64,000 bases of DNA from NCBI GenBank assembly GCA_028534125.1, contig CM052839.1, forward strand, positions 45,756,001 through 45,820,000, written 5' to 3'. Below, piece after piece: positions 1 through 64,000 of the stretch. Every line of letters begins with the position of its first letter. Position 1 is the stretch's first letter. The notes beneath the pieces were generated by a model. It searched no databases. It saw only the letters and a list, made by a program, of their open reading frames with translations, and had not been told where the DNA came from. The position numbers were made by a program, and so were the translations under genes. The DNA comes from Lama glama. Its lineage: Eukaryota.

Positions 1-350
1 GCACCAGCACAGGGAGCCCTGGGACCCTGTGCCTGTAAGCTGCTGGGGCTCTGCTGCCAGGAGGCAGGAAAGCCCAAGGGGCGGAGGAGGGCGTGTGGGG
101 CTGGTGAGTGCCTCAGGTTCCTTCCCCCTCCTCCTCCCCTTGCTCCCCACCCAGAGGACACTGCTGAACCCCTTCCTTGGGAGGCTGCCCCTCATCGCCA
201 GAGGACCCTGGCCCCTGACAGCTGCCTCCTTCTTCAGCCAGGCCCAGTCTAGGCCCTTCTCTGGCAGCACCCAGGAGCTGCAGGTGGCCCCCGCGCCCTC
301 TGGCCACCGCCTCCTCAGCAGAAACTGCTCAGCGCATATCAGCGTTGGTG

Positions 351-356
351 TTTATT
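351..356 (-). terminator. Candidate polyadenylation signal (AATAAA) of MYADML2
   Basis: TTTATT on + strand about 1 kb downstream of the MYADML2 stop codon. Confidence 0.45.
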
Positions 357-1366
357 TCCTGCTCAAGGCCGTGGACCAGACGGGGTCAAGTGACTGCTGT
401 GCTCGGTTGGCCGGTGGGCTGGCCCAGTCTGGGCTTTTGAGTGGGAGAAGCTGGCTGCAGTGTGGGGGACAAGGGCCCCAGCGGGCCCTGGCTGTCAGTG
501 GTCAGGCAAATGAACATTTGAGTGGAGGTCGTGGGCCGTGAGCACCAGTGAGGTGTCTGGTGCCCAGACGCCATGTCCCAGTGGCTGCCCCAGGTTGGCC
601 CTCCTCTGGGTCAGGGCTGCCCCAGGCCAGCCCCTCGGGACTCACGGTGGGCACTGCAGAAGCTGCTGCATGAGGGGTGGGTAGACGATGGGAGGCCCCG
701 GGCGTCAGCTCCAGCATCCTTGCTTGGCTTCAAGAGACTGTGATGAGGAGGAGGCCGGCGAGCCATGAGTCCTGATTCCCAGCTCCTTCTCCTGGGGCCG
801 GCCCGGATGCCCCAGTAGGGCCCTCTTTGGGCAGCTGTCCTTCCAGGGTTCCGGGCACTGCTCCACACCCCTGCGCTGGCCCAGCTCTGGCCCCCTCCTG
901 GGCTCCCTTCCAACTCGTTCCCACACCTCTGGGAACTGTCCCCTTTTCAACTCTACTTAGGTCACTCAGCCCAAACGTGGGCTCCAGACCCTGGTGGACA
1001 GTTAGGGCGGACTCCTTACTCCCAGCCTCGGGGTCCCCATCTGCAAAGCGGGTCATAACAGCAGCTGCTTCAAAGGATTTTCATGTGTTACACTGCCCAG
1101 CACTAAGACAGGGAGTGCCAGCAAAGGGAGAGCGACGGAGACAGAGACAGACAGGGAGCGGGGAGAGGGGTGGGAGCCGCCTGGCAGAAGCCTCACCTGC
1201 CGCTCTGGCCCCCTCCGCCCCACCCCAAGCGCAGCTGCTGGGGCCGCCAGAAGTCCAGGCCCAGCTCTCCTGGCTACCTCCCTCTGCTCATCCTTGGGGG
1301 TCTGGGTTCACCTGGGTCCCTTCGTGACCTCTGAAAGCAGAGGTGGGTGGATCGCTGCCTGTCCAG

Positions 1367-2290
1367 CTACAAGGTGGGCACAAAGCGGATCCTCTGGGAG
1401 TAGGCCAGGTCAGCGACGTAGAGGAGCAGGTTGACGTAGGTGAAGGTGGCCACCACCAGCTGGCTGTCCCAGGGACAGCTGCCCGTCAGGCAGTCGGGGG
1501 GCCTCCTGGGCTCCCCGTACTTGGGGTCGAAACAGAAGACGGGCCAGATGACCGCAGCACTGAGATAGAGGAGCACGGCCAGGAAGGTGTACATCACCAC
1601 CACGCGGTCGAAGGGGCAGCCCAGGTTCCCCGTGTGTCCCATCACGCTGAGGGCCACCACGGCCACCGTGGCCAGGAAGCACAGGCTGTAGACGGCCACA
1701 CACCACTGGGTGGCCATGTAGCGCCCGTAGCGGCTGTCGTGGACCAGTGCGCCGAATATGATGCAGGCTACGAAGGCCTGGACGATCTTGAGGAGCCCCG
1801 ACACAGTGGCCATGTAGCTGGCCACCTGGCCTGGCCGGGCTCGGGTCAGGGCCACCTCTGCGGCATAAGCCAAGAAGAGGAGCCCCGCGAAGACGCTGGC
1901 TGCCAGGCGGAAGTCCCTGGTGGCACAGCCCTCGGGCTCGGGCGGGCACTCCAGCCGCGTGAAGTAGAGCGGGTAGATGACGGCGGCCGTGGCGGACAGC
2001 AGCGTGGCCAGCATGGCGAAGGCTGCCGTGAAGTTTCCCCAGGACAGGCGCAGGCAGCCGTGCAGCCGGGTGAGCTCACAGGCCACCACCAGGACCGAGA
2101 GTGCGAAGCAGAAGCCCCAGGCGGCCATACAGAAGGTGCCCTGGACGCCCGCAAAGCCGCCCCGGTGGGCCACCAGGCTGAAGGTGGTGCAGCCGAAGGC
2201 CAGCTGCAGCGCGCGGGCAGTGCCCACCGGGGACGTCACAGCTCCCAGGTGCAGGTAGCCGCCCCCGGGGGGCTCCATGGTGCTGCCCAT
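1367..2290 (-). CDS. MYADML2: Myeloid-associated differentiation marker-like protein 2 (two MARVEL domains), intronless CDS, 307 aa
   Basis: ATG at 2290 (MGSTMEPPGGGYLHLGAVTSPVG...) to TAG at 1367-1369; 924 nt. Multiple hydrophobic TM segments, ends ...DLAYSQRIRFVPTL as recalled for MYADML2; syntenic next to NOTUM. Confidence 0.95.
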   Translation of the reverse strand: MGSTMEPPGGGYLHLGAVTSPVGTARALQLAFGCTTFSLVAHRGGFAGVQGTFCMAAWGFCFALSVLVVACELTRLHGCLRLSWGNFTAAFAMLATLLSATAAVIYPLYFTRLECPPEPEGCATRDFRLAASVFAGLLFLAYAAEVALTRARPGQVASYMATVSGLLKIVQAFVACIIFGALVHDSRYGRYMATQWCVAVYSLCFLATVAVVALSVMGHTGNLGCPFDRVVVMYTFLAVLLYLSAAVIWPVFCFDPKYGEPRRPPDCLTGSCPWDSQLVVATFTYVNLLLYVADLAYSQRIRFVPTL

Positions 2291-2457
2291 GTGGCCGGCC
2301 GCTTCCCCACCCCACACAGTGCCTGGCGGCCCCGGGGTCTCTTCTCTGTATCTCCTGCGGCAGCGGCAGGTGCCGGCAGCCCGCAGTGGCGGTGACGCGG
2401 GGTGACATTGCAGCAGAGCCGCCTCTCTGCCGCCCGTGTGGGGAGGGCCCCCCAGCG

Positions 2458-2467
2458 CTATAAATAG
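2458..2467. promoter_or_regulatory. MEF2 consensus site CTATAAATAG, doubling as a TATA-like box for MYADML2
   Basis: Perfect CTA(A/T)4TAG about 170 nt upstream of the MYADML2 ATG; reads CTATTTATAG on the - strand; E-boxes CACCTG (~2608) and CAGCTG (~2830) lie upstream. Confidence 0.5.
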
Positions 2468-3208
2468 GTGACTGTGATCAGAGCTCTGGAATAGCAGCCT
2501 GCGCGCCGGTCCCCATCCCAGAGGAACATCTGACCCTTGCGTCCCACGCCCAGCCCCTGCCCAAACCATTAACCCCTTGGCTGCTGGCACCGCCCCCACC
2601 TCCAAAGCACCTGCGTCTGTCGGTTAGTCGCTCCACTGCCAGTGGGAGAGGTGAAGGGAGAAGGGCAGAAAGGGGCCGCCTCCAGGGCCAGCCTGTGTTG
2701 GAGTGGGGGAGGGGCGCAGTGGTGGTTGGGGGTTGCTCTGGGAGGGCTGGGCTGGTATTCCCCTGGTGTCCTTCCTCGAGGGGGGCTTGGTTAGGAGCTG
2801 GGGTGGTTTCACGACCCCACCGTCTTGTCAGCTGTGATTCCTGGGAGGTGGTGGGGAAGGGGAGTGGAGATCCCATGCCCCACTCCCAAGGGTGCTCGCC
2901 CTCATTCTGCACAGCCCCAGCCTGACCTGGGAGGTGGAGTTCTAGTTACCATTTGAGGGGGCACAATGGAGCTCTTTGCTCGTCCCTCCTAAACATGTAA
3001 ACACTTAGGAAAAAACTCAACCCTCCCATTTTTTAGGCAAAAATATTTAAAATATAGGAAATATCTTTGAAGACTACGTGTTTTTGACTATAAGAGTAGA
3101 ACCTGCTCAGGCCCAGTCAGGACAGGAACAGGTAGAGGAAAATGACCTGTAATTAATCTGCCTGTAATTCTGTCTCTTGGCTCAACCGGGATGAACATCT
3201 CGTGTATG

Positions 3209-3900
3209 CCGTTGGCCCTCCACATGCACAGGTTCTCTATCTGCGGGTTCAGTCAACCGCAGATTGAAAACATTCGTGGGAGAAAAACTCCAGAAAGTCC
3301 CGAAAAGCAAACCTTGAATTTGCCCTGAGCCAGCAACCATTCACATAGCAGTGACTTTGCATCAGGCATCACAAGTCATCCAGGAATGACTTAAAGTCTC
3401 TGGGAGCGTGAAAACCACAGGGAAACAGAGAGACTGCTATGATGAGCTACCCGCCAATCAACTGGGCAGCCCGGAAGAAATGGGTAAGTTCTTAGAGTCA
3501 TGCTGTCTTCCAAGACTGCACCATGGAGAAACTAGAAAACCTTAACAGACTGATCACTAATAGAGATTGAAACATTAATTAAAAACCTCCCCCAAAATAG
3601 AAGTCCAGGACCAGACGGCTTCATATGTGAATTCTACCAAACATTCTATCTTTCTCAAAATCTTCAAAAAAAATCGAAGAGTAGGGAAAGCTATGAGGCA
3701 ATAAAGATAAAAGATTAAAAAAATGAAAGATAAAAATTAAAAAAAATAAAAGATAAAATTGAAAAATAAAGTCTAAGGAGAATGTGTATAAGTTATATGC
3801 AAATACTACACCATTTTGTACAAGGGGCTTGAGCGTTGGTGGATTTTGTTATCCTGGGGGGTCTGGGAACCAGTCCCCCTCTGACACCAAGGGACGACTG
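3209..3900 (-). mobile_element. MER2-like TcMar-Tigger non-autonomous DNA transposon, interrupted by an L1 insert
   Basis: Ends CCGTTGGCCCTCC... and ...AGGGACGACTG|TA resemble MER2 terminal inverted repeats; internal TTATATGCAAATACTACACCATTTT and AAAAGCAAACCTTGAATTTGC match the recalled MER2/MER2B consensus. Confidence 0.75.
3411..3768 (+). mobile_element. LINE-1 ORF2 internal fragment with A-rich tail, nested in MER2
   Basis: AGTCCAGGACCAGACGGCTTCATATGTGAATTCTACCAAACATTC encodes [15 protein letters not shown] (L1 ORF2 motif); A-rich tail ~3700-3768; AAAGTCT..GGAG flanks both sides like a target-site duplication. Confidence 0.8.
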
Positions 3901-3919
3901 TATGCACATCCTTATGAAT

Positions 3920-4370
3920 GTTTCCCCAACTTTTCATTTAGAAAAATGTCAGATTTACAGAAGAGTTGCAGAACAGTGCAATGAAAATTCATACCTCTTT
4001 CTCCCAGATTCGAGAATTATTAATATTTTTCCCTGTTTGTGGTCTGACTCTCCCTCTCTCCAATGATAATTCATAACAAATAATATTAATTAATTCTGGA
4101 GATACAATAATTCTCCCCAGGTACTTCCACGGACACCTCCTGAGAACAAGGCAGTTCCCCTACAGAACCTGAACACAGAGACAGCATTTGGGGAACTGAA
4201 GCATGATCACCTAGAACACAGTCTGTCTTCAGGTATGCCGACCTGTCCCCAAAATACACTTTATAACTCTTTGAATTTTTGCTCCGGGATCTGATTGGAA
4301 TCATGCATCTGGCTGTTGTGTGTGTCTGTTCCCTTTGTTCTGGAATGGTCTCCACTATTTCTTTTCTTTT
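3920..4370 (-). mobile_element. Old L1 3'-end fragment (L1MC/ME-like)
   Basis: TTTACAGAAGAGTTGCAGAACAGTGCAATGAAAATTCATACC...CCCAGATTC resembles an antisense ancient L1 3' UTR. Confidence 0.5.
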
Positions 4371-4454
4371 CTTTCCTTCTTTTTTTTTTTTTGCTAAAAA
4401 TACCTTTATTTTCTTTTGAGAAAGTCCCTCCTGTGCTCCATGATTGCATGCAGT

Positions 4455-4630
4455 CTTTTTTTTTTTAATTGAAATGTTGTCGGTTATAATGTGTCAATTT
4501 CTGGTGTACAGCACAGTGTCCCAGTCGTGCATGTACATGCATTTATTCATTTTCATATTCTTTTTCATTAAAGGTTATTACAAGATATTGAATATAGCTC
4601 CCTGTGCTGTACAGAAGAACCTTTTCTTTC
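4455..4630 (-). mobile_element. Artiodactyl-type L1 3' end fragment
   Basis: Poly-T followed by AATTGAAATGTTGTCGGTTATAATGTG...GGTTATTACAAGATATTGAATATAGCTCCCTGTGCTGTACAG, typical reverse-complement L1 3' terminus. Confidence 0.65.
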
Positions 4631-4639
4631 TTTCTGTCT

Positions 4640-4779
4640 TTGCACATTTTTTGGTTTGTTTTTATTTGGGGGGCAGGTAATCAGGTTTATTTGTTTATTT
4701 TAACGGAGGTGCGGGGGATGGAACCGAGGACCTCCTGCCTGCTGAGCACATGCTCTGCCCCTGAGCTGCGCCCTCCCCC
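4640..4779 (-). mobile_element. tRNA-derived SINE (camelid-type)
   Basis: Reverse complement reads GGGGAGGGCGCAGCTCAGGGGCAGAGCATGTGCTCAGCAGGCAGGAGGTCCTCGGTTCCATCCCC... with A/B-box remnants and an A-rich tail; same family as 9085-9328, 23820-23950 and 60633-60744. Confidence 0.85.
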
Positions 4780-5429
4780 TCCACTTCTCTATTTCACAAC
4801 ACTGTTGCTTTGAAGAGCCCAGCCAGCAGCCTTGCAGGTTCTTTCGATGTGTACTTTGTTTCCTCATGGTTGGGTCCTGGCTAAACACCCTCTGCAGGAA
4901 GACCACGCGGGGAGATGTGGTGTGGGAGGAATCCTGGGTGTCAGCCATGCCAGACTCGGCACCAGCTGCTGGAGCTCCCCGGGAAGGGAGGTGCGTGCCC
5001 TCGGGGCTCCTTCCTGTCCTCTTCACACAAGGAAACAGGCTGCTTGACCTGAGCTGCCTGGTCTCGGCGGGCAGCCACCCATCCCCAGAAGGGGCATGTC
5101 TGGAACTCTCCAGGGAGCCGCACCCAGACCAGGGTCTTCAGAGCCTCTCCTGGGACCAGATTTCCTGACCCAAGTGCCACGAACCCCTGGGGAAAGCTCT
5201 TCCAGCTCCACTGGGTGGGCAGGCCATGTCTTCCCCTGAAATGCAGCCGGAAGATGCAGGAGAGGGTGAGGGGAGGACCCCGGGCCTGGGTCCCACCCGT
5301 TCCCCTTTTCCCAGTTACTCTCAGCTCCTTCTCTGAAAGGCGCCTTCAGAATCTGAGAACAAATCCCCAGCAGTCACCTTTCTTCACTTTGCCGTCCTGG
5401 CTCCCTGCCCTTAACCAGGCACGGCCTCC

Positions 5430-5960
5430 CCCTTATCAACAGCCCTACCAGAGTGATGCATTTTTTTACCATCAATGGACCTACACTGACTCATCTCCAT
5501 CCCCAGAGTCCGCAGTTTACATCAGGATTCACTCTGAGGGTTGTACCTTCCGTGAGTCTGGACAAACATGCGACGACAGGTCCCCGCCAGTGCGGTACCA
5601 CGCAGAGCTGTTTCTCGGCCCTAGAAGCCCTCTGTGCTCCCCGTCTTCATGCCTCTCTCCCCACTCCCACTCCGGACAACCACTCCTCTTGTCACTGTGT
5701 CCATAGGTTCACCTTTTTCAGGATGTCACAGAGTGGGGCTCACACAAAGCGTAGCCTTTTCAGATTGACTTCCTTCCCTTAGTCACATAGATTTAAAGTT
5801 CCTCACGTCTTCTCACGGATTGGCAGCTCATTTCTTTCTAACGCTGAGTAACTGTTGTCTGCAGTTTATTTACCCACTCATCTACTGAAAGACATCTTGG
5901 TTGCCCCTGTCCAGAGTGTTGTTGCCGCTACAGGAATCACATGATGCGGAACACGTACAG
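5430..5960 (-). mobile_element. Old L1 3'-end fragment (L1MC-like), copy A
   Basis: CAGTTTACATCAGGATTCACTCT...GTTGTAC...GGACAAA and CATCTACTGAAAGACATCTTGGTTG match the recalled antisense L1MC 3' end. Confidence 0.7.
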
Positions 5961-7318
5961 CAGCAGCATTGCCAGAAAAGCCGGGTCGTGGGTGAGGAGA
6001 GCTCGGCCGGTCCCCTCGATGGCCACGCCGAGCCCTGCAGGTTGGCCGGTCCCCACTGTACTCGTGGGCCCTGGGTTCCTTTTGCCGCTGGTCCCCCAGG
6101 GAAAGCACAGAGGCCGGAAGTAGGCTGAGCCTCTTTCCTTCTTTGTCAGGAACGTGGGAGGAAGGGTTTATTCACTGGGTGGAATCCCCTCGGGCCTGAC
6201 CCACAAGTGTCGTGTTCTGTGTGCCTGGCACGCCCGAGACACGCAAAGCCGCCCTCTGATCCTTTTCATTGGCCTCGGATGGAGCGAGGACCTCTGAGTG
6301 TGTGATGTCCCCGCCTGCTGACAACAGACAACAACTGGTGTCCAGCCAGCGCCTCTGGGGCCCCCAGCCCAGCTCCGACCGCAGCGCGGCTGCTCCCTCT
6401 GAGCAAAGCCTCCCCAGGCTGGTGATGGCCAGGCCCCTTTCAGGTCCTCCAGCCTCTCCTCCCGCTGGGAACCCACGGCCGGTGGGTTGCACGGAGAGTC
6501 CTGTTCATGGTCCTCCTGGGAGGCCGAGGAGGGGCTGCTCTCGAAAACCAGCAGCCACACTGGGGAACTCTTCTTTCATCTCCAGCGTTTGGCCACTCCA
6601 TCCCTGACCTCACCATCTCCCTTGGCCTTGGAGACTCCGTGGGTTCCCCCAGGAGACTGTGGAGAAGTGAGTGGTCCATGGAGGAGACCACGAATGGGTC
6701 ACTTGGTTTCCCCCGGAGAAGCCGATGCTGGTGCTGAGTGGGCCCGAGTTGGAGCTGAGCACCCGCAGGGCACATCCTCGGTCTGGTGGGGGAGAGAGGA
6801 CGGCCGGGTATCTGGCAATTCTTCCCACTCTGGGACAGAGCTGCAGAGGCGGCAGCTGGGGGTGGGGGTGGTTCAGAGGCTAGGAGCGGGGCCCAGGCTG
6901 ACCTGCTGACTCCTTCCTCTGTCCCTCTCAACACTTCACAGAACCTCTCTGGGCCTCAGCTTCTTTACCTACCATCTGAGTTTATCATAAGACCTACTTG
7001 CAGGGTGACAGGGAGGAATCGTGCACCAATGCACGTGGGGCCCCAAACGCAGGGAGCAGAGCACCCAGGGCACCGTGCCCATTGGCCAAGCCACCTCCAG
7101 GGAGGGCCCGTCAGTGTGTCGTCCAAACCGCAGGGGTGTCTTTGACCTGCACCCCATGGATACGCCGGCCCATGTGCAGTGATGGCGACTCGGGCCCGCC
7201 ACACAGCATCCCAAAGAGGGTGAAGCATGACGCCCGTTGCTGACCCGGAAGGTGCCACCTGCCTGCAGCTCTCTGTGGCCCCAGGATGCAGGGTGAGGCG
7301 GAAACCAGGCATGCAGTC

Positions 7319-7320
<2 letters not shown>

Positions 7321-7354
<34 letters not shown>
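7321..7354. repeat. (GT)17 microsatellite
   Basis: Uninterrupted GT dinucleotide run. Confidence 0.97.
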
Positions 7355-7356
<2 letters not shown>

Positions 7357-8291
7357 ACGGGGAGGCCGGGATCCTCTGGAACTGGCCACAGATGCAGCCC
7401 TAGGGGCCGGACTGGAGGGAGAATGTTCACCCTTCCACTCTTTGCACCTTTCAGATTCTGGACCCTGTGCACGTGTGACCGAGGGGAGTAACAGAGTTCA
7501 AACTTCTAAGAAAGTGTTGGCTGGGTAGGGAGCGTTTGTGGCAAAGTTTTGAAACTGGAGGTTGCTGGTGGAGACATGACGTCGTGGACGTGGAAACGCT
7601 GAGTCGTGCACTTGGAAATGGTTGTGACTGTCACCCAAGAGCAAAATAAAGACAGGGAGCTTACTGCTCCCGGGGGCTGCCTGATGCAGGCCTGTGACCT
7701 CTGACTGTGGAAATGGATGAACAGAAGGAGCATGGGTCAGAGGTCAGGAGGCTCCAAAGTCACCCCCAGCCTCCCTGCTGCCCTTGGGTTGGGGGAGGAG
7801 TCAGGGTTGGGGGAGGGGTGTGAGAAGTGGGCAGAGTGTCCCCTCAAATAAACACATCTACAGGGCGAGTCTCTTTTGTTATCCTTTTTTTCATTATTTA
7901 AAAAAAATATGTTACAAAACAATATCATTCACCATATATTTCTTATTTTTCTTTTAAAAAAATTAAAGTAATAAAAAAAGTCACTTTATAAAATAATACA
8001 AAAGGGTGGGAGAGGGTGGGGGCTGGCTGGGAGGTGGCTCCTGGGCCAGGGGCTGAGGGATCTGGTGCTTCTGGTTCCCCAAGGTGGGGGGAGGCGGTGG
8101 CGGGGAGGGGGAGCCGGGGGAGGTGTCCCAGGGCCGCAGCGGGGCTGACTGCAGGTCCACCTTCCCCGAAGGCAGGGGGAGGCAGTGCAGGCTGTCGGCA
8201 GGTGGGGGGTGTCCAGACCCAGGGTGGGGTCGGCCTGGCCACTGTCCCAGGAGGGAAGGAGAGCCTGGCAGGGCGGCTGGGGACAGGCCCA

Positions 8292-11200
8292 CTAGCTCTC
8301 GCTGCTCAGCATCCCGAGCAACTTCCCGGGCTCCAGGCCCTGCTGCTGCGCCACCTTCTGCACATCGAAGCCCATGTGCATGAGGAACTGGGCCACGTTC
8401 ATCTCCTGCCCCGTGAACTGGTCCCGGATGGTGGGGCAGGAGGGGTTGCAGTGGGGCCAAGGGCAGCTGTCCACCAGGTGGACTGGGCAGCCCTGCAGGG
8501 GGGCTTTGCGGGCCTTGTGGTTGTCATGGAGGCTTCTGTCCCAGCAGTGCAGCGCCCGGGGCAGCGAGGTCCCTTTAACCTGGACGTCTGTCCAGTGGCT
8601 ACAGACAGAAACCCAGGTTGGGGGTCACTCAGGGAGGGGCCAAGCAGGGGACGGCCTTGCTACCGCAGAATCCTTGCTACACAGCTGGTATGTAAGTGGC
8701 TTTGAAAGCCCCAGAAAGGAGCCAGAGCCTGGGAGGGCGGAGGGCAGGCATGCTGGGGTGGGGGTGCCTCATGTTTGGAGCAGAGCCAGGGATGCGAGCT
8801 ATCCCAGGGCAAGGGCCACTGACCTCCGGGTGATGATCTCGTGGGAGAGGCAGGCAGGGGCAAAGCTGGCCCTGTTGAGGAGAAGACAGCCTGTGAGCAA
8901 CCATCTCCCACCTCAGCCCCTTCCATGCCCCAGAGCCCACAGGTCTCAGTTCCCCCTGCCCTCGGCCTGGCTACCCCCTCCCTCTTGCCAGGGTGCCAGC
9001 CCTCATGTTCCCTTGTAAGCCCTGTCCCTGCTGGCCTCCACATCCTGCTCGGAGTGGGGGCTCTCCTGGACAGGTGAGTACCTTGTTTTTCTTCTTTTTT
9101 AAAAAGATTTAAGGTTTTTAAAAAATATTTATTTATTTATTTATTTATTTGGGGGAGGTAATTAGGTTTATTTATATTAATTTTTTTAATGTTAGATTTT
9201 TTTGCTAGTTTTTGGGGGAAGCAATTAGGTTTTATTTGTTTATTTTTAGAAGCAATGCTGGGGATTGAACCCAGGACCTCCTGTGCCTGCTAGGCACTCA
9301 CTTCCTCACTGAGCTATGCCCTCCCCCCGACTTCAGTTTTCGTAGAAGTTTTAGGTTCACATCAAAGTGGACTGAAGATGTAGAGAGCTCCCCTTTATCC
9401 TCTGCCCCCTGACACACACAGCCCCTCATGAGCAACAGCCTCCATCAGATGGCATCTTTGTTACAACCAAGGAACCTACGCTGACTCATGACTCATCTCC
9501 ATCCCCCAGAGTCCACAGTTCACATCAGGGTTCACTCTGGGTGTTGCACCTTCCATGAGTCTGGACAAGCGTGTGATGACAGGTCTCCACCAGAGTGGTA
9601 CCAGCCCAGCTGTTTCTAGGCCCTAAAAGCCCTCTGTGTCCCCCCGTCTTCATGCCTCCGTCCTCCAGCCCCCAGAAACCACTGATCTTCTTACTGTGTC
9701 CAGGGTTTTGCCTTTATCAGGACATCACAGACCTAAAATCACACAAGCAGCCTCCCCAGACTGGCCTCTTCCGCTTAGCAGCATGCACGTGGATCTCCTC
9801 CATGTCTTTTGGTGTCTCAGTGGCTCACTTCTCTCTCACTCTGGGTCCCACTCCCATCTAGGGAGCCACAGTTCATCACCGACTGAGGGACCACTTGGCC
9901 ACTTCCTATTCTGCCATCTTGGAGGCCTCTGTTTTTCAGTCGAGGGGTTTACCGCACAGGGGTCTGAGGGGGATCCCCAGCACTCACGGCACGTCCTTGA
10001 GTGTGTTTCGAAGCTCACGGCCCAGGTTCTGGATGTAGAGCCACTGGCCCTCCTGCACCGGCTGCCCCGTGAGGTGCACATTGTCCACAGTCAGCTGAGC
10101 TTCGTCAAACAGCCACTGTACCACGAACACCGGGCCTGGGGCCAGGGTGACGGCTCAGCTGGGCCCCAGCTCCTGCTGAGCACCACCCCCCCAGGCCCGG
10201 GGTCCCGAGGTGGCAGCCAGGCTCTCCCCGCAGGGTGCCAGCTGCCAGACCCCCAACCACAGCACCGTTCCTTGAAGAGGTGTCTTGTTCCACCCCCACC
10301 TTCGCCTGGTTCCCAGGGACTCTGCTTTGACCAAAATGTGGTGACAACGTCCCCCCAAGTGTAGAGCTGGGATGCCAAGGCCCCACGCAGGGGCATGGAA
10401 TCCAGGCTAAAGCACATTCTCAACTGTGGGTGTGGCCGGGTGACCTACCACCCTGGTTTGCCTCGAACCGAGTGGACTTTTTGTGTCAAGACTGGGAAAG
10501 TCCTGGCCAAACTCAGATGACTCTATCACCCTTCCCAGGTGGGGCAGTGGCCTCTGGGCCCTGCCTCCTAGGGCTTGACTCCAGCTGGGTTGTCAGCAGG
10601 GGGAGAAAGTCTGGACACCGTCCCCCCCCCCGCCCCCCGCGCTGCGTGCCCACTCACAGCGCAGGGTTGGGTAGACTTTGTAGCCGAAGAAGCAGTTCCA
10701 CTCCTCGCCTTCCTTGAACTGGCGCCGGCAGCGCTCTGGGACCACGCCATTCCAGTACCTGGGCCACACGCGGCAGGTTAGCTGCCCCCCGTCTTCCACA
10801 AGCTCAGCCACCCGCTCTGCACCCACCCTGGGCCCTCTGCACGGGGGGCCACGAGGCCAGGCAGGGCCCCAGAGTGTGGGACAGGCCCTCCCTCGCGGGG
10901 CACCTGATGCCCCGGCGGATGGCCTCCGTGGGAGCGCAGGTGATGGTGTCGATGCAGTCCGTGCGGCGGTACTGCTTGTTGTCCAGGAACCAGCCGGAGT
11001 CAGCCAGGCCCCGCACCTGGATGGCCGTATAGCCCAGCTCCTCCAGCTGCTCGGCCACGCGGTCCACGTTCAGCAGCACCCCCGTGGCCCCCGCGCTGCA
11101 GGGAAGGTGGGACGTCAGGCCAGGTGGACGTGGAAGGATGCTCACCTCCCACAGAACCTACCCAGCCCCAAGCCCATCCCAAGGGGACAGGGATCCCCGT

Positions 11201-14200
11201 GCACTCTGAACTGCCAACATTGTCTGGGTTCCTGGCAAGACTCGTGGGCCCATCGGGGTCCTGAAGACAGAGAAGGGCCGGGGGAGCTGCACTGAACCAG
11301 GGTCAGGTCATACCACTTTCTCCCACCCCTCCTTCCTTTCCTCTCTGTTTCCTTATCGGAAAGTGAGAATGACCTGTGTGGCCCAGGCCCCTTCATCTAG
11401 TTCTCGGATGTCCCCCTGGGTCCCCTACATGCCCGCAGTGATACAGTGGCCAACAGGTGTGATCCTGCCTGCAGGAACCCCTGGCCTTGGAGGTACATTG
11501 GTTCACAGATAACCCCTAACCAACAACCGAGGTCACTGCGGTCCCAGGCTTCCCTCACATCCAACAACCACAGTTCCAGAAGAGTCCTCTGGACAGCTTC
11601 TCCTACACAGCACGTGGGGACCAAGCCTCCAGGACACCCCCAGGATGCTGCTCTCCCCGGCCGCGGGTCTGCCCAGGCTCAGCCCCCTCCTCTCCCTTCC
11701 ATGGGCACCCTGCCGCCCCAGCCCCAGCCCGGCCCACCTGCTCCCTGCCAGCAGCAGCACCTTGGCCCCGCTCAGCCCTTTGCCCAGAAGCTCGCGCACC
11801 ACCTCCTGGATGATGAGGGCGCCCATGAAGGCGTACTCGTCTGCACGGGGAAAGAGGATGCTTCGAGTAGGGGCCTGGGCAGAGAGCAAGGCCTCCTACC
11901 CCCAGGTTGGAAGGGGGAGGGATAGAGCTGGGGGCTTGGAGGGTCTTCCAGGGGATGAGGCCAGGGGCTGGGGTAGACTGAAGGGAGGTGGATCAGGTAT
12001 ACAAGGCTGTTCTGGGGGCCCTTTCCCAGGGAACACCCAGAAGCGACGCCCCCCCCCAAGGGTCAGGCCTGCCATGTACAAGCCAGCCAGTGGGTGCTGG
12101 AGACGGGCACCCTGGGACACATATCAAAGGGTTAGAGGAAGTGACGAGGCTGAAAGTCTGTATTTCCCCAGAATCTCCATCTCCCCTGCCCTGGCTCTGG
12201 GAGGGGGAGGGAGGGGGAGGCCAGGGGACTCACTCTTCTCAGACTTGGATGAAGCCCCACTCCAGACGTCACTGGAGCAGTAGGGGATGAAGCTGTGACA
12301 CAGGGACGACGTGAGCCATGCTCCTCTGTTGCCCAAGGACCCCAGGAAGGACCACCTTCCCCAGGAAGGACTCCTGAGGTTAGGACCCCTGCCCCAGGAA
12401 GGATCTTTCCCAGGACAAGGTCCTCCCAAGGACAAGACCCCTCAGATGGACTCCCCCTAAGAGCCCCCTTAGGAAGGACTGTCCACGAAGGACTCCCATG
12501 GACAGGACCCCCAGGAAGGACCCTTTGCCCCTTCTTACACCATGTTGGCGTTCCACCAGTGGGGGTTCTCCTCTGGTTGGGAGGACAGGATCCCCGTGCC
12601 TGTGGCCGGGAGGACAGAGGCAGTGGGTCTTTCTGGGGGGAGGGGGCATACAGGGATGAGGACGGCAGGAAGGCTGGGGACGTGGGGGTATCCTACTTGG
12701 TCCCAGCAAGGAGGTGGGTGGTGACACCTGCCTGAACCAGGGTGGCCAGGGAAGTGGGGAATGGACGGGTTTAGTTACTCCACAGAGTCACCAGGGCCAG
12801 GATGCCCAGCCAGGCTGTGATATCTGGCATGGCCACTCCACCAACTGCTTTCATTTAGGGACCGACCACGTACCGCACAGGCACGGTGAGCCCTGGGAAG
12901 TTACCTGTGGAATAAGCACGAAGAGCGAGTGTGAGCGTTCCCTACCCTTGGGGGAGGGGAGGGGTGGATGGAGTGGGGCCTCTCTGGGGCTCTAGGGAGT
13001 GAAGGAGGGGGGCTTCTTCCAGAACTTCAGATTGTCAGCCCCCTTCCCCCAGCAGGGGACTCCTGGGCACTCCATGGCCTGCTGACCTGTGCGAGTGCGT
13101 GGCCAGTCCTTGGAGCTCATGAGGCGCCTCATGGTGTCATACCGCGAGTCGCAGTTCTCCCGGTTGAAGCAGTACCAGCCTCCTGCGTGCATAGCCACCA
13201 CCTCAGGGTCCAGTGCCCAGGGGACCCTCGCCCAACCCGCCTCCTCAGCCCCTGGGACTCACCTTCCAGAAAGAGTAGCCACCGTCGGCTGCCCTTGGAT
13301 TCCTTCAGGTAGTAGCTGCAAGGGAGGTCGGGCAGAGCGGGTGGTCAGCTTGGGCTGCAGGGCCCAGCTCCGGGGAGGAAAGGGTCATTCCACCTGTCGC
13401 CGAGCGCCCGCGCCGCACGGGGGCGCCAGCGGCCAGGCCCCTGCAGAGCGCGCCCGGCCCGGCCAGCATCGGCCAGTTCCGGGAGATGGCGCTCGCAGGG
13501 CGGGGAAGGGCGGCGAGGGGCTGTGTGGTCCGTGGAAAATCCCCACGGCCCGCCCCGCGCGGGACGCGCTGTAACCTCGGCGCCCGCGGCCCGGCGCGGA
13601 GGAGGGGGGTCTTCACTGGGGCTCGGGATTCTCCTTGAGGCTCGCAGTGGCGCTTGGAGAGTGAAAAGCGCCCTCGCTGGAAGAGTGTGCGTGGGGCAGA
13701 GGCACTGGGGTCGGACAGGCGGGCGTGGAGGGGCGCGGGCGCCACAGAGGCGGGTCGCAGCCGTCCTACCGAGGCCCGATCTAACTTTGCGTTCCTCGTG
13801 TTGTGGAGTCGCTGAGGGCATGGGTGCCCCCAACTCCTCCCCAACCCCCAGCCTCGCATCCTTCCTTCCATCTACTTCGGGCTGGAGATGGGCGAATGCC
13901 GCACCCCAGGTTCTTCCGTCCCACCTGCGCCCCCTGCCTGTCTCTCCGGCTGGCTGGGATCCCTGGCAGTCCAGGCAGCCGCAGGCAGCAGACGGGGCGA
14001 GTCGAGCTGGGGTGGGGGTGGGAGTACGGGGGAGGACTCTCCCCGCCCCGCTGTGTCGCCTCCTCCTGCTGGAGCCAGGGCCACTCTCGGACCGCCATCT
14101 CCCCGCCCAGGGACCGAAGGACGCGAGCACGGGGGCTGGGCACCGGTGGCCGAGGGGTCAGTGCCCGGGCTGGCCTGGTACCAGGGCTTCAATCGCTGCC

Positions 14201-14780
14201 CCACCCCCCGCGCGGCGGGTCGCCGAGCCGGGCCTCTCCGGGGCCAGCGCCTCCGAGGCTCGACGGGAGCCCTCTCCCCGGGGCGAGCACCGCTGAGGCC
14301 AGCAAGGAGGGTCCAGCGCAGAGACTCCGTGCGTCTGGGCGGAAACAGGGAGGCGGTGGTGCGACCCCACTGGCGACAAGACGGCCCGCGGCCCCGGGGC
14401 CACCGGCAGGGGCGCGCCGGTCGCGCGGGCGGCTGCGGACCTTACCCGGCGGGGCTGCCGTCGTTGCAGGTCACCGACGTGTTGAGCAGGAGGTGCAGAC
14501 GCAGGTCCTCGTTGAGCTGCTGCGCTGAGCAGGGGTACAGGGACTGCGCCAGGCTCTTGACCTGCGCCATGAAGCTGTCCATGTTGCCCTCCACGGCCGT
14601 GAAGTCCAGCGGGAAGCTCTCCACCGGCTGTCCGGCCGCCGGCGCCGCCTCGGCCCGGGGCGGAGGCGGCGGCGGCGGGGGCTGCTGCTGGCCACGGCGC
14701 CGCCAGGTCTTCCTGCCCTCGCCGCCCCCGGCCCAGTGCAGCAGGCCCAGCAGCAGCAGCACGCGCACCCCTCGGCCCAT
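8292..14780 (-). CDS. NOTUM: Palmitoleoyl-protein carboxylesterase NOTUM (secreted Wnt deacylase), 11 coding exons, 500 aa
   Basis: Exons (-): 14780-14446, 13315-13263, 13182-13087, 12599-12539, 12292-12234, 11840-11738, 11095-10904, 10758-10658, 10135-9988, 8871-8824, 8598-8292; total 1503 nt, all GT-AG. Signal peptide [27 protein letters not shown], oxyanion loop LEGGWYC, nucleophile GSSAG, catalytic D (LFDEAQ) and H (CLSHEII). Confidence 0.98.
9085..9328 (-). mobile_element. tRNA-derived SINE (camelid-type) with duplicated 3' tail segment, NOTUM intron 9
   Basis: GGGATTGAACCCAGGACCTCC...CACTGAGCTATGCCCTCCCCC; the tail motif GGGGGA(G/A)G(T/C)AATTAGGTTT occurs twice (~9150 and ~9213). Confidence 0.85.
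9335..9870 (-). mobile_element. Old L1 3'-end fragment (L1MC-like), copy B, NOTUM intron 9
   Basis: AGTTTTAGGTTCACATCAAAGTGG...TTTGTTACAACC...GGGTTCACTCTGGGTGTTG matches the recalled L1MC 3' end. Confidence 0.7.
12330..12530. repeat. Degenerate minisatellite built on CCCCAGGAAGGAC-like units, NOTUM intron 4
   Basis: AGGAAGGA/AGGAC motifs recur about ten times and fill most of the 246-nt intron. Confidence 0.65.
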
Positions 14781-16120
14781 GGCCGCGCCGCTCGGGCCCG
14801 CGGCCACCTGCGGAGAGCGGGCGGCCTTGAGGCGGCGCGGTGGCGGGGACGCCGGGCCGGGGGTGCCCGGGCCGCGGGGCGCCAGGCGCGCCTGCTCGCT
14901 CGCACCGCTCCCCGCACTGGGCCTGGCCGAGGAGGCGCGAGCGGCTTGGCGTCGAGGCTCTCGGGGCCGGGCGCCGTCGGCCTGGGCAGCTCGGGCTCCG
15001 CGCGCAGCCGGCCGAGGGCAGCGCAAGGTCTGGGTGCGCTGGCTCCGACCCGCGCCAATGAGCGGCGGGGGCCGAGCCTNNNNNNNNNNNNNNNNNNNNN
15101 NNNNNNNNNNNNNNNNNNNNNNNNNNNNNNNNNNNNNNNNNNNNNNNNNNNNNNNNNNNNNNNNNNNNNNNNNNNNNNNNNNNNNNNNNNNNNNNNNNNN
15201 NNNNNNNNNNNNNNNNNNNNNNNNNNNNNNNNNNNNNNNNNNNNNNNNNNNNNNNNNNNNNNNNNNNNNNNNNNNNNNNNNNNNNNNNNNNNNNNNNNNN
15301 NNNNNNNNNGGCCCCGGCGGCTCATTCACCGCGGCCAGCCCGGCGCCGCCGCCCCCGCCCCCGGGCGGCTGGAAGGGGAGGCGGGGGGAGGCGGGCGGGG
15401 GCCGCCGGGGAAGGAGCGGGGCTTTCCCGCGCGGGGGGAGCTCCGTCCGCCACGCAGCCGGCCGAGCCCGTCGAGCCGGGGACTCAGGGGGCGCGTTCAC
15501 CTGAGCCGCCGGGGTCCCCCTCGCCCCCTCCGCCCAGGGCCAGAGCAGCCCGCAGGCGACCGGGACCCCGGGCCGCAGCCCCCACCCCGAACCGTCCCGG
15601 AGCCCCGCGCTCACCGCGGCCGGCGCGGGCCGCCCCGCGGCCCCGACTCCTCGGCGTCGCTCGCCCAGCGCCAGCCCGCTGGTACTCCCGGCTCGGCTGC
15701 CTCCCCTCTGGCGCTGGCGCGGAGCCGCCCGGGACTTTTATCCAGCGGGGCCCCCGGGATCAAAGCGACGGCGGACACAGGGCTCCGCGCCGAGGGGCCG
15801 GCAGCAGCGGCGCCGGGGCCTCCCGAAGGAGCGGACAGGTGTGGCGCGAGGCCCCGGCGCCCTCGGCGACCTGCGGGAGGAACCGGGCGCCGCGGCACGG
15901 CGCCACGGGGGAGTCGCCCTGTCCCGCGCCTGGGTGGACAGAATCTGAGCGGCCCTCCGAGGCAGCGGGGGCAGACGGGGCGCTGCCACCTACTGAGGTC
16001 GGTGGGCCTCGGGGTGGGGTCCTGGATCCTCCCCGTGTGCACCCTGGCTTCGTGCCCCCCTCCTCCAGGAGGATCCCCAAGAACCCCTCCCTCCGCAGCC
16101 GCCCCTGGGGCGTGGGCAAG
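13390..16120. promoter_or_regulatory. CpG island / NOTUM promoter and first intron, with CCAAT box (~15054) and TCF/LEF site ATCAAAG (15759-15765)
   Basis: Very high CpG and GC content around NOTUM exon 1; motifs read directly. Confidence 0.85.
15080..15309. other. Assembly gap (230 N) in the NOTUM proximal promoter
   Basis: Run of n characters between extremely GC-rich flanks. Confidence 0.99.
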
Positions 16121-17269
16121 GGTCGAAGAGCTGCAGGCTTGGTCTCTGTTCAGTGACCTCCGCCGAACGTAGCACCTCTGCTCCATCATCTCACCTTCCC
16201 AGCGCGCTCACTGGTGGCAGAGGAGATGCCTCCTCAGAAATCAAAATGGGGTGGGGTGCAGGTGTTCACTTGGGAGGCTTCCGCCCTGGCCGGCTAGGTG
16301 GACGAAAGAAAGAAAAGCATTTATTCCGCCTCCACACACACCAAGTGCCATCGGCAGCTTTGGTGGACACCTCATTCCCCTCCCAGCCGCAGCTCCGTGA
16401 ATGTCATCATGCCATTTTAGAGACAGGGAATAGGTCTTATGGCACTGGGATCTAGAACCGGGGCCGGGCTCCCTGAGCCCCCTCCTAGTCCAGGGCAGTG
16501 GGGAAGCTGTCCCCTGGGAGGCACCTGCAGCCCCTCTGGGGCAGGAAATTAGAGGTTGCGGGAGTTTCCGGCAGCAACGGGGACCCCGCTCCTGCCTTCC
16601 TCCTGCCCTGTCGGCCCCGAGCACGGTCCTCACCAGTCCTGGGGCCAGTATCGAGCTGCAGGTTAGAACGTTGCAACACCCACCCTGCACACCACACAGC
16701 AGGCCAGGCTCTTGGAAGACACTCCAGGAGACCAGACAGGGCCCTTGAGAGCTGTTGGGTGAGGTTTAAGCTGGAGCTTAAGCCTCAAAGCTGAAGATCA
16801 GGCTGAGGTGCCCTGGAGGTCGGCCTTGCCTGGAGTCACGCAGTGAAGGAAAGGGCAGGTTGTGAAAAATACAAGTCCTCCCCACTGGCACTGGGGAGCA
16901 GCTGTGCACCCATCTTCCTGATGAGGGAAACTGAGACTCAGAAACACTAGCGGAAGAGTGGACGGGGAGTTCTGTTCATCTGGAAACCCACGCCTGCCAC
17001 CCCCCTGTAGTCAGGCCATCGTAATGGCCACGTGTGGGGCTGGCCAGAGGCAGGCACTTCAAACAAAGGTCCCCCAAACGGCAGTGTCCCCCTTGCCCAC
17101 GGCTACCTAGGCATCGGGAGAACCTGTCCCAAGAGCCCTCTACTCTGGGAGCCAGTTATTCCAAGTCCTGGGCAGGGAAGCTCTGCTGCCAGTGGGACGT
17201 CACGCCTGCCTAGGGTTGTGCTTCCTGCTGACCTGGCTCCCAGCCATTTCCTGGCAGGGAGATCCTGCG

Positions 17270-17395
17270 CAAGGCCCGTGACCTCTCTGTGTGCCTCCAT
17301 TTCCTCTTCTTTAAAGCGGGGCAATGACCGTGCCTCCGTCAGAGGGCGGCCGTGAGATCGCGGGAGCCCGTGCGTGAAAGCGCTCGGCCCTGTGA
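17270..17395 (+). mobile_element. MIR SINE fragment
   Basis: GTGACCTCTCTGTGTGCCTCCATTTCCTCTTCTTTAAAGCGGGGCAATG...GTGAAAGCGCTCGGC resembles the MIR core. Confidence 0.55.
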
Positions 17396-17914
17396 TGTTG
17401 GCTGTGATGCCGGCCAGTGGAATTCCAGGGCAAGCGGGGAGCATAGTGCTGTGCTCGCTGGCATTGCTGGAAGGAGTTCTAGCCTGCACGTGGACCAAAA
17501 TGAGTTCCCGCTTGGTTGATTCCATGCTGCGGGCAGAAGTGGAGTGGCTTCTCCAGCACATCCCTGTCTTGCTGTGTCTTGCCTCCTCGTTCCCCCTCTG
17601 ATGAAGCTTGGACCTCGACCCCTACCCTTGGTGGCGACAGCCCACAAGACCCTGGGCTGCTCACATTTTGCCCTCCTCTTGACTAGCACAGACTGGCTCT
17701 GCCTTTGGGCTCCATTCCCCCAGGGGCCAGCTCTGCCTCGTGCTCCTCAGACTCCCCCACTCAGAGTTTTCAGCACCCAAATTCTGGAGGGGGCCGTTCC
17801 CGAGACAGAAGATCCTTGGAGCCACTCAGGTCTGGGCCTCGGCTTTCAGGCTGCCTGCACCCAGCCCAGAGGCCACTAGGACCCTGAGAAGTGGGTTGAA
17901 AAGCAGCAGGTCAG

Positions 17915-18590
17915 AGGCCACCTCACACTCACTCAGAAGATCAAAAACATGGGCAGCAACAAGTGCTGGTGAGGACGTGAAGGACCTGGGCCGGCACGCT
18001 GCTGGTGGGAATGAAAAACGGTGCAGCCGCTGTAGGAAACAGTATGTTACATGCAGAATTAGCACATGACCCAGCAATTCCACTCCTGGGTATGGTCTCC
18101 AAAGAGATGAAAACAGATGTTCAAACAAAAGCTTGCACATGGCTGTTCACAGCAGCAGTACTCACTTCAGCTGAAAGGTGGAAACAACCCAAATGTCCAC
18201 AGCAGATAAAATGGATAAACAAAATGTGGTCCATTGATACAGCAGAACTCCGTTCAACCGTAAAAGGGAACAGAGTGCTGACACATGCGACACATGGGGG
18301 AACCTGAAAACACACGGCTAAGTGAAATGCGCCAGACGTAGAGGGCCACATACCCTAGGATTGCATGTGCATGAAATACCCAGAGCAGGCATGTCTGCAG
18401 CGAGAGGAAGCAGCTTGCTGGTTGCCAAGGGACAGGGAGGAACAGAGAATGATGGCTAATGGGTACAGGGTTTCTTTTGGAGGTGATGAACATTCTAAGA
18501 TTGATGGTGATGATGGTTGGGCAACATTGTGAATGTACTGTTATAGAACTGTACAAGTTAAAGTGGTTTTATATTATGAATTTTACGTAA
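17915..18590 (+). mobile_element. L1MB-like LINE-1 3' end
   Basis: AACAAGTGCTGGTGAGGACGTG, GACCCAGCAATTCCACTCCTGGGTAT, TGGAAACAACCCAAATGTCCA, ATGGATAAACAAAATGTGGT, GGGTTTCTTTTGGAGGTGATGAA are hallmark L1MB 3' motifs. Confidence 0.85.
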
Positions 18591-18864
18591 AAAACCCCCA
18601 AACACCAATGAGTCTGACCAGTGATGCACAGCAGGCCGGGTCTGAAGCACCAGGTGACTGGAGAGGTGGGATCAGGTGAGCGGAGCGTGGGGCTTGGAAC
18701 GTAGTGGGCTCGCCCCGCCCCGGAGAGCCCCCGCTGGGGCATGGGATGTATGTGCCTCCCCCGTTCACTCCGTAGATGGATGTCTGTGGGGCTCCCACAC
18801 TGCAGGGCGCATCGGGGGACCGGGACACCGACCTCTGCACGTAGGGCCTGGCTCTGCCCCCGCT

Positions 18865-18955
18865 GGGTCTCTTGAACTCCAGGTCTGTCATTTGTAAGGT
18901 GGGGACCAGAACAGTGCCTGCCTCCCAGGGTTCTTGGGAGCATGAACTGAGGCCA
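18865..18955 (+). mobile_element. MIR SINE fragment
   Basis: CATTTGTAAGGTGGGGACCAGAACAGTGCCTGCCTCCCAGGGTTCTTGGGAG resembles the MIR core. Confidence 0.5.
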
Positions 18956-21900
18956 GCAACCATGGATCAGTGACAGTCATTACTCCTGGGTGCTGGCCGT
19001 CCCTTGGGGACTAAGGGAGACTGAGGTCCTGGGCATGGCAGGCTCGTGGAATGTCTGGAGAGCAGACCCCAGAGCTTGGGGAGGACAGGCAGGAACAATA
19101 ACCCACACTGCCTCGTTGCCATGCTCCCGTGGACATCACAGATGCTGGACGTGGCACCCGCCCTTCTCTGCCTGCCCCCCCACCATTGCCCTGTGCAGGG
19201 TGGGTTCTGCGTGGTTCCCGCCTCTCAGCTTCCTGGCTTCCATTCAGGTGGGCGCAGGTGCTTCCAGCCAAGCTTAGATCGCATGTGTGCCCGGATGCAA
19301 AGAGGCCCAGGAAAGTGAGAGCTCAGAGGGAGCCTCTGCCTCTTTCAGAGGGGTGTCCCAGGCAGAGGATGGAGGTGCAGGGGCCGAACCTCTGTGGGGG
19401 AAGATACAGAGACAGGAGCAGAGTTAGCCGACGGGAGTTGGGGTCCACTTGTGGACACGTGCCCAATTCCTGGGAAAGGGGTTTCAGAGACGGAACATTT
19501 CAGTTGGGGCAGGCCTGGAGTCCAGGCTGGCCAGCGGGCACTGGGGAGGAGAGGGCAGTGGGGGCAGTCAGTGATGCCGGGGCTCCCACCTGGGACTGGG
19601 CCTTCGGGGCCTCAGGACGTCCAGCAGCCCCAGCCCCAGTGTCCCTGCCTGGACTTGGGACTGCCCTGAGCCACGTGGTCCGCCCCCTCCCGGGGATCCC
19701 CGAGGGCCCTGAGCCCAGGGCTACCCTGGGCCACAGCTGCTGCCTGCGTCCTGTCTGGAGCCCCCTGCTGCCTGCTGGCCTCAGACGCCCCGCCTCACAC
19801 ACCACCTGGGCGGCTCTGTGTCTCAGCTGCTGGCCTCTGAGGCCCAAGAAGGCAAGGAAGTGAGGCAGACCACTTCGCTCCCCACAGTGGCTGGCTCTGA
19901 GAGGAAGCCCTGCTCGCCTACCAGCTGAGGGTCCGTCACCAGCCCTGAGCGGGCAGGGGCGTCAAGCCCAGGCTGTGTGGCCACAGAGCTTGAGCCCTTT
20001 GGGTCTCCCCAAGCCCCCTATCTGTCTGCAGGAGCCCCTCTCACCTCAGATCCCAGGGCCCTGATGAGAAAAGCCCTAGCCTGGAGGGGTCTGGTGCAGA
20101 AGCAGGGGAGGGCAAAGCCGGGAACACCTGGTTGGTCCCAGGCCTTCATGGACAGCTCTCAGGCCTGATACCAGAAGACACCCTCTCCCGAGAATCAGAT
20201 GGCTGTCAGCAGCCTTGGGGTCACTTGCAGAAGGGACCCACACACCCCTCACCCAGGACTGAGAGCATGTGGGAGTCAGGGCTGTCGTCATTGAGTGGTG
20301 AGGGCCCCTGGGGCTCACTCTGCAGCCCCTCATGCCAGTGAACAGAGGACGCATGGGGTTCCCTGGCCCCAGGCTCAACTCCTGGGGACCCTGGACCCTA
20401 CTGGTCATTTGTAAGGACCTGTCCACCTCTCAGTACCTCTGCCCCATCTCACCCTCCCCACACAGCCCCGCCTGGCTGGTGGGCAGTCTCAGCAGAGGGA
20501 CCCTCAGCTGACCTGAGCAATCTGTGGAGTGTGGGTCCACCTGGGTCTGCTGGGAATGGCCACATTCCAAAGCTGGGGGGAGGAAGGGGATGGGGATAGG
20601 AGGGGCTGTCCACACCTCTGTGGAGATGGAGCTTCTTGGGGTGTCACGGAGCATCCCCAAAGTGCCAGGTGTGTTCCTCACTGTGCAGATCAGAGGGCTT
20701 TGGGGAGGTCAGGCTGCCCCAGGCCCCGCGGGGAGGGCGGGACACCTCCTCCTTAGCTCTCCTAGCTGCTGGCTCTGCCGAGCCCTAATGAGCTCCGGCT
20801 GGTCCCCATCCCTGCAGCCCACTGGTCCAGGGAGGCCTGGCTGGCCATGTGACCTTCGGCCCGCCCCACTCCCTCCCTGTGATCCGCACGTGGCCTCTGG
20901 GGAGGCAGAAGCAAACCCTCAGATCTGCCACTGGGAACCTTTCAGCGCCAGCAACTTCAAAGGGGGCAGCAGGGCGGCGGGGGCGGCGGATGCTTCTCTT
21001 AAAGGGCCACGCCACTTTTTAATTTAAAGCAGATCCTGGGAACAGCTGTCAAGCCGCCACTGCCTGGGAGGGAGCACTCTGGCGGGGAGGGGTGGGAAGG
21101 TGGCCTCCCTTGCCCTGTCCAGACCCCACTGTGCTGGCGTCCCAGGGCTGGTTAGAGGGCGGTGGGGGCCGCACTGAGCGCTCGCTTACACCCCTTGCAG
21201 GGACACCTTCGCCGTCCACCTGGGGGCCAGGATCCATTTCCTAGAGCAGGACACCAAGGGCCCAGCAAGCCCCTGAAGCCAGCGTGCTGATTTTTTCTGC
21301 CAGCCGGTCGGGGGGCAACTTAGACATGCAGCTCATTTGGGGAAATCAGCAGTGTGATCTCTCCTGCTCGTGTGAGGATGAGCCGAGGTTCTCACCTGCC
21401 CAGGTGTCTGCACTGCCTGGAGGCCACCAAGTGACACCGGCGTGGGGCAGCCCCATGCGCTGACGCACTGACAATCACACACTTGCTCACTGGGGTCCTG
21501 TCCCAGGCTTACCTGATGTGGGTGGGGTGGGGGGATGATGTGGTGTCAGGAGGGGAGAGAAAATGTAGACACCTGGCAGAGGGCAGCAGGTGGGATGGGG
21601 TCAGGGAGGCCCCCTGTGGGTGACACGTGGGCATAGCCCTAGCGCCGTGAGGGAGCTGAGGAAAGTCCTGGGGAGCGGGCTGAGCATGCCGGCACTCAGT
21701 GACAGAGAGCAAGGACTGGCGAGGCCGTGCGGTGCAGTGGAGGGCGGTGAGGGTGGAGAGCAGGCGGCCGCCAGGACCTTACGTTTTACTCCTTGGCTGT
21801 GGAAAGCCACTGCCGTATTGATAACACAGAAAATCTCCTGAAAGACCTGTCTTGGAAAGCAAATTTTAAGCTGATTAAATTTAAAATGCAATTTTACCAC

Positions 21901-22899
21901 ACTTATGTATATATTTGCATATGTATATTTCCAATGCATTTGGCTGGACTGTAAGCAGGGCATGGGGCAGGGCCCTGCCTCCCAGGGTCCAGCTCAGAGG
22001 GGCCGAGAGGCCACTTGCTCTGAGAGGGAGCCATGCCTTTCCCAAGGGTTCACGTGGGAGATCGGTTCCCAGGCCAGCCCAGCCAGGGGATTTTTACCCC
22101 TAACCTGTGACCTGAAGTCCTAATGGAATGACAATTGGAAATATTGTTTTTTGGAGAACACAGGCTTGGTCCCACTAGGGATACCTGGAAAAAACCTTAC
22201 CCCCCCACCCCCACCCCAGCACTCCGCCGGGGCCTGGGCCAGGCTTGAAGGGACTCTGTGCAGCCTGGGTGACGACCCCAGCCTCACCTTCTGACTGGGT
22301 TCAGGGCTTCCTACGGCCACCTGGGGGAACTGCTGCCTGGGATGCTCTGTCTGGCTCCCTTGCCTGAGCCTCCACCTCCCTGGGTCTAGTTTTACCGACA
22401 AAGAACACAGGCCCAGGCAGCTAGGAGGTGTCAAAGCTCCACTCACTGTGGGCAGGGGAGCCTAGACCTCACTGCTATCCACTCCCAGGGCCTCCTGGGT
22501 GCTGTGACCGCCCATATCACAGACTTTGTACTCTGGATGTACTGTGTGTAGAGGGGAACGGAGTTAGACCTAGTCCCAGAATGGGACACGTAGGCTGTAG
22601 AGAAAAGAACAAAGAAGGTATGTTCTGTGTTACCTATTGTGGAAGAAGGAAGGAGAGAAAGAGTCTGCACCTCTGTCCACTTAGCATGCTCATCTCTGCG
22701 GGAAGAAAGGCAGAAAGGCTACCCTAGAACCTGAAGCAGATGAGTTCCTCCGGGGGTGAGTGAGAATGGATGAGGAGGGGTGATCCTTTTCTGGCTATGT
22801 CTCTTCTTATACTTTTAACTTTTCAATCCAATAATATTTAAATAAAATAAGAAATATTTTTCATAATCAAAAATAGAACATTACATTTTAAAAAAAAGA

Positions 22900-24960
22900 A
22901 AAAAAGACCTTAAAATTTAGTAATAGATTAACTTAGGTGTCAGATTAACATAATCACACAGAAATAAAGAATTTAAGTAATTTTCTGAGGACAAAAATAC
23001 CTACAAGGAGGCCTTGACATTTCCTTAGTAGGTCTGGTTGGTAGAAGGAATTCTGAAGCTATTTGGAGGGTATTTTGGAACAGAACAAGTTAATAAATAT
23101 AGTAATACTGCTGGAAAAAAGGGTTCTCACTGTGGAGAAAGGGTATCAGTGGAACCATGTAGGTTTCCCATATTTTGTAGACTGAAAATGGTTGACTCTT
23201 GGCAATTTCATACAATTCCACCAAATGTAAATATGGAAGGAGGGGAGAGGAGAAAGAAGACTGAGGTGTGGTTTGGAGTGAGAGAGATTTGGGCGAATTC
23301 AGGATGCTAGCTCTGTCCCCCAAGAGGGGCCTACAAAGCAGAGGCACCCCAGTAGCAATGAGCACATTCAGCTCCAGATCTTGGTTTCTAAATCCCATTC
23401 CCCTCCAAAAGGGTCCAGGGCTTCCTTGAGAAACGGTGCATTCAAGGGCTGGGAGAACCTAGGACGCCGTCTTGTGGCAGAAATGAGGAAGTGCTGGGAG
23501 AATAACAGAAACACCTCAAAAAGATGCAGGAAAGATGTCAGTGTTACAGGTGGTTGTAGAGTAGCTCAGTGTACGGCGTCATGGGTAGCTCTCCCAATGG
23601 CAAATCACGGCTCGGTGGTGACGTAAGGAAATGCCTTCTTCTTAGAAAACACCTTCTTCTTAGGAAAGAAAGTATTTAGCCACGAAGGTGCACTCTCCAT
23701 TACTCTCAGGTGGTACAGAAAAATTGTTATATGTACGTGGAGAAAGAAAGAGAGAGATGGTAAAGCAAACGGGCAACACGTAAACAACTGGCGCGTCTGT
23801 CTAGGAGACACACGGAAGCGGGGGAGGGTGTAGCTCAGTGGCAGGGCACGTGCTTAGCACGCACGCGGTCCTGGGTTCAATCCCCATTGCCTCCACTGAA
23901 AGTAAATAAACCTTATTACCTCCCCCCTAAAAAAGAAAAGAGAAGAAAAAACAAAGATACGCAGGAGTTCCTTATACTGCTCTTGCAACTTCTGAGTTTG
24001 AAATGATATAAAAGTAAAAAGTCACTCCCCCCCCTAGAAAAAAGGAGCACAAAAGTCAGCTTGAAGGGGGTCTCACTGGCCAAATCTGGGTCAATCTGAG
24101 CATCAGAAAGAATCACTGAATTTCAAAAATCCATTCATTTGTATTAATACTTCAGAATTTAAAAAATCTTGACCAAAACATGCCTATTAAATGTAGAGGA
24201 AGTGACAAGGTTGGAAAGTTGTGATTTTGCAAACATAATTATAACGATGGATGTAGGCAAGGACCATTAACTGACGCTAAAACCACCGGGCAAATGGTTA
24301 TTGGCAACACATCACATTTATGCTCTCAAAGAATTACCCCACACACAGCTTATTTAGTCTATGAGGGACCTAGACCGTGGAGGAACCTGCAGACCTCATC
24401 TTGACCAAGTGTTCAGTCTGTGCGTCCACACTAGGGGCACAACCTGATCTCCTGGACTTCCTGAGGGGCTTCATCTACCCCACCTCACTGCCTCAGATGT
24501 TTAACTCCAGGAAACTATCAGGCAGCTCCAGCCTGTGGCCTCTAAATAATGCAAATGTCATGAAAATTCAAAACAAAACAAAAGATGGTGGGGCCGCGGT
24601 AAGTTAAGGGAGTGAAAACAGATTCAACGCAATGTGACAACCGGCTGTAAAGGACCATTTGGGGACAACAGGGGAAATTCTAAACTGGACTGTGTGTTAG
24701 ATAATATTATTGTGTCCATGACTGCTTGGTTGTCGGGCGTGGTGACTGGTTACAACTGAGTAGGAGCAGGTCCTGGGATTTTTGGAGGAGCTGCTGAACT
24801 ATTTGGAGGGAAAGTGCCTGGATCTCATCAACTTACTTTCAAATATAAATACACATGCTTGCACAAATGCAGAGAGAAAAGGCTACTGGGACAAATCGTG
24901 AACAGTTGGTGCACCTAGGTGAAGGTGTAGAAAAGAGTTAAAGCAGTGATTTATCGTATT
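22900..24960 (+). mobile_element. Patchwork of ancient L1 (L1MC4/ME-like) 3' fragments
   Basis: AT-rich block with motifs such as CTTATACTGCTCTTGCAACTTCTGAGTTTGAAAT and AAACTGGACTGTGTGTTAGATAATATT; boundaries uncertain. Confidence 0.4.
23820..23950 (+). mobile_element. tRNA-derived SINE (camelid-type)
   Basis: GGGGAGGGTGTAGCTCAGTGGCAGGGCACGTGCTTAGCACGCACGCGGTCCTGGGTTCAATCCCC (A and B boxes), then AATAAACCTTATTACCTCCCCCC and an A-rich tail. Confidence 0.88.
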
Positions 24961-24984
24961 AAATTTTTAGCTTTTTGGAGCTTT

Positions 24985-25515
24985 GACGTTTTTTGAGAGT
25001 TTTATAGAGATGACTATAGAGGTACATGCAGTTGTAAGAAATAGCACAGAGCAAGCCCTCCTGTATTTATGTACTTTCTTGCAATGGTAACATTTCGCAA
25101 AACTAGCACAAAATCCCAACCGGGACAGTGCCCTGAATACATTGCACCCATGTTCCTTCACATGCATATCATGCTGTATCCAGTCTTATCCAGTGTAGGT
25201 CCCTGGCGCTGCTCTCCCATAACCCCGCCTCCCCTAACGTCTGGCAACTCTTACTGTGTCCTCGATTTCTAAAATGCTGTCATTTCCATGTTATATAAAG
25301 GGAGTCGCACAGCATGTAGCCTTTAGGGACCGGCTATTTTCACTCACCCAGTTTCCCGGGAGACTCACCCAGGCTGCAGTGTCAGCAGTTTGTTCCTTTG
25401 ATTGCCGAGTGGTGTTCCATGTGTGGATGCGCCACATCCTTTAACTGCTCACCCGATGAAGGACATCTGGCTTCATTCCAGCCTTTGACTATTAGATGAA
25501 GCTGCTGTGAATGCT
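24985..25515 (-). mobile_element. Old L1 3'-end fragment (L1MC/MD-like)
   Basis: CATGCAGTTGTAAGAAATAGCACAGAG...CAATGGTAACATTTCGCAAAACTAG...GAAGGACATCTGG...GCTGCTGTGAA. Confidence 0.65.
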
Positions 25516-27269
25516 AACATGCAGATCTGTCTTTTTTTTTTTTTCCCCTAAAATCCTTTGTCAAGGGCTGACTTTCAGTACACTGCAGTGAGGGAGCTGC
25601 TCTGCTGCATGGGAAACCCTGACCCAGAAGCAGGTCGTCTACCAATGATTTAACACCAGGTTCCCCACGAATGAGCAGTGCATCATGGCCGAGGGGGTGG
25701 CCATCTTTCTGCCCACGCCTCATGTTCCACGAGGAAGGGCTCTCCATGGGACCCTGGTCCCGAAGATCTGTCATTTTTTAAGATAGCAAATTTGGAAAGA
25801 AAATTATGAGCTGCAAAAAGAGGCTGAATGAACTACAAGAGCATTAAGGAAAGTCTCCTCTTCTGGGCCTCGCACACCTCCCAAACATGACCTCTGACCC
25901 CACAGTCAGCTCCGTGGTCTCCGCTGTGATCACATCCTAGACCCTGGGCGGCTCAAGTCTATGCCATGGGGAAGGTGAGAGTCCTTTCTGCTGTGGTGTG
26001 TGGCTGGTTTGTCAAGCCACCGGAATTTTTGGCTCCGGTCTGAAATAATCCCCTGTCCCAAGGGAGCCTCTGGAGGCTGGTCAAGCACCCCAGGGCTCCG
26101 AGCAGCATCCAGGGAGCATCTCTGGGGCTTGTCTTCACGGGCGCCTCATGGGGTCTGGTCTGTCCTGCTTGGTCTTCCCTAGGTCCAGTCTAGCCAGGCC
26201 ACTAAGGGAGGTGGCTCTGCTCTGCCTCCCCACCTCCCACTGCCAGTGCCCAGACACAGACCCCACTAAGCCTGAGGCACCCCGCCCCCTCCAGGCAAGA
26301 ATCAGCAGCCAGAGGGGAAGGCACACACTGGGGGGCCGCGTGTTCATCTGCCCCCATCAGTAGTCATTCCTCCCACAGATGTTGGCAGAGCATATGCCCC
26401 GTGTGGGGTCTGCTCAGAGTGCATGCACAGTGCAGGCAGACAGGGCTGCCCTGCGTGGAGACAGCCCTTAAACAAGTGAGCAGGCACAAAAGGCCCGTCC
26501 CAGTGCTGATGAGGCTCTGAGGAAACCCTGAAGTGCTGAAGAGGCCAGGTTGGAGGCAACTTGAGATGCGGGGGGGGGGTGGCTATCACAGAACTGCTCA
26601 TAGGGCTCTGATGGGCTGCAGGGTGGGTGGGAGAGCTTGATCAGGCAGTGGTCAGAAAAGCCCCAAAGGTGTCTGTTCCAAGGCCAGTGTGCTCAGCTAC
26701 ACCTGGACAGTAAGACCCACGTGAGCAGGTAGGAGGGGGCGGGGCAGGTTAGCTGGGGTCCTCTCTGAGCCAGACAACATCTCAGGGGAGGGGACTGGCC
26801 ATTGGTGGTGGTGCCATGTGTGTGGCTTGGTGAGGCACTGAGGTTGCAGAGTGCTGGATGGGCCCATTGGACTGTGAGGCAGATCCTGAGGGGTGGCCCT
26901 GAAGCTGTAGCTACCCTAAGGTTTTCCCATTTTTCCCAACATGCCTGCAGGCATCTGTCAGTATGAGGATGCTCGGGAGACGGATGTGTCAGCTACACGA
27001 AGGCCTGGCAACACCCACATCAGAGGGGTGTTGGGATCCCACAGGCCCCTCCTCCGTCCTCCCACTGATTTGGGCGACTGGAATCAGGGGCCAAGTTCTA
27101 CTGCAGGGTTTGGCTGCCGGTAGTGAGGGCACAAACAGAATGCTCATCGCAGACTTTTACTGAGTCTGCTCTCGGGTCTGGAGTTTCCGGCCCGCCTTTC
27201 CCCGCAGCCGCCTCCTGGCCTTCACACCACCCCACAGGGCTGGCAGCCAACCACTCCGCAGAGGTGCGG

Positions 27270-28060
27270 GGCCTCACTCCACCCCTCTGGACCACAGCGG
27301 GTAGGAAGGGGGACAGCGGGGCCAGGACGGGCCGGCAGGGACAGGGAGCCGAGGACTCGGCGCGCTCATGGCCCGCACGGCCGGTCGGCACCCAGGGCCA
27401 CATGCCCGGCTGGGGAGACCCCGCCCGGCGGGTGTCGGACTCCAGCTTCCCCGCCCTGCGAAAGCACCGGGGGCGTGGCCGGGAGGGGGCGTGGCCGGGC
27501 AGGGAGGGCCCGGAAGCGTGCGCTGGCCCCGCCCAGTCCCCGCCCCGCGGCCGCGTGGCTGTGCGTCCGGCTGTTGCAGATAAAGTTGTTTGACGCCGGG
27601 CCGGTGGGTCACGTGAACGGAAGATGGCGGCCCCGGCAGGCGGCGGGGGCTCCGCGGTGTCGGTGCTGGCTCCGAACGGGCGGCGGCACACCGTGAAGGT
27701 GACGCCGAGCACCGTGCTGCTGCAGGTGCGGCCGCAGGCGGGCGGCGGGTGCGGACGGGGCGGCGGGGACGCGGCGCGGGCCGCTCCTGCGGTTGCTCCG
27801 GGGGCCTGCGGGGCGGGGCCGGGCGGACCTGCGGGGCGGGTCCTGCGGCGGCCAATGAGCGGCCTCCTGGCGCGGCGGGCCCGCCCACTTCCGCGCCGGG
27901 CGCGGGGCTCCGGGTCCCTGCGGGGAGGGGGCAGGCGTGCCGCCCCAAGAGGCTGGCGGGGATCGCGCTCCCTGCCACCGCCACCCGATTCCGCGGCCCA
28001 GCCTCCAGGGGCGCCCTCCCGCCCGGGGCGCTGTGGCCGGGTGTGCTGAGTCACTCGCTG
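27270..28060. promoter_or_regulatory. CpG island / ASPSCR1 promoter with GC boxes, ETS (CCGGAAG), E-box GTCACGTGA and a YY1 motif (AAGATGGCGGC) overlapping the ATG
   Basis: CpG-dense region around exon 1; motifs at ~27510 and 27608-27631. Confidence 0.85.
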
Positions 28061-31000
28061 CACTGCACCCGGCAGCTGGCCTACGTCATTGAAAATGCTC
28101 ATTGGGCCCAGCTGTGTAGGGGACGGTGCGCACACTAGGTGGGGCGGGGGTGCTGAGCCGATGTAGAATAGCTCAGTGCGTGCAGGGCCCGGAAGGGGGG
28201 AGGTCCTGCCTTGGAGGGCTCCCCAGGGCTCAGTGGGGCTGGCTTTCTGAAAGTGGGGAGGGGACCTCCTGGGGTGTGTGGGAAGATAGTTTGTGGCCTT
28301 GGGAAGGTGTGGAGGGTCCCGCCGAGCTGGGATGACAAGACAGGTCCATGAGGAGGACCAGCGTGAGCAGGATTTGCAGGGGAGGCGTGTGAAGCTTTTG
28401 CGTGGGTAGTCAGTCTCGTGGCTTGTACTAGGCTTTGTCCGGCAGAGCCAACCAGCTTTCCAGGAGGCGGACTCTGTGCCTTCAGCTGCTTCAGTGCCAC
28501 TTGACTGCCCCGCCGCACTGGTGGGGGGAGGTGACCAGGCTAGACCAGTGGCTCATGCCCTCATCTCACCCCCAGGTCCTGGAGGACACGTGCCGGCGGC
28601 AGGACTTCAACCCCAACGAATATGACCTGAAGTGAGTGTGCTCTGGGTGGCTACAGGGTCCAAGTCCATCCCCTCCTCCCCCAGGGTCCCGCTGGGGCTT
28701 AAACCAACACAAGTTTATTCTCTCACCATCTGGAGCCCAGAAGCCCCCTACGAAGGTGTTGGCAGGGCCACACTCCCTCCAGAGTTCAGGGGCAGGACCA
28801 TGTCTTGTCCCTTCCAACTTCTGGGGGCCCAGGCCTCCATGGGCTTATGGTCACCTCCTTCCTGTCTCTGCCTCCCTGCTCCCTGTGTATTGTCTTTCTC
28901 CTCTTCCGTCCCTTGTAAGGACATTTGTCTTTGGATTTAAGGCCTACCAGATAATCCAGGGTGACCTCACCTCGAGATCCTTTATCACATTTTCAAAGGC
29001 CTTGTTTCCAAATGAAGTCACGTTCGTGAGTCCTGGGGTCTAGGATGTGGATGTATGTTTTTGGGGGCCACCATTCCACCCACTGCCAGTGGGTTTTCGA
29101 GCATTAGGTTGTGTAAGTTCCTGGTGGGGCTCTGAGGGCATGAGGCTGTGGTCACAGAAATGGGAAGAAACTTGCAAACTGTAGGTGGTTCTGATGGCCT
29201 TACAGCCCCTGGAGTTGTAGTTTAGCAGTATGTCCTTCAAGGTGTGGCTGTCCTCCCAAGGCAGGAGGGCCTACTCTGTTAGGCCCGCCCGTGCTGCCTC
29301 TTCTGTGGGGCTCTCCAGAGTGGGGTCCTGAGTGAACGTGCCCTCACGTCATCCAGGATCCCTGCCTTATGGCTAGCCACTGAGAATCCCAGGGCCATGT
29401 TGGGCCGTCCCCCTGGGGCCCTGTCACAGAGCCGCACACCCTCTCTGCTTTCCCTGAATCTACCTGAGGCCTCTGCATGGTGTCTGATGGGAGTTAGTCG
29501 GAATGTTGAGTCTCTTTCACACACGTATCAGTTTTTCTACTATCTCCCTTTTATCCGCTGACCGTGTAATTTGTTTAAAAAGCCACGGCCACTGCTGAGG
29601 AAGGCAGTTCCTCGCACATGTGTATGTGCGCTTGTGCACGAGACCCCTTCCTGTCGCCTCTAGAGCTTCCCAGCCCACTGCCGTCAGGGTCTCCTTAGGT
29701 CTGCTGTTCTGTCTTGCACTCAGCGTTGAAGTTGTTGAAGATGGGTATCAAAGTTGTTCGTTTCCCAGGTCTTCCAGACGCCCCAGGCTTCATGAACTGT
29801 TCTGCTCAGAAAACCGGTGTTTGCACAGGCACCTTGGCATTCATGCAGTCCAGTGACCACTTTGTGTGTGTTCAGATCTCACATTCTCTCGCCAATACTG
29901 TAGTTTTTTCCCTCAACTTCAGTAAAAATAGAGCTCAGAGCCTGACTTTTGAGAGGTGTGAATAAGTTCTTTTATTCACTCTCCTGGTGATTCATTCTGG
30001 CCACTGTCTGTCTCATCCAAAGTGGAGGCCACACGGCAGTAGTGTCTTCTGCTGGGGGCGGGAGCTTTTCTCAGACTCAAGTGATGTGAGGGTTAACAGT
30101 GGTGGTTCTCATTCCTGTAGGGTTCCTGGGAGCTAAGGGGGTCGTGAGGAGAGGGCCCAGGGTCAGGCAGGCTCTAGCTGCCTGGCCGCCACCCTCCCTG
30201 CCCACGGGCGTGGGTCTGGGTCCGGGTCTCCGAGGCCCCCATGCTCTCCTCTCTTTCCTCTTTCCCAAAGAGGTGTCAGACTCCTTGTCTGTCCACAGAC
30301 GAGATGTGATCTGAGCTGGACATTAGGAGCTGCACATGGTCCCAGCGCTGCCTTTGGTTGGCCAGGGCCACCTGTCGGCACTTCTCATCTAAGTTTCCTG
30401 TTCGTGACACGTGCTGACCATGATCCTGGCCTCACTTCCCAGGAGGGCAAGCTGCCAGTAGAGACAGCAGGGGTCTTGAGGTCCCTGGATTCTCCACCCG
30501 CCCTCTTCTCCTGGCCTGGGTTATTCCCCTTCCTGACTCACCAGTTCACTTTGCTCCCCCCACTTCCTCCCAGGATACTGTCCCGCCGTGGACCCAGGAG
30601 CTCTGTGCGTGAGGATCAGAAGAGGCTGCAGGCCGGTGTGGGCCTCTTCCTCATCCATTGGAAGCTTAAAGCTGCCAGGTCCCCACGCGGCAGCTGATAC
30701 CTGCGGGACAGGGACACAGAGACTGATGGGCTGCTCCAGGCTGGGAGGCCCTGGCTTTGCGACTCTTGGCTGCCATGAGGGCCTGGCTCTTCGTAGGGAC
30801 TTCAGACTGGCTCATTTCATGTGTGGTTCTCTGGCACCTTTGCCATCTGTCACTGGTCTTTGGGGACCAGTTACAGGGAGAGTGATCACCGTGGCTGGAC
30901 TGCTTCAACCACAGGGCATTGTTCTATTAGGAATTTTCTGGGTCTGTCTTCGGGCTGGTCACTGCTCCCCAGGGTGGAGGAGCAGGCCCTTGGCTTGCCC

Positions 31001-34000
31001 AGGGGTGACTTGCCCGTGTTCCTTCCATTCTTGCTTGAGCTGTCAGCGCTCACTCTCTTTCCTTCCAGAGACCCTGTGCTGGGGTTGGGGACCTGCTGTT
31101 TCTGTGCGCCGGCCCTCACTGCCTGTTTCCTGCTCCTGGCTGGGCTGCATGGGGACTGGACAGGGGCGTGTTTGGGTCTGCAGGCAGCCCAAGGCTCTGG
31201 TCTGTTTTTCAGGTTTCAGAGAAATGTGCTTGACCTCTCTCTCCAGTGGAGATTTGCCAACCTGCCTAATAACGCCAAGCTGGAGATGGTGCCCATCTCC
31301 CGGAGCCGCGAGGGGCCCGAGACCATGGTAGGTGGCGCTCAGGCAGGGGCCGGCCATACTGCTTCTCCCGGCTCCCTCGTTCAGGCTGGACTGCAGGGTG
31401 CTCGGCAGGCCCGGCAGAGGGGCAGGGCATGCCTGCTGCTGGAAGAGCACCCTGCAAGCCAGGCACCCATCCTCAGGGGGAGGTTGCCTTCTATCGGTCA
31501 AGCCGGGGCCACTTTTCTGCTTTGAAAACTGATGATTGGAGATGAGATTTTTCATTCCTTATGCTGAATGTTTTTGGAGTGGTGGGGTGATTAATTGTGC
31601 TGTGTCTGTCTCACCGCGCTGGCAGCATTCACCATGTGACCTGGTGTCTCTGGTCATAAAACCATCAAGAATCTTAGATCCCGCAGGGCTCTGTGAGGTG
31701 TCCAGCACAGCCTCAGTTGTGGGACGGGGAAACAGCTGGCACAGGCCTCTGTGGACAGGTTTTGGCTAGACCGCAGCCCAAGTCTTCCAACTGCAGCCCA
31801 CTGCCTTCGACCAAATCAGTAACTTTTAGGTCCCAGAGATTCAGTGAGTGACGGTTGGGTCACTGTGGATGGAGACTGTAATCACGTTAGCTGCCCTCTT
31901 GTGCCTACATGAGTCCTTTACACGCAAAGCCATGTGTTCTCCCAGCACAGCAGGGAAGTGGTTTTCCTCCCTGTCTAGAGACGAGGAGTCTGGGGCCCGG
32001 GGGCAATGTCCGCTCTCCAGAGCGCGCTGGGAGTCAGCGGCGGGGGCTGAGCCTAGTACCCCTCTTTTTCCATGGCAGCTGTGGTTCTCAGCCTTTCATG
32101 TAGAAGGAACCCTGACTTCCCTTGGGGATTCCTTGGGGTGTGATTAGGAAACCCCCTCGCACTTTCCCACGAGCAGGTCCTCCTTTGTTTGTTACTGGGA
32201 TTTCACATAAATAGTTGTGCCCCTGAAGAAGAGTCCCTGGGCCAGAAAGGCAGGAGTAGCGACAACCTAGAAAGGCAAGCGTTCGACCCGGGGTCAGAGC
32301 GGCTGGGCAGGGGCCTGTGGGCGCGGTCATGGGCGAGGCCGTGGCCCGTGGGTGGGGCGGGCGGGCGGGACCATGGCCTGTGGGCGGGGCCGTGGGCTGG
32401 GTGGGGCCGTGGCCGGCGGGGTGGGGCCGGCGGGGCGGGCGGGCCAGCCGAGCCGGCCGAGGCCCAGCCCCGTGCTCCAGTTTGCTTGCCCGTGCTGCTC
32501 TGCGTGTGTCTCACTAGGCAGAGAGACAGGAGAGCACTTCCCCCCTTTTGGGTTATAGACTCGTGTCTTAATTTAGGGAGACAGTTGTTAAAGATGGACT
32601 AGAAAGCAGCGTCGTCATTTGTGAGAAGAATTCAGCGAACACAGCATGTTAGTTGTCTGTCATGTAACGAATTACTCCAAAACTTGGCCCCTTGAGACAC
32701 AACAGCAAACAGACGTTTGCAGGTTTGGCAGAGCGTGTGCGGAGGAGCGGCACGTACCCTGGTGTTGGCTCCCACGTGCCCGTGAGGCCCCCGGAGCCCC
32801 GGAGATGGGGCATGCCCTCCGCCGGCCCCATGAGGATCAGACCCAGCCCAGTGGGACCCGCTGCTCTCCCTAACTGGGTTCCACGTCTCCCCCGCAGGTG
32901 CGTATAGCTCTGCAGCTGGATGATGGCTCCAGGTTGCAAGATACTTTCTGTTCAGGCCAGACGCTCTGGGAGCTTCTCAGCCATTTTGCACAGATCAGGT
33001 AAGTGTCAGAGGGTAGGTTCCAGGCTCTGCCACCCTCTGTGGCAGGGATGCAGCCACGATCAGCGGGACTGGTCTCGACCACAAGCCCGAGCTGTGCCTG
33101 TGCCGGAGGCTGTGCCGCTGGGCTTTGTGGCCCTGGTAAGAGAACTGGTGTGGGGAGACGGGCCGTTGTTCATCAGCTGTAGCAGCAGGTGCTGGTTGCC
33201 AGTGGCCTGTCTTTCTTGCTGGGTTTCCTGTGTGACAGCTGGTCATAGTTCTCCTGGACGAGCTTGCCAGCTTCTATCTGGTGATTAATGGCTTAAACTT
33301 TGCTCCTCAGTGTGTCGAAACGGTAGTCTTTCAAGCTTTGGTTTTTCACTGTGGGACGAAAGTGTGTCTGCTTTTAAAGATCTTTGCCAACAGCGTGGAA
33401 GGGACCGTGGGAGAGTGTACTGGTTGCTGTGTGGCCGTGGGCAAGTTGCTTGCCCTCTCTGGGCCTCCGAGGGGTGATGTGAAGATGAGATGAGCTAATG
33501 TGTCTCAAGTGCTGGTGTCAGGGCCTGGCGCATGGTTTGTCTCTGTGGAAGGGGGGGCTCTGGGCAGGGCCCCCGGTGATGGGGCCTCACTGTAGGAAAG
33601 CCTGCTCCGGCCTGGTTGATCTGACCGTGGCGCCCACAGCCAGATTCCTGCTCGCTGGCCCACGCCGCCCGGATGGGCTCCTCTGCCCACCTCGTGTGCT
33701 GGTGGCCCCTCTTGCCCAGCTCCTCCTGTGATGAGACCCAGGGGTCCCTCCTTGCTCCTCCGACCCTCGGCCAGCCTCTGCCCTCCCGGCCACTCTCCTG
33801 AGAGAGCTCCCCGCCCCCACTAGGGTGACCCCACCCGCTGCCGCCGAGATGAGCACACAGGCCGCCACTTGCCTGTGCTGTCCTTGGCGCCTGCCGCCAG
33901 CTGGGCGGTCGGGCTGCTGGTGCCCTTGTTTCAGCCGAGGGGATGGAGACCCGGAGGAGCGCGGGCTCCTCGGAGACCGGGGCCCGGGTGCCAGCACTGG

Positions 34001-37000
34001 CCTTCTTAGCTGTTGTGCTGCCGAGGCGGTGGGGTCTCTGCCTCCGTTTCTCCTGCATTCTTTCACTTACTCAGCGCGGGCCGGGCTGGGTCTACAGCAG
34101 GGAGCTGGGTGCTCGTCTCCCAGAAGTGACAGGCAGGTGTACAGAGCAGTCAGATTTCACAGGGAAGGCAAAACGCCGTGGGGGGGGGAGGTCTTGGAGG
34201 AGCCAGATGCACCAGGCGCAGGGAAGGAGCCATCTGGGTCCAGGGGCAGCAAGTGCAAAGGCCTGGGGGCAGCAAGGAGGAGTGGGAGGAACGCTTGGAA
34301 GCCAGCGTGTGATTCTTCTCCATCCCAGAAAGCTTCTAAAATGACCTCAGGGGACCGTGCAGAGACACAGCCTGGAAGACGGACAGAGTGAGCACGGAGC
34401 TGAGGCAGTGATGGCACAGGACGTGGGGGGGGGCCAGGGCAGGTGCTCGATGAGATGGGGTCCTGGATCCCCTCCCACTCCACGCTGCTGGTGCCAGAGG
34501 TGGATCCCTGGGCAGGGTAGGCTCTCTGGACTGGGGTTGCCTGCACGGCTGGGGCTGTGAGCCCTGTCCCGAGAACAGGGGTCAGGTGAGCCTGAGCCCC
34601 CCCATGTGGCTCCCGGAGCACCGGCAGCTCCCGATGGTGGGCCTGGGTGGCTCCCCAGGTCCCCACCCAGAAAATGACAGGCAGCTGCACTGCGGCCAGG
34701 GCCCCAGGTGTAAACGAGAGCCACAGCCAAGTGTGCCCAGTTGTCTGAGCAAGACGACTACTGTGAGAGGCCAGCACGGACAGCCAGGAAGAGATGGCCA
34801 CTGTTGGGATGGGTGGTGGCGTTTGGTCCTGTTCTCCCAGGAGGGAGAAGCTGTTGGAACTGGGGCTGGGTGCCGTGGAAAGGGAATGCTCAGTGACAAG
34901 AAAGGGTGCTTGGGACGTAAAGGAGAGCCGCAGTGGGAGGTGCAGTGGTCAGCGCCAGCCACCCGTGACGAGGTGCTGCGGAGCTGCTCGTGTGCCCAAG
35001 GGTCAGCCGGCCTGGCTGATCTGCAGTGGTGGCAGACGCCTGAGGGCATGTGGGGCCACGAGACGCTTGGACCTGGGGCGCAGGGTCCCTGCCGTCTTGG
35101 CTGAGGTGCCTCCTGGGGAGCAGCTGCAGAGCCAAGCGGCCCACCACTCAGAGGGAGGCCGGAGGAGGGGGAGCCGGAAGGCCAGGATGTGGCTCCTGCT
35201 GCTGCGTCTCTGGAAAGAGAACAGAGGGGCACAAGAGGAAACGGGAGACGGTAAACAGTCCTGGAACTGAAGGTGTGTGTTTCCAGGGTGACGGCCTCCT
35301 GTGCCTGGACCAGTGGGACGCCTCTGGAGCTCGGCTCGAGGGCTGATTCCACAGGCCTCGGGCTCCCTGTGGCCCCACCAGCAAGGTGGCCGAGCGGTGC
35401 CTTCAGCATGCCGCAGGAAATTGACCTGTTCTAGAATTCTCTGTTTTGCCAGATTACTGAGGGGTGAGGGTGGAACAAAGCCATCTTTGGACTCGGAAGG
35501 TCGTGTGTGTACCGTATGTACCCTCCAAGTTAGCTGCTAGGTCTGCTCCGTCGCAGGGCAGCTGGGCGGATCCACCTGGGAGGAGCAGACGTGGGGCACG
35601 GGGAGCGGAGGGGGCCCCTTGGGGCAGCAGACGTTGGACGCAGGTGCCTCTGGGGCCCTCTGCTCAGGCTGTTCCCACCAAAATGAGGAGTGGCCCGGGG
35701 CAGCAAGGCCGGTGGCTCCTCAGCTGCCCGCACAGGGGAGCCTGGGTCACCGTGCGGTCACGATGGCCGAAGTTCCCCTGGCTCTCAGGCCACTGGCCAG
35801 GCGGCCGGGGCCTGCCTCTGGGGAGGGCACCAAGGTTCTGGGAACGCTGGTTCACACGAGCCTCTCAGGACTGGCTGACTTGGTAAGCTGGGCTTAAGAT
35901 GTAAGGAATAGGACGGGTTGGGGGTGGCGGGGCAGTGGCAGAAGAGCAGGGTGACAACAGGAGGAGGCAGGCCCTGGGGGTGATCATGTGGGGGGGTGTC
36001 CTCCACCCTCTCTTCTGCTGTGACTCCATCTTGTCTTCCTGGACACTCCTGCGGCCTTGTTTCCTGTTATGTGTGCTGCCTGCCCACTGATGTCAGGCAG
36101 CTGGTCATTTCTCTGCTGTCACTCTAGAGGCGGCATTGCTGGACCTGCAGACCAGGACTTGCCTGGGCGTCATCTCCAGGAGCACGGATCCAGGCCTTTT
36201 CTTGGAAGCTGGTGTTTGAAGTAGGGTTCAGATGAGCAAGGGTGGGTGGCGTCTTCGGCCCCCACGTCGTGGCCAGATACCAGATGAGCTGGTGAGGCTG
36301 CGCTGCGGCCGAGCAGGAGTGCAGTCAGCCGCCCACCACTGCGGGGCCCTGCCAACGTGGGGCGGCCCCCTGACACCTGGGGACTGGCAGCTCTGGGAAG
36401 CCCAAGTCTTGGGGTCCCCACAGTGGGATGGGCGGGAAGCTGGTTTTTCTCACAGGAAGCTTCCAGGAGGAGGTAAGTGTCTGAGAGCTGCTGGTGTGCC
36501 GGGCGTGGCCGGGAGCCGTAGTGGGTGAGCACAGGTCCACTCTTGGTCAGGCGGCGGCTCCTTTGCCTGGGGATCAGGGTGGATGGTGCCCAGCTCTGAC
36601 CCCAGCATCTGGAGCAACTAATTGTCCAGTGTTTGGGCCACGTGGGCCACATGTGCGGACACAGAGGTGATTCAGAGTGTTCTGGCAGCCACAGCAAAGG
36701 AAAGTGAAAGCAGGCGCAGTTAATCTCAGGAACACAGTTAACTCAGCCCGGCGTGTCCCAGGTGCCGCTCTCTGTGCACGCGGCCAGCGGGGGAGGAGGT
36801 GTTCCATGTTGTTGTTGGTAGGAGCTCTCACACTTGGAGCCGGCCTCCCCCGTGCCGGCTCTGGGCATGCTTCGTGCCCACGTGGGCCGGTACCCGCCGT
36901 AGATAACACTGGCCTCGAGTGGGCTGGCCAGTCTCACCTCTGCTTCTTGGGCATCTCTGCAGGGAAGGCTCCTGGTGTCACGGCCCAAGCCCAGGAGGTG

Positions 37001-40000
37001 GCCTCTCTGCGGGGGTGAAGAACACAGCAGCCGCAGCCCCCGCCCCACCCGGCCCCTGGCCCGGCCACAGGCACAGGTTTGCTGGCCTTAGAGGGAACAA
37101 GACCCCACCAATCACCCCCGGCACCGTCTTCCAGGCCAAGTGGCGCCCCGTGGCTCTGCCCGGGCAGGGGTGTGGGAGCAGGTCCAGGGTCCAGGGGTCC
37201 CGGGAGCCCTGCTGAGCTCCCTTGGAGACCCGCAGACCTTCAGCAAGACCTACTGGGGGAGGGGCGGCTCTCCTCCCTCACGCCCTGGAACGCCCAGGTC
37301 CCTGATCTTGCGCGTGGATGGGAGAGGCTGCTAATCGGCCGAGAAGGTCTGGAAGCGATCGCGGCCACTCCTCCCCTCGGCGTGTTTACAGGCCTCTCCT
37401 CAGATCCCACACTCGGGAACCTGATCCCCCTGGAGGAGCCGACATCAAAGCCGCGGCTGTTTGATGTCCAAGGCCTCTGAGGGCGGCAGGCAAGCAGGCC
37501 TTCCCGGGCGCTGCCGTGCGTTATCCCTGTTTATGATTTGTGGTCCCCCGTGTCACCATCGGGTGCCCTGGGCAGGGATCTCTGGTGAGGACTCCTGGCC
37601 GGAGACCCTGAGAGCAGAGGGGACCCCGCTTGTCCCGTGATGGGCGGTCAGCCCGCTTTCTGAGCCCAGGTGTTTGTCTCTGTCGCCCTTGGGAGAAAGG
37701 GGACCCCCACGTCTCCCCACCTCCTTCCCCCTCCTGGTCCTGCGACCCTGTTTGCTGGAGCGCACCTCCCTCGCTCCTTCTCTGTATTGGCCTCAGGACA
37801 AAGAGCGCGCAGGCCCAGCTGGGGTCGTCTCCCTGGTGCTTCGGAGTCTCGGGTTTTCTTGAGGCCGGGGGTTGCTGGGGCTTGGTGGGCCAGTTCCCCC
37901 GCCGTTTGGGTCATGACCTGGCCCTGCCGCGTGTGCAGGGCCACACCTACCATGGCTGCCCTGCGTTGCTCGTTGTCCTGGTTGAGGGCCGGAAGCCTTC
38001 CCTGGGGAGCAGCTTCTTGGTAAAGCACAGGCTTGGGGAGAGCGTGGGCCGATCTCCTCCCGGGGCCCCTGCAGCAGGCTCTGGGCTGTGTGTCCTCGCC
38101 CAGGGAAACACACAGAAGCAAAAACTGAAAGTGAATGAGAGAGACAGGTGGCGAAAGGAGCTGAGCCCACACGGAGTGTGCGGTCACCAGTGTTTGGAGC
38201 GTCCGTGTGCAGTCACAGCCAGCCACTCTCCCCCGTCCTGGCGGGGTGTGTCCGTGTGAGCCCTGGGGCCTGGGGCGTCAATCTGGGCGCCAGTTCTGTA
38301 GTTCTGTGTCAGGAGATGTAGGACTCAACTTTACTTGGTTGTCACAGGCCTGCTGCCAGCCATTTAACCATCCTGAGTCAGGGCTCGGCCACGCGGTGCC
38401 CCATAACCTCGAGGGCCAGCGCAGGTCGGTGCGCGGTGGGGATGGCTGTCCCGTGGGTGTGGGTGACATTGTGTGCCCGCTCACCCGCATCCTCAAGCCT
38501 GTCCACCTGTCCTTCCCGGTGCCCTTCCCTCCCATCTTAAGCTCTGGTTTACAGGGGAGGACGTTGGTGGCGGTGTCCACCCCTCCGCTGCCCCATTTGT
38601 CTTGGTGTCACCCCCAAGCCCCCCTCAGAGTCCACATAGTGGGTTCGTGCCAAGTGCTACTGCTGCTTCTCAGGGTCCCTGGGAGGTTTTCACTGCCAAC
38701 CCCAAGCACAGTTGACAGTGACCCGAGGCTTGTGCCCCTGCTCTGTGTCCTTCTTGTGCTCTGGGCCTGGAGGCAGGTGGGAGACACCCCCAGGCCACTT
38801 GCTGACGGCCAGCCATGGGGGCAGTCAGGGCGGGCAGTTTTCCACGGTGACTGGCTGGGTACCGTCCAGAGGGCCCCCGTGCCCCCCGGCAGCAGCCACC
38901 TGTGGCGCTTTCTCTTCTGTCCTTGCAGGGAGTGTCTGGAGCAGCCGTGTGAGGCCAGCCCAGTCTGCGTGTACATGAGGGGTGAGGTAGGTGAGCTGCC
39001 GGCCCGCCCGCCTGGCCCGCGCCCCGCCGCCCACTCCCTGTCTCCACGCAGGCCCAGCCCCACTTTCCAATTGGAAAATTCACTCCCTCAGACCTGCCTT
39101 CAAACCAGCGACAGGGAGACTTGGGCTCTGAAAGCGTGATGTGTTTCATGGAAAAAAGGCACGACGCCGGCTCCACTGGAACCGACCGCGGGCCGCCCGG
39201 GCTGCTCCCAAACCTCCCTCAGAGCCCTGTTTGTTTTCTCAGCTTCTCCCAAAGCCCAGGAGTCACAAAAGTGGTTTCATTTTAATAAATATTTGCTTTG
39301 CTCTGTGTTTTGATCTTTTTCAAAACGAGTGCGGCGTGGTGCAGGCTTGGCCTGGCACTGAGGCCCTGCTGTCCCCGCCTGCCCGCCCATGACGGGGACC
39401 CTCCTGGCACTTGGTCCCCTGGCTCACAGGGGCTTTTTGTTTTCACCCTGGCCAAGCGCCCTCTCCTGGCCGGGGGTGGCCGCCATCCCCGAGGGCCCCG
39501 CGATGTGGACGAGACACGCCCACCTCTTTATCCCAGTTGGAGATTCCTGACCCAGGGCTGAGAAGGGCAGGTATTTTAGGGCTGTGAGTGGGAGGCGTCT
39601 GGGGCACGAGCCCTCCCTCCGCTGGAGGAGACAGACCACTGGGCCTCGGGCATCTGGGCCTGGATTGGGGCCATCGTGGTCAGTCCCAGCGCTCAGAGGG
39701 CTGGTCCGCGGGCCAGATTTGGCTCACCTGGCCCGAGCTCTGCCTGCCAAGCCCTCACATGGGGTGGGGTGGGGGGACCGATGCGGGCCAGCTGACAAAC
39801 ACGTGGGTGTAGATTAGGGTGCAGGGGCTGGACCCACGCCTTCAGGGGACCCTGCGGTACCCATGACACAGTGCCCGGCCGGAGGCAGGTGGCGCGTGGT
39901 GGGCTTGGCAGGCGGAGGGCGCTTAGGGAGGGGTCAGCAGGATGTCCTTCCCTCCCAACAGGTGACTGGCAGGGCTGCCCTGCAGAGCACAACACTGCAG

Positions 40001-43000
40001 TCGCTGGGCCTCACCGGGGGCAGTGCCATCATCAGGTGGGGGCATCTGAGTCTGGTTTGGTAAAGAGAGCTGGGGTCTCTGAGGACAGGGAATAGCAAAC
40101 ATGGGAACGCCCAGCTGCCCTGCCCAGTGGCTTCTCCCGCCAGCAGCCTGGGAGGCTGGGCGCCGTGGGGCGTGGTGTGTCCGGTCAGGGGTCTGCTGGC
40201 TGCAGGGTGGACAGGGCTGCATGGGGGCCCGTATGTGCTCCTGTCCCCAGGAGCGGTGGACGGGATGGGGCCGTGGGGAGTCGAGCATCCACGGGACTGG
40301 ATTTGGTGTGGCCATCACCAGAGGGCACAACGCTGGAGTCCGGGGGCAGGGGCTGAGTGTGGAGTTTCTCTTGCTCTCTGGGCCTCCCCCTGCAGGTTTG
40401 CCATGAAGCGATGTGACTCTGCTGGCAAGCAGGAGCCTGGGCCCTCCTGGAGCAAAAGCCCGGGAAGCCTGATGCCATCCACAGAGGCCGAGCAGGCCGC
40501 CAGCGGCCCTCGGCTTCCTTTGAATACAGCCGGGCTCAGCCAGGGCGATGTGAGCCATCAGGACGAGACAGCCAGCCTGGGGGCCGGCCTCACAGACGCT
40601 CAGACAGAGCAGATCCTGAAGGAGCCCTCACCTGCCCCTTTTGTTCCTTTCTCGGGTGGAGGACAGCGGCTGGGGGGCCCCTCCGGGTCCGCAAGGCCTC
40701 TCATGTCATCTTCAGCCAAATTGCCAAAGTCCTTCTCCAGCCCTGCGGGCCCCTCCAAGCCGAAGAAGTCAAGGCCTGGCCAGGAGCCCCAGCCGGAGCC
40801 GGAGCCGGAGCCGGTAAGGGCGTGCTGGGCGCCGGGGTCCTTTGTCTGTGGCCTGACCTCCGGCCGGTCAGCCTGGGGTACAGCAGGGTTGCTGGGCGCG
40901 TTGTCATCGTCTCTGGGGAGCGCTCTTGGGGTTTTGTTCGGTCTGAGATCAGCTTCGTTGAGTCATCATTTTAGAAATGCAGGTGGGTAGGTTTTGGCAA
41001 ACCTGTGTGTCCCCATAGCCACGTCACAGCCGGAGAACCTGCCTCCTGGCACTGCCACTTTCTGCCTGGGCTGCTGGCTTTGGCTGGCTTTTGACGTGAA
41101 GGAGGTTTGGCTTTGACTGTCCCACACCACGCTTACCCCTGAGCCGGGCATCCCCCCAGCTCCCCCGCTGTCTGCGCCACCAGCCCGTGGGCGTGTGGGG
41201 CGCTCCCTGAACAGGCGGGAGAGGGCGAGTTTGCTCCCCCTTCACAGGCGTTGTGGGTGGGGCCTTGGGCGTCTCCGGCAGGGACTGGGGCGTGGAAGCG
41301 CCTGGCCACCCTGAGCCGCAGCTGGGAGGAGGGCTGCAGCTCTCCCTGAGCTGGGATGAACTGGCCTGGGCCCTGGGCTGCCACTTTGACGTCTTCTCTG
41401 TGTGGTTAGCTCTGTTGAGGTATAACTTACTGTGTAGACACCACCACCAGTTTTGCAGTGTTGGGCAGGTTTTGCCAGCAGCACGTTGTCTTCGATGCTG
41501 AGTCTGTCCTTGAGTGCCTCGGGCTCCAGCCGTCCCTGTCCCACCCCCTCCCCCATAGTGATGCCCACCCCTGTCCACTGCTCTGACCGCAACAGACATG
41601 AGCGATGGAAGGCGTCCTGCAATTTGGGTCACATTGAACAGGCAGTGACGGGTCAGGGAGTGGCCCCTCGAGCAAGGGCCCCCCCCCAGGTGGGCGACAC
41701 TTCTGCAGGTGGCTCTTGGCATCGCACCAGTGTCTTCCACCCCTCCATCTGATGGTGCCGGTCTGGTGGGTCAGGCTGCCCTGGCCCGTTGCAGCCCTGT
41801 TGGAGCATCTAAGCTAGGGGACAGGCCTGAGCCCCTGTGGGGTGTTTTCCAGCTGGATGCTGGTGCAGGACCTTCTTCAGTAGGGCTGTCACAAGTCATA
41901 CGACTGAGCTTCCACTGCCTTCTGGGGTCCCTCCATGTGACTGCTCACTGCACAGTGCTCACAGACCCTGCTGCCAGTAGAGGCATGTGGATTCCCCAGC
42001 ACTGGGCTGCCCACCTCCTGGGCTTGGCCCCTGAGGAGGCTCCGGGGGCTGGAAGGCTGTGGGCTTGTTGCTTCACTGGTTCCAGCAGTGCTTGGCTTCA
42101 CTTGGAGTCTCTGCAAGTCATGTCAGTTTTGTTTTTTGTCTTGATGCTCTTCCTTCTCTCAAGTGTTTTCTTGTCATGTCGCAGTGGCTGGGCCTCTGGT
42201 GTCTGTTGACTGGCAGCCAGTTCAGTGGGCGTCCCTGCTTGACCTTGACCATGACGTTGGAGGCAGTAGTTTACCTGAAGGATGATGTGTGCTGTGGAAA
42301 AGCCTTTATCAAGTCAGGAGTTCCTATTCCCACCGTCCTGAGAATTTTTCTTTATTGTAAGCGGGCTATAAAGCTTTATGAGCTGTTTTTCCCACGTCGA
42401 GATGACCCCATGTCTTCTTCCTCCTTCAGTTTGTTTGTGTGGTGAGGTCCTGGGTCGGTTTCCCCCATAAAGCCGTCCTTGCCTTCCAGGTATCCGTCCC
42501 GTTTCAGTGATGGTGTTAGCAACACTGCTGGTTGTGGTTAACTAACGTTTTAGTTCTGGAGCTCGCCGCCTGCATCCTGTCTCCTCTGGGGCCTCCTCCT
42601 CACTCTTGCCTCCAGGTCACACCCCTGGGGATGGGGGAGGGTTGGGCACCTGTGCCTGCAGGGCCTAGTTGGGGGGGGGCTTGGCCGTGGGACAGAGCCT
42701 GGATCCCTGCCAAGGGGCAGGCGCCGGGACCACTCCTGTTCCCTGAGCCCCCCTTTGTGTGTTCTTGCTGAATGGACAGGGGAGGGGTGGGGGACCCAGG
42801 CAGTCCCCCTGACAGGTGTGCATCCTGGGGAGGTGGCAATGGTAGTGCTCTGGCCCTCTGGGGACCCAGTAGCTTCTACGCTGGTGTATGGACCCCATTA
42901 GAAACAGCATGAAGTCCCCTGTCTCACAGCCTGGACCCTGAGATCAGCCATCAGAAGCGAACACTTGTGGTTGGGGCCTGACTCCCACCGGACCTGCTCT

Positions 43001-46000
43001 CTCTGGAGGCCCCAGGGTTTGGGGGCCAGAAATCTGGTGCCAGGGCTAGCTGTCACTTTCTCCCACCCTGAAGGCTGCAGGTCTCTGTGTCTCTTGGGAA
43101 CCTGCTGGTGTCTGGGGGGCTGGTGCTGGCCCGGGATGTGGTTGCTGTCCAGGGGCAGTGTCCCAGTGCCTCCCCGAGCACTGACCCCAGGGGCTCCAAG
43201 AAGGAGGGGTCCCGGGGACAGTCCGCCTGGCTGCCAGCAGTGCGTGTCTTTGATCTGGGAGCCCCAGCAGCTGGTTGATTGTGGAGCGTCCCCCGCCCGC
43301 CTGCCTCACGCCTCCTGTCACTGACAGCCGCACACCCGGGGGCCCGGCCAGCCACATGGTGTCTGCTTTGTGTCCCCTTAAGTCCTGGGGGAGGGGAGAA
43401 GGGAACAAAACAGAACTTTTGGGGGAACTTCAAAGGTACACTTTAGTAATCAAAAAGAGTTTCCAAGTTCCCCATTAATGTTTTGCCTGTGTGTGGTTTT
43501 GGATTTGAATAGAGAGTCAGAAGAGACAGGATAAAATGCAGGCAGGTCCTCGGCTGAGGCCCGGGATGGTTTACAGACCCGGGCGGCTACCGCCTTTGAT
43601 CTCAGAACGTTAATTATTAGAAGGTAGTTTTACTGGCCGTCAGAGCCGGGTGCGGGGAGAGGCTGGGCTGCCCAGCGGCCCCTGGCCTGTCCTTTGAAGT
43701 CCTCCCGCTGGCCCCGGAGGCCGCCCCGCAGCCCTTTGTGCTGCCGGTGTGATCCCAGCAGGCGTCCCCCCACGCAGCTGGCACAGGGGTCTGTGATCAA
43801 AGGCCCCGACCCCCTGGGCAAGGCGGGCGCTGACAGCGGTCCCCCCCCTTCACCTTCCAGGGGGTGGTCTCGTCTGCTGGAGACGCGGCCCCAGGGTCTC
43901 GCCCGGCACTTTGCACCCTGCCTCAGGCAGGTGTCAGCCTTGCCTCCTGCTCCCTGCTTTACTTACAGGCAGGTTTAGAACACGGGGCTGGGAGGAGCCT
44001 GGCCAGAGCCTGGGGTGCCTGTCTGTGACGTGCCCCTCAAGGGCACCCCCGCTTCCCCCCATGTGTGGCCCCAGGTCACAGTGCGGGCCTGGCCCTGCCC
44101 TGTGGGTGGATGCCCCCTGGGTGCCGGTGGCGGCCCAGGGGCCCAACTGTCCTGAGAAGAACAGTGTTGGCTTCAATTGGAATGCCCGCCGAGGTTTGCT
44201 GGCAGACGGGTCCTTGGCTTTGAAGGTCCCGGCCAAGTCTTGAGGCAGTTTTTAAAGCCCAGTGACAGGCAGGTTCCCCTCCAGCTGTCTCTGTCCTGCC
44301 GGGTCTCAGTCACGATGACTCGGGGAGAGATGGGTGTTGAGCCTGCGAGCCACAGTGGACGGTGGGTGCGTGGGCACCCGGGCCCCCCTGGTTTGCATTA
44401 CCCGGTCCAGATCAGCGCACAGAGCTCCCTGTTGGGATTGCTCCTGGCCCTTTGGTCCACGGTGTGCGTCCACCCCCTGCGGCTCACGGACCTGAGTGCC
44501 CAGTTTCCCTGGGCTCCCTGGGGGCAGCTGCCAGGTGTGCGGGTGAGGAGAGCCTCCCCCATCGTGCCCCGTGTCTGCTCCTTCAGTCCTTTGGGGGTTT
44601 GTGGACCTTGTGCCCGGACACGTGCACCCGGCCACACCAGGCGCCTGGGAGCAGCCCCGCTTCAGACGGTACCCGCGTGCCACCCTGGCCCAGCCTTTCC
44701 AGCTCCGGAAAGCTCTCCCCTCGTTTCTTCTGCTCGAGGAGGGGCGGGCCCGGGGGTGGACGCCAGCCCAGGGCGGGCGGGCCAGGCGCTCGGGTTCAGG
44801 GTGCAGGGCTGTCCGGTCAGTCAGCCTCGTGCTGGCTCGGCGCTCCTTCCAGAGGGCGGCTGGCTCTGGGAGTGACAGAGGTTTGGCCCGCGTCCCTGGA
44901 GTAGTGATTCATTTAAGCTCCAAGCCTCAAGGGAAAAGGCTTCATGTTCCCTGTTACCAAAAACCATTGTCAGAGGAGAGTCTGGGCTGAGAGGGAGGCC
45001 TGTGGGCCGGCGGGAGGAAGACAAGCGCCCTCACGAGGAAGCTGGAAGATCTGGGGTTGAGGTCACCTCCACATATTTTTCACATTTTTTCTCCGTGTGT
45101 CATCATGTCCTGGAAAATTACCGTCAAGAAGATGAAACCGCAGCAGCAGGGAGGCCGCTTCTGACATGAGGGGACCCCGTGTGCCCAAGCGGGTCGCCGC
45201 TGGAGCACGTCCTCTGGCTGTCCCCTCCGGGCCTGGCCCTGCCCATGCCTGGGGCCACACTGACCTCCGTAGGGCAGAGGGCAGGCAGTGCGTCACACCT
45301 CCCTCCCCGGGGTCTCCCTTGAAGGGTCTTCCTGGTGCGGCGGGGCTCCTCTGAGGCATCAGTCACCAGGTCCCCACATCTCAGCGGCCCTGGGCCTCTG
45401 GACACCCCCCGCAGAGGGTGCCCCTGTCCCTCCCAAGCGCCCTCTGGGCCCCTCGTGGGTGTCAGCCCAGCAGTCTGACCCATCCCACTCTGTCTGGTTT
45501 TCTGGGTATCCTCTTCTCCGTAAGACCCTCGCGGGAAGCTGGCACCTGGGAATCTTTGCCAGGGTTGTGTGCTTGCGGGAAAGAGAGCCCCTGCCAGGCT
45601 TTTCGCCAGAGGGGTCCGGTCCCTTGTGGCCCCCCCTCGGAGCCTGCAGACCAGCCCCTCCTCCCTGCAGGATGGCGTCCAGGCCTGTTCCCCCTCGTTG
45701 GACACGGTCACTTAGATGCCACTCCGTGGGCTGAGACCCTGGCTCCGGCTGCATCCTCACTATTCTGCCCCTTCTCTCGCGGATAGCAGCATCTGGGCCA
45801 CTGAGGGAGGGACGACTCCTCTGACTTTGCTGGGGTAAAGGATTGGGCGGGAAGACGCAGCTGGAGCTGTGTCTCTGGAATAGACAGCGCTCAGGAGCCC
45901 AGCCTTGAGCCAGTGAGGAGGGAAGCCCATGCGTTTGCTGGAATGTCCCAGGCCTGGTGATGTCGAGTTCTTGGTGGGGGCGCGTCCTCCACGGGGCTCC

Positions 46001-49000
46001 CTGGACACCTCTGGAAGAGCAGACCTGGAGATGCGGGCTATGAAGGCCAGCCGCTCCGCAATAGTCCCTGGGCACCAGCTGGGACATTCCTCTTGGAGCC
46101 CCGTCCTGGGCCCCGGGACTGGCCGCGGCCAGCGCACAGGAGCCCGCGCCCCGTGGTGAGGGTGGTGGTGGTGAGAGAACAGACGTGAATGACTGTTGCC
46201 GCCACATGGGTGTTTCTTTCTTAGTGACGTGTCATCCTAGACGTCTGTTCTCCGTTGACAAGCATCTCTGTAAACCCACCTAGGATGGGAGCCATGCGTG
46301 ATAACTGCCCGCGACCGGGGGAAGCGGGTGAGGCAATAGCGAATGGGGGCCAGGTGGCTGGCCAGGCGTCGGAAGTGAGCGGGGCCTGGGCTCGGCCTCC
46401 CCCGGCACAGCGTCTGCCCCACTCGCCCCACGCAGAGCTGCAGGCCCACCCCTCTTCTCTCTGCAGGGAAACGTCTCTGTTACGCGGGCCACGTGGAGGC
46501 GTGTAAAGCCCCGTGGCTTCTCCCTTTGACAGCTGGGTGACCGTCCTACCTGCCCAGCCACAGATGGCCATCTGTTCTTGTGGGACAGGGTCTGCCCAGG
46601 GCTGGACATGGTGGCAGCTCTAGGACTTGGGTGGTCTGGGCCCTGGTGGGCAGCAGAGGCTGCTCGGAACCCCGGCTTCTCTGCCCAGAAGCGGGGAGGC
46701 CCCTGGGGTGCAGAGCGGTGCAGGTGAGTGTGTGAGACTGCTTCTCAAGGCAGCCCCTTCAGCTCCGGGCTCCTCTGGAGCAGAGCAGCGGCCTGGAGGA
46801 GGGGTGGGATCGAGGTTGGAGCCAACACAGAGAGAGATTTTTGTCAGTTTATTTTCTGATGGGAAGTCAGTGGTCCCTGAGCAGCTTGAAGCTAATGGCT
46901 GTTGTCACCTGCATCCCTGTGCTGGAAGGGGCCTCGGGGAGCGGGCCGTGGGCTGGGGGTTGTGGGCAGTGCTAGCGGCCTGCAGTCCCCACGGTCACCA
47001 CGGGCTGTGCACTGGCAGCACCGGGATGGCGCGGAGGCCGGAGTGGCCTTCTCCTCTCAGGGACAGGCTTCACTGGCCGTGTCTGGATGGTCAGCCTCAG
47101 CTCCGTGCCCTGGAGCGCATGTCACCTGAGTGCTGGGTTCTCCAGGGGGCTTGTGTGTCCGGGACTGCCAGGGTGGGATGGGGACAGGGCGGCCCCAGAG
47201 CCCGCGCCTTGGCCTGTGGGCTTTGTGCCCCAGGGCCCGGGGCCTGGCACTCGTGGGCATGGCAGTGCCCTGCTCGGCACACCCGCGTCCGCCCTCGTCC
47301 TCCCCGAGGAGCCCAAGCGAGCACTCAGCCCCTCTGGAATGCAGGCGCCGTGGCTGTGGGGGGCAGCCTGGCGCCTGGCATCTTGTTATAAAAAGCTCTG
47401 GTGTGGACTGCCTGCGGGCTGCAGGAGGATTGTGGCTCTGAGGGGGCAGCCCCCAAGGGCCTCTGTCAGCCACCTTCGGGCCCCGCTGCGCGGGCCTCAG
47501 CCACCCCTTCCTGGCCACCCTGCCCCAGTGCCCTGAGATCAGAGGGGTGTCCTGGCGAGCGCCCGCCTCCCTCCATCGTGAGGTGTGGCGCAGCTGGTGG
47601 CCTGGATGGTGTGGCTGGGGGAGTGGCCCCGGGGACACCTGGCAGGTGCACTGGGGGAGTGAGCTCCTGACTGCCGGGCAGCTTTTGCCCTCGACCAGCA
47701 TGGGAGCCCTTTAGAACAGGTGGGGCTGCGGCCAGGCTGAGGAAAGGATGGTCAGAGAAGCCTGCTGAGCCGTCCCTGGGTGTCGAGAGGCGGGAGGCGG
47801 GATTTTCTTGCCGAGGCCGGGACGGGGCAGTGAGCAGAAGGCACCATGGCCTCACCCCAGAAGGCTCATGGACATTTTGTGGAGGGAGGACTGCCAGCCC
47901 TGCTGGACGCCTTGATCAGGCCTGGTCTCCCCGTGGTCGCGCGGGAGACACTCGCTGCAATTAGCCCCCCAGAGGCCCTGCAGGCCTGGCAAGCCTGCCT
48001 TGTAATTTCCATCCCCATTGCTGCCAATTAGGAGGGACGCCGTCCCTTCCTGTGTCCCCAGGGTGGTCAGAGGGTGGGGCCAGCCTGCTCCCCCAGGGAG
48101 GGGGTGGGTCAGCCTCGCCATGGGGCCAGCGGCTAGCAGGGTTCTGCCAAACCTCTAATTTGGGGGCTGTTGCTTCCCCGCCCCTCCCATGGAGCCCCTG
48201 ACGTGGCCTTGACCAGGGTGCTGCTCCCCAAGTTTGTCCCCTGCTTTGGGGGACCCTGATAGCGGGCAGCCCCCGGGGGCTCATGGGGGCCTCCCTCAGA
48301 GACAGGAAGTGAGCAGAGGTGCTGCCAAGGGAGGCTGGCCCTGCTGAGCTGCCGCCCACCCACTGCCCAATACCCCAGCCATGAGGGTGTCACGAGGTAC
48401 CTGCTGGCCCAGTCTAGCCGAGACCCCAGGACCACATGCCTTGCTGGTGGGTGAGGATCTCAGCATTGGTGTGGCTGAGCGGGCAGGCTCGGTGATCCCA
48501 CATCCCACCCTGGAGACCTGGCCCTGGCCCTGGGCCCATAGACGGGGCCAGCCGTGGCCTGGGCTCAGCCTGGGTCTGCATCAGCACCCCAGTCCCGTGG
48601 AGTAAGGGCCTGGGCCCGTCCTGGGCACCTGTGTCAGCCGAGCCCTCCGCCTGCCCAGCCAGTGGACCGAGACCCCGTGGTGTGCCACCCCGACCTGGAA
48701 GTGCTGCTCCAGGCCTGGCCCTCAGAGCTGCCTGACGAGTTCTTCGAGGTGACCGTGGACGACGTCAGGAGACGCTTGGCCCAGCTCAAGAGCGAGCGGT
48801 GGGTGCGCCTTGGCCCCCTCTGGAGGCTCCCTGCTGCCCAAGTCTGGGTCCCCAACACCCATGCCCTGGCAGCTCTGTGGAGGGGCGGAGCCCGGGCAGG
48901 GGCTCCCACCCGGCCTTGCGTGCTGGAACAGCTCTCGAAGTCCAGCTGGTGTGGGGCCTCCGCTGTGCCCGCACAGGCCTGGGCCTTCACCCCGCCCCTC

Positions 49001-52000
49001 CCCTCAGGAAGCGCCTGGAAGAAGCCCCCTTGGTGACCAGGGCCTTCCGGGAGGCTCAGATGAAGGAGAAGCTGCAGCGCTACCCCAAGGTACGCGGGGG
49101 GCGGGTCTGCATGTGGCTCTGCTCCCGCTGCCCGAGCGCTTCTGGCCGCGGTCCCCTGCCTCAGCCGAGGACTGCACGCTCACGGTTCCTGAAGAACAGT
49201 CAGCCCCACCTTAAGTTGAAAAACATGGGTTCTTGGCTTGTCTTCATGTGCAGCTCGTGGCCGGGGCGTCGGGGCAGCCGAGCTGAGGGGGCGGCTGGCC
49301 CAGTGTGCGTTGGGAGGCCCCTCGTGGTGGGCCCACCTGTGCAGCCGGGCTCTGGCTGGCCTGCTGACAAGCCACCTGTCCCGGCCCAGGTGGTCCTGAG
49401 GGTCCTGTTTCCTGACCGCCACATTCTGCAGGGCTGCTTCCGCCCCAGTGAGACCGGTGAGCGCCCGGGAGGGTGGGGACCCTGTGAGCCCCTCCCGGCT
49501 CCTTCCTTCTGGGCTGTGGGACTGTGGCTGCTCGGCCGTCGGGCTCTGGGGCTGGCTGCTTTCAGGTCCCTGTTGTCTCTGTGGGGCAGCCAGCAGGCAC
49601 AGGCCGGCTGGGCGGCGACCGTGGGCCTGTGCCTCCGTGAACCCGCCTGCCTGGGGCGTGGGTGGGAGGGGGCCCAGAGAGGGTGGGCCCACGGCTCCCC
49701 ACACCCAGCAGTGGTTTCTTGGCCTGGCGCGGCAGCGATGCCACCGTTCTGAGCGGGGTACCTGGTGACCTGGACCCAAGGCTGCAGGGGCGGCAGGCAG
49801 GCCCTCGAGGTCCCTGGGGGGGCCTTCCTGGGGCAGAGCTCAGGCTCTGGTGGTGGGCAGGGCGAGAGGCAAAGGGAGGGATGTCCCGCTGGCCTGGCTG
49901 CTGGGGGCGCCGGGCGGGAACATGCTTGGATTCAGCCTGAGGGGGCATTAGGTTCTATACCTCCAGGGTCAGACTGCTGGGCCTGTAGGGGGTGGGGGTC
50001 TGCACAGAGGGGCCTGGCCCTGGAGCTGGCCTGAATTTGGGGTCCCCACTCACTCCGTGCTTCCTCCTTCAGTGGGGGACTTGCGGGACTTCGTGAGGAG
50101 CCACCTGGGTGACCCCGAGCTGCCGTTCCACCTGTGTGAGCGTGTCTCTGGGCCCTCCTGCTCAGCAGCCCCCGCCCCTCCCAGCCCAGGCTCGAAGCAG
50201 CCTTTCCCAAGAAGCGGCGTCACCGGGCACACGGGTCCCATGCTGGGGACCCAGGGTCGGGGAGGGAGGTTGGCCTCTCTGCCCCCTGCGTCCTGCCCAG
50301 ACCCTCTCTCCCACTCTCCCGCGGTGGGTGTCTGGGTGGTGAGGGGTCACGCCACAGGACTGCACGGGGAACAGTGCGAGCAGGGGTCCCCCGCAGGTGG
50401 GTCTGCCCCAGGCCCTCTCCCTAGCCTGTCGCTGGGTTTTTGCTGCCGCAGACAGTTGGACAGGGTGCTGTGGGCTGATGGGGCTCTTCAGAAACCCCTC
50501 CCCTGAGGCCATGGCTCCCAGGCCTCCTCACTCTCAGATCTGTCTTCCTTGGGGGCGGGGGCGGGGGGCTTCCTGACACAGACAACTGTCCACCTGTCTG
50601 TCCGTAGTCATTGCTCCTCCGAAAACCATCCTGGACGACCACATGCTGACCTTGTTTCAGGTACTGGCCGCCTGCTGGGCTGGGGGCGCTGCTGGGGCTG
50701 ATGCTTGAGGGGCAGCCGCCCAGGAGTGGGAGAAGGCTCTTTAGAGGGGGCACTGCAGGGAGCAGGGCACCTCTCAAGTCGGTTTTGGGGTGGTTTGGGG
50801 GCTTTCCAGCCTTCTCTGCTATTCCTGTCCCGGCAAGGATGGGCCTGCCTGGCTGGCTGCCGGCACCCGCAGCCAGGACTGCCTCTGGGGTCTGGGTGAG
50901 AAGGGACTGGCACATGGGGCGGCCAGGGGAGCTCCTGAAGGGTCAAGGGTCAGAGGCCTCACTGCAGGTTGCCGGCTGCCCAGGAGGGCCCTGGTATGCC
51001 AGCTGCTGGGCAGGTTTGGCTCCAGGCTGGAGGGGACGCTGCCAGGCCTGCTGCCCTGCCCCGCCTTTCCTCCCGGACCCGCAGCCTCTGTGGGGAATGC
51101 CAAGCCGGCCCTCCCCACTGGCTGGAGGCCCCGAGTGCTCCGGGGTGCGGAGCGTTGATCCGGTGCCCTGCTGGGCTGCTGTCCAGAGCTGAAGGAATGT
51201 GCTGTCCCTTCACCCCGGGAGAGCAGCCGGGGCCTCCCCAGCCCTCTGGCCTAATGGTTTCCTCTTCAGAGTCTCTTCAGATATTTTAATTAGTAACAGA
51301 GGCTGGTCTTTGTTAAGTGACCGGTGGCCCTGCAGAGGTTGAGTTGGGGCGAGGGGGTCTGCTTCCCCAGGGCAGCCACCATAATGGGGGGTGGGGCCAG
51401 ACCAGCAGAGAGGCTGGAAGCCCACCAAGGAAAGGAGTCTAGGTCGGCGGGGGCAAGGTGCCCCCCCCACCCCTGTTCCCCCTCCCAGCCCCCTTCTGCA
51501 GTGCCCAGGAGCCCCAGAGGCACTGGGCCTCTTTCCTCTGTCCCCACCCGCCTGCCTCGCTCTCCCTCGCTGGCCAGCCTGTTGATAAACATTGAATTTG
51601 GAAGATGCTTTGGGATGGAGGGGACCAGTGTTCAGGCCCCGCTCCGATTAGGAACCCTGGGGTGCTGCCTGTCCCGCCCACTCGGCCTGATTCCTGGTGA
51701 CACTCTGCCCCCTGCTACCAGCAGCCGTCTCCTTTCATCCGTCAGCTCGCTCTGGAGCCGGGGGCCCTCTGCGCAGGGTGGTGTCCCTGCCTGCCTGTGA
51801 TCAGAGAGCTGGCAGGGCCCAGGGAAGGAAGCCTTCCTCCCTCCCGCGGGTGAGCAGGCGCGGCGCGGAAGCCGCCTGCTTTCATGTCCCTGGCAGGGCT
51901 GCTCTCTGGCTGCTGGCTGCCCCGGGTCCAGTCCTGCACTCCAGAAAGTGACAGCTCATGGTGGGTGTGGGGGACAGCAGCCCAGCTGCCCTTTTTGGCC

Positions 52001-54460
52001 GCTTGATTGGAAGAGTAACCATTTGCTGGGCGAGGCGGAGGGTGAGGCCGAGGACAGGAGGCCGCCATCTGTGGATGCAGAGGTCCCCAGTGCCCATGTC
52101 CAGCCTCCTTCCCAAGCCTGAGCCCCCTTGGTGCTGGTGCTGCCGCAAGCATTAAGGGCCTCACTTCACCCACTGCCTGGCCCAGGGCCCCAGCATCACC
52201 CTTAGCGGTCCACCGCAACCTGTGGCGGCCTCGTCAGCCTGAGCAGAGGGGTAGACCTTCCTTCCTGGTAATCATGGTGGTCTTCTGTGCTGTTTACCCC
52301 CTTTGTTTTCTGTTGGGAATCCCGAGACGCAAGCTGGTGGGCAGGGGGCTTCCGGCAGGTGCTGAGGGGGAACAGGGAGTCTGGGTTCAAGAGGAGCTGC
52401 CCAGAGGAGCCCTTCAAGGCTTCAGGCTCTGTGGCCCTGAGACAGCCCTGCTGGCTGGGTCTGGGTGAGGTCCTGTGAAATGGGGATGTGGCACCATGAG
52501 GGTGGCCCCATTGCCTGGTGGGTTGGCTGAGCCAGGGTCTGGCCTCGCTGGCCACCCGGGGAAATCTGGGCCTTTGTCCTCCCTGTGCCCCTTCCTGCTC
52601 CCCAGCCACTGCCCTGCTGCAGTGCCTCCAGGGCTTGAGGGCAGCCCCTGCCCCAGACTTGGATCCTGAGCATCACAGTGGGGCCTTCAGAATATTCACT
52701 GGTCTTGGAAGCTTCCTCTTGTTGATGCCCCGGCCTGACTCCAAGCGCTGGGAGCTGAGGGCACAGAGGACGTAGTCGGCTGACAGTGGCAGCCCTTCTG
52801 CAGAGGACTGGGGCTCGCAGCCACGGCCTTCCTCGGGTGCAGGGGCAGGATCAGAGGCAGGTTACGACCCTGGGGGCTCTGGGGTCCTCCCTGCAGTCCT
52901 GAGTCTGCACCACAGTCCTGCCCCTGGCCTGGGAGGCCTCCAGGGAGTCAGGGGTCATGTGATGTGTCCTTGTCCCACACCTGTACAGGTGCCACCACTC
53001 CCACGGGTGGGATCTCAGGAGGGGCGCTGTTCCCAGGCCCCCAGAAAGGGTGTGGGGACCCAGCGCAGGGAGGAGCTTCAGCTGGCTGACACTGGCTCTT
53101 CCTCACCAGGCAAGACCTGGTGCCGAGTCAGGGAACCCACATGTGGGCTCTTGAGTCTAGGGGGTGGATCAGGCTGGCATCTCTTGGCCTGGGACTCCAA
53201 GAGCCCCCACTGCCCCATGCCAGGGCCAGTTGAGGGTCCCCCCAGGGCGCTCCTGTCCCTGTGGAGGCCCCCCTCTGCCTGCCACCCTCTCTGTTCTTTG
53301 GGCCACGCAGGTGAGGTGGGGGGCAGCGGAGGAGTTCTGTGAGTGTCTGCATTGTCTCTGATCTCTGACCTCTTGCTTCCTGCTGAGGCTGGGGGCTTCC
53401 AGGCCTAGTTCCCGCATTCAGAGTATTAACTTCACCCCGGAAAGCGGGCAGGAAGGAGGAGCGGGAGTTAAAATGCCAGAGCACACAGACCACGAGTGCT
53501 TCCTGTTCAGTAGGGGCTGGCCCCAGCAGGTCCCTGCGGTCCAGTGCCACCGCCTCGATCGCACAGTGGTTGGTGCCCGAGAAGGAACAGGCGAAGCTGG
53601 GCCACGGGCTGTTCGGTGGGAAGGGCCTGGCGGGTGCAGCGCCCACGAGGCCACCCGTGGAGCGGGTGCAGCCCTCTCCACCACCCGCCCGCTGTGCCCG
53701 CCTGGTCCCTGAGCCCCTCTGCGCCCCCCGCAGGCTAACCTCTTTCCTGCTGCCCTCGTGCACTTCGGACCCGAGGAGCCGACAGGTGGGTGGGGGCCCC
53801 TTGCTCTGCCCACCGCCGCCGGCCAGCCCTGGGTTGCACGTTGCAGCTCGTCAGATGCCCCAGAGCAGCGGCCTTTAGGTCTGGGAGGGAGACCTCTGGC
53901 CCCGGATACCCCCGTACCCTACTCCCTGGGGGCTTCAGGGTGGGACAGTCACCTGTCCTGGCCATGCCCCCTCCTGGAGCCGAGCCGCAGGGAGGTGAGT
54001 AGGGCCAGCTCCTCAGTGGCCTGAGCCTTCTGCAGGCACCTACCTGGAACCCAGGCTGCTGGAACACACCATCTCCCCGTCTGCAGCTGACGCGCTGGTG
54101 GCCAGGTGAGTGCCCAGAGGAGTGGGGAGAACCCACTGCCGCAGTCCCCGCCATCCTATGCCAGCATCTTTGCCCTCAGGTGCATGTCCAGGACAGCCGG
54201 GACCCCACCACCGCCGCCACCGCCGCCAGCCTCCGACCCTGTGCCCTCGGAGTCAGAGCCGACTGCTGAGGAAGGGGCCGTGGAGCCCCCCGAGCCCGGC
54301 CCCCGGATGGCCCAGTCTGCAAGGAGGGGTCTGGGCAAGGTGCCCAAGTGGCTAAAGCTGCCAGGTCCCGTGGGGGCAGCTGGGCGGGGAGAGGCTGCTG
54401 GGCGGGAGCCTGGAGCCCGAGGTCACCCTGTGCGTTTGCACTGCAGCCGGCAAGAGGTGA
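27624..54460 (+). CDS. ASPSCR1: Tether containing UBX domain for GLUT4 (TUG/ASPL/UBXD9), 16 coding exons, 549 aa
   Basis: Exons (+): 27624-27725, 28576-28631, 31213-31327, 32898-32998, 38929-38986, 39962-40035, 40396-40813, 48659-48798, 49008-49089, 49390-49456, 50073-50135, 50608-50660, 53734-53785, 54036-54105, 54180-54364, 54447-54460; total 1650 nt, all GT-AG. N-terminus MAAPAGGGGSAVSVLAPNGRRHTVKVTP, TUG cleavage site LTGG|S, SHP-like PFSGGGQRLGG, LPDEFFE, UBX (LRVLFPDR...APPK), C-terminus GKVPKWLKLPAGKR. Confidence 0.97.
28680..29085 (-). mobile_element. MLT1 (ERVL-MaLR) solo LTR in ASPSCR1 intron 2
   Basis: GGCTTAAACCAACACAAGTTTATTCTCTCAC...TCTGGAG, TAAGGACATTTGTCTTTGGATTTAAGGCC...ATAATCCAGG, TTTCCAAATGAAGTCAC are typical MLT1B/C motifs. 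Confidence 0.8.
43248..43803. promoter_or_regulatory. Candidate Wnt-responsive enhancer: cluster of TCF/LEF sites in ASPSCR1 intron 7
   Basis: CTTTGAT 43248-43254, TTCAAAGG 43429-43436, CCTTTGATC 43593-43601, CCTTTGAAG 43691-43699, GATCAAAGG 43795-43803. Confidence 0.6.
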
Positions 54461-54522
54461 GCGCCGCCGGCCCAGAGGTGCCCAGTCTGCCGGCCACAGG
54501 ACCCCTGCCCACCCTGAGCGGG

Positions 54523-54528
54523 AATAAA
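54523..54528 (+). terminator. ASPSCR1 polyadenylation signal AATAAA
   Basis: 62 nt after the TGA stop. Confidence 0.8.
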
Positions 54529-55678
54529 GTCGCGAGCTTCTCTCGAGACCCTCCTGTCGTCCTTCCCTGGAGAGGGCTCTTTCGTCCTCCGCCCTGCTCC
54601 CACCTCCCAGCCACGAGCCTCCAGCCAACCCTGGGGCTGGATGGGCCACATCCTGGCCGGGCTGGGCCCTGGGCCTCCTCGCTGGGGCCTTGGTCTCTTA
54701 ATGGGCACAGGTGTTCTCCCTGAACCTTAGTTTTTACCTGACGTCATTAATTACGCACTGAGAACTCAGGAGAAGGACCTCCAGGCACGGCCTGCCTTGG
54801 CTGTGCCGCAGGCGGCAGGAGCCGGGAGGCTGCAGCCCCCACCCAGCAGGGCGGGGCTGGCCTGGGGTTTCCCGGTGCCCCGCCCGCCCCACATCTGAGT
54901 GCACTTCAAAGTGTCCGTGGGGCACGGGCTCTGGCACTGGTCGCCAGCCTCTCCCCTCAGGTCTAATTACTTCCACATGCACCCAGAGCTTTGAAGCCCC
55001 AAGACTCCCTGCCGGGAGCGGGGAGAGGAAGGTGGGGGGCAGAGGCGGGGAAGGGGTGCAGGGGAAGCCAGCAGGACTAAATTAGGGAGGGAGGGCTTGC
55101 CCCGCCAACCATGCCATCTTTGGGTGGGGACATGGCTCCTCAGGTGCCCGTGGCTGCAGGGAAGCCATTGTCCCTCCCCAGTAAACCAGGTCCTCTGACT
55201 CCGGGGTCGCTGGGCCCAGGGCCCTCTGGGTCCTCCTGGGCTCCAAGGAATCCAAGACTTTCAGAATTCACGGGAGGTGGATGCTGTGGCCTGCAGGTGG
55301 CCTGGCCAAGCAGGAGGAGGTCCCAGAGGGCAGCCAGGCTTTGCAGACCCAGCTTCTCGCAGGTCCCAGGCAGGTCCCAGGTAAGCGTGGCCGGGTCAAC
55401 CTGCCTGGCCCTGGAGTTGCCCCGGGCCAGCGGTCCTTCCCAGGGGTGTGACCCCCAGCAGCCCTGCCCACATGTTCCTGGGCCTGCCTGCCGGCCAGCA
55501 GTAACACCCCACGCCCACAGCCGCCCTGTGGCACAGGCACCATCCCGGGCGAGCAGCCACACGTGTGGGGCTCTGCGCGAGCGCCAGGCCCGTGCACGGC
55601 AGGATGCTCACACGTGAAGCAACTCGACTTGGGGTGATTAATGGCAACAGGAGGCTGTGCCTGGGGAGGTGGCTTTGA

Positions 55679-55684
55679 TTTATT
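55679..55684 (-). terminator. CENPX polyadenylation signal AATAAA
   Basis: TTTATT on + strand about 490 nt downstream of the CENPX stop. Confidence 0.65.
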
Positions 55685-56168
55685 GACGTTGCTTTGTGGG
55701 AACAAACTTAGAGTTCAGGGCAGCATCTTCTGGGAGGAACATCAAATGGCTTGAAGGTGACTTACGAACTTTGATGTCAGTGCAGAACCACGCACTTCCG
55801 TTTGTCTGCGGGGTACATACGGGCTAACTGCTTGGGCAACGGTCCCGCTCTTCCTGGCACCTGCTCCCCAAAGACCAAGTGCTTCTCAGCTGCCCCAGGA
55901 GGCGCAAGGGGAGGGCACCTGCCCAGGTTCCCCACTCAGGCCCCCATCCTGTCAGTGACCCCCCATCTGCTGTGTCCAGGCTGTCAGCAGCAGGGAGAGA
56001 GGACAATGGGGAAGGGCGGTGCACTTGCTGGGACCTGGCCAGTCTTCGGAGCTGGAGAACCTGGAGGATCAGCAGCTCCCGCCCCGTCTGAAGCCAGAAG
56101 CCATGGAGAACACGTGGACATGGGACTTGCTGGTGACTCGGACAGGCTGCCAGTGAGGGTGGACACCC

Positions 56169-59100
56169 CTAGAAGTCCAGAAGCTGTGGAGGGAGGGGCA
56201 CTCAGGGCCTCGTGGGTGCGTGCCAGCTCATCCCCCACACCCCCTCCGCCAGGCCTTGTTGCCGGAGGCCCACCTACCAGCTGAGGCAGCACTTTCTCCA
56301 GCTGGTCCACGTCCACGCAGCCCAGCTCCTCCGCCTGGGCCTGCCGCACGCTGCGGATGGCTGCTTCTACCGCAACACAGGAGGGAAGTAAGGCTGGGGG
56401 GCTGGAACCCCAAACCCCCCAGGCCTCAGTCCTGGTGGCTCCTCCACCCCTGTGCCAGCTGACAGCTCAGAAGACAGCCTGAGGCCACTGAAACACGGGG
56501 CTTTCCAGGGACACAGCTTAGGTGCTCGTGGGAAAAATGGGAAAAATGTTTTGGTTTCTCCACAGAAACCAGAGGGATCATGAATGGTCTGCACAGGAGC
56601 GGGTGGGACACCAGGGGACGCTGCCAGGGCCCCTCTGCTCACCTACGACAAAGATCTTCAGGAGCTCCGCCGTGAGCTGCAGTGCGTCCCCACTGACTGC
56701 AAGGTGAAGGGGGTGTTAGGGGACATGCACCCCCTCCCTGCCCCACTTCTGACCTGGCTCGGCCCTGCTGGTGCCCTTCAGCCCCCTCCCCAGCACTCCC
56801 TGAGGCCCTGGCCCCTGCAGAGCTACAGTGGAGCCCCCGGGCCTGGCAGCCCCCCAGCCCCCCCCCCCCCCGCCATCACACACCTTTGGTCTTGTCCTCT
56901 TTAAAGTGCAGGTGCAGCAGCTTGCTCACGAGTTCCTGCGGGAACGCAGTGGGCATCAGTGTGCCACTGCCCCCCACCCTGCCTCACCCCCGGCTGCTGC
57001 AGACCCCTTAGGCATTTAGTTCTGGATGGGATGGGGTTGTGATTTCCAGCTGGAAACGCTCTGACAGTGGGGCCTCTCCTGGGGTGGGGGGAAATCTCCA
57101 GAACCAGAAATTAGACGCGTGTGGCAGACAGGTGCCTGCCCGCTGTTTTCCGGGGCTCCAGCCCTCCTGGGATCCAGACCAGTCTGGTGCTCCTGCCCCC
57201 AGGAACCAGGTGCTCTCCCCACAGTGGCCTCTTTACAGGCCAGTTCATGCCACCAGCACTGCCTAGCTTTGCCAGACCCTGCTCCAGGCACTGGGTCAGC
57301 TCCATCCCAGGTCCCTCCCTGGAGCCTGCTGCGTGGGGAGTAAGGGAATCTTCCCGTAACAGAGAAGGGCATTGTGGGAGCCACAGAGCTGGGTAGGGGC
57401 CGGGCTCCTCCATCAATGAGCAGTCAAGATGCGGGACAAGGGGGATGGGACAAGGGGAGGTCAGGGCCAAGACTCCTCAAGGCGGAGGCTTGAGCCCTAA
57501 AGAATGCTGCCACTAAGCAGAAGTGGATTCTGGGTCCCAGCAATGCAGGCGCTCAGCTGGGGACATGTTGCATGAGGCGCCCAAGCAGAGTGGCCAGTGA
57601 GTGGCTGTGACTGAGAGAAGGTCGAAGTTGGGGGGTGAGGATCTGGGAGGTGGCCACACGTGGGTGGGCGAGGGAGGCTGCCCAGGACAGGAAGCGGCTA
57701 GAAGAGGTTGCAAATGAGCCGGCAGAGCAGAACTCCAGGGTGGCAGGAGGACACCAGCTGTGGGCACCCAGCAGCCCAGCAACAGGGTGTCATGCAGGGA
57801 TGGTGAGCTGGGGACCCATCAGGCCTCTAGCCTTGGTCACAGGCAGTGGCATCCCTGGCCCAGTGCAGCTCAGTAGAGCTGAGAGCAGAGTGGAGTGTGC
57901 GAGGGAGCAGGGCTTGGGCTCGGGACGGTAAGAGCTTGCCACAGGTCACTTGGGGCAGTGGCTGCAGTGGCCTCACCCTCCCAGCAGTGACCTGTGAGCT
58001 TGGCGCCACCTGCTGGTCCTTGCTGTGTCCCTGAAAGGTACCAGAAAAGGCCCAGGGGGCTCTACTGCCCCACCTGCTCCCAGACCCTGAGGAAGAGCTA
58101 ACTCAGCCAGGCTGCTGCACTGGGGGCAGTTGCATGAGCTTGTCGTGACAATTAAAGGAAGCAGCACCAGCTGGGAGAGGAGATTCCATAAGCTTGCAGA
58201 GAGCAGGATGGGATGTGGGGTGCAGTCAGCCTTTGCCCCACTGCATGGAGGTACCACGACCCCTCCCTCCCTGTCACCCTGGTCCAGGACAGCCCTGAAC
58301 CTGGGTGATGACCACAACCCCAGCTCGGGCCAAAGCCCTTGGGGTGGACTCCAGGGCTGCCCAGGACCGTGGGAAGGAGGCCCAGGCAAGTGCTCCCCTC
58401 TGCAGCCGTCATGGTGGGGGGCTCCTACAACCCCGCCAGTCACCCAGTCGCAGTGATTTTCCCTTTGACATCACTAACCCCTTTCAGACCAGGGCAGAGT
58501 AGTGATCCTGGGTGATAAGAGGAAAAACCCTCACTGGGGGCTGGCTGCACAAGGAAGTGCTCACAGGGGCTGTGACCCTCCCTCCCGCCCCAGGTCCACA
58601 AAGGCCTGATGGCAAGGGCTCAGGGCCTACTGACCTTAGAGCAGGGCAACAAAGTGAGACTCAGAGCCCACTCACAGCCTGCAGGGTATGGGAGCCAGCG
58701 GACCTCGCTACCCGCCTACCCAGAGACGCACCCGCCAGGTGCAGAGCAAAGGGGCAGACTCTGGAGGCGGATGGTCCCACTGGTAAGTGGAAGTAGTGGC
58801 TGAGCAGTTAAGTGGGCTAACCTATGTTAAGTGCGTGGAACAGTGCCTGCCTGTGCGAGGTGTGGAGCTAAGAAAAGCACTGGTGGAGCCAGACACCCCA
58901 GACGACACAGCCGGCCGGACTCGGGTGAAGCGCAAAGCACAGAGCGGGCGTGACAGGGAAGAGGCCAAAAGTAAGCTTTAGAGGACGCAGGGATGTGACT
59001 ACCAGCGAGCTGGGCCGCTCTCTGCTAGAGCACCTAGGGAGTCCCCGGCATTTCCGCCGGCACTTGCAGACCCTCACCCTCTTGCCGCAGACCAGGCTGC

Positions 59101-59405
59101 CTACCAACGTTCTGCTACCCGGCCGCGAGACCCCATCCACGGAGGATGAAGGGCGCGCGCGGTGGGGGTCGTGGCCGGATCCTGGGGAAGGGCCCACCCT
59201 AGAAGGCACCGGCCGGCAGCGCGGGGGCTGGCTCGGAACCCGCACGTGGGTCACCCAGCCGGCGGGGCTGCGGAGTCCTCGCCAGACCCGCGCCAGCGCC
59301 GGTCCCCCGCCCTGCCCGGCGCCCCCAGCCCGCTCCCCTCGCCCGCTCCCCCCGGCCCCGCGGGCCCTCTCTCACTTTCCGGAAGCCCGCGCCGGTTTCC
59401 TCCAT
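56169..59405 (-). CDS. CENPX: Centromere protein X (MHF2/FAAP10/STRA13), histone-fold, 5 coding exons, 79 aa
   Basis: Exons (-): 59405-59376, 56935-56884, 56696-56643, 56366-56278, 56183-56169; 240 nt. Translation [79 protein letters not shown]. Confidence 0.97.
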
Positions 59406-60200
59406 GACTGCGGCCAAGACGCGCGCCTTCCGAAGCCCCGCCCCTGCGCCTTCAGCCAATGAGCCCTGAGCGCGCCTCCCGGAGCCCCGCCCTCGCGCCT
59501 CCAGCCAGTGGGCTCGCCGCGCGCGCCCGCTCGTTTGCCCTAATTGGGCCTCGGTGAGCCCCACTCCCCCGCAGGGCCTCCTGGGAGTCGTAGCTTCCGC
59601 CAGGCCTTCCCGGCTTTCCCTGCTCTTCCTGGATACCGAGGCGCGCCGCGGCCGCGAAGGCCCGTGGCGAGCGGGCGGGGGTCCACGGCGCGAGGGCTGA
59701 GGCTGAGGGCCTGGAGCCCAGGGGCGCGTGCGACGCCCGGACCAGCCCCGGGGCTGGAGGCTTTGACCCCGAAGACGCCCTCCTCCCCGGTCCCCGGCTC
59801 CAGCGGTCCCCCGACTGGGAATCACCCGCCCCCGTCCTCTTGGGGCCTCCGCCTGTAGAACCAACTCAGTTTGCTCCTCGTTCCTCGGCTGCTGAGGACT
59901 TAGGGTCCCTGTGCTCCGCACTGCGCTGCCGGAGGCTCTCTGGAGGCCCCCGGGGGAGAGGCCCTGCCCTACCGCCGACAGGGGCAGGAGCCCCGAGCAA
60001 GGGCCAGCAGTCTGCTCCCCCGGCTTCCGGCCCTAGCTGGTGAGCGTTCGGGGGAGGCCCTGCTGGCACTCCAGGGACATGGAGGAGCTCCGGCGCGCCT
60101 ACAGCCGGCTGTGTAAGGAGAGCGGGGCCGAGCCGCAGGAGCGTGTCCTGCAGCAATTGCAGGAGCTGTCCCGGGGCCGGCTGGACCTGGCCACACAGAG
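59080..60200. promoter_or_regulatory. CpG island / bidirectional CENPX-LRRC45 promoter
   Basis: Head-to-head ATGs 673 nt apart; CCAAT (~59456), GC boxes, ZNF143/SBS-like CTGGGAGTCGTAGC (59581-59594), ETS CTTCCG. Confidence 0.85.
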
Positions 60201-63200
60201 CCTGACAGTGGACAGCTGCAGGGCCCTGGGCAAGCTGTTGCAGAAGGGGTCACTGCTGACCGAGCTCATCCTGAGTGACTGCATGCTGAGCGAGGAAGGT
60301 GGGCACCGCAGGGCTGGCAGAGGCCAGGGCAGCCCTTCCAACTTCAGAGTTGAGGCTGGAGTCGAGCCCCGTGCTTCAGGGCAGCCTTTCTGGCTCTGCC
60401 TCGCTGCTTGCTTGCTGCACACGCCCGGTCCTTAGTGCTTGGCAGCCTCCAGCAAGGAATTCTCTGTCCTCCCACCCCAACCCTTCCCCGAGGTTTCTCC
60501 CCTTTACTGTAGTTACAGCAAGCAGCAGCAGCATCTGCCCGTGAAAACTGTGAGCAGAGGGCTGTTTCTCTGTAGGGTCCCTCCACTTAGAGTCCCAGCA
60601 CGGGTCAGCAGGCTGACTCTGCTCTTGGCAGATTTTTTTTTCCTGAAGTTTCATTTTACTTATTTTGATGGAGGTACTGGGGATTGAACCCAGGACCTCG
60701 TGCATGCTAGGCACACATTCTGCCACTGAGCTGTACCTACCCCCTCCGCAATGTGCCACAGTGAGTAAGGTGACCCATTTTTGCATGAACCCTGACTAAT
60801 GGGGGCCACCGGGACGTCCTTCCCTGACGTTGGGGGAGCTGCCCCCAGATGGAGCTACCAAGGGGGGGAGAGTGACTGCCCTGCTGTCTTCCAGGGGCCG
60901 CACTGCTGCTGCAGGGGCTGTGTGTCAACACCGTGGTGCGGTTTCTGGATCTAAAGGTGGGTGGATTTGTGCTCAGGGGCGTGCCACCTGAGAAGAGGGT
61001 AGAGGAGATACAGGTGTCCTGGCAGCCAGGGGTCCAGATGGCAGCAGAGACCCCTTCTGTAAGCACTTGGCACACAGGCCCTGCACCGTTTTCTCATGGT
61101 CTCTTGCTTGGGGGCCAGTGTCTGGAGGGTGGGAATGTGAGTTCCAGAGCGTCCACACCAGGAGCCCTCCTGTGGTCAGGGGAAGCAGAACCTGACAGGG
61201 GCCACATCTTCTGTCTAGAGCTCTCGTGGCCTTGCCCACTGCCTGACCATGGACGTCAGAGCCCAGCCCGGGGTGGTGGGGAGTGACTGGCTGGCCTCTT
61301 CCTTTCCTAGGGCAATAACCTTCGAGCCACAGGGACCGAGGCACTGGGAAAACTCCTCCGACAGAACAGGTCCATTCAGAGGTAGCGTGGGGGTCCCTGC
61401 CCTCGCTGCCCTCAACCACGGTTCTAGGTTGGCTCCAGAGAACGTGGTTCTGCAACATGAGAGAGCTCTCTCCTTCACTCCAGTCTTTTGTCTTTCCCAC
61501 TTATGGGTGGGGAGTAGGTGGGAGCAGGCGGCTCCAGCCTGAAAGTGCCAGAGACCCCCAAGCTAGCACCCCTCCTCACCCCCTCGGAGCCTGTGGGAGC
61601 AGGATGCCCTCCAGTGCCATGACCTCACACCCCTGCTTCCCGCAGCCTCACCCTGGAGTGGAACAGCCTGGGCACCTGGGAAGAAGCCTTCGCCACCTTC
61701 TGTGGGGCCCTGGCGGCCAACAGCGCCCTGCGGCAGCTGGACCTCCGCAATAACCAGATCAGCCACAAGGGCGCCGAGGAGCTGGCCCTGGCCCTGAAGA
61801 GCAACGCCAGCCTTCAGCAGCTGGGTGAGGCCACCCGGCACTGCCCTCCCAGGTCCTCAGGCCCAGCCAGGCCGTCTGGGTCTTGGGGTGGGGGTGGGGG
61901 TTGCATCTCCTGCTCCTCGATCTGTGGCTGATCACAGGCAGCCCCGGCCCCACAAAGGAAACGGCTTAGCTGGCCTGGCCCTCCCACCCCCGCCAGGTGC
62001 TCTCTGTCCGGTGACAACAGGTTTCCTTTCAGACCTGCGCTGGAATCACATCGGCCTCCTTGGTGGCCGCGCCCTGGTGAACTGTCTCCCCAGCAACAGA
62101 ACCCTGTGGAGGCTGGAGCTGGCTGGGAACAGCATCCCCGGGGATGTCCTCAGAGCTGTGGGTATGGGCGTGCGGGCTGCTGGCAGCTTCCAGCACTTGG
62201 AGCAGGTCATGAGCGTGAAGCTGATCCCCTCTGACAGAGGCCTAGCCACCCAGGGTGGGCGGCTCAGCCAGAGCGCGTGAGCGCATCAGGACTGTAGCCC
62301 GTTAAAACCAGAGCGAGCGCTGACTGCCCGGCGCTGCTCCCGTCCTGACGCCGACAACTCACTCCCATGGCTCCTTGTCCTGCCAGCAGCGCCGGCCACC
62401 TGAGGGCCCAAGCTTGGGCTGGAATCTAGTGTGGGGTCACCCTGCTGCTGGGTCTGCCCAACACGTGGCCTCGCCCACTTGGTCCTTGGCCCTGCCTCCA
62501 GCTGTTGTCATTGCTTCTGGTCCCATGGCTGCTTCTGGCTGGCTCCTGTCCTGGATCTCTCTAGAACCCAAAACCTGAGCTCAGCAGTAACCTCTTGAAA
62601 GTCAGGCAGTGTGTCTTTGATATTTGGGGCAGAGCCCAAGTGCCCACCTCTTGTGGAAGTGGAGCAGCCTCCTCCACCGCTTCCTGTGCATCCCCCTGCC
62701 ATGTGCCTCCCAAGCTCCTGGCCTCACCGTCACCCCCACCTCTGCTGAGCCCCTCATCTGCTAGTGCCCTGAGGGGTCTGTCTGACTTGTGGGGTGAGAC
62801 ACTGCCTTGCACGGGGCCTTCTGGGCATGGGGTTCGGCCGGCCGTCAGCCACTCCCAAGGCTCAGCACCCCTGGTAGATGACTTGGCTTTTTCCAACAGA
62901 GCAGGCCATGGACCACAACCAGGACCGGCAGACCGCCTTCCGGGAGAACCAGGCCCGCACCCACGTGCTCAGCAAGGAGGTGCAGCACCTGCGGGAAGAG
63001 AAATCCAAGCAGGTGAGAGTCGCACCATCTCTGACCGCAGACGCCTACCCGGCCGCAACCCCAGCCCTGCCCTGTGGATGAAGGGCCCCCCCTTGGCCCA
63101 GTGCCAGGGCCATCACACTCCTTTGGCCCTGGAACCTCTCCAAACAGCCCACCCAGGCCCAGGAGGCAGCCTCTTGTTTGGTGCCCTCTGGCTGGGTGGG

Positions 63201-63746
63201 TGGGTTCCCCTTCATGGGACCCATCCTCCGTTTGGATGGGGCTGAGCCGCTTGGTGTCCTGCTGCCTCAGTGCATGTTGGCCACCTTCCCGCCCGCATGG
63301 GCAGCGGGCAGGCTCTGGACCCCGACGGGGTTCTGTCCGGTTCTGTCCCCAGTTTCTGGACTTGATGGAGACAATTGACAGGCAGAGAGAAGAGATGGCC
63401 CGGAGCAGTAGGTGAGCATGGCCCCAGAACTAGGGGCAGAGGGGCGGGGCGGTGGAGGTGCCCGGGGTTCGAGTCCGGCTCTAGCCTCCGAGTGACCTCA
63501 CCTGTGGTCGTGGGGTGTATTCCCTGAGCCAGTGGGCTGGAGGGTCAGAGGCAGCACCGAGCACATTCTCAGCCCACTGTGTGAGCATGACGACCAGCGG
63601 CTGCTACAGGGCCAACCCCGGAGAGGCTCTGGGGCTTGGGCTTCGTGGACCTTCCTCTTGGCCCGCAGGGCATCAGCAGTGCGTGTAGGGCAGCTTCAGG
63701 AAGCCCTGGATGAGAGGCACTCCGTCATCAAAGCCCTCAAGGCCAA
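60079..63746 (+). CDS. LRRC45: Leucine-rich repeat-containing protein 45 (centrosome linker), first 8 coding exons; gene continues beyond window
   Basis: Exons (+): 60079-60298, 60895-60956, 61311-61381, 61646-61824, 62033-62161, 62900-63012, 63353-63411, 63669-63746; in frame, [24 protein letters not shown], LRRs ([40 protein letters not shown]) then coiled coil. Confidence 0.96.
60633..60744 (-). mobile_element. tRNA-derived SINE (camelid-type), LRRC45 intron 1
   Basis: GGAGGTACTGGGGATTGAACCCAGGACCTCGTGCATGCTAGGCACACATTCTGCCACTGAGCTGTACCTACCCC preceded by a T-rich tail. Confidence 0.88.
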
Positions 63747-64000
63747 GTAAGGAGGAACAGAGCACAGGACTGGGGTCGGGGGTGCTTTGGAACACTTTAG
63801 AGACCTGCCCACAGGGCAGAGGAGGACCGTCCAGGCAAGGACTCAAGACCCCAGTGTACAAAGTAGAAGTGGGAAGCGGCTGGGGTGCTGACTTGGGAAG
63901 GCTTTTTGGAGGAGCCGAGTGTTAGCTGGGTAGAGACCTGGCACGAGTTAGAACAGCAAGGCCTTAGCAAGGCTGGAGGCGGGGCCGGGGCGGAGCTCAC

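Follow-up and report, generated by a model that had tools for sequence, protein, structure and literature searches.

NOTUM, which is secreted and restrains Wnt signalling, is a drug target with roles in APC-mutant clones, in the ageing gut and in bone. The window, a stretch of 64,000 nucleotides of the Lama glama genome (assembly GCA_028534125.1, contig CM052839.1), carries within intron 7 of the neighbouring gene, ASPSCR1, a dense cluster of TCF/LEF sites (Table 1) that a preliminary description had proposed as a long-range Wnt-feedback enhancer of NOTUM. The conserved cluster, whose human counterpart is occupied by beta-catenin along with LEF1/TCF7L2, is probably a distal Wnt-responsive NOTUM enhancer. 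That it is a functional Wnt-responsive element is highly probable, and NOTUM is likely to be its real principal target.

Table 1. Positions of the gene features, TCF/LEF sites and accompanying words in the window
Feature	Position	Strand	Basis or human counterpart
ASPSCR1 coding exons 1-7 (host gene, possible co-target)	27624..40813	+	open 308-aa frame, GT-AG boundaries
ASPSCR1 intron 7, host intron of the cluster	40814..48658	+	exon boundaries
First coding exon of NOTUM, the likely target	14448..14780	-	matches PDB 4uyz NOTUM
TCF/LEF site 1	43248..43255	+	CTTTGATC; beyond the +/-250 bp human motif table
TCF/LEF site 2	43428..43435	-	CTTCAAAG, which is CTTTGAAG on the minus strand; offset -261, just beyond the human motif table
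TCF/LEF site 3	43594..43601	+	CTTTGATC; CTTTGATG in human, at offset -95 in peak 592
TCF/LEF site 4	43692..43699	+	CTTTGAAG; identical human 8-mer at +3
TCF/LEF site 5	43795..43802	-	GATCAAAG; identical human 8-mer at +124
Weak TCF/SOX-like word CCTTTGT	43733..43739	+	word present in the window
Outlying TCF/LEF site	44218..44225	+	CTTTGAAG; beyond the 500-bp human motif table
Helper-like GC word GGGCGGC (RCCGCC on the minus strand)	43581..43587	-	same offset in human, among the words listed
AT-rich core, GC 0.38, several TAAT words	43401..43500	.	base composition and word scan
HNF1-like palindrome containing TAATTA (43611)	43609..43621	+	putative; resembles the HNF1 consensus

Gene setting of the cluster

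The residue that heads the C-terminal ASPL fragment of known structure (PDB 5ifs/5ifw) marks the start of ASPSCR1 exon 8, at 48659, and exons 1-7 end at 40813; the two boundaries delimit intron 7. The NOTUM ATG lies at 14780 on the minus strand, 28,468 bp from the cluster, so that exon frame and distance bear out both the host intron and the separation of about 28.5 kb given in the preliminary description. The ASPSCR1 promoter is 15.6 kb from the element, and CENPX/LRRC45 lie 15.6 kb away on the opposite side, where their shared promoter stands at the same distance from the element as that of ASPSCR1. These two genes are arranged head to head 3' of ASPSCR1 (CENPX (STRA13)-like at 59405 on the minus strand, LRRC45-like at about 60079 on the plus strand), with names assigned by synteny; CENPX is also the nearest gene of peak 592, the human counterpart of the cluster.

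Elsewhere in the window, two tRNA-derived SINE copies (23820-23930 and 60660-60745) stand in opposite orientations and resemble the camelid Vic-1 type. In intron 3 of ASPSCR1, GGGCCGTGG-like units form an imperfect repeat of very high GC content (32290-32480). Loose CTCF patterns give weak matches at 36991 and 39458, and a stricter pattern gives none.

Density and composition of the sites

Every word of the five-site cluster is present at its place; CTTTGAWS is fitted by all five sites and CCTTTGAWS by four of the five. Over 464 kb (the window with 200 kb on each side), the element is the sole stretch with at least five CTTTGWW sites per 560 bp; four such sites occur at two other places, and for CTTTGAW or CTTTGAWS there is no second place with four. 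The element matches its own 2.35-Gb assembly at one place. Dinucleotide shuffles of the element never matched the observed site count (0/5000). When the whole window was scanned after shuffling in 1-kb blocks, five CTTTGWW sites recurred in 5/300 shuffles and five CTTTGAWS sites in 0/300, and a model that scatters the 17 CTTTGAWS sites of the window uniformly assigns the cluster a P value of 1.5e-4; as the stricter classes were picked post hoc, with the sites already seen, the loose-motif P of about 0.017 is the cautious value. The cluster thus exceeds chance. The background of about 0.1 per 560 bp estimated in the preliminary description was too low for its own CTTTGWW class, for which the computed background is 0.23-0.37 (CTTTGAWS, 0.06-0.15). 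The window holds 17 CTTTGAWS sites in its 64 kb, compared with 33 in the 400 kb of flanking sequence, which makes them about three times as dense in the window (P=2.4e-4).

GC content is 0.59 over the element and rises at its 3' end to 0.72, with 7 CpG per 100 bp. Its earlier characterization as an AT-richer, repeat-free island holds in that no tandem repeats occur within the element, but the AT-rich part extends over only about 100 bp (43401-43500). RCCGCC helper words are present three times versus 1.1 expected per 600 bp, and RCCGCCR does not occur.

The human counterpart is conserved and bound

Beta-catenin, LEF1 and TCF7L2 have been mapped by CUT&RUN in CTNNB1-driven hepatoblastoma organoids (PMC13273282), where a 'Wnt peak' requires beta-catenin plus one of LEF1 and TCF7L2, shared by two or more of the three lines. 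Peak 592 (hg38 chr17:81,999,750-82,001,900) stands in the 'Wnt Peaks Common' list of that source (Datasets S1 and S4) and is one of the 766 Wnt peaks shared by embryonal and fetal subtypes. It is annotated there to intron 6 of 14 of the ASPSCR1 transcript NR_045351, which would correspond to intron 7 of the coding isoform, with CENPX as the nearest gene.

Peak 592 has TCF motifs at -95 (+), +3 (+) and +124 (-), in the order and on the strands of window positions 43594, 43692 and 43795. Two of the 8-mers are identical in human and the window and the third, that of site 3, differs at its last base. The spacing between sites 3 and 4 is 98 bp in both, and that between sites 4 and 5 is 121 bp in human versus 103 bp in the window, that is, 18 bp more in human. 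Flanking GC-rich 4-mers are colinear for 29 of the 46 listed when two small shifts are allowed and for 20 of the 46 unshifted, by an eye count of words that overlap and are non-independent, with a chance per word of at most 0.018 (the frequency of the commonest 4-mer in the intron). All three TCF sites that fall within the human motif table are present in order, in a comparison with one species made through that table. Orthology of the window cluster with peak 592 is not in doubt, and both conservation and TCF/beta-catenin occupancy are found at this orthologue (PMC13273282). Whether the element had already been described in human, a question left open earlier, is answered by its listing in published data sets. 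Cluster and peak share what is probably the same ASPSCR1 intron, three motifs, their order and strands and the 98-bp spacing, and differ in distance, peak 592 lying 39.6 kb from the NOTUM TSS and the cluster 28.5 kb from the NOTUM ATG; in the available text and tables of PMC13273282, peak 592 is a table row with CENPX nearest and is not discussed.

Occupancy of the element does not appear universal and its dependence on helper words is doubtful, because the dnTCF1E peak file from DLD1 cells (PMC4267635) holds the -7 kb NOTUM peak and no peak at the human site (no row starting 7995). One helper word is conserved in place, and the C-clamp factor TCF1E is without a peak at the human site. No cell-type-unique TCF7L2 peak (Frietze 2012, PMC3491396) lies over hg19 79,957,621-79,959,771, an ambiguous absence in a list that covers unique peaks alone, and the gene names have no match in two Bottomly 2010 supplementary files (PMC2943592), which is uninformative.

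Evidence linking the element to NOTUM

ELMER, in which each enhancer probe was tested against its 20 nearest genes in TCGA (PMC4460959), pairs NOTUM with cg10624462, 39,258 bp away, in colorectal cancer (Pe 1e-4), and with cg09925620, 38,510 bp away, in endometrial cancer (Pe 2e-4), these being two of the four NOTUM rows of the file. When hg19 positions are converted to hg38 by comparing where three tables place the NOTUM TSS, cg10624462 would map inside peak 592, at about window position 43310, its side of NOTUM being judged from its distance and from its rank of 6, which is that of the probe with a known coordinate; cg09925620 maps 53 bp past the peak edge. In both cancers, colorectal and endometrial, low methylation at the site accompanies high NOTUM, so that element activity tracks NOTUM expression. 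This is a correlation: any enhancer opened by Wnt would follow NOTUM, which reads out Wnt strongly (log2 tumour/normal 6.1). The ELMER pairs in the accessible part of PMC4460959 concern the same human interval and name NOTUM, and they are correlations without TCF motif analysis of the site.

NOTUM falls on CTNNB1 knockdown in SW480 cells (-1.35/-1.16; PMC3961325). A 2016 study of mouse hepatocytes (PMC4790944) reported two major beta-catenin/TCF4 sites, one of them some 30 kb upstream of Notum's TSS. This site, for which the available text gives no functional test, resembles the present element as a distal beta-catenin/TCF4 site assigned to Notum at a similar distance and would lie inside Aspscr1. 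It may be this element or the counterpart of peak 591 (39.6 kb and 31.1 kb from NOTUM in human, respectively), equally good candidates since the available text of PMC4790944 gives no coordinates. In a literature search confined to openly accessible articles, no deletion, CRISPRi, reporter or loop test of the element was found, nor any paper naming or testing an enhancer of NOTUM within ASPSCR1; the eight listed papers that contain both gene names deal with other matters. Two SNPs associated with bone density (hg19 79,934,194 and 79,921,522) lie outside the element, and the 25-kb window of that study stops short of it.

Further TCF-bound modules and redundancy

Three Wnt peaks, 590, 591 and 592, are listed at the human locus in the accessible data sets of PMC13273282, with one TCF motif each in 590 and 591. 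Both lie closer to NOTUM than 592, peak 591 being 31.1 kb away in an earlier ASPSCR1 intron. HepG2-specific TCF7L2 peaks lie at hg19 79,951,351-79,954,200 and 79,956,151-450 (PMC3491396), and the human -7 kb NOTUM peak (hg19 79,925,943-79,926,194) contains 1 WRE and 4 helpers (PMC4267635). The intron-7 element might accordingly be bound and Wnt-responsive and yet redundant, with NOTUM run by a promoter site and by the -7 kb and earlier-intron modules. The three Wnt peaks and the HepG2-specific peaks are compatible with such redundancy, as is the enrichment of TCF words in the window, which persists when the cluster is left out (12 CTTTGAWS sites versus 33 in the flanks, P=0.017). However, peak 592 is the densest module, with three motifs within 500 bp versus one each for 590 and 591, the cluster is conserved in sequence and spacing, and the NOTUM-linked probes (2/4 rows) lie at its human counterpart; redundancy is in our view rather unlikely.

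Single sites in the window may correspond to some of these modules. At 20955-20990, 6.2 kb from the NOTUM ATG, a TCF site on the minus strand is followed by two GC helper words; this site loosely resembles the human -7 kb peak (peak 590) and may correspond to it. Some 1 kb upstream of the ATG of NOTUM, a GC-rich island holds a strong TCF site, GATCAAAG, at 15758, which might be the equivalent of a promoter site described for both mouse and human (PMC4790944). Intron 4 of ASPSCR1 has a single CATCAAAG site at 37443, and peak 591 has an identical 8-mer; orthology of the two was dropped as unproven, the flanking words being out of register by eye. Downstream of the ASPSCR1 polyA signal (about 54524), the interval 54740-55780 contains CTTTGAWS at 54904, 54989 and 55769, CTTTGAT at 55673 and several TAAT/TAATTA words, and is a possible further module.

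Response of ASPSCR1 and choice of target

In SW480 cells, ASPSCR1 itself falls on CTNNB1 knockdown (-0.87/-0.90; PMC3961325) and counts as one of 162 direct CTNNB1 targets, so the earlier proposal that the element skips the ASPSCR1 promoter is unsupported, and the notion of a housekeeping promoter inert to Wnt is contradicted by the same response, which may come through another module. ASPSCR1 is unchanged after 2 h of dnTCF1E (logFC 0.11; PMC4267635), and siTCF7L2 in MCF7 cells gives a slight, non-significant decrease. The ASPSCR1 peak of Watanabe et al. (PMC3961325) lies 25.5 kb from their NOTUM peak and fits an earlier intron, in a study that disregarded peaks beyond 20 kb, a rule that excludes intron 7.

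It is conceivable that the main target is ASPSCR1 or CENPX/LRRC45, or an intragenic ASPSCR1 transcript start, and that the link to NOTUM reflects a shared Wnt state. The knockdown response of ASPSCR1 would accord with this, as would its listing with Wnt targets in hepatoblastoma (in a retracted paper) and the position of CENPX as the nearest human TSS to peak 592. Nevertheless, no ELMER pair joins cg10624462 or cg09925620 to ASPSCR1, both ASPSCR1 pairs (2/2) in the available part of PMC4460959 involving probes 227 and 912 kb off. Together with the placement of the Watanabe et al. peak in an earlier intron, tempered by the 20-kb rule, and with the flat response to dnTCF1E, this makes a principal target other than NOTUM unlikely.

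Fusion with TFE3 retains ASPSCR1 residues 1-311 according to the available part of PMC10850509, and exons 1-7 encode 308 residues here, so that a break in intron 7 fits, in line with the earlier identification of this intron as the counterpart of the ASPSCR1-TFE3 breakpoint intron. Genomic breakpoint positions inside intron 7 were not found in the literature, and the accessible portions of PMC12254877, PMC11225592, PMC7761870 and PMC9894182 do not mention the ASPSCR1 intron. A further, quite unlikely proposal has NOTUM and the ASPSCR1 promoter sharing the intron-7 cluster as their Wnt enhancer, with the position of the TFE3 break deciding whether the rearranged chromosome keeps it. Were this true, the fusion oncogene would stay under Wnt control after breaks downstream of the cluster, and breaks upstream would sever NOTUM on that allele from its densest TCF module.

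Lineage factors and chance

The TAATTA word noted in the preliminary description as homeodomain-type is present at 43611, but appears to belong to a putative HNF1-like site. The palindrome at 43609 resembles the HNF1 consensus and a word at 43798 that of HNF4; the 10-letter HNF1-like pattern is expected 0.01 times per 600 bp. These two words, and occupancy evidence that comes from liver-derived cells, would suit a liver or gut lineage enhancer built on HNF1 and on nuclear-receptor half sites overlapping the TCF words, in which TCF binding is secondary. Such an enhancer is nonetheless very unlikely to be the main explanation, given that the TCF 8-mer is fitted by all five words, that beta-catenin itself is bound in embryonal and fetal subtypes, and that the probe link is seen in endometrial cancer too. 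A chance cluster without function, for which the window-wide P of the loosest motif leaves some room, is scarcely credible in view of the shuffles with the stricter motif, the uniqueness of the cluster in 464 kb and its conservation and binding in human.

Proposed mechanism and implications

For the favoured reading of the cluster as a distal NOTUM enhancer, we propose that TCF/LEF occupies the clustered sites in intron 7 and that beta-catenin would turn the bound factor into an activator. From its place 28.5 kb from the NOTUM ATG in the window, or 39.6 kb from the TSS in human, the element would then contact the NOTUM promoter and raise expression of the secreted Wnt deacylase NOTUM, closing a negative feedback loop. 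It would act as one of at least three TCF-bound modules, alongside the -7 kb module and that of an earlier ASPSCR1 intron; ASPSCR1 would likely be co-activated, more weakly, instead of skipped. The putative HNF1-like site may bias the element to liver, gut or kidney epithelia.

The AXIN2 and NKD1 enhancers are backed by reporter or deletion evidence. The cluster shares with feedback enhancers of the AXIN2/NKD1 type the clustered CTTTGWWS words, beta-catenin occupancy and an adjacent negative-feedback gene (PMC4267635; available portions of PMC13273282), and unlike them it sits inside a neighbouring gene. The element is on record in two published supplementary tables and possibly in mouse too, and its class is textbook. 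In the literature found, the element that turns on NOTUM has not been pinned by function; taken jointly, the cluster in the camelid, the CUT&RUN peak in human and the link from methylation name a 600-bp interval as a candidate for the NOTUM switch.
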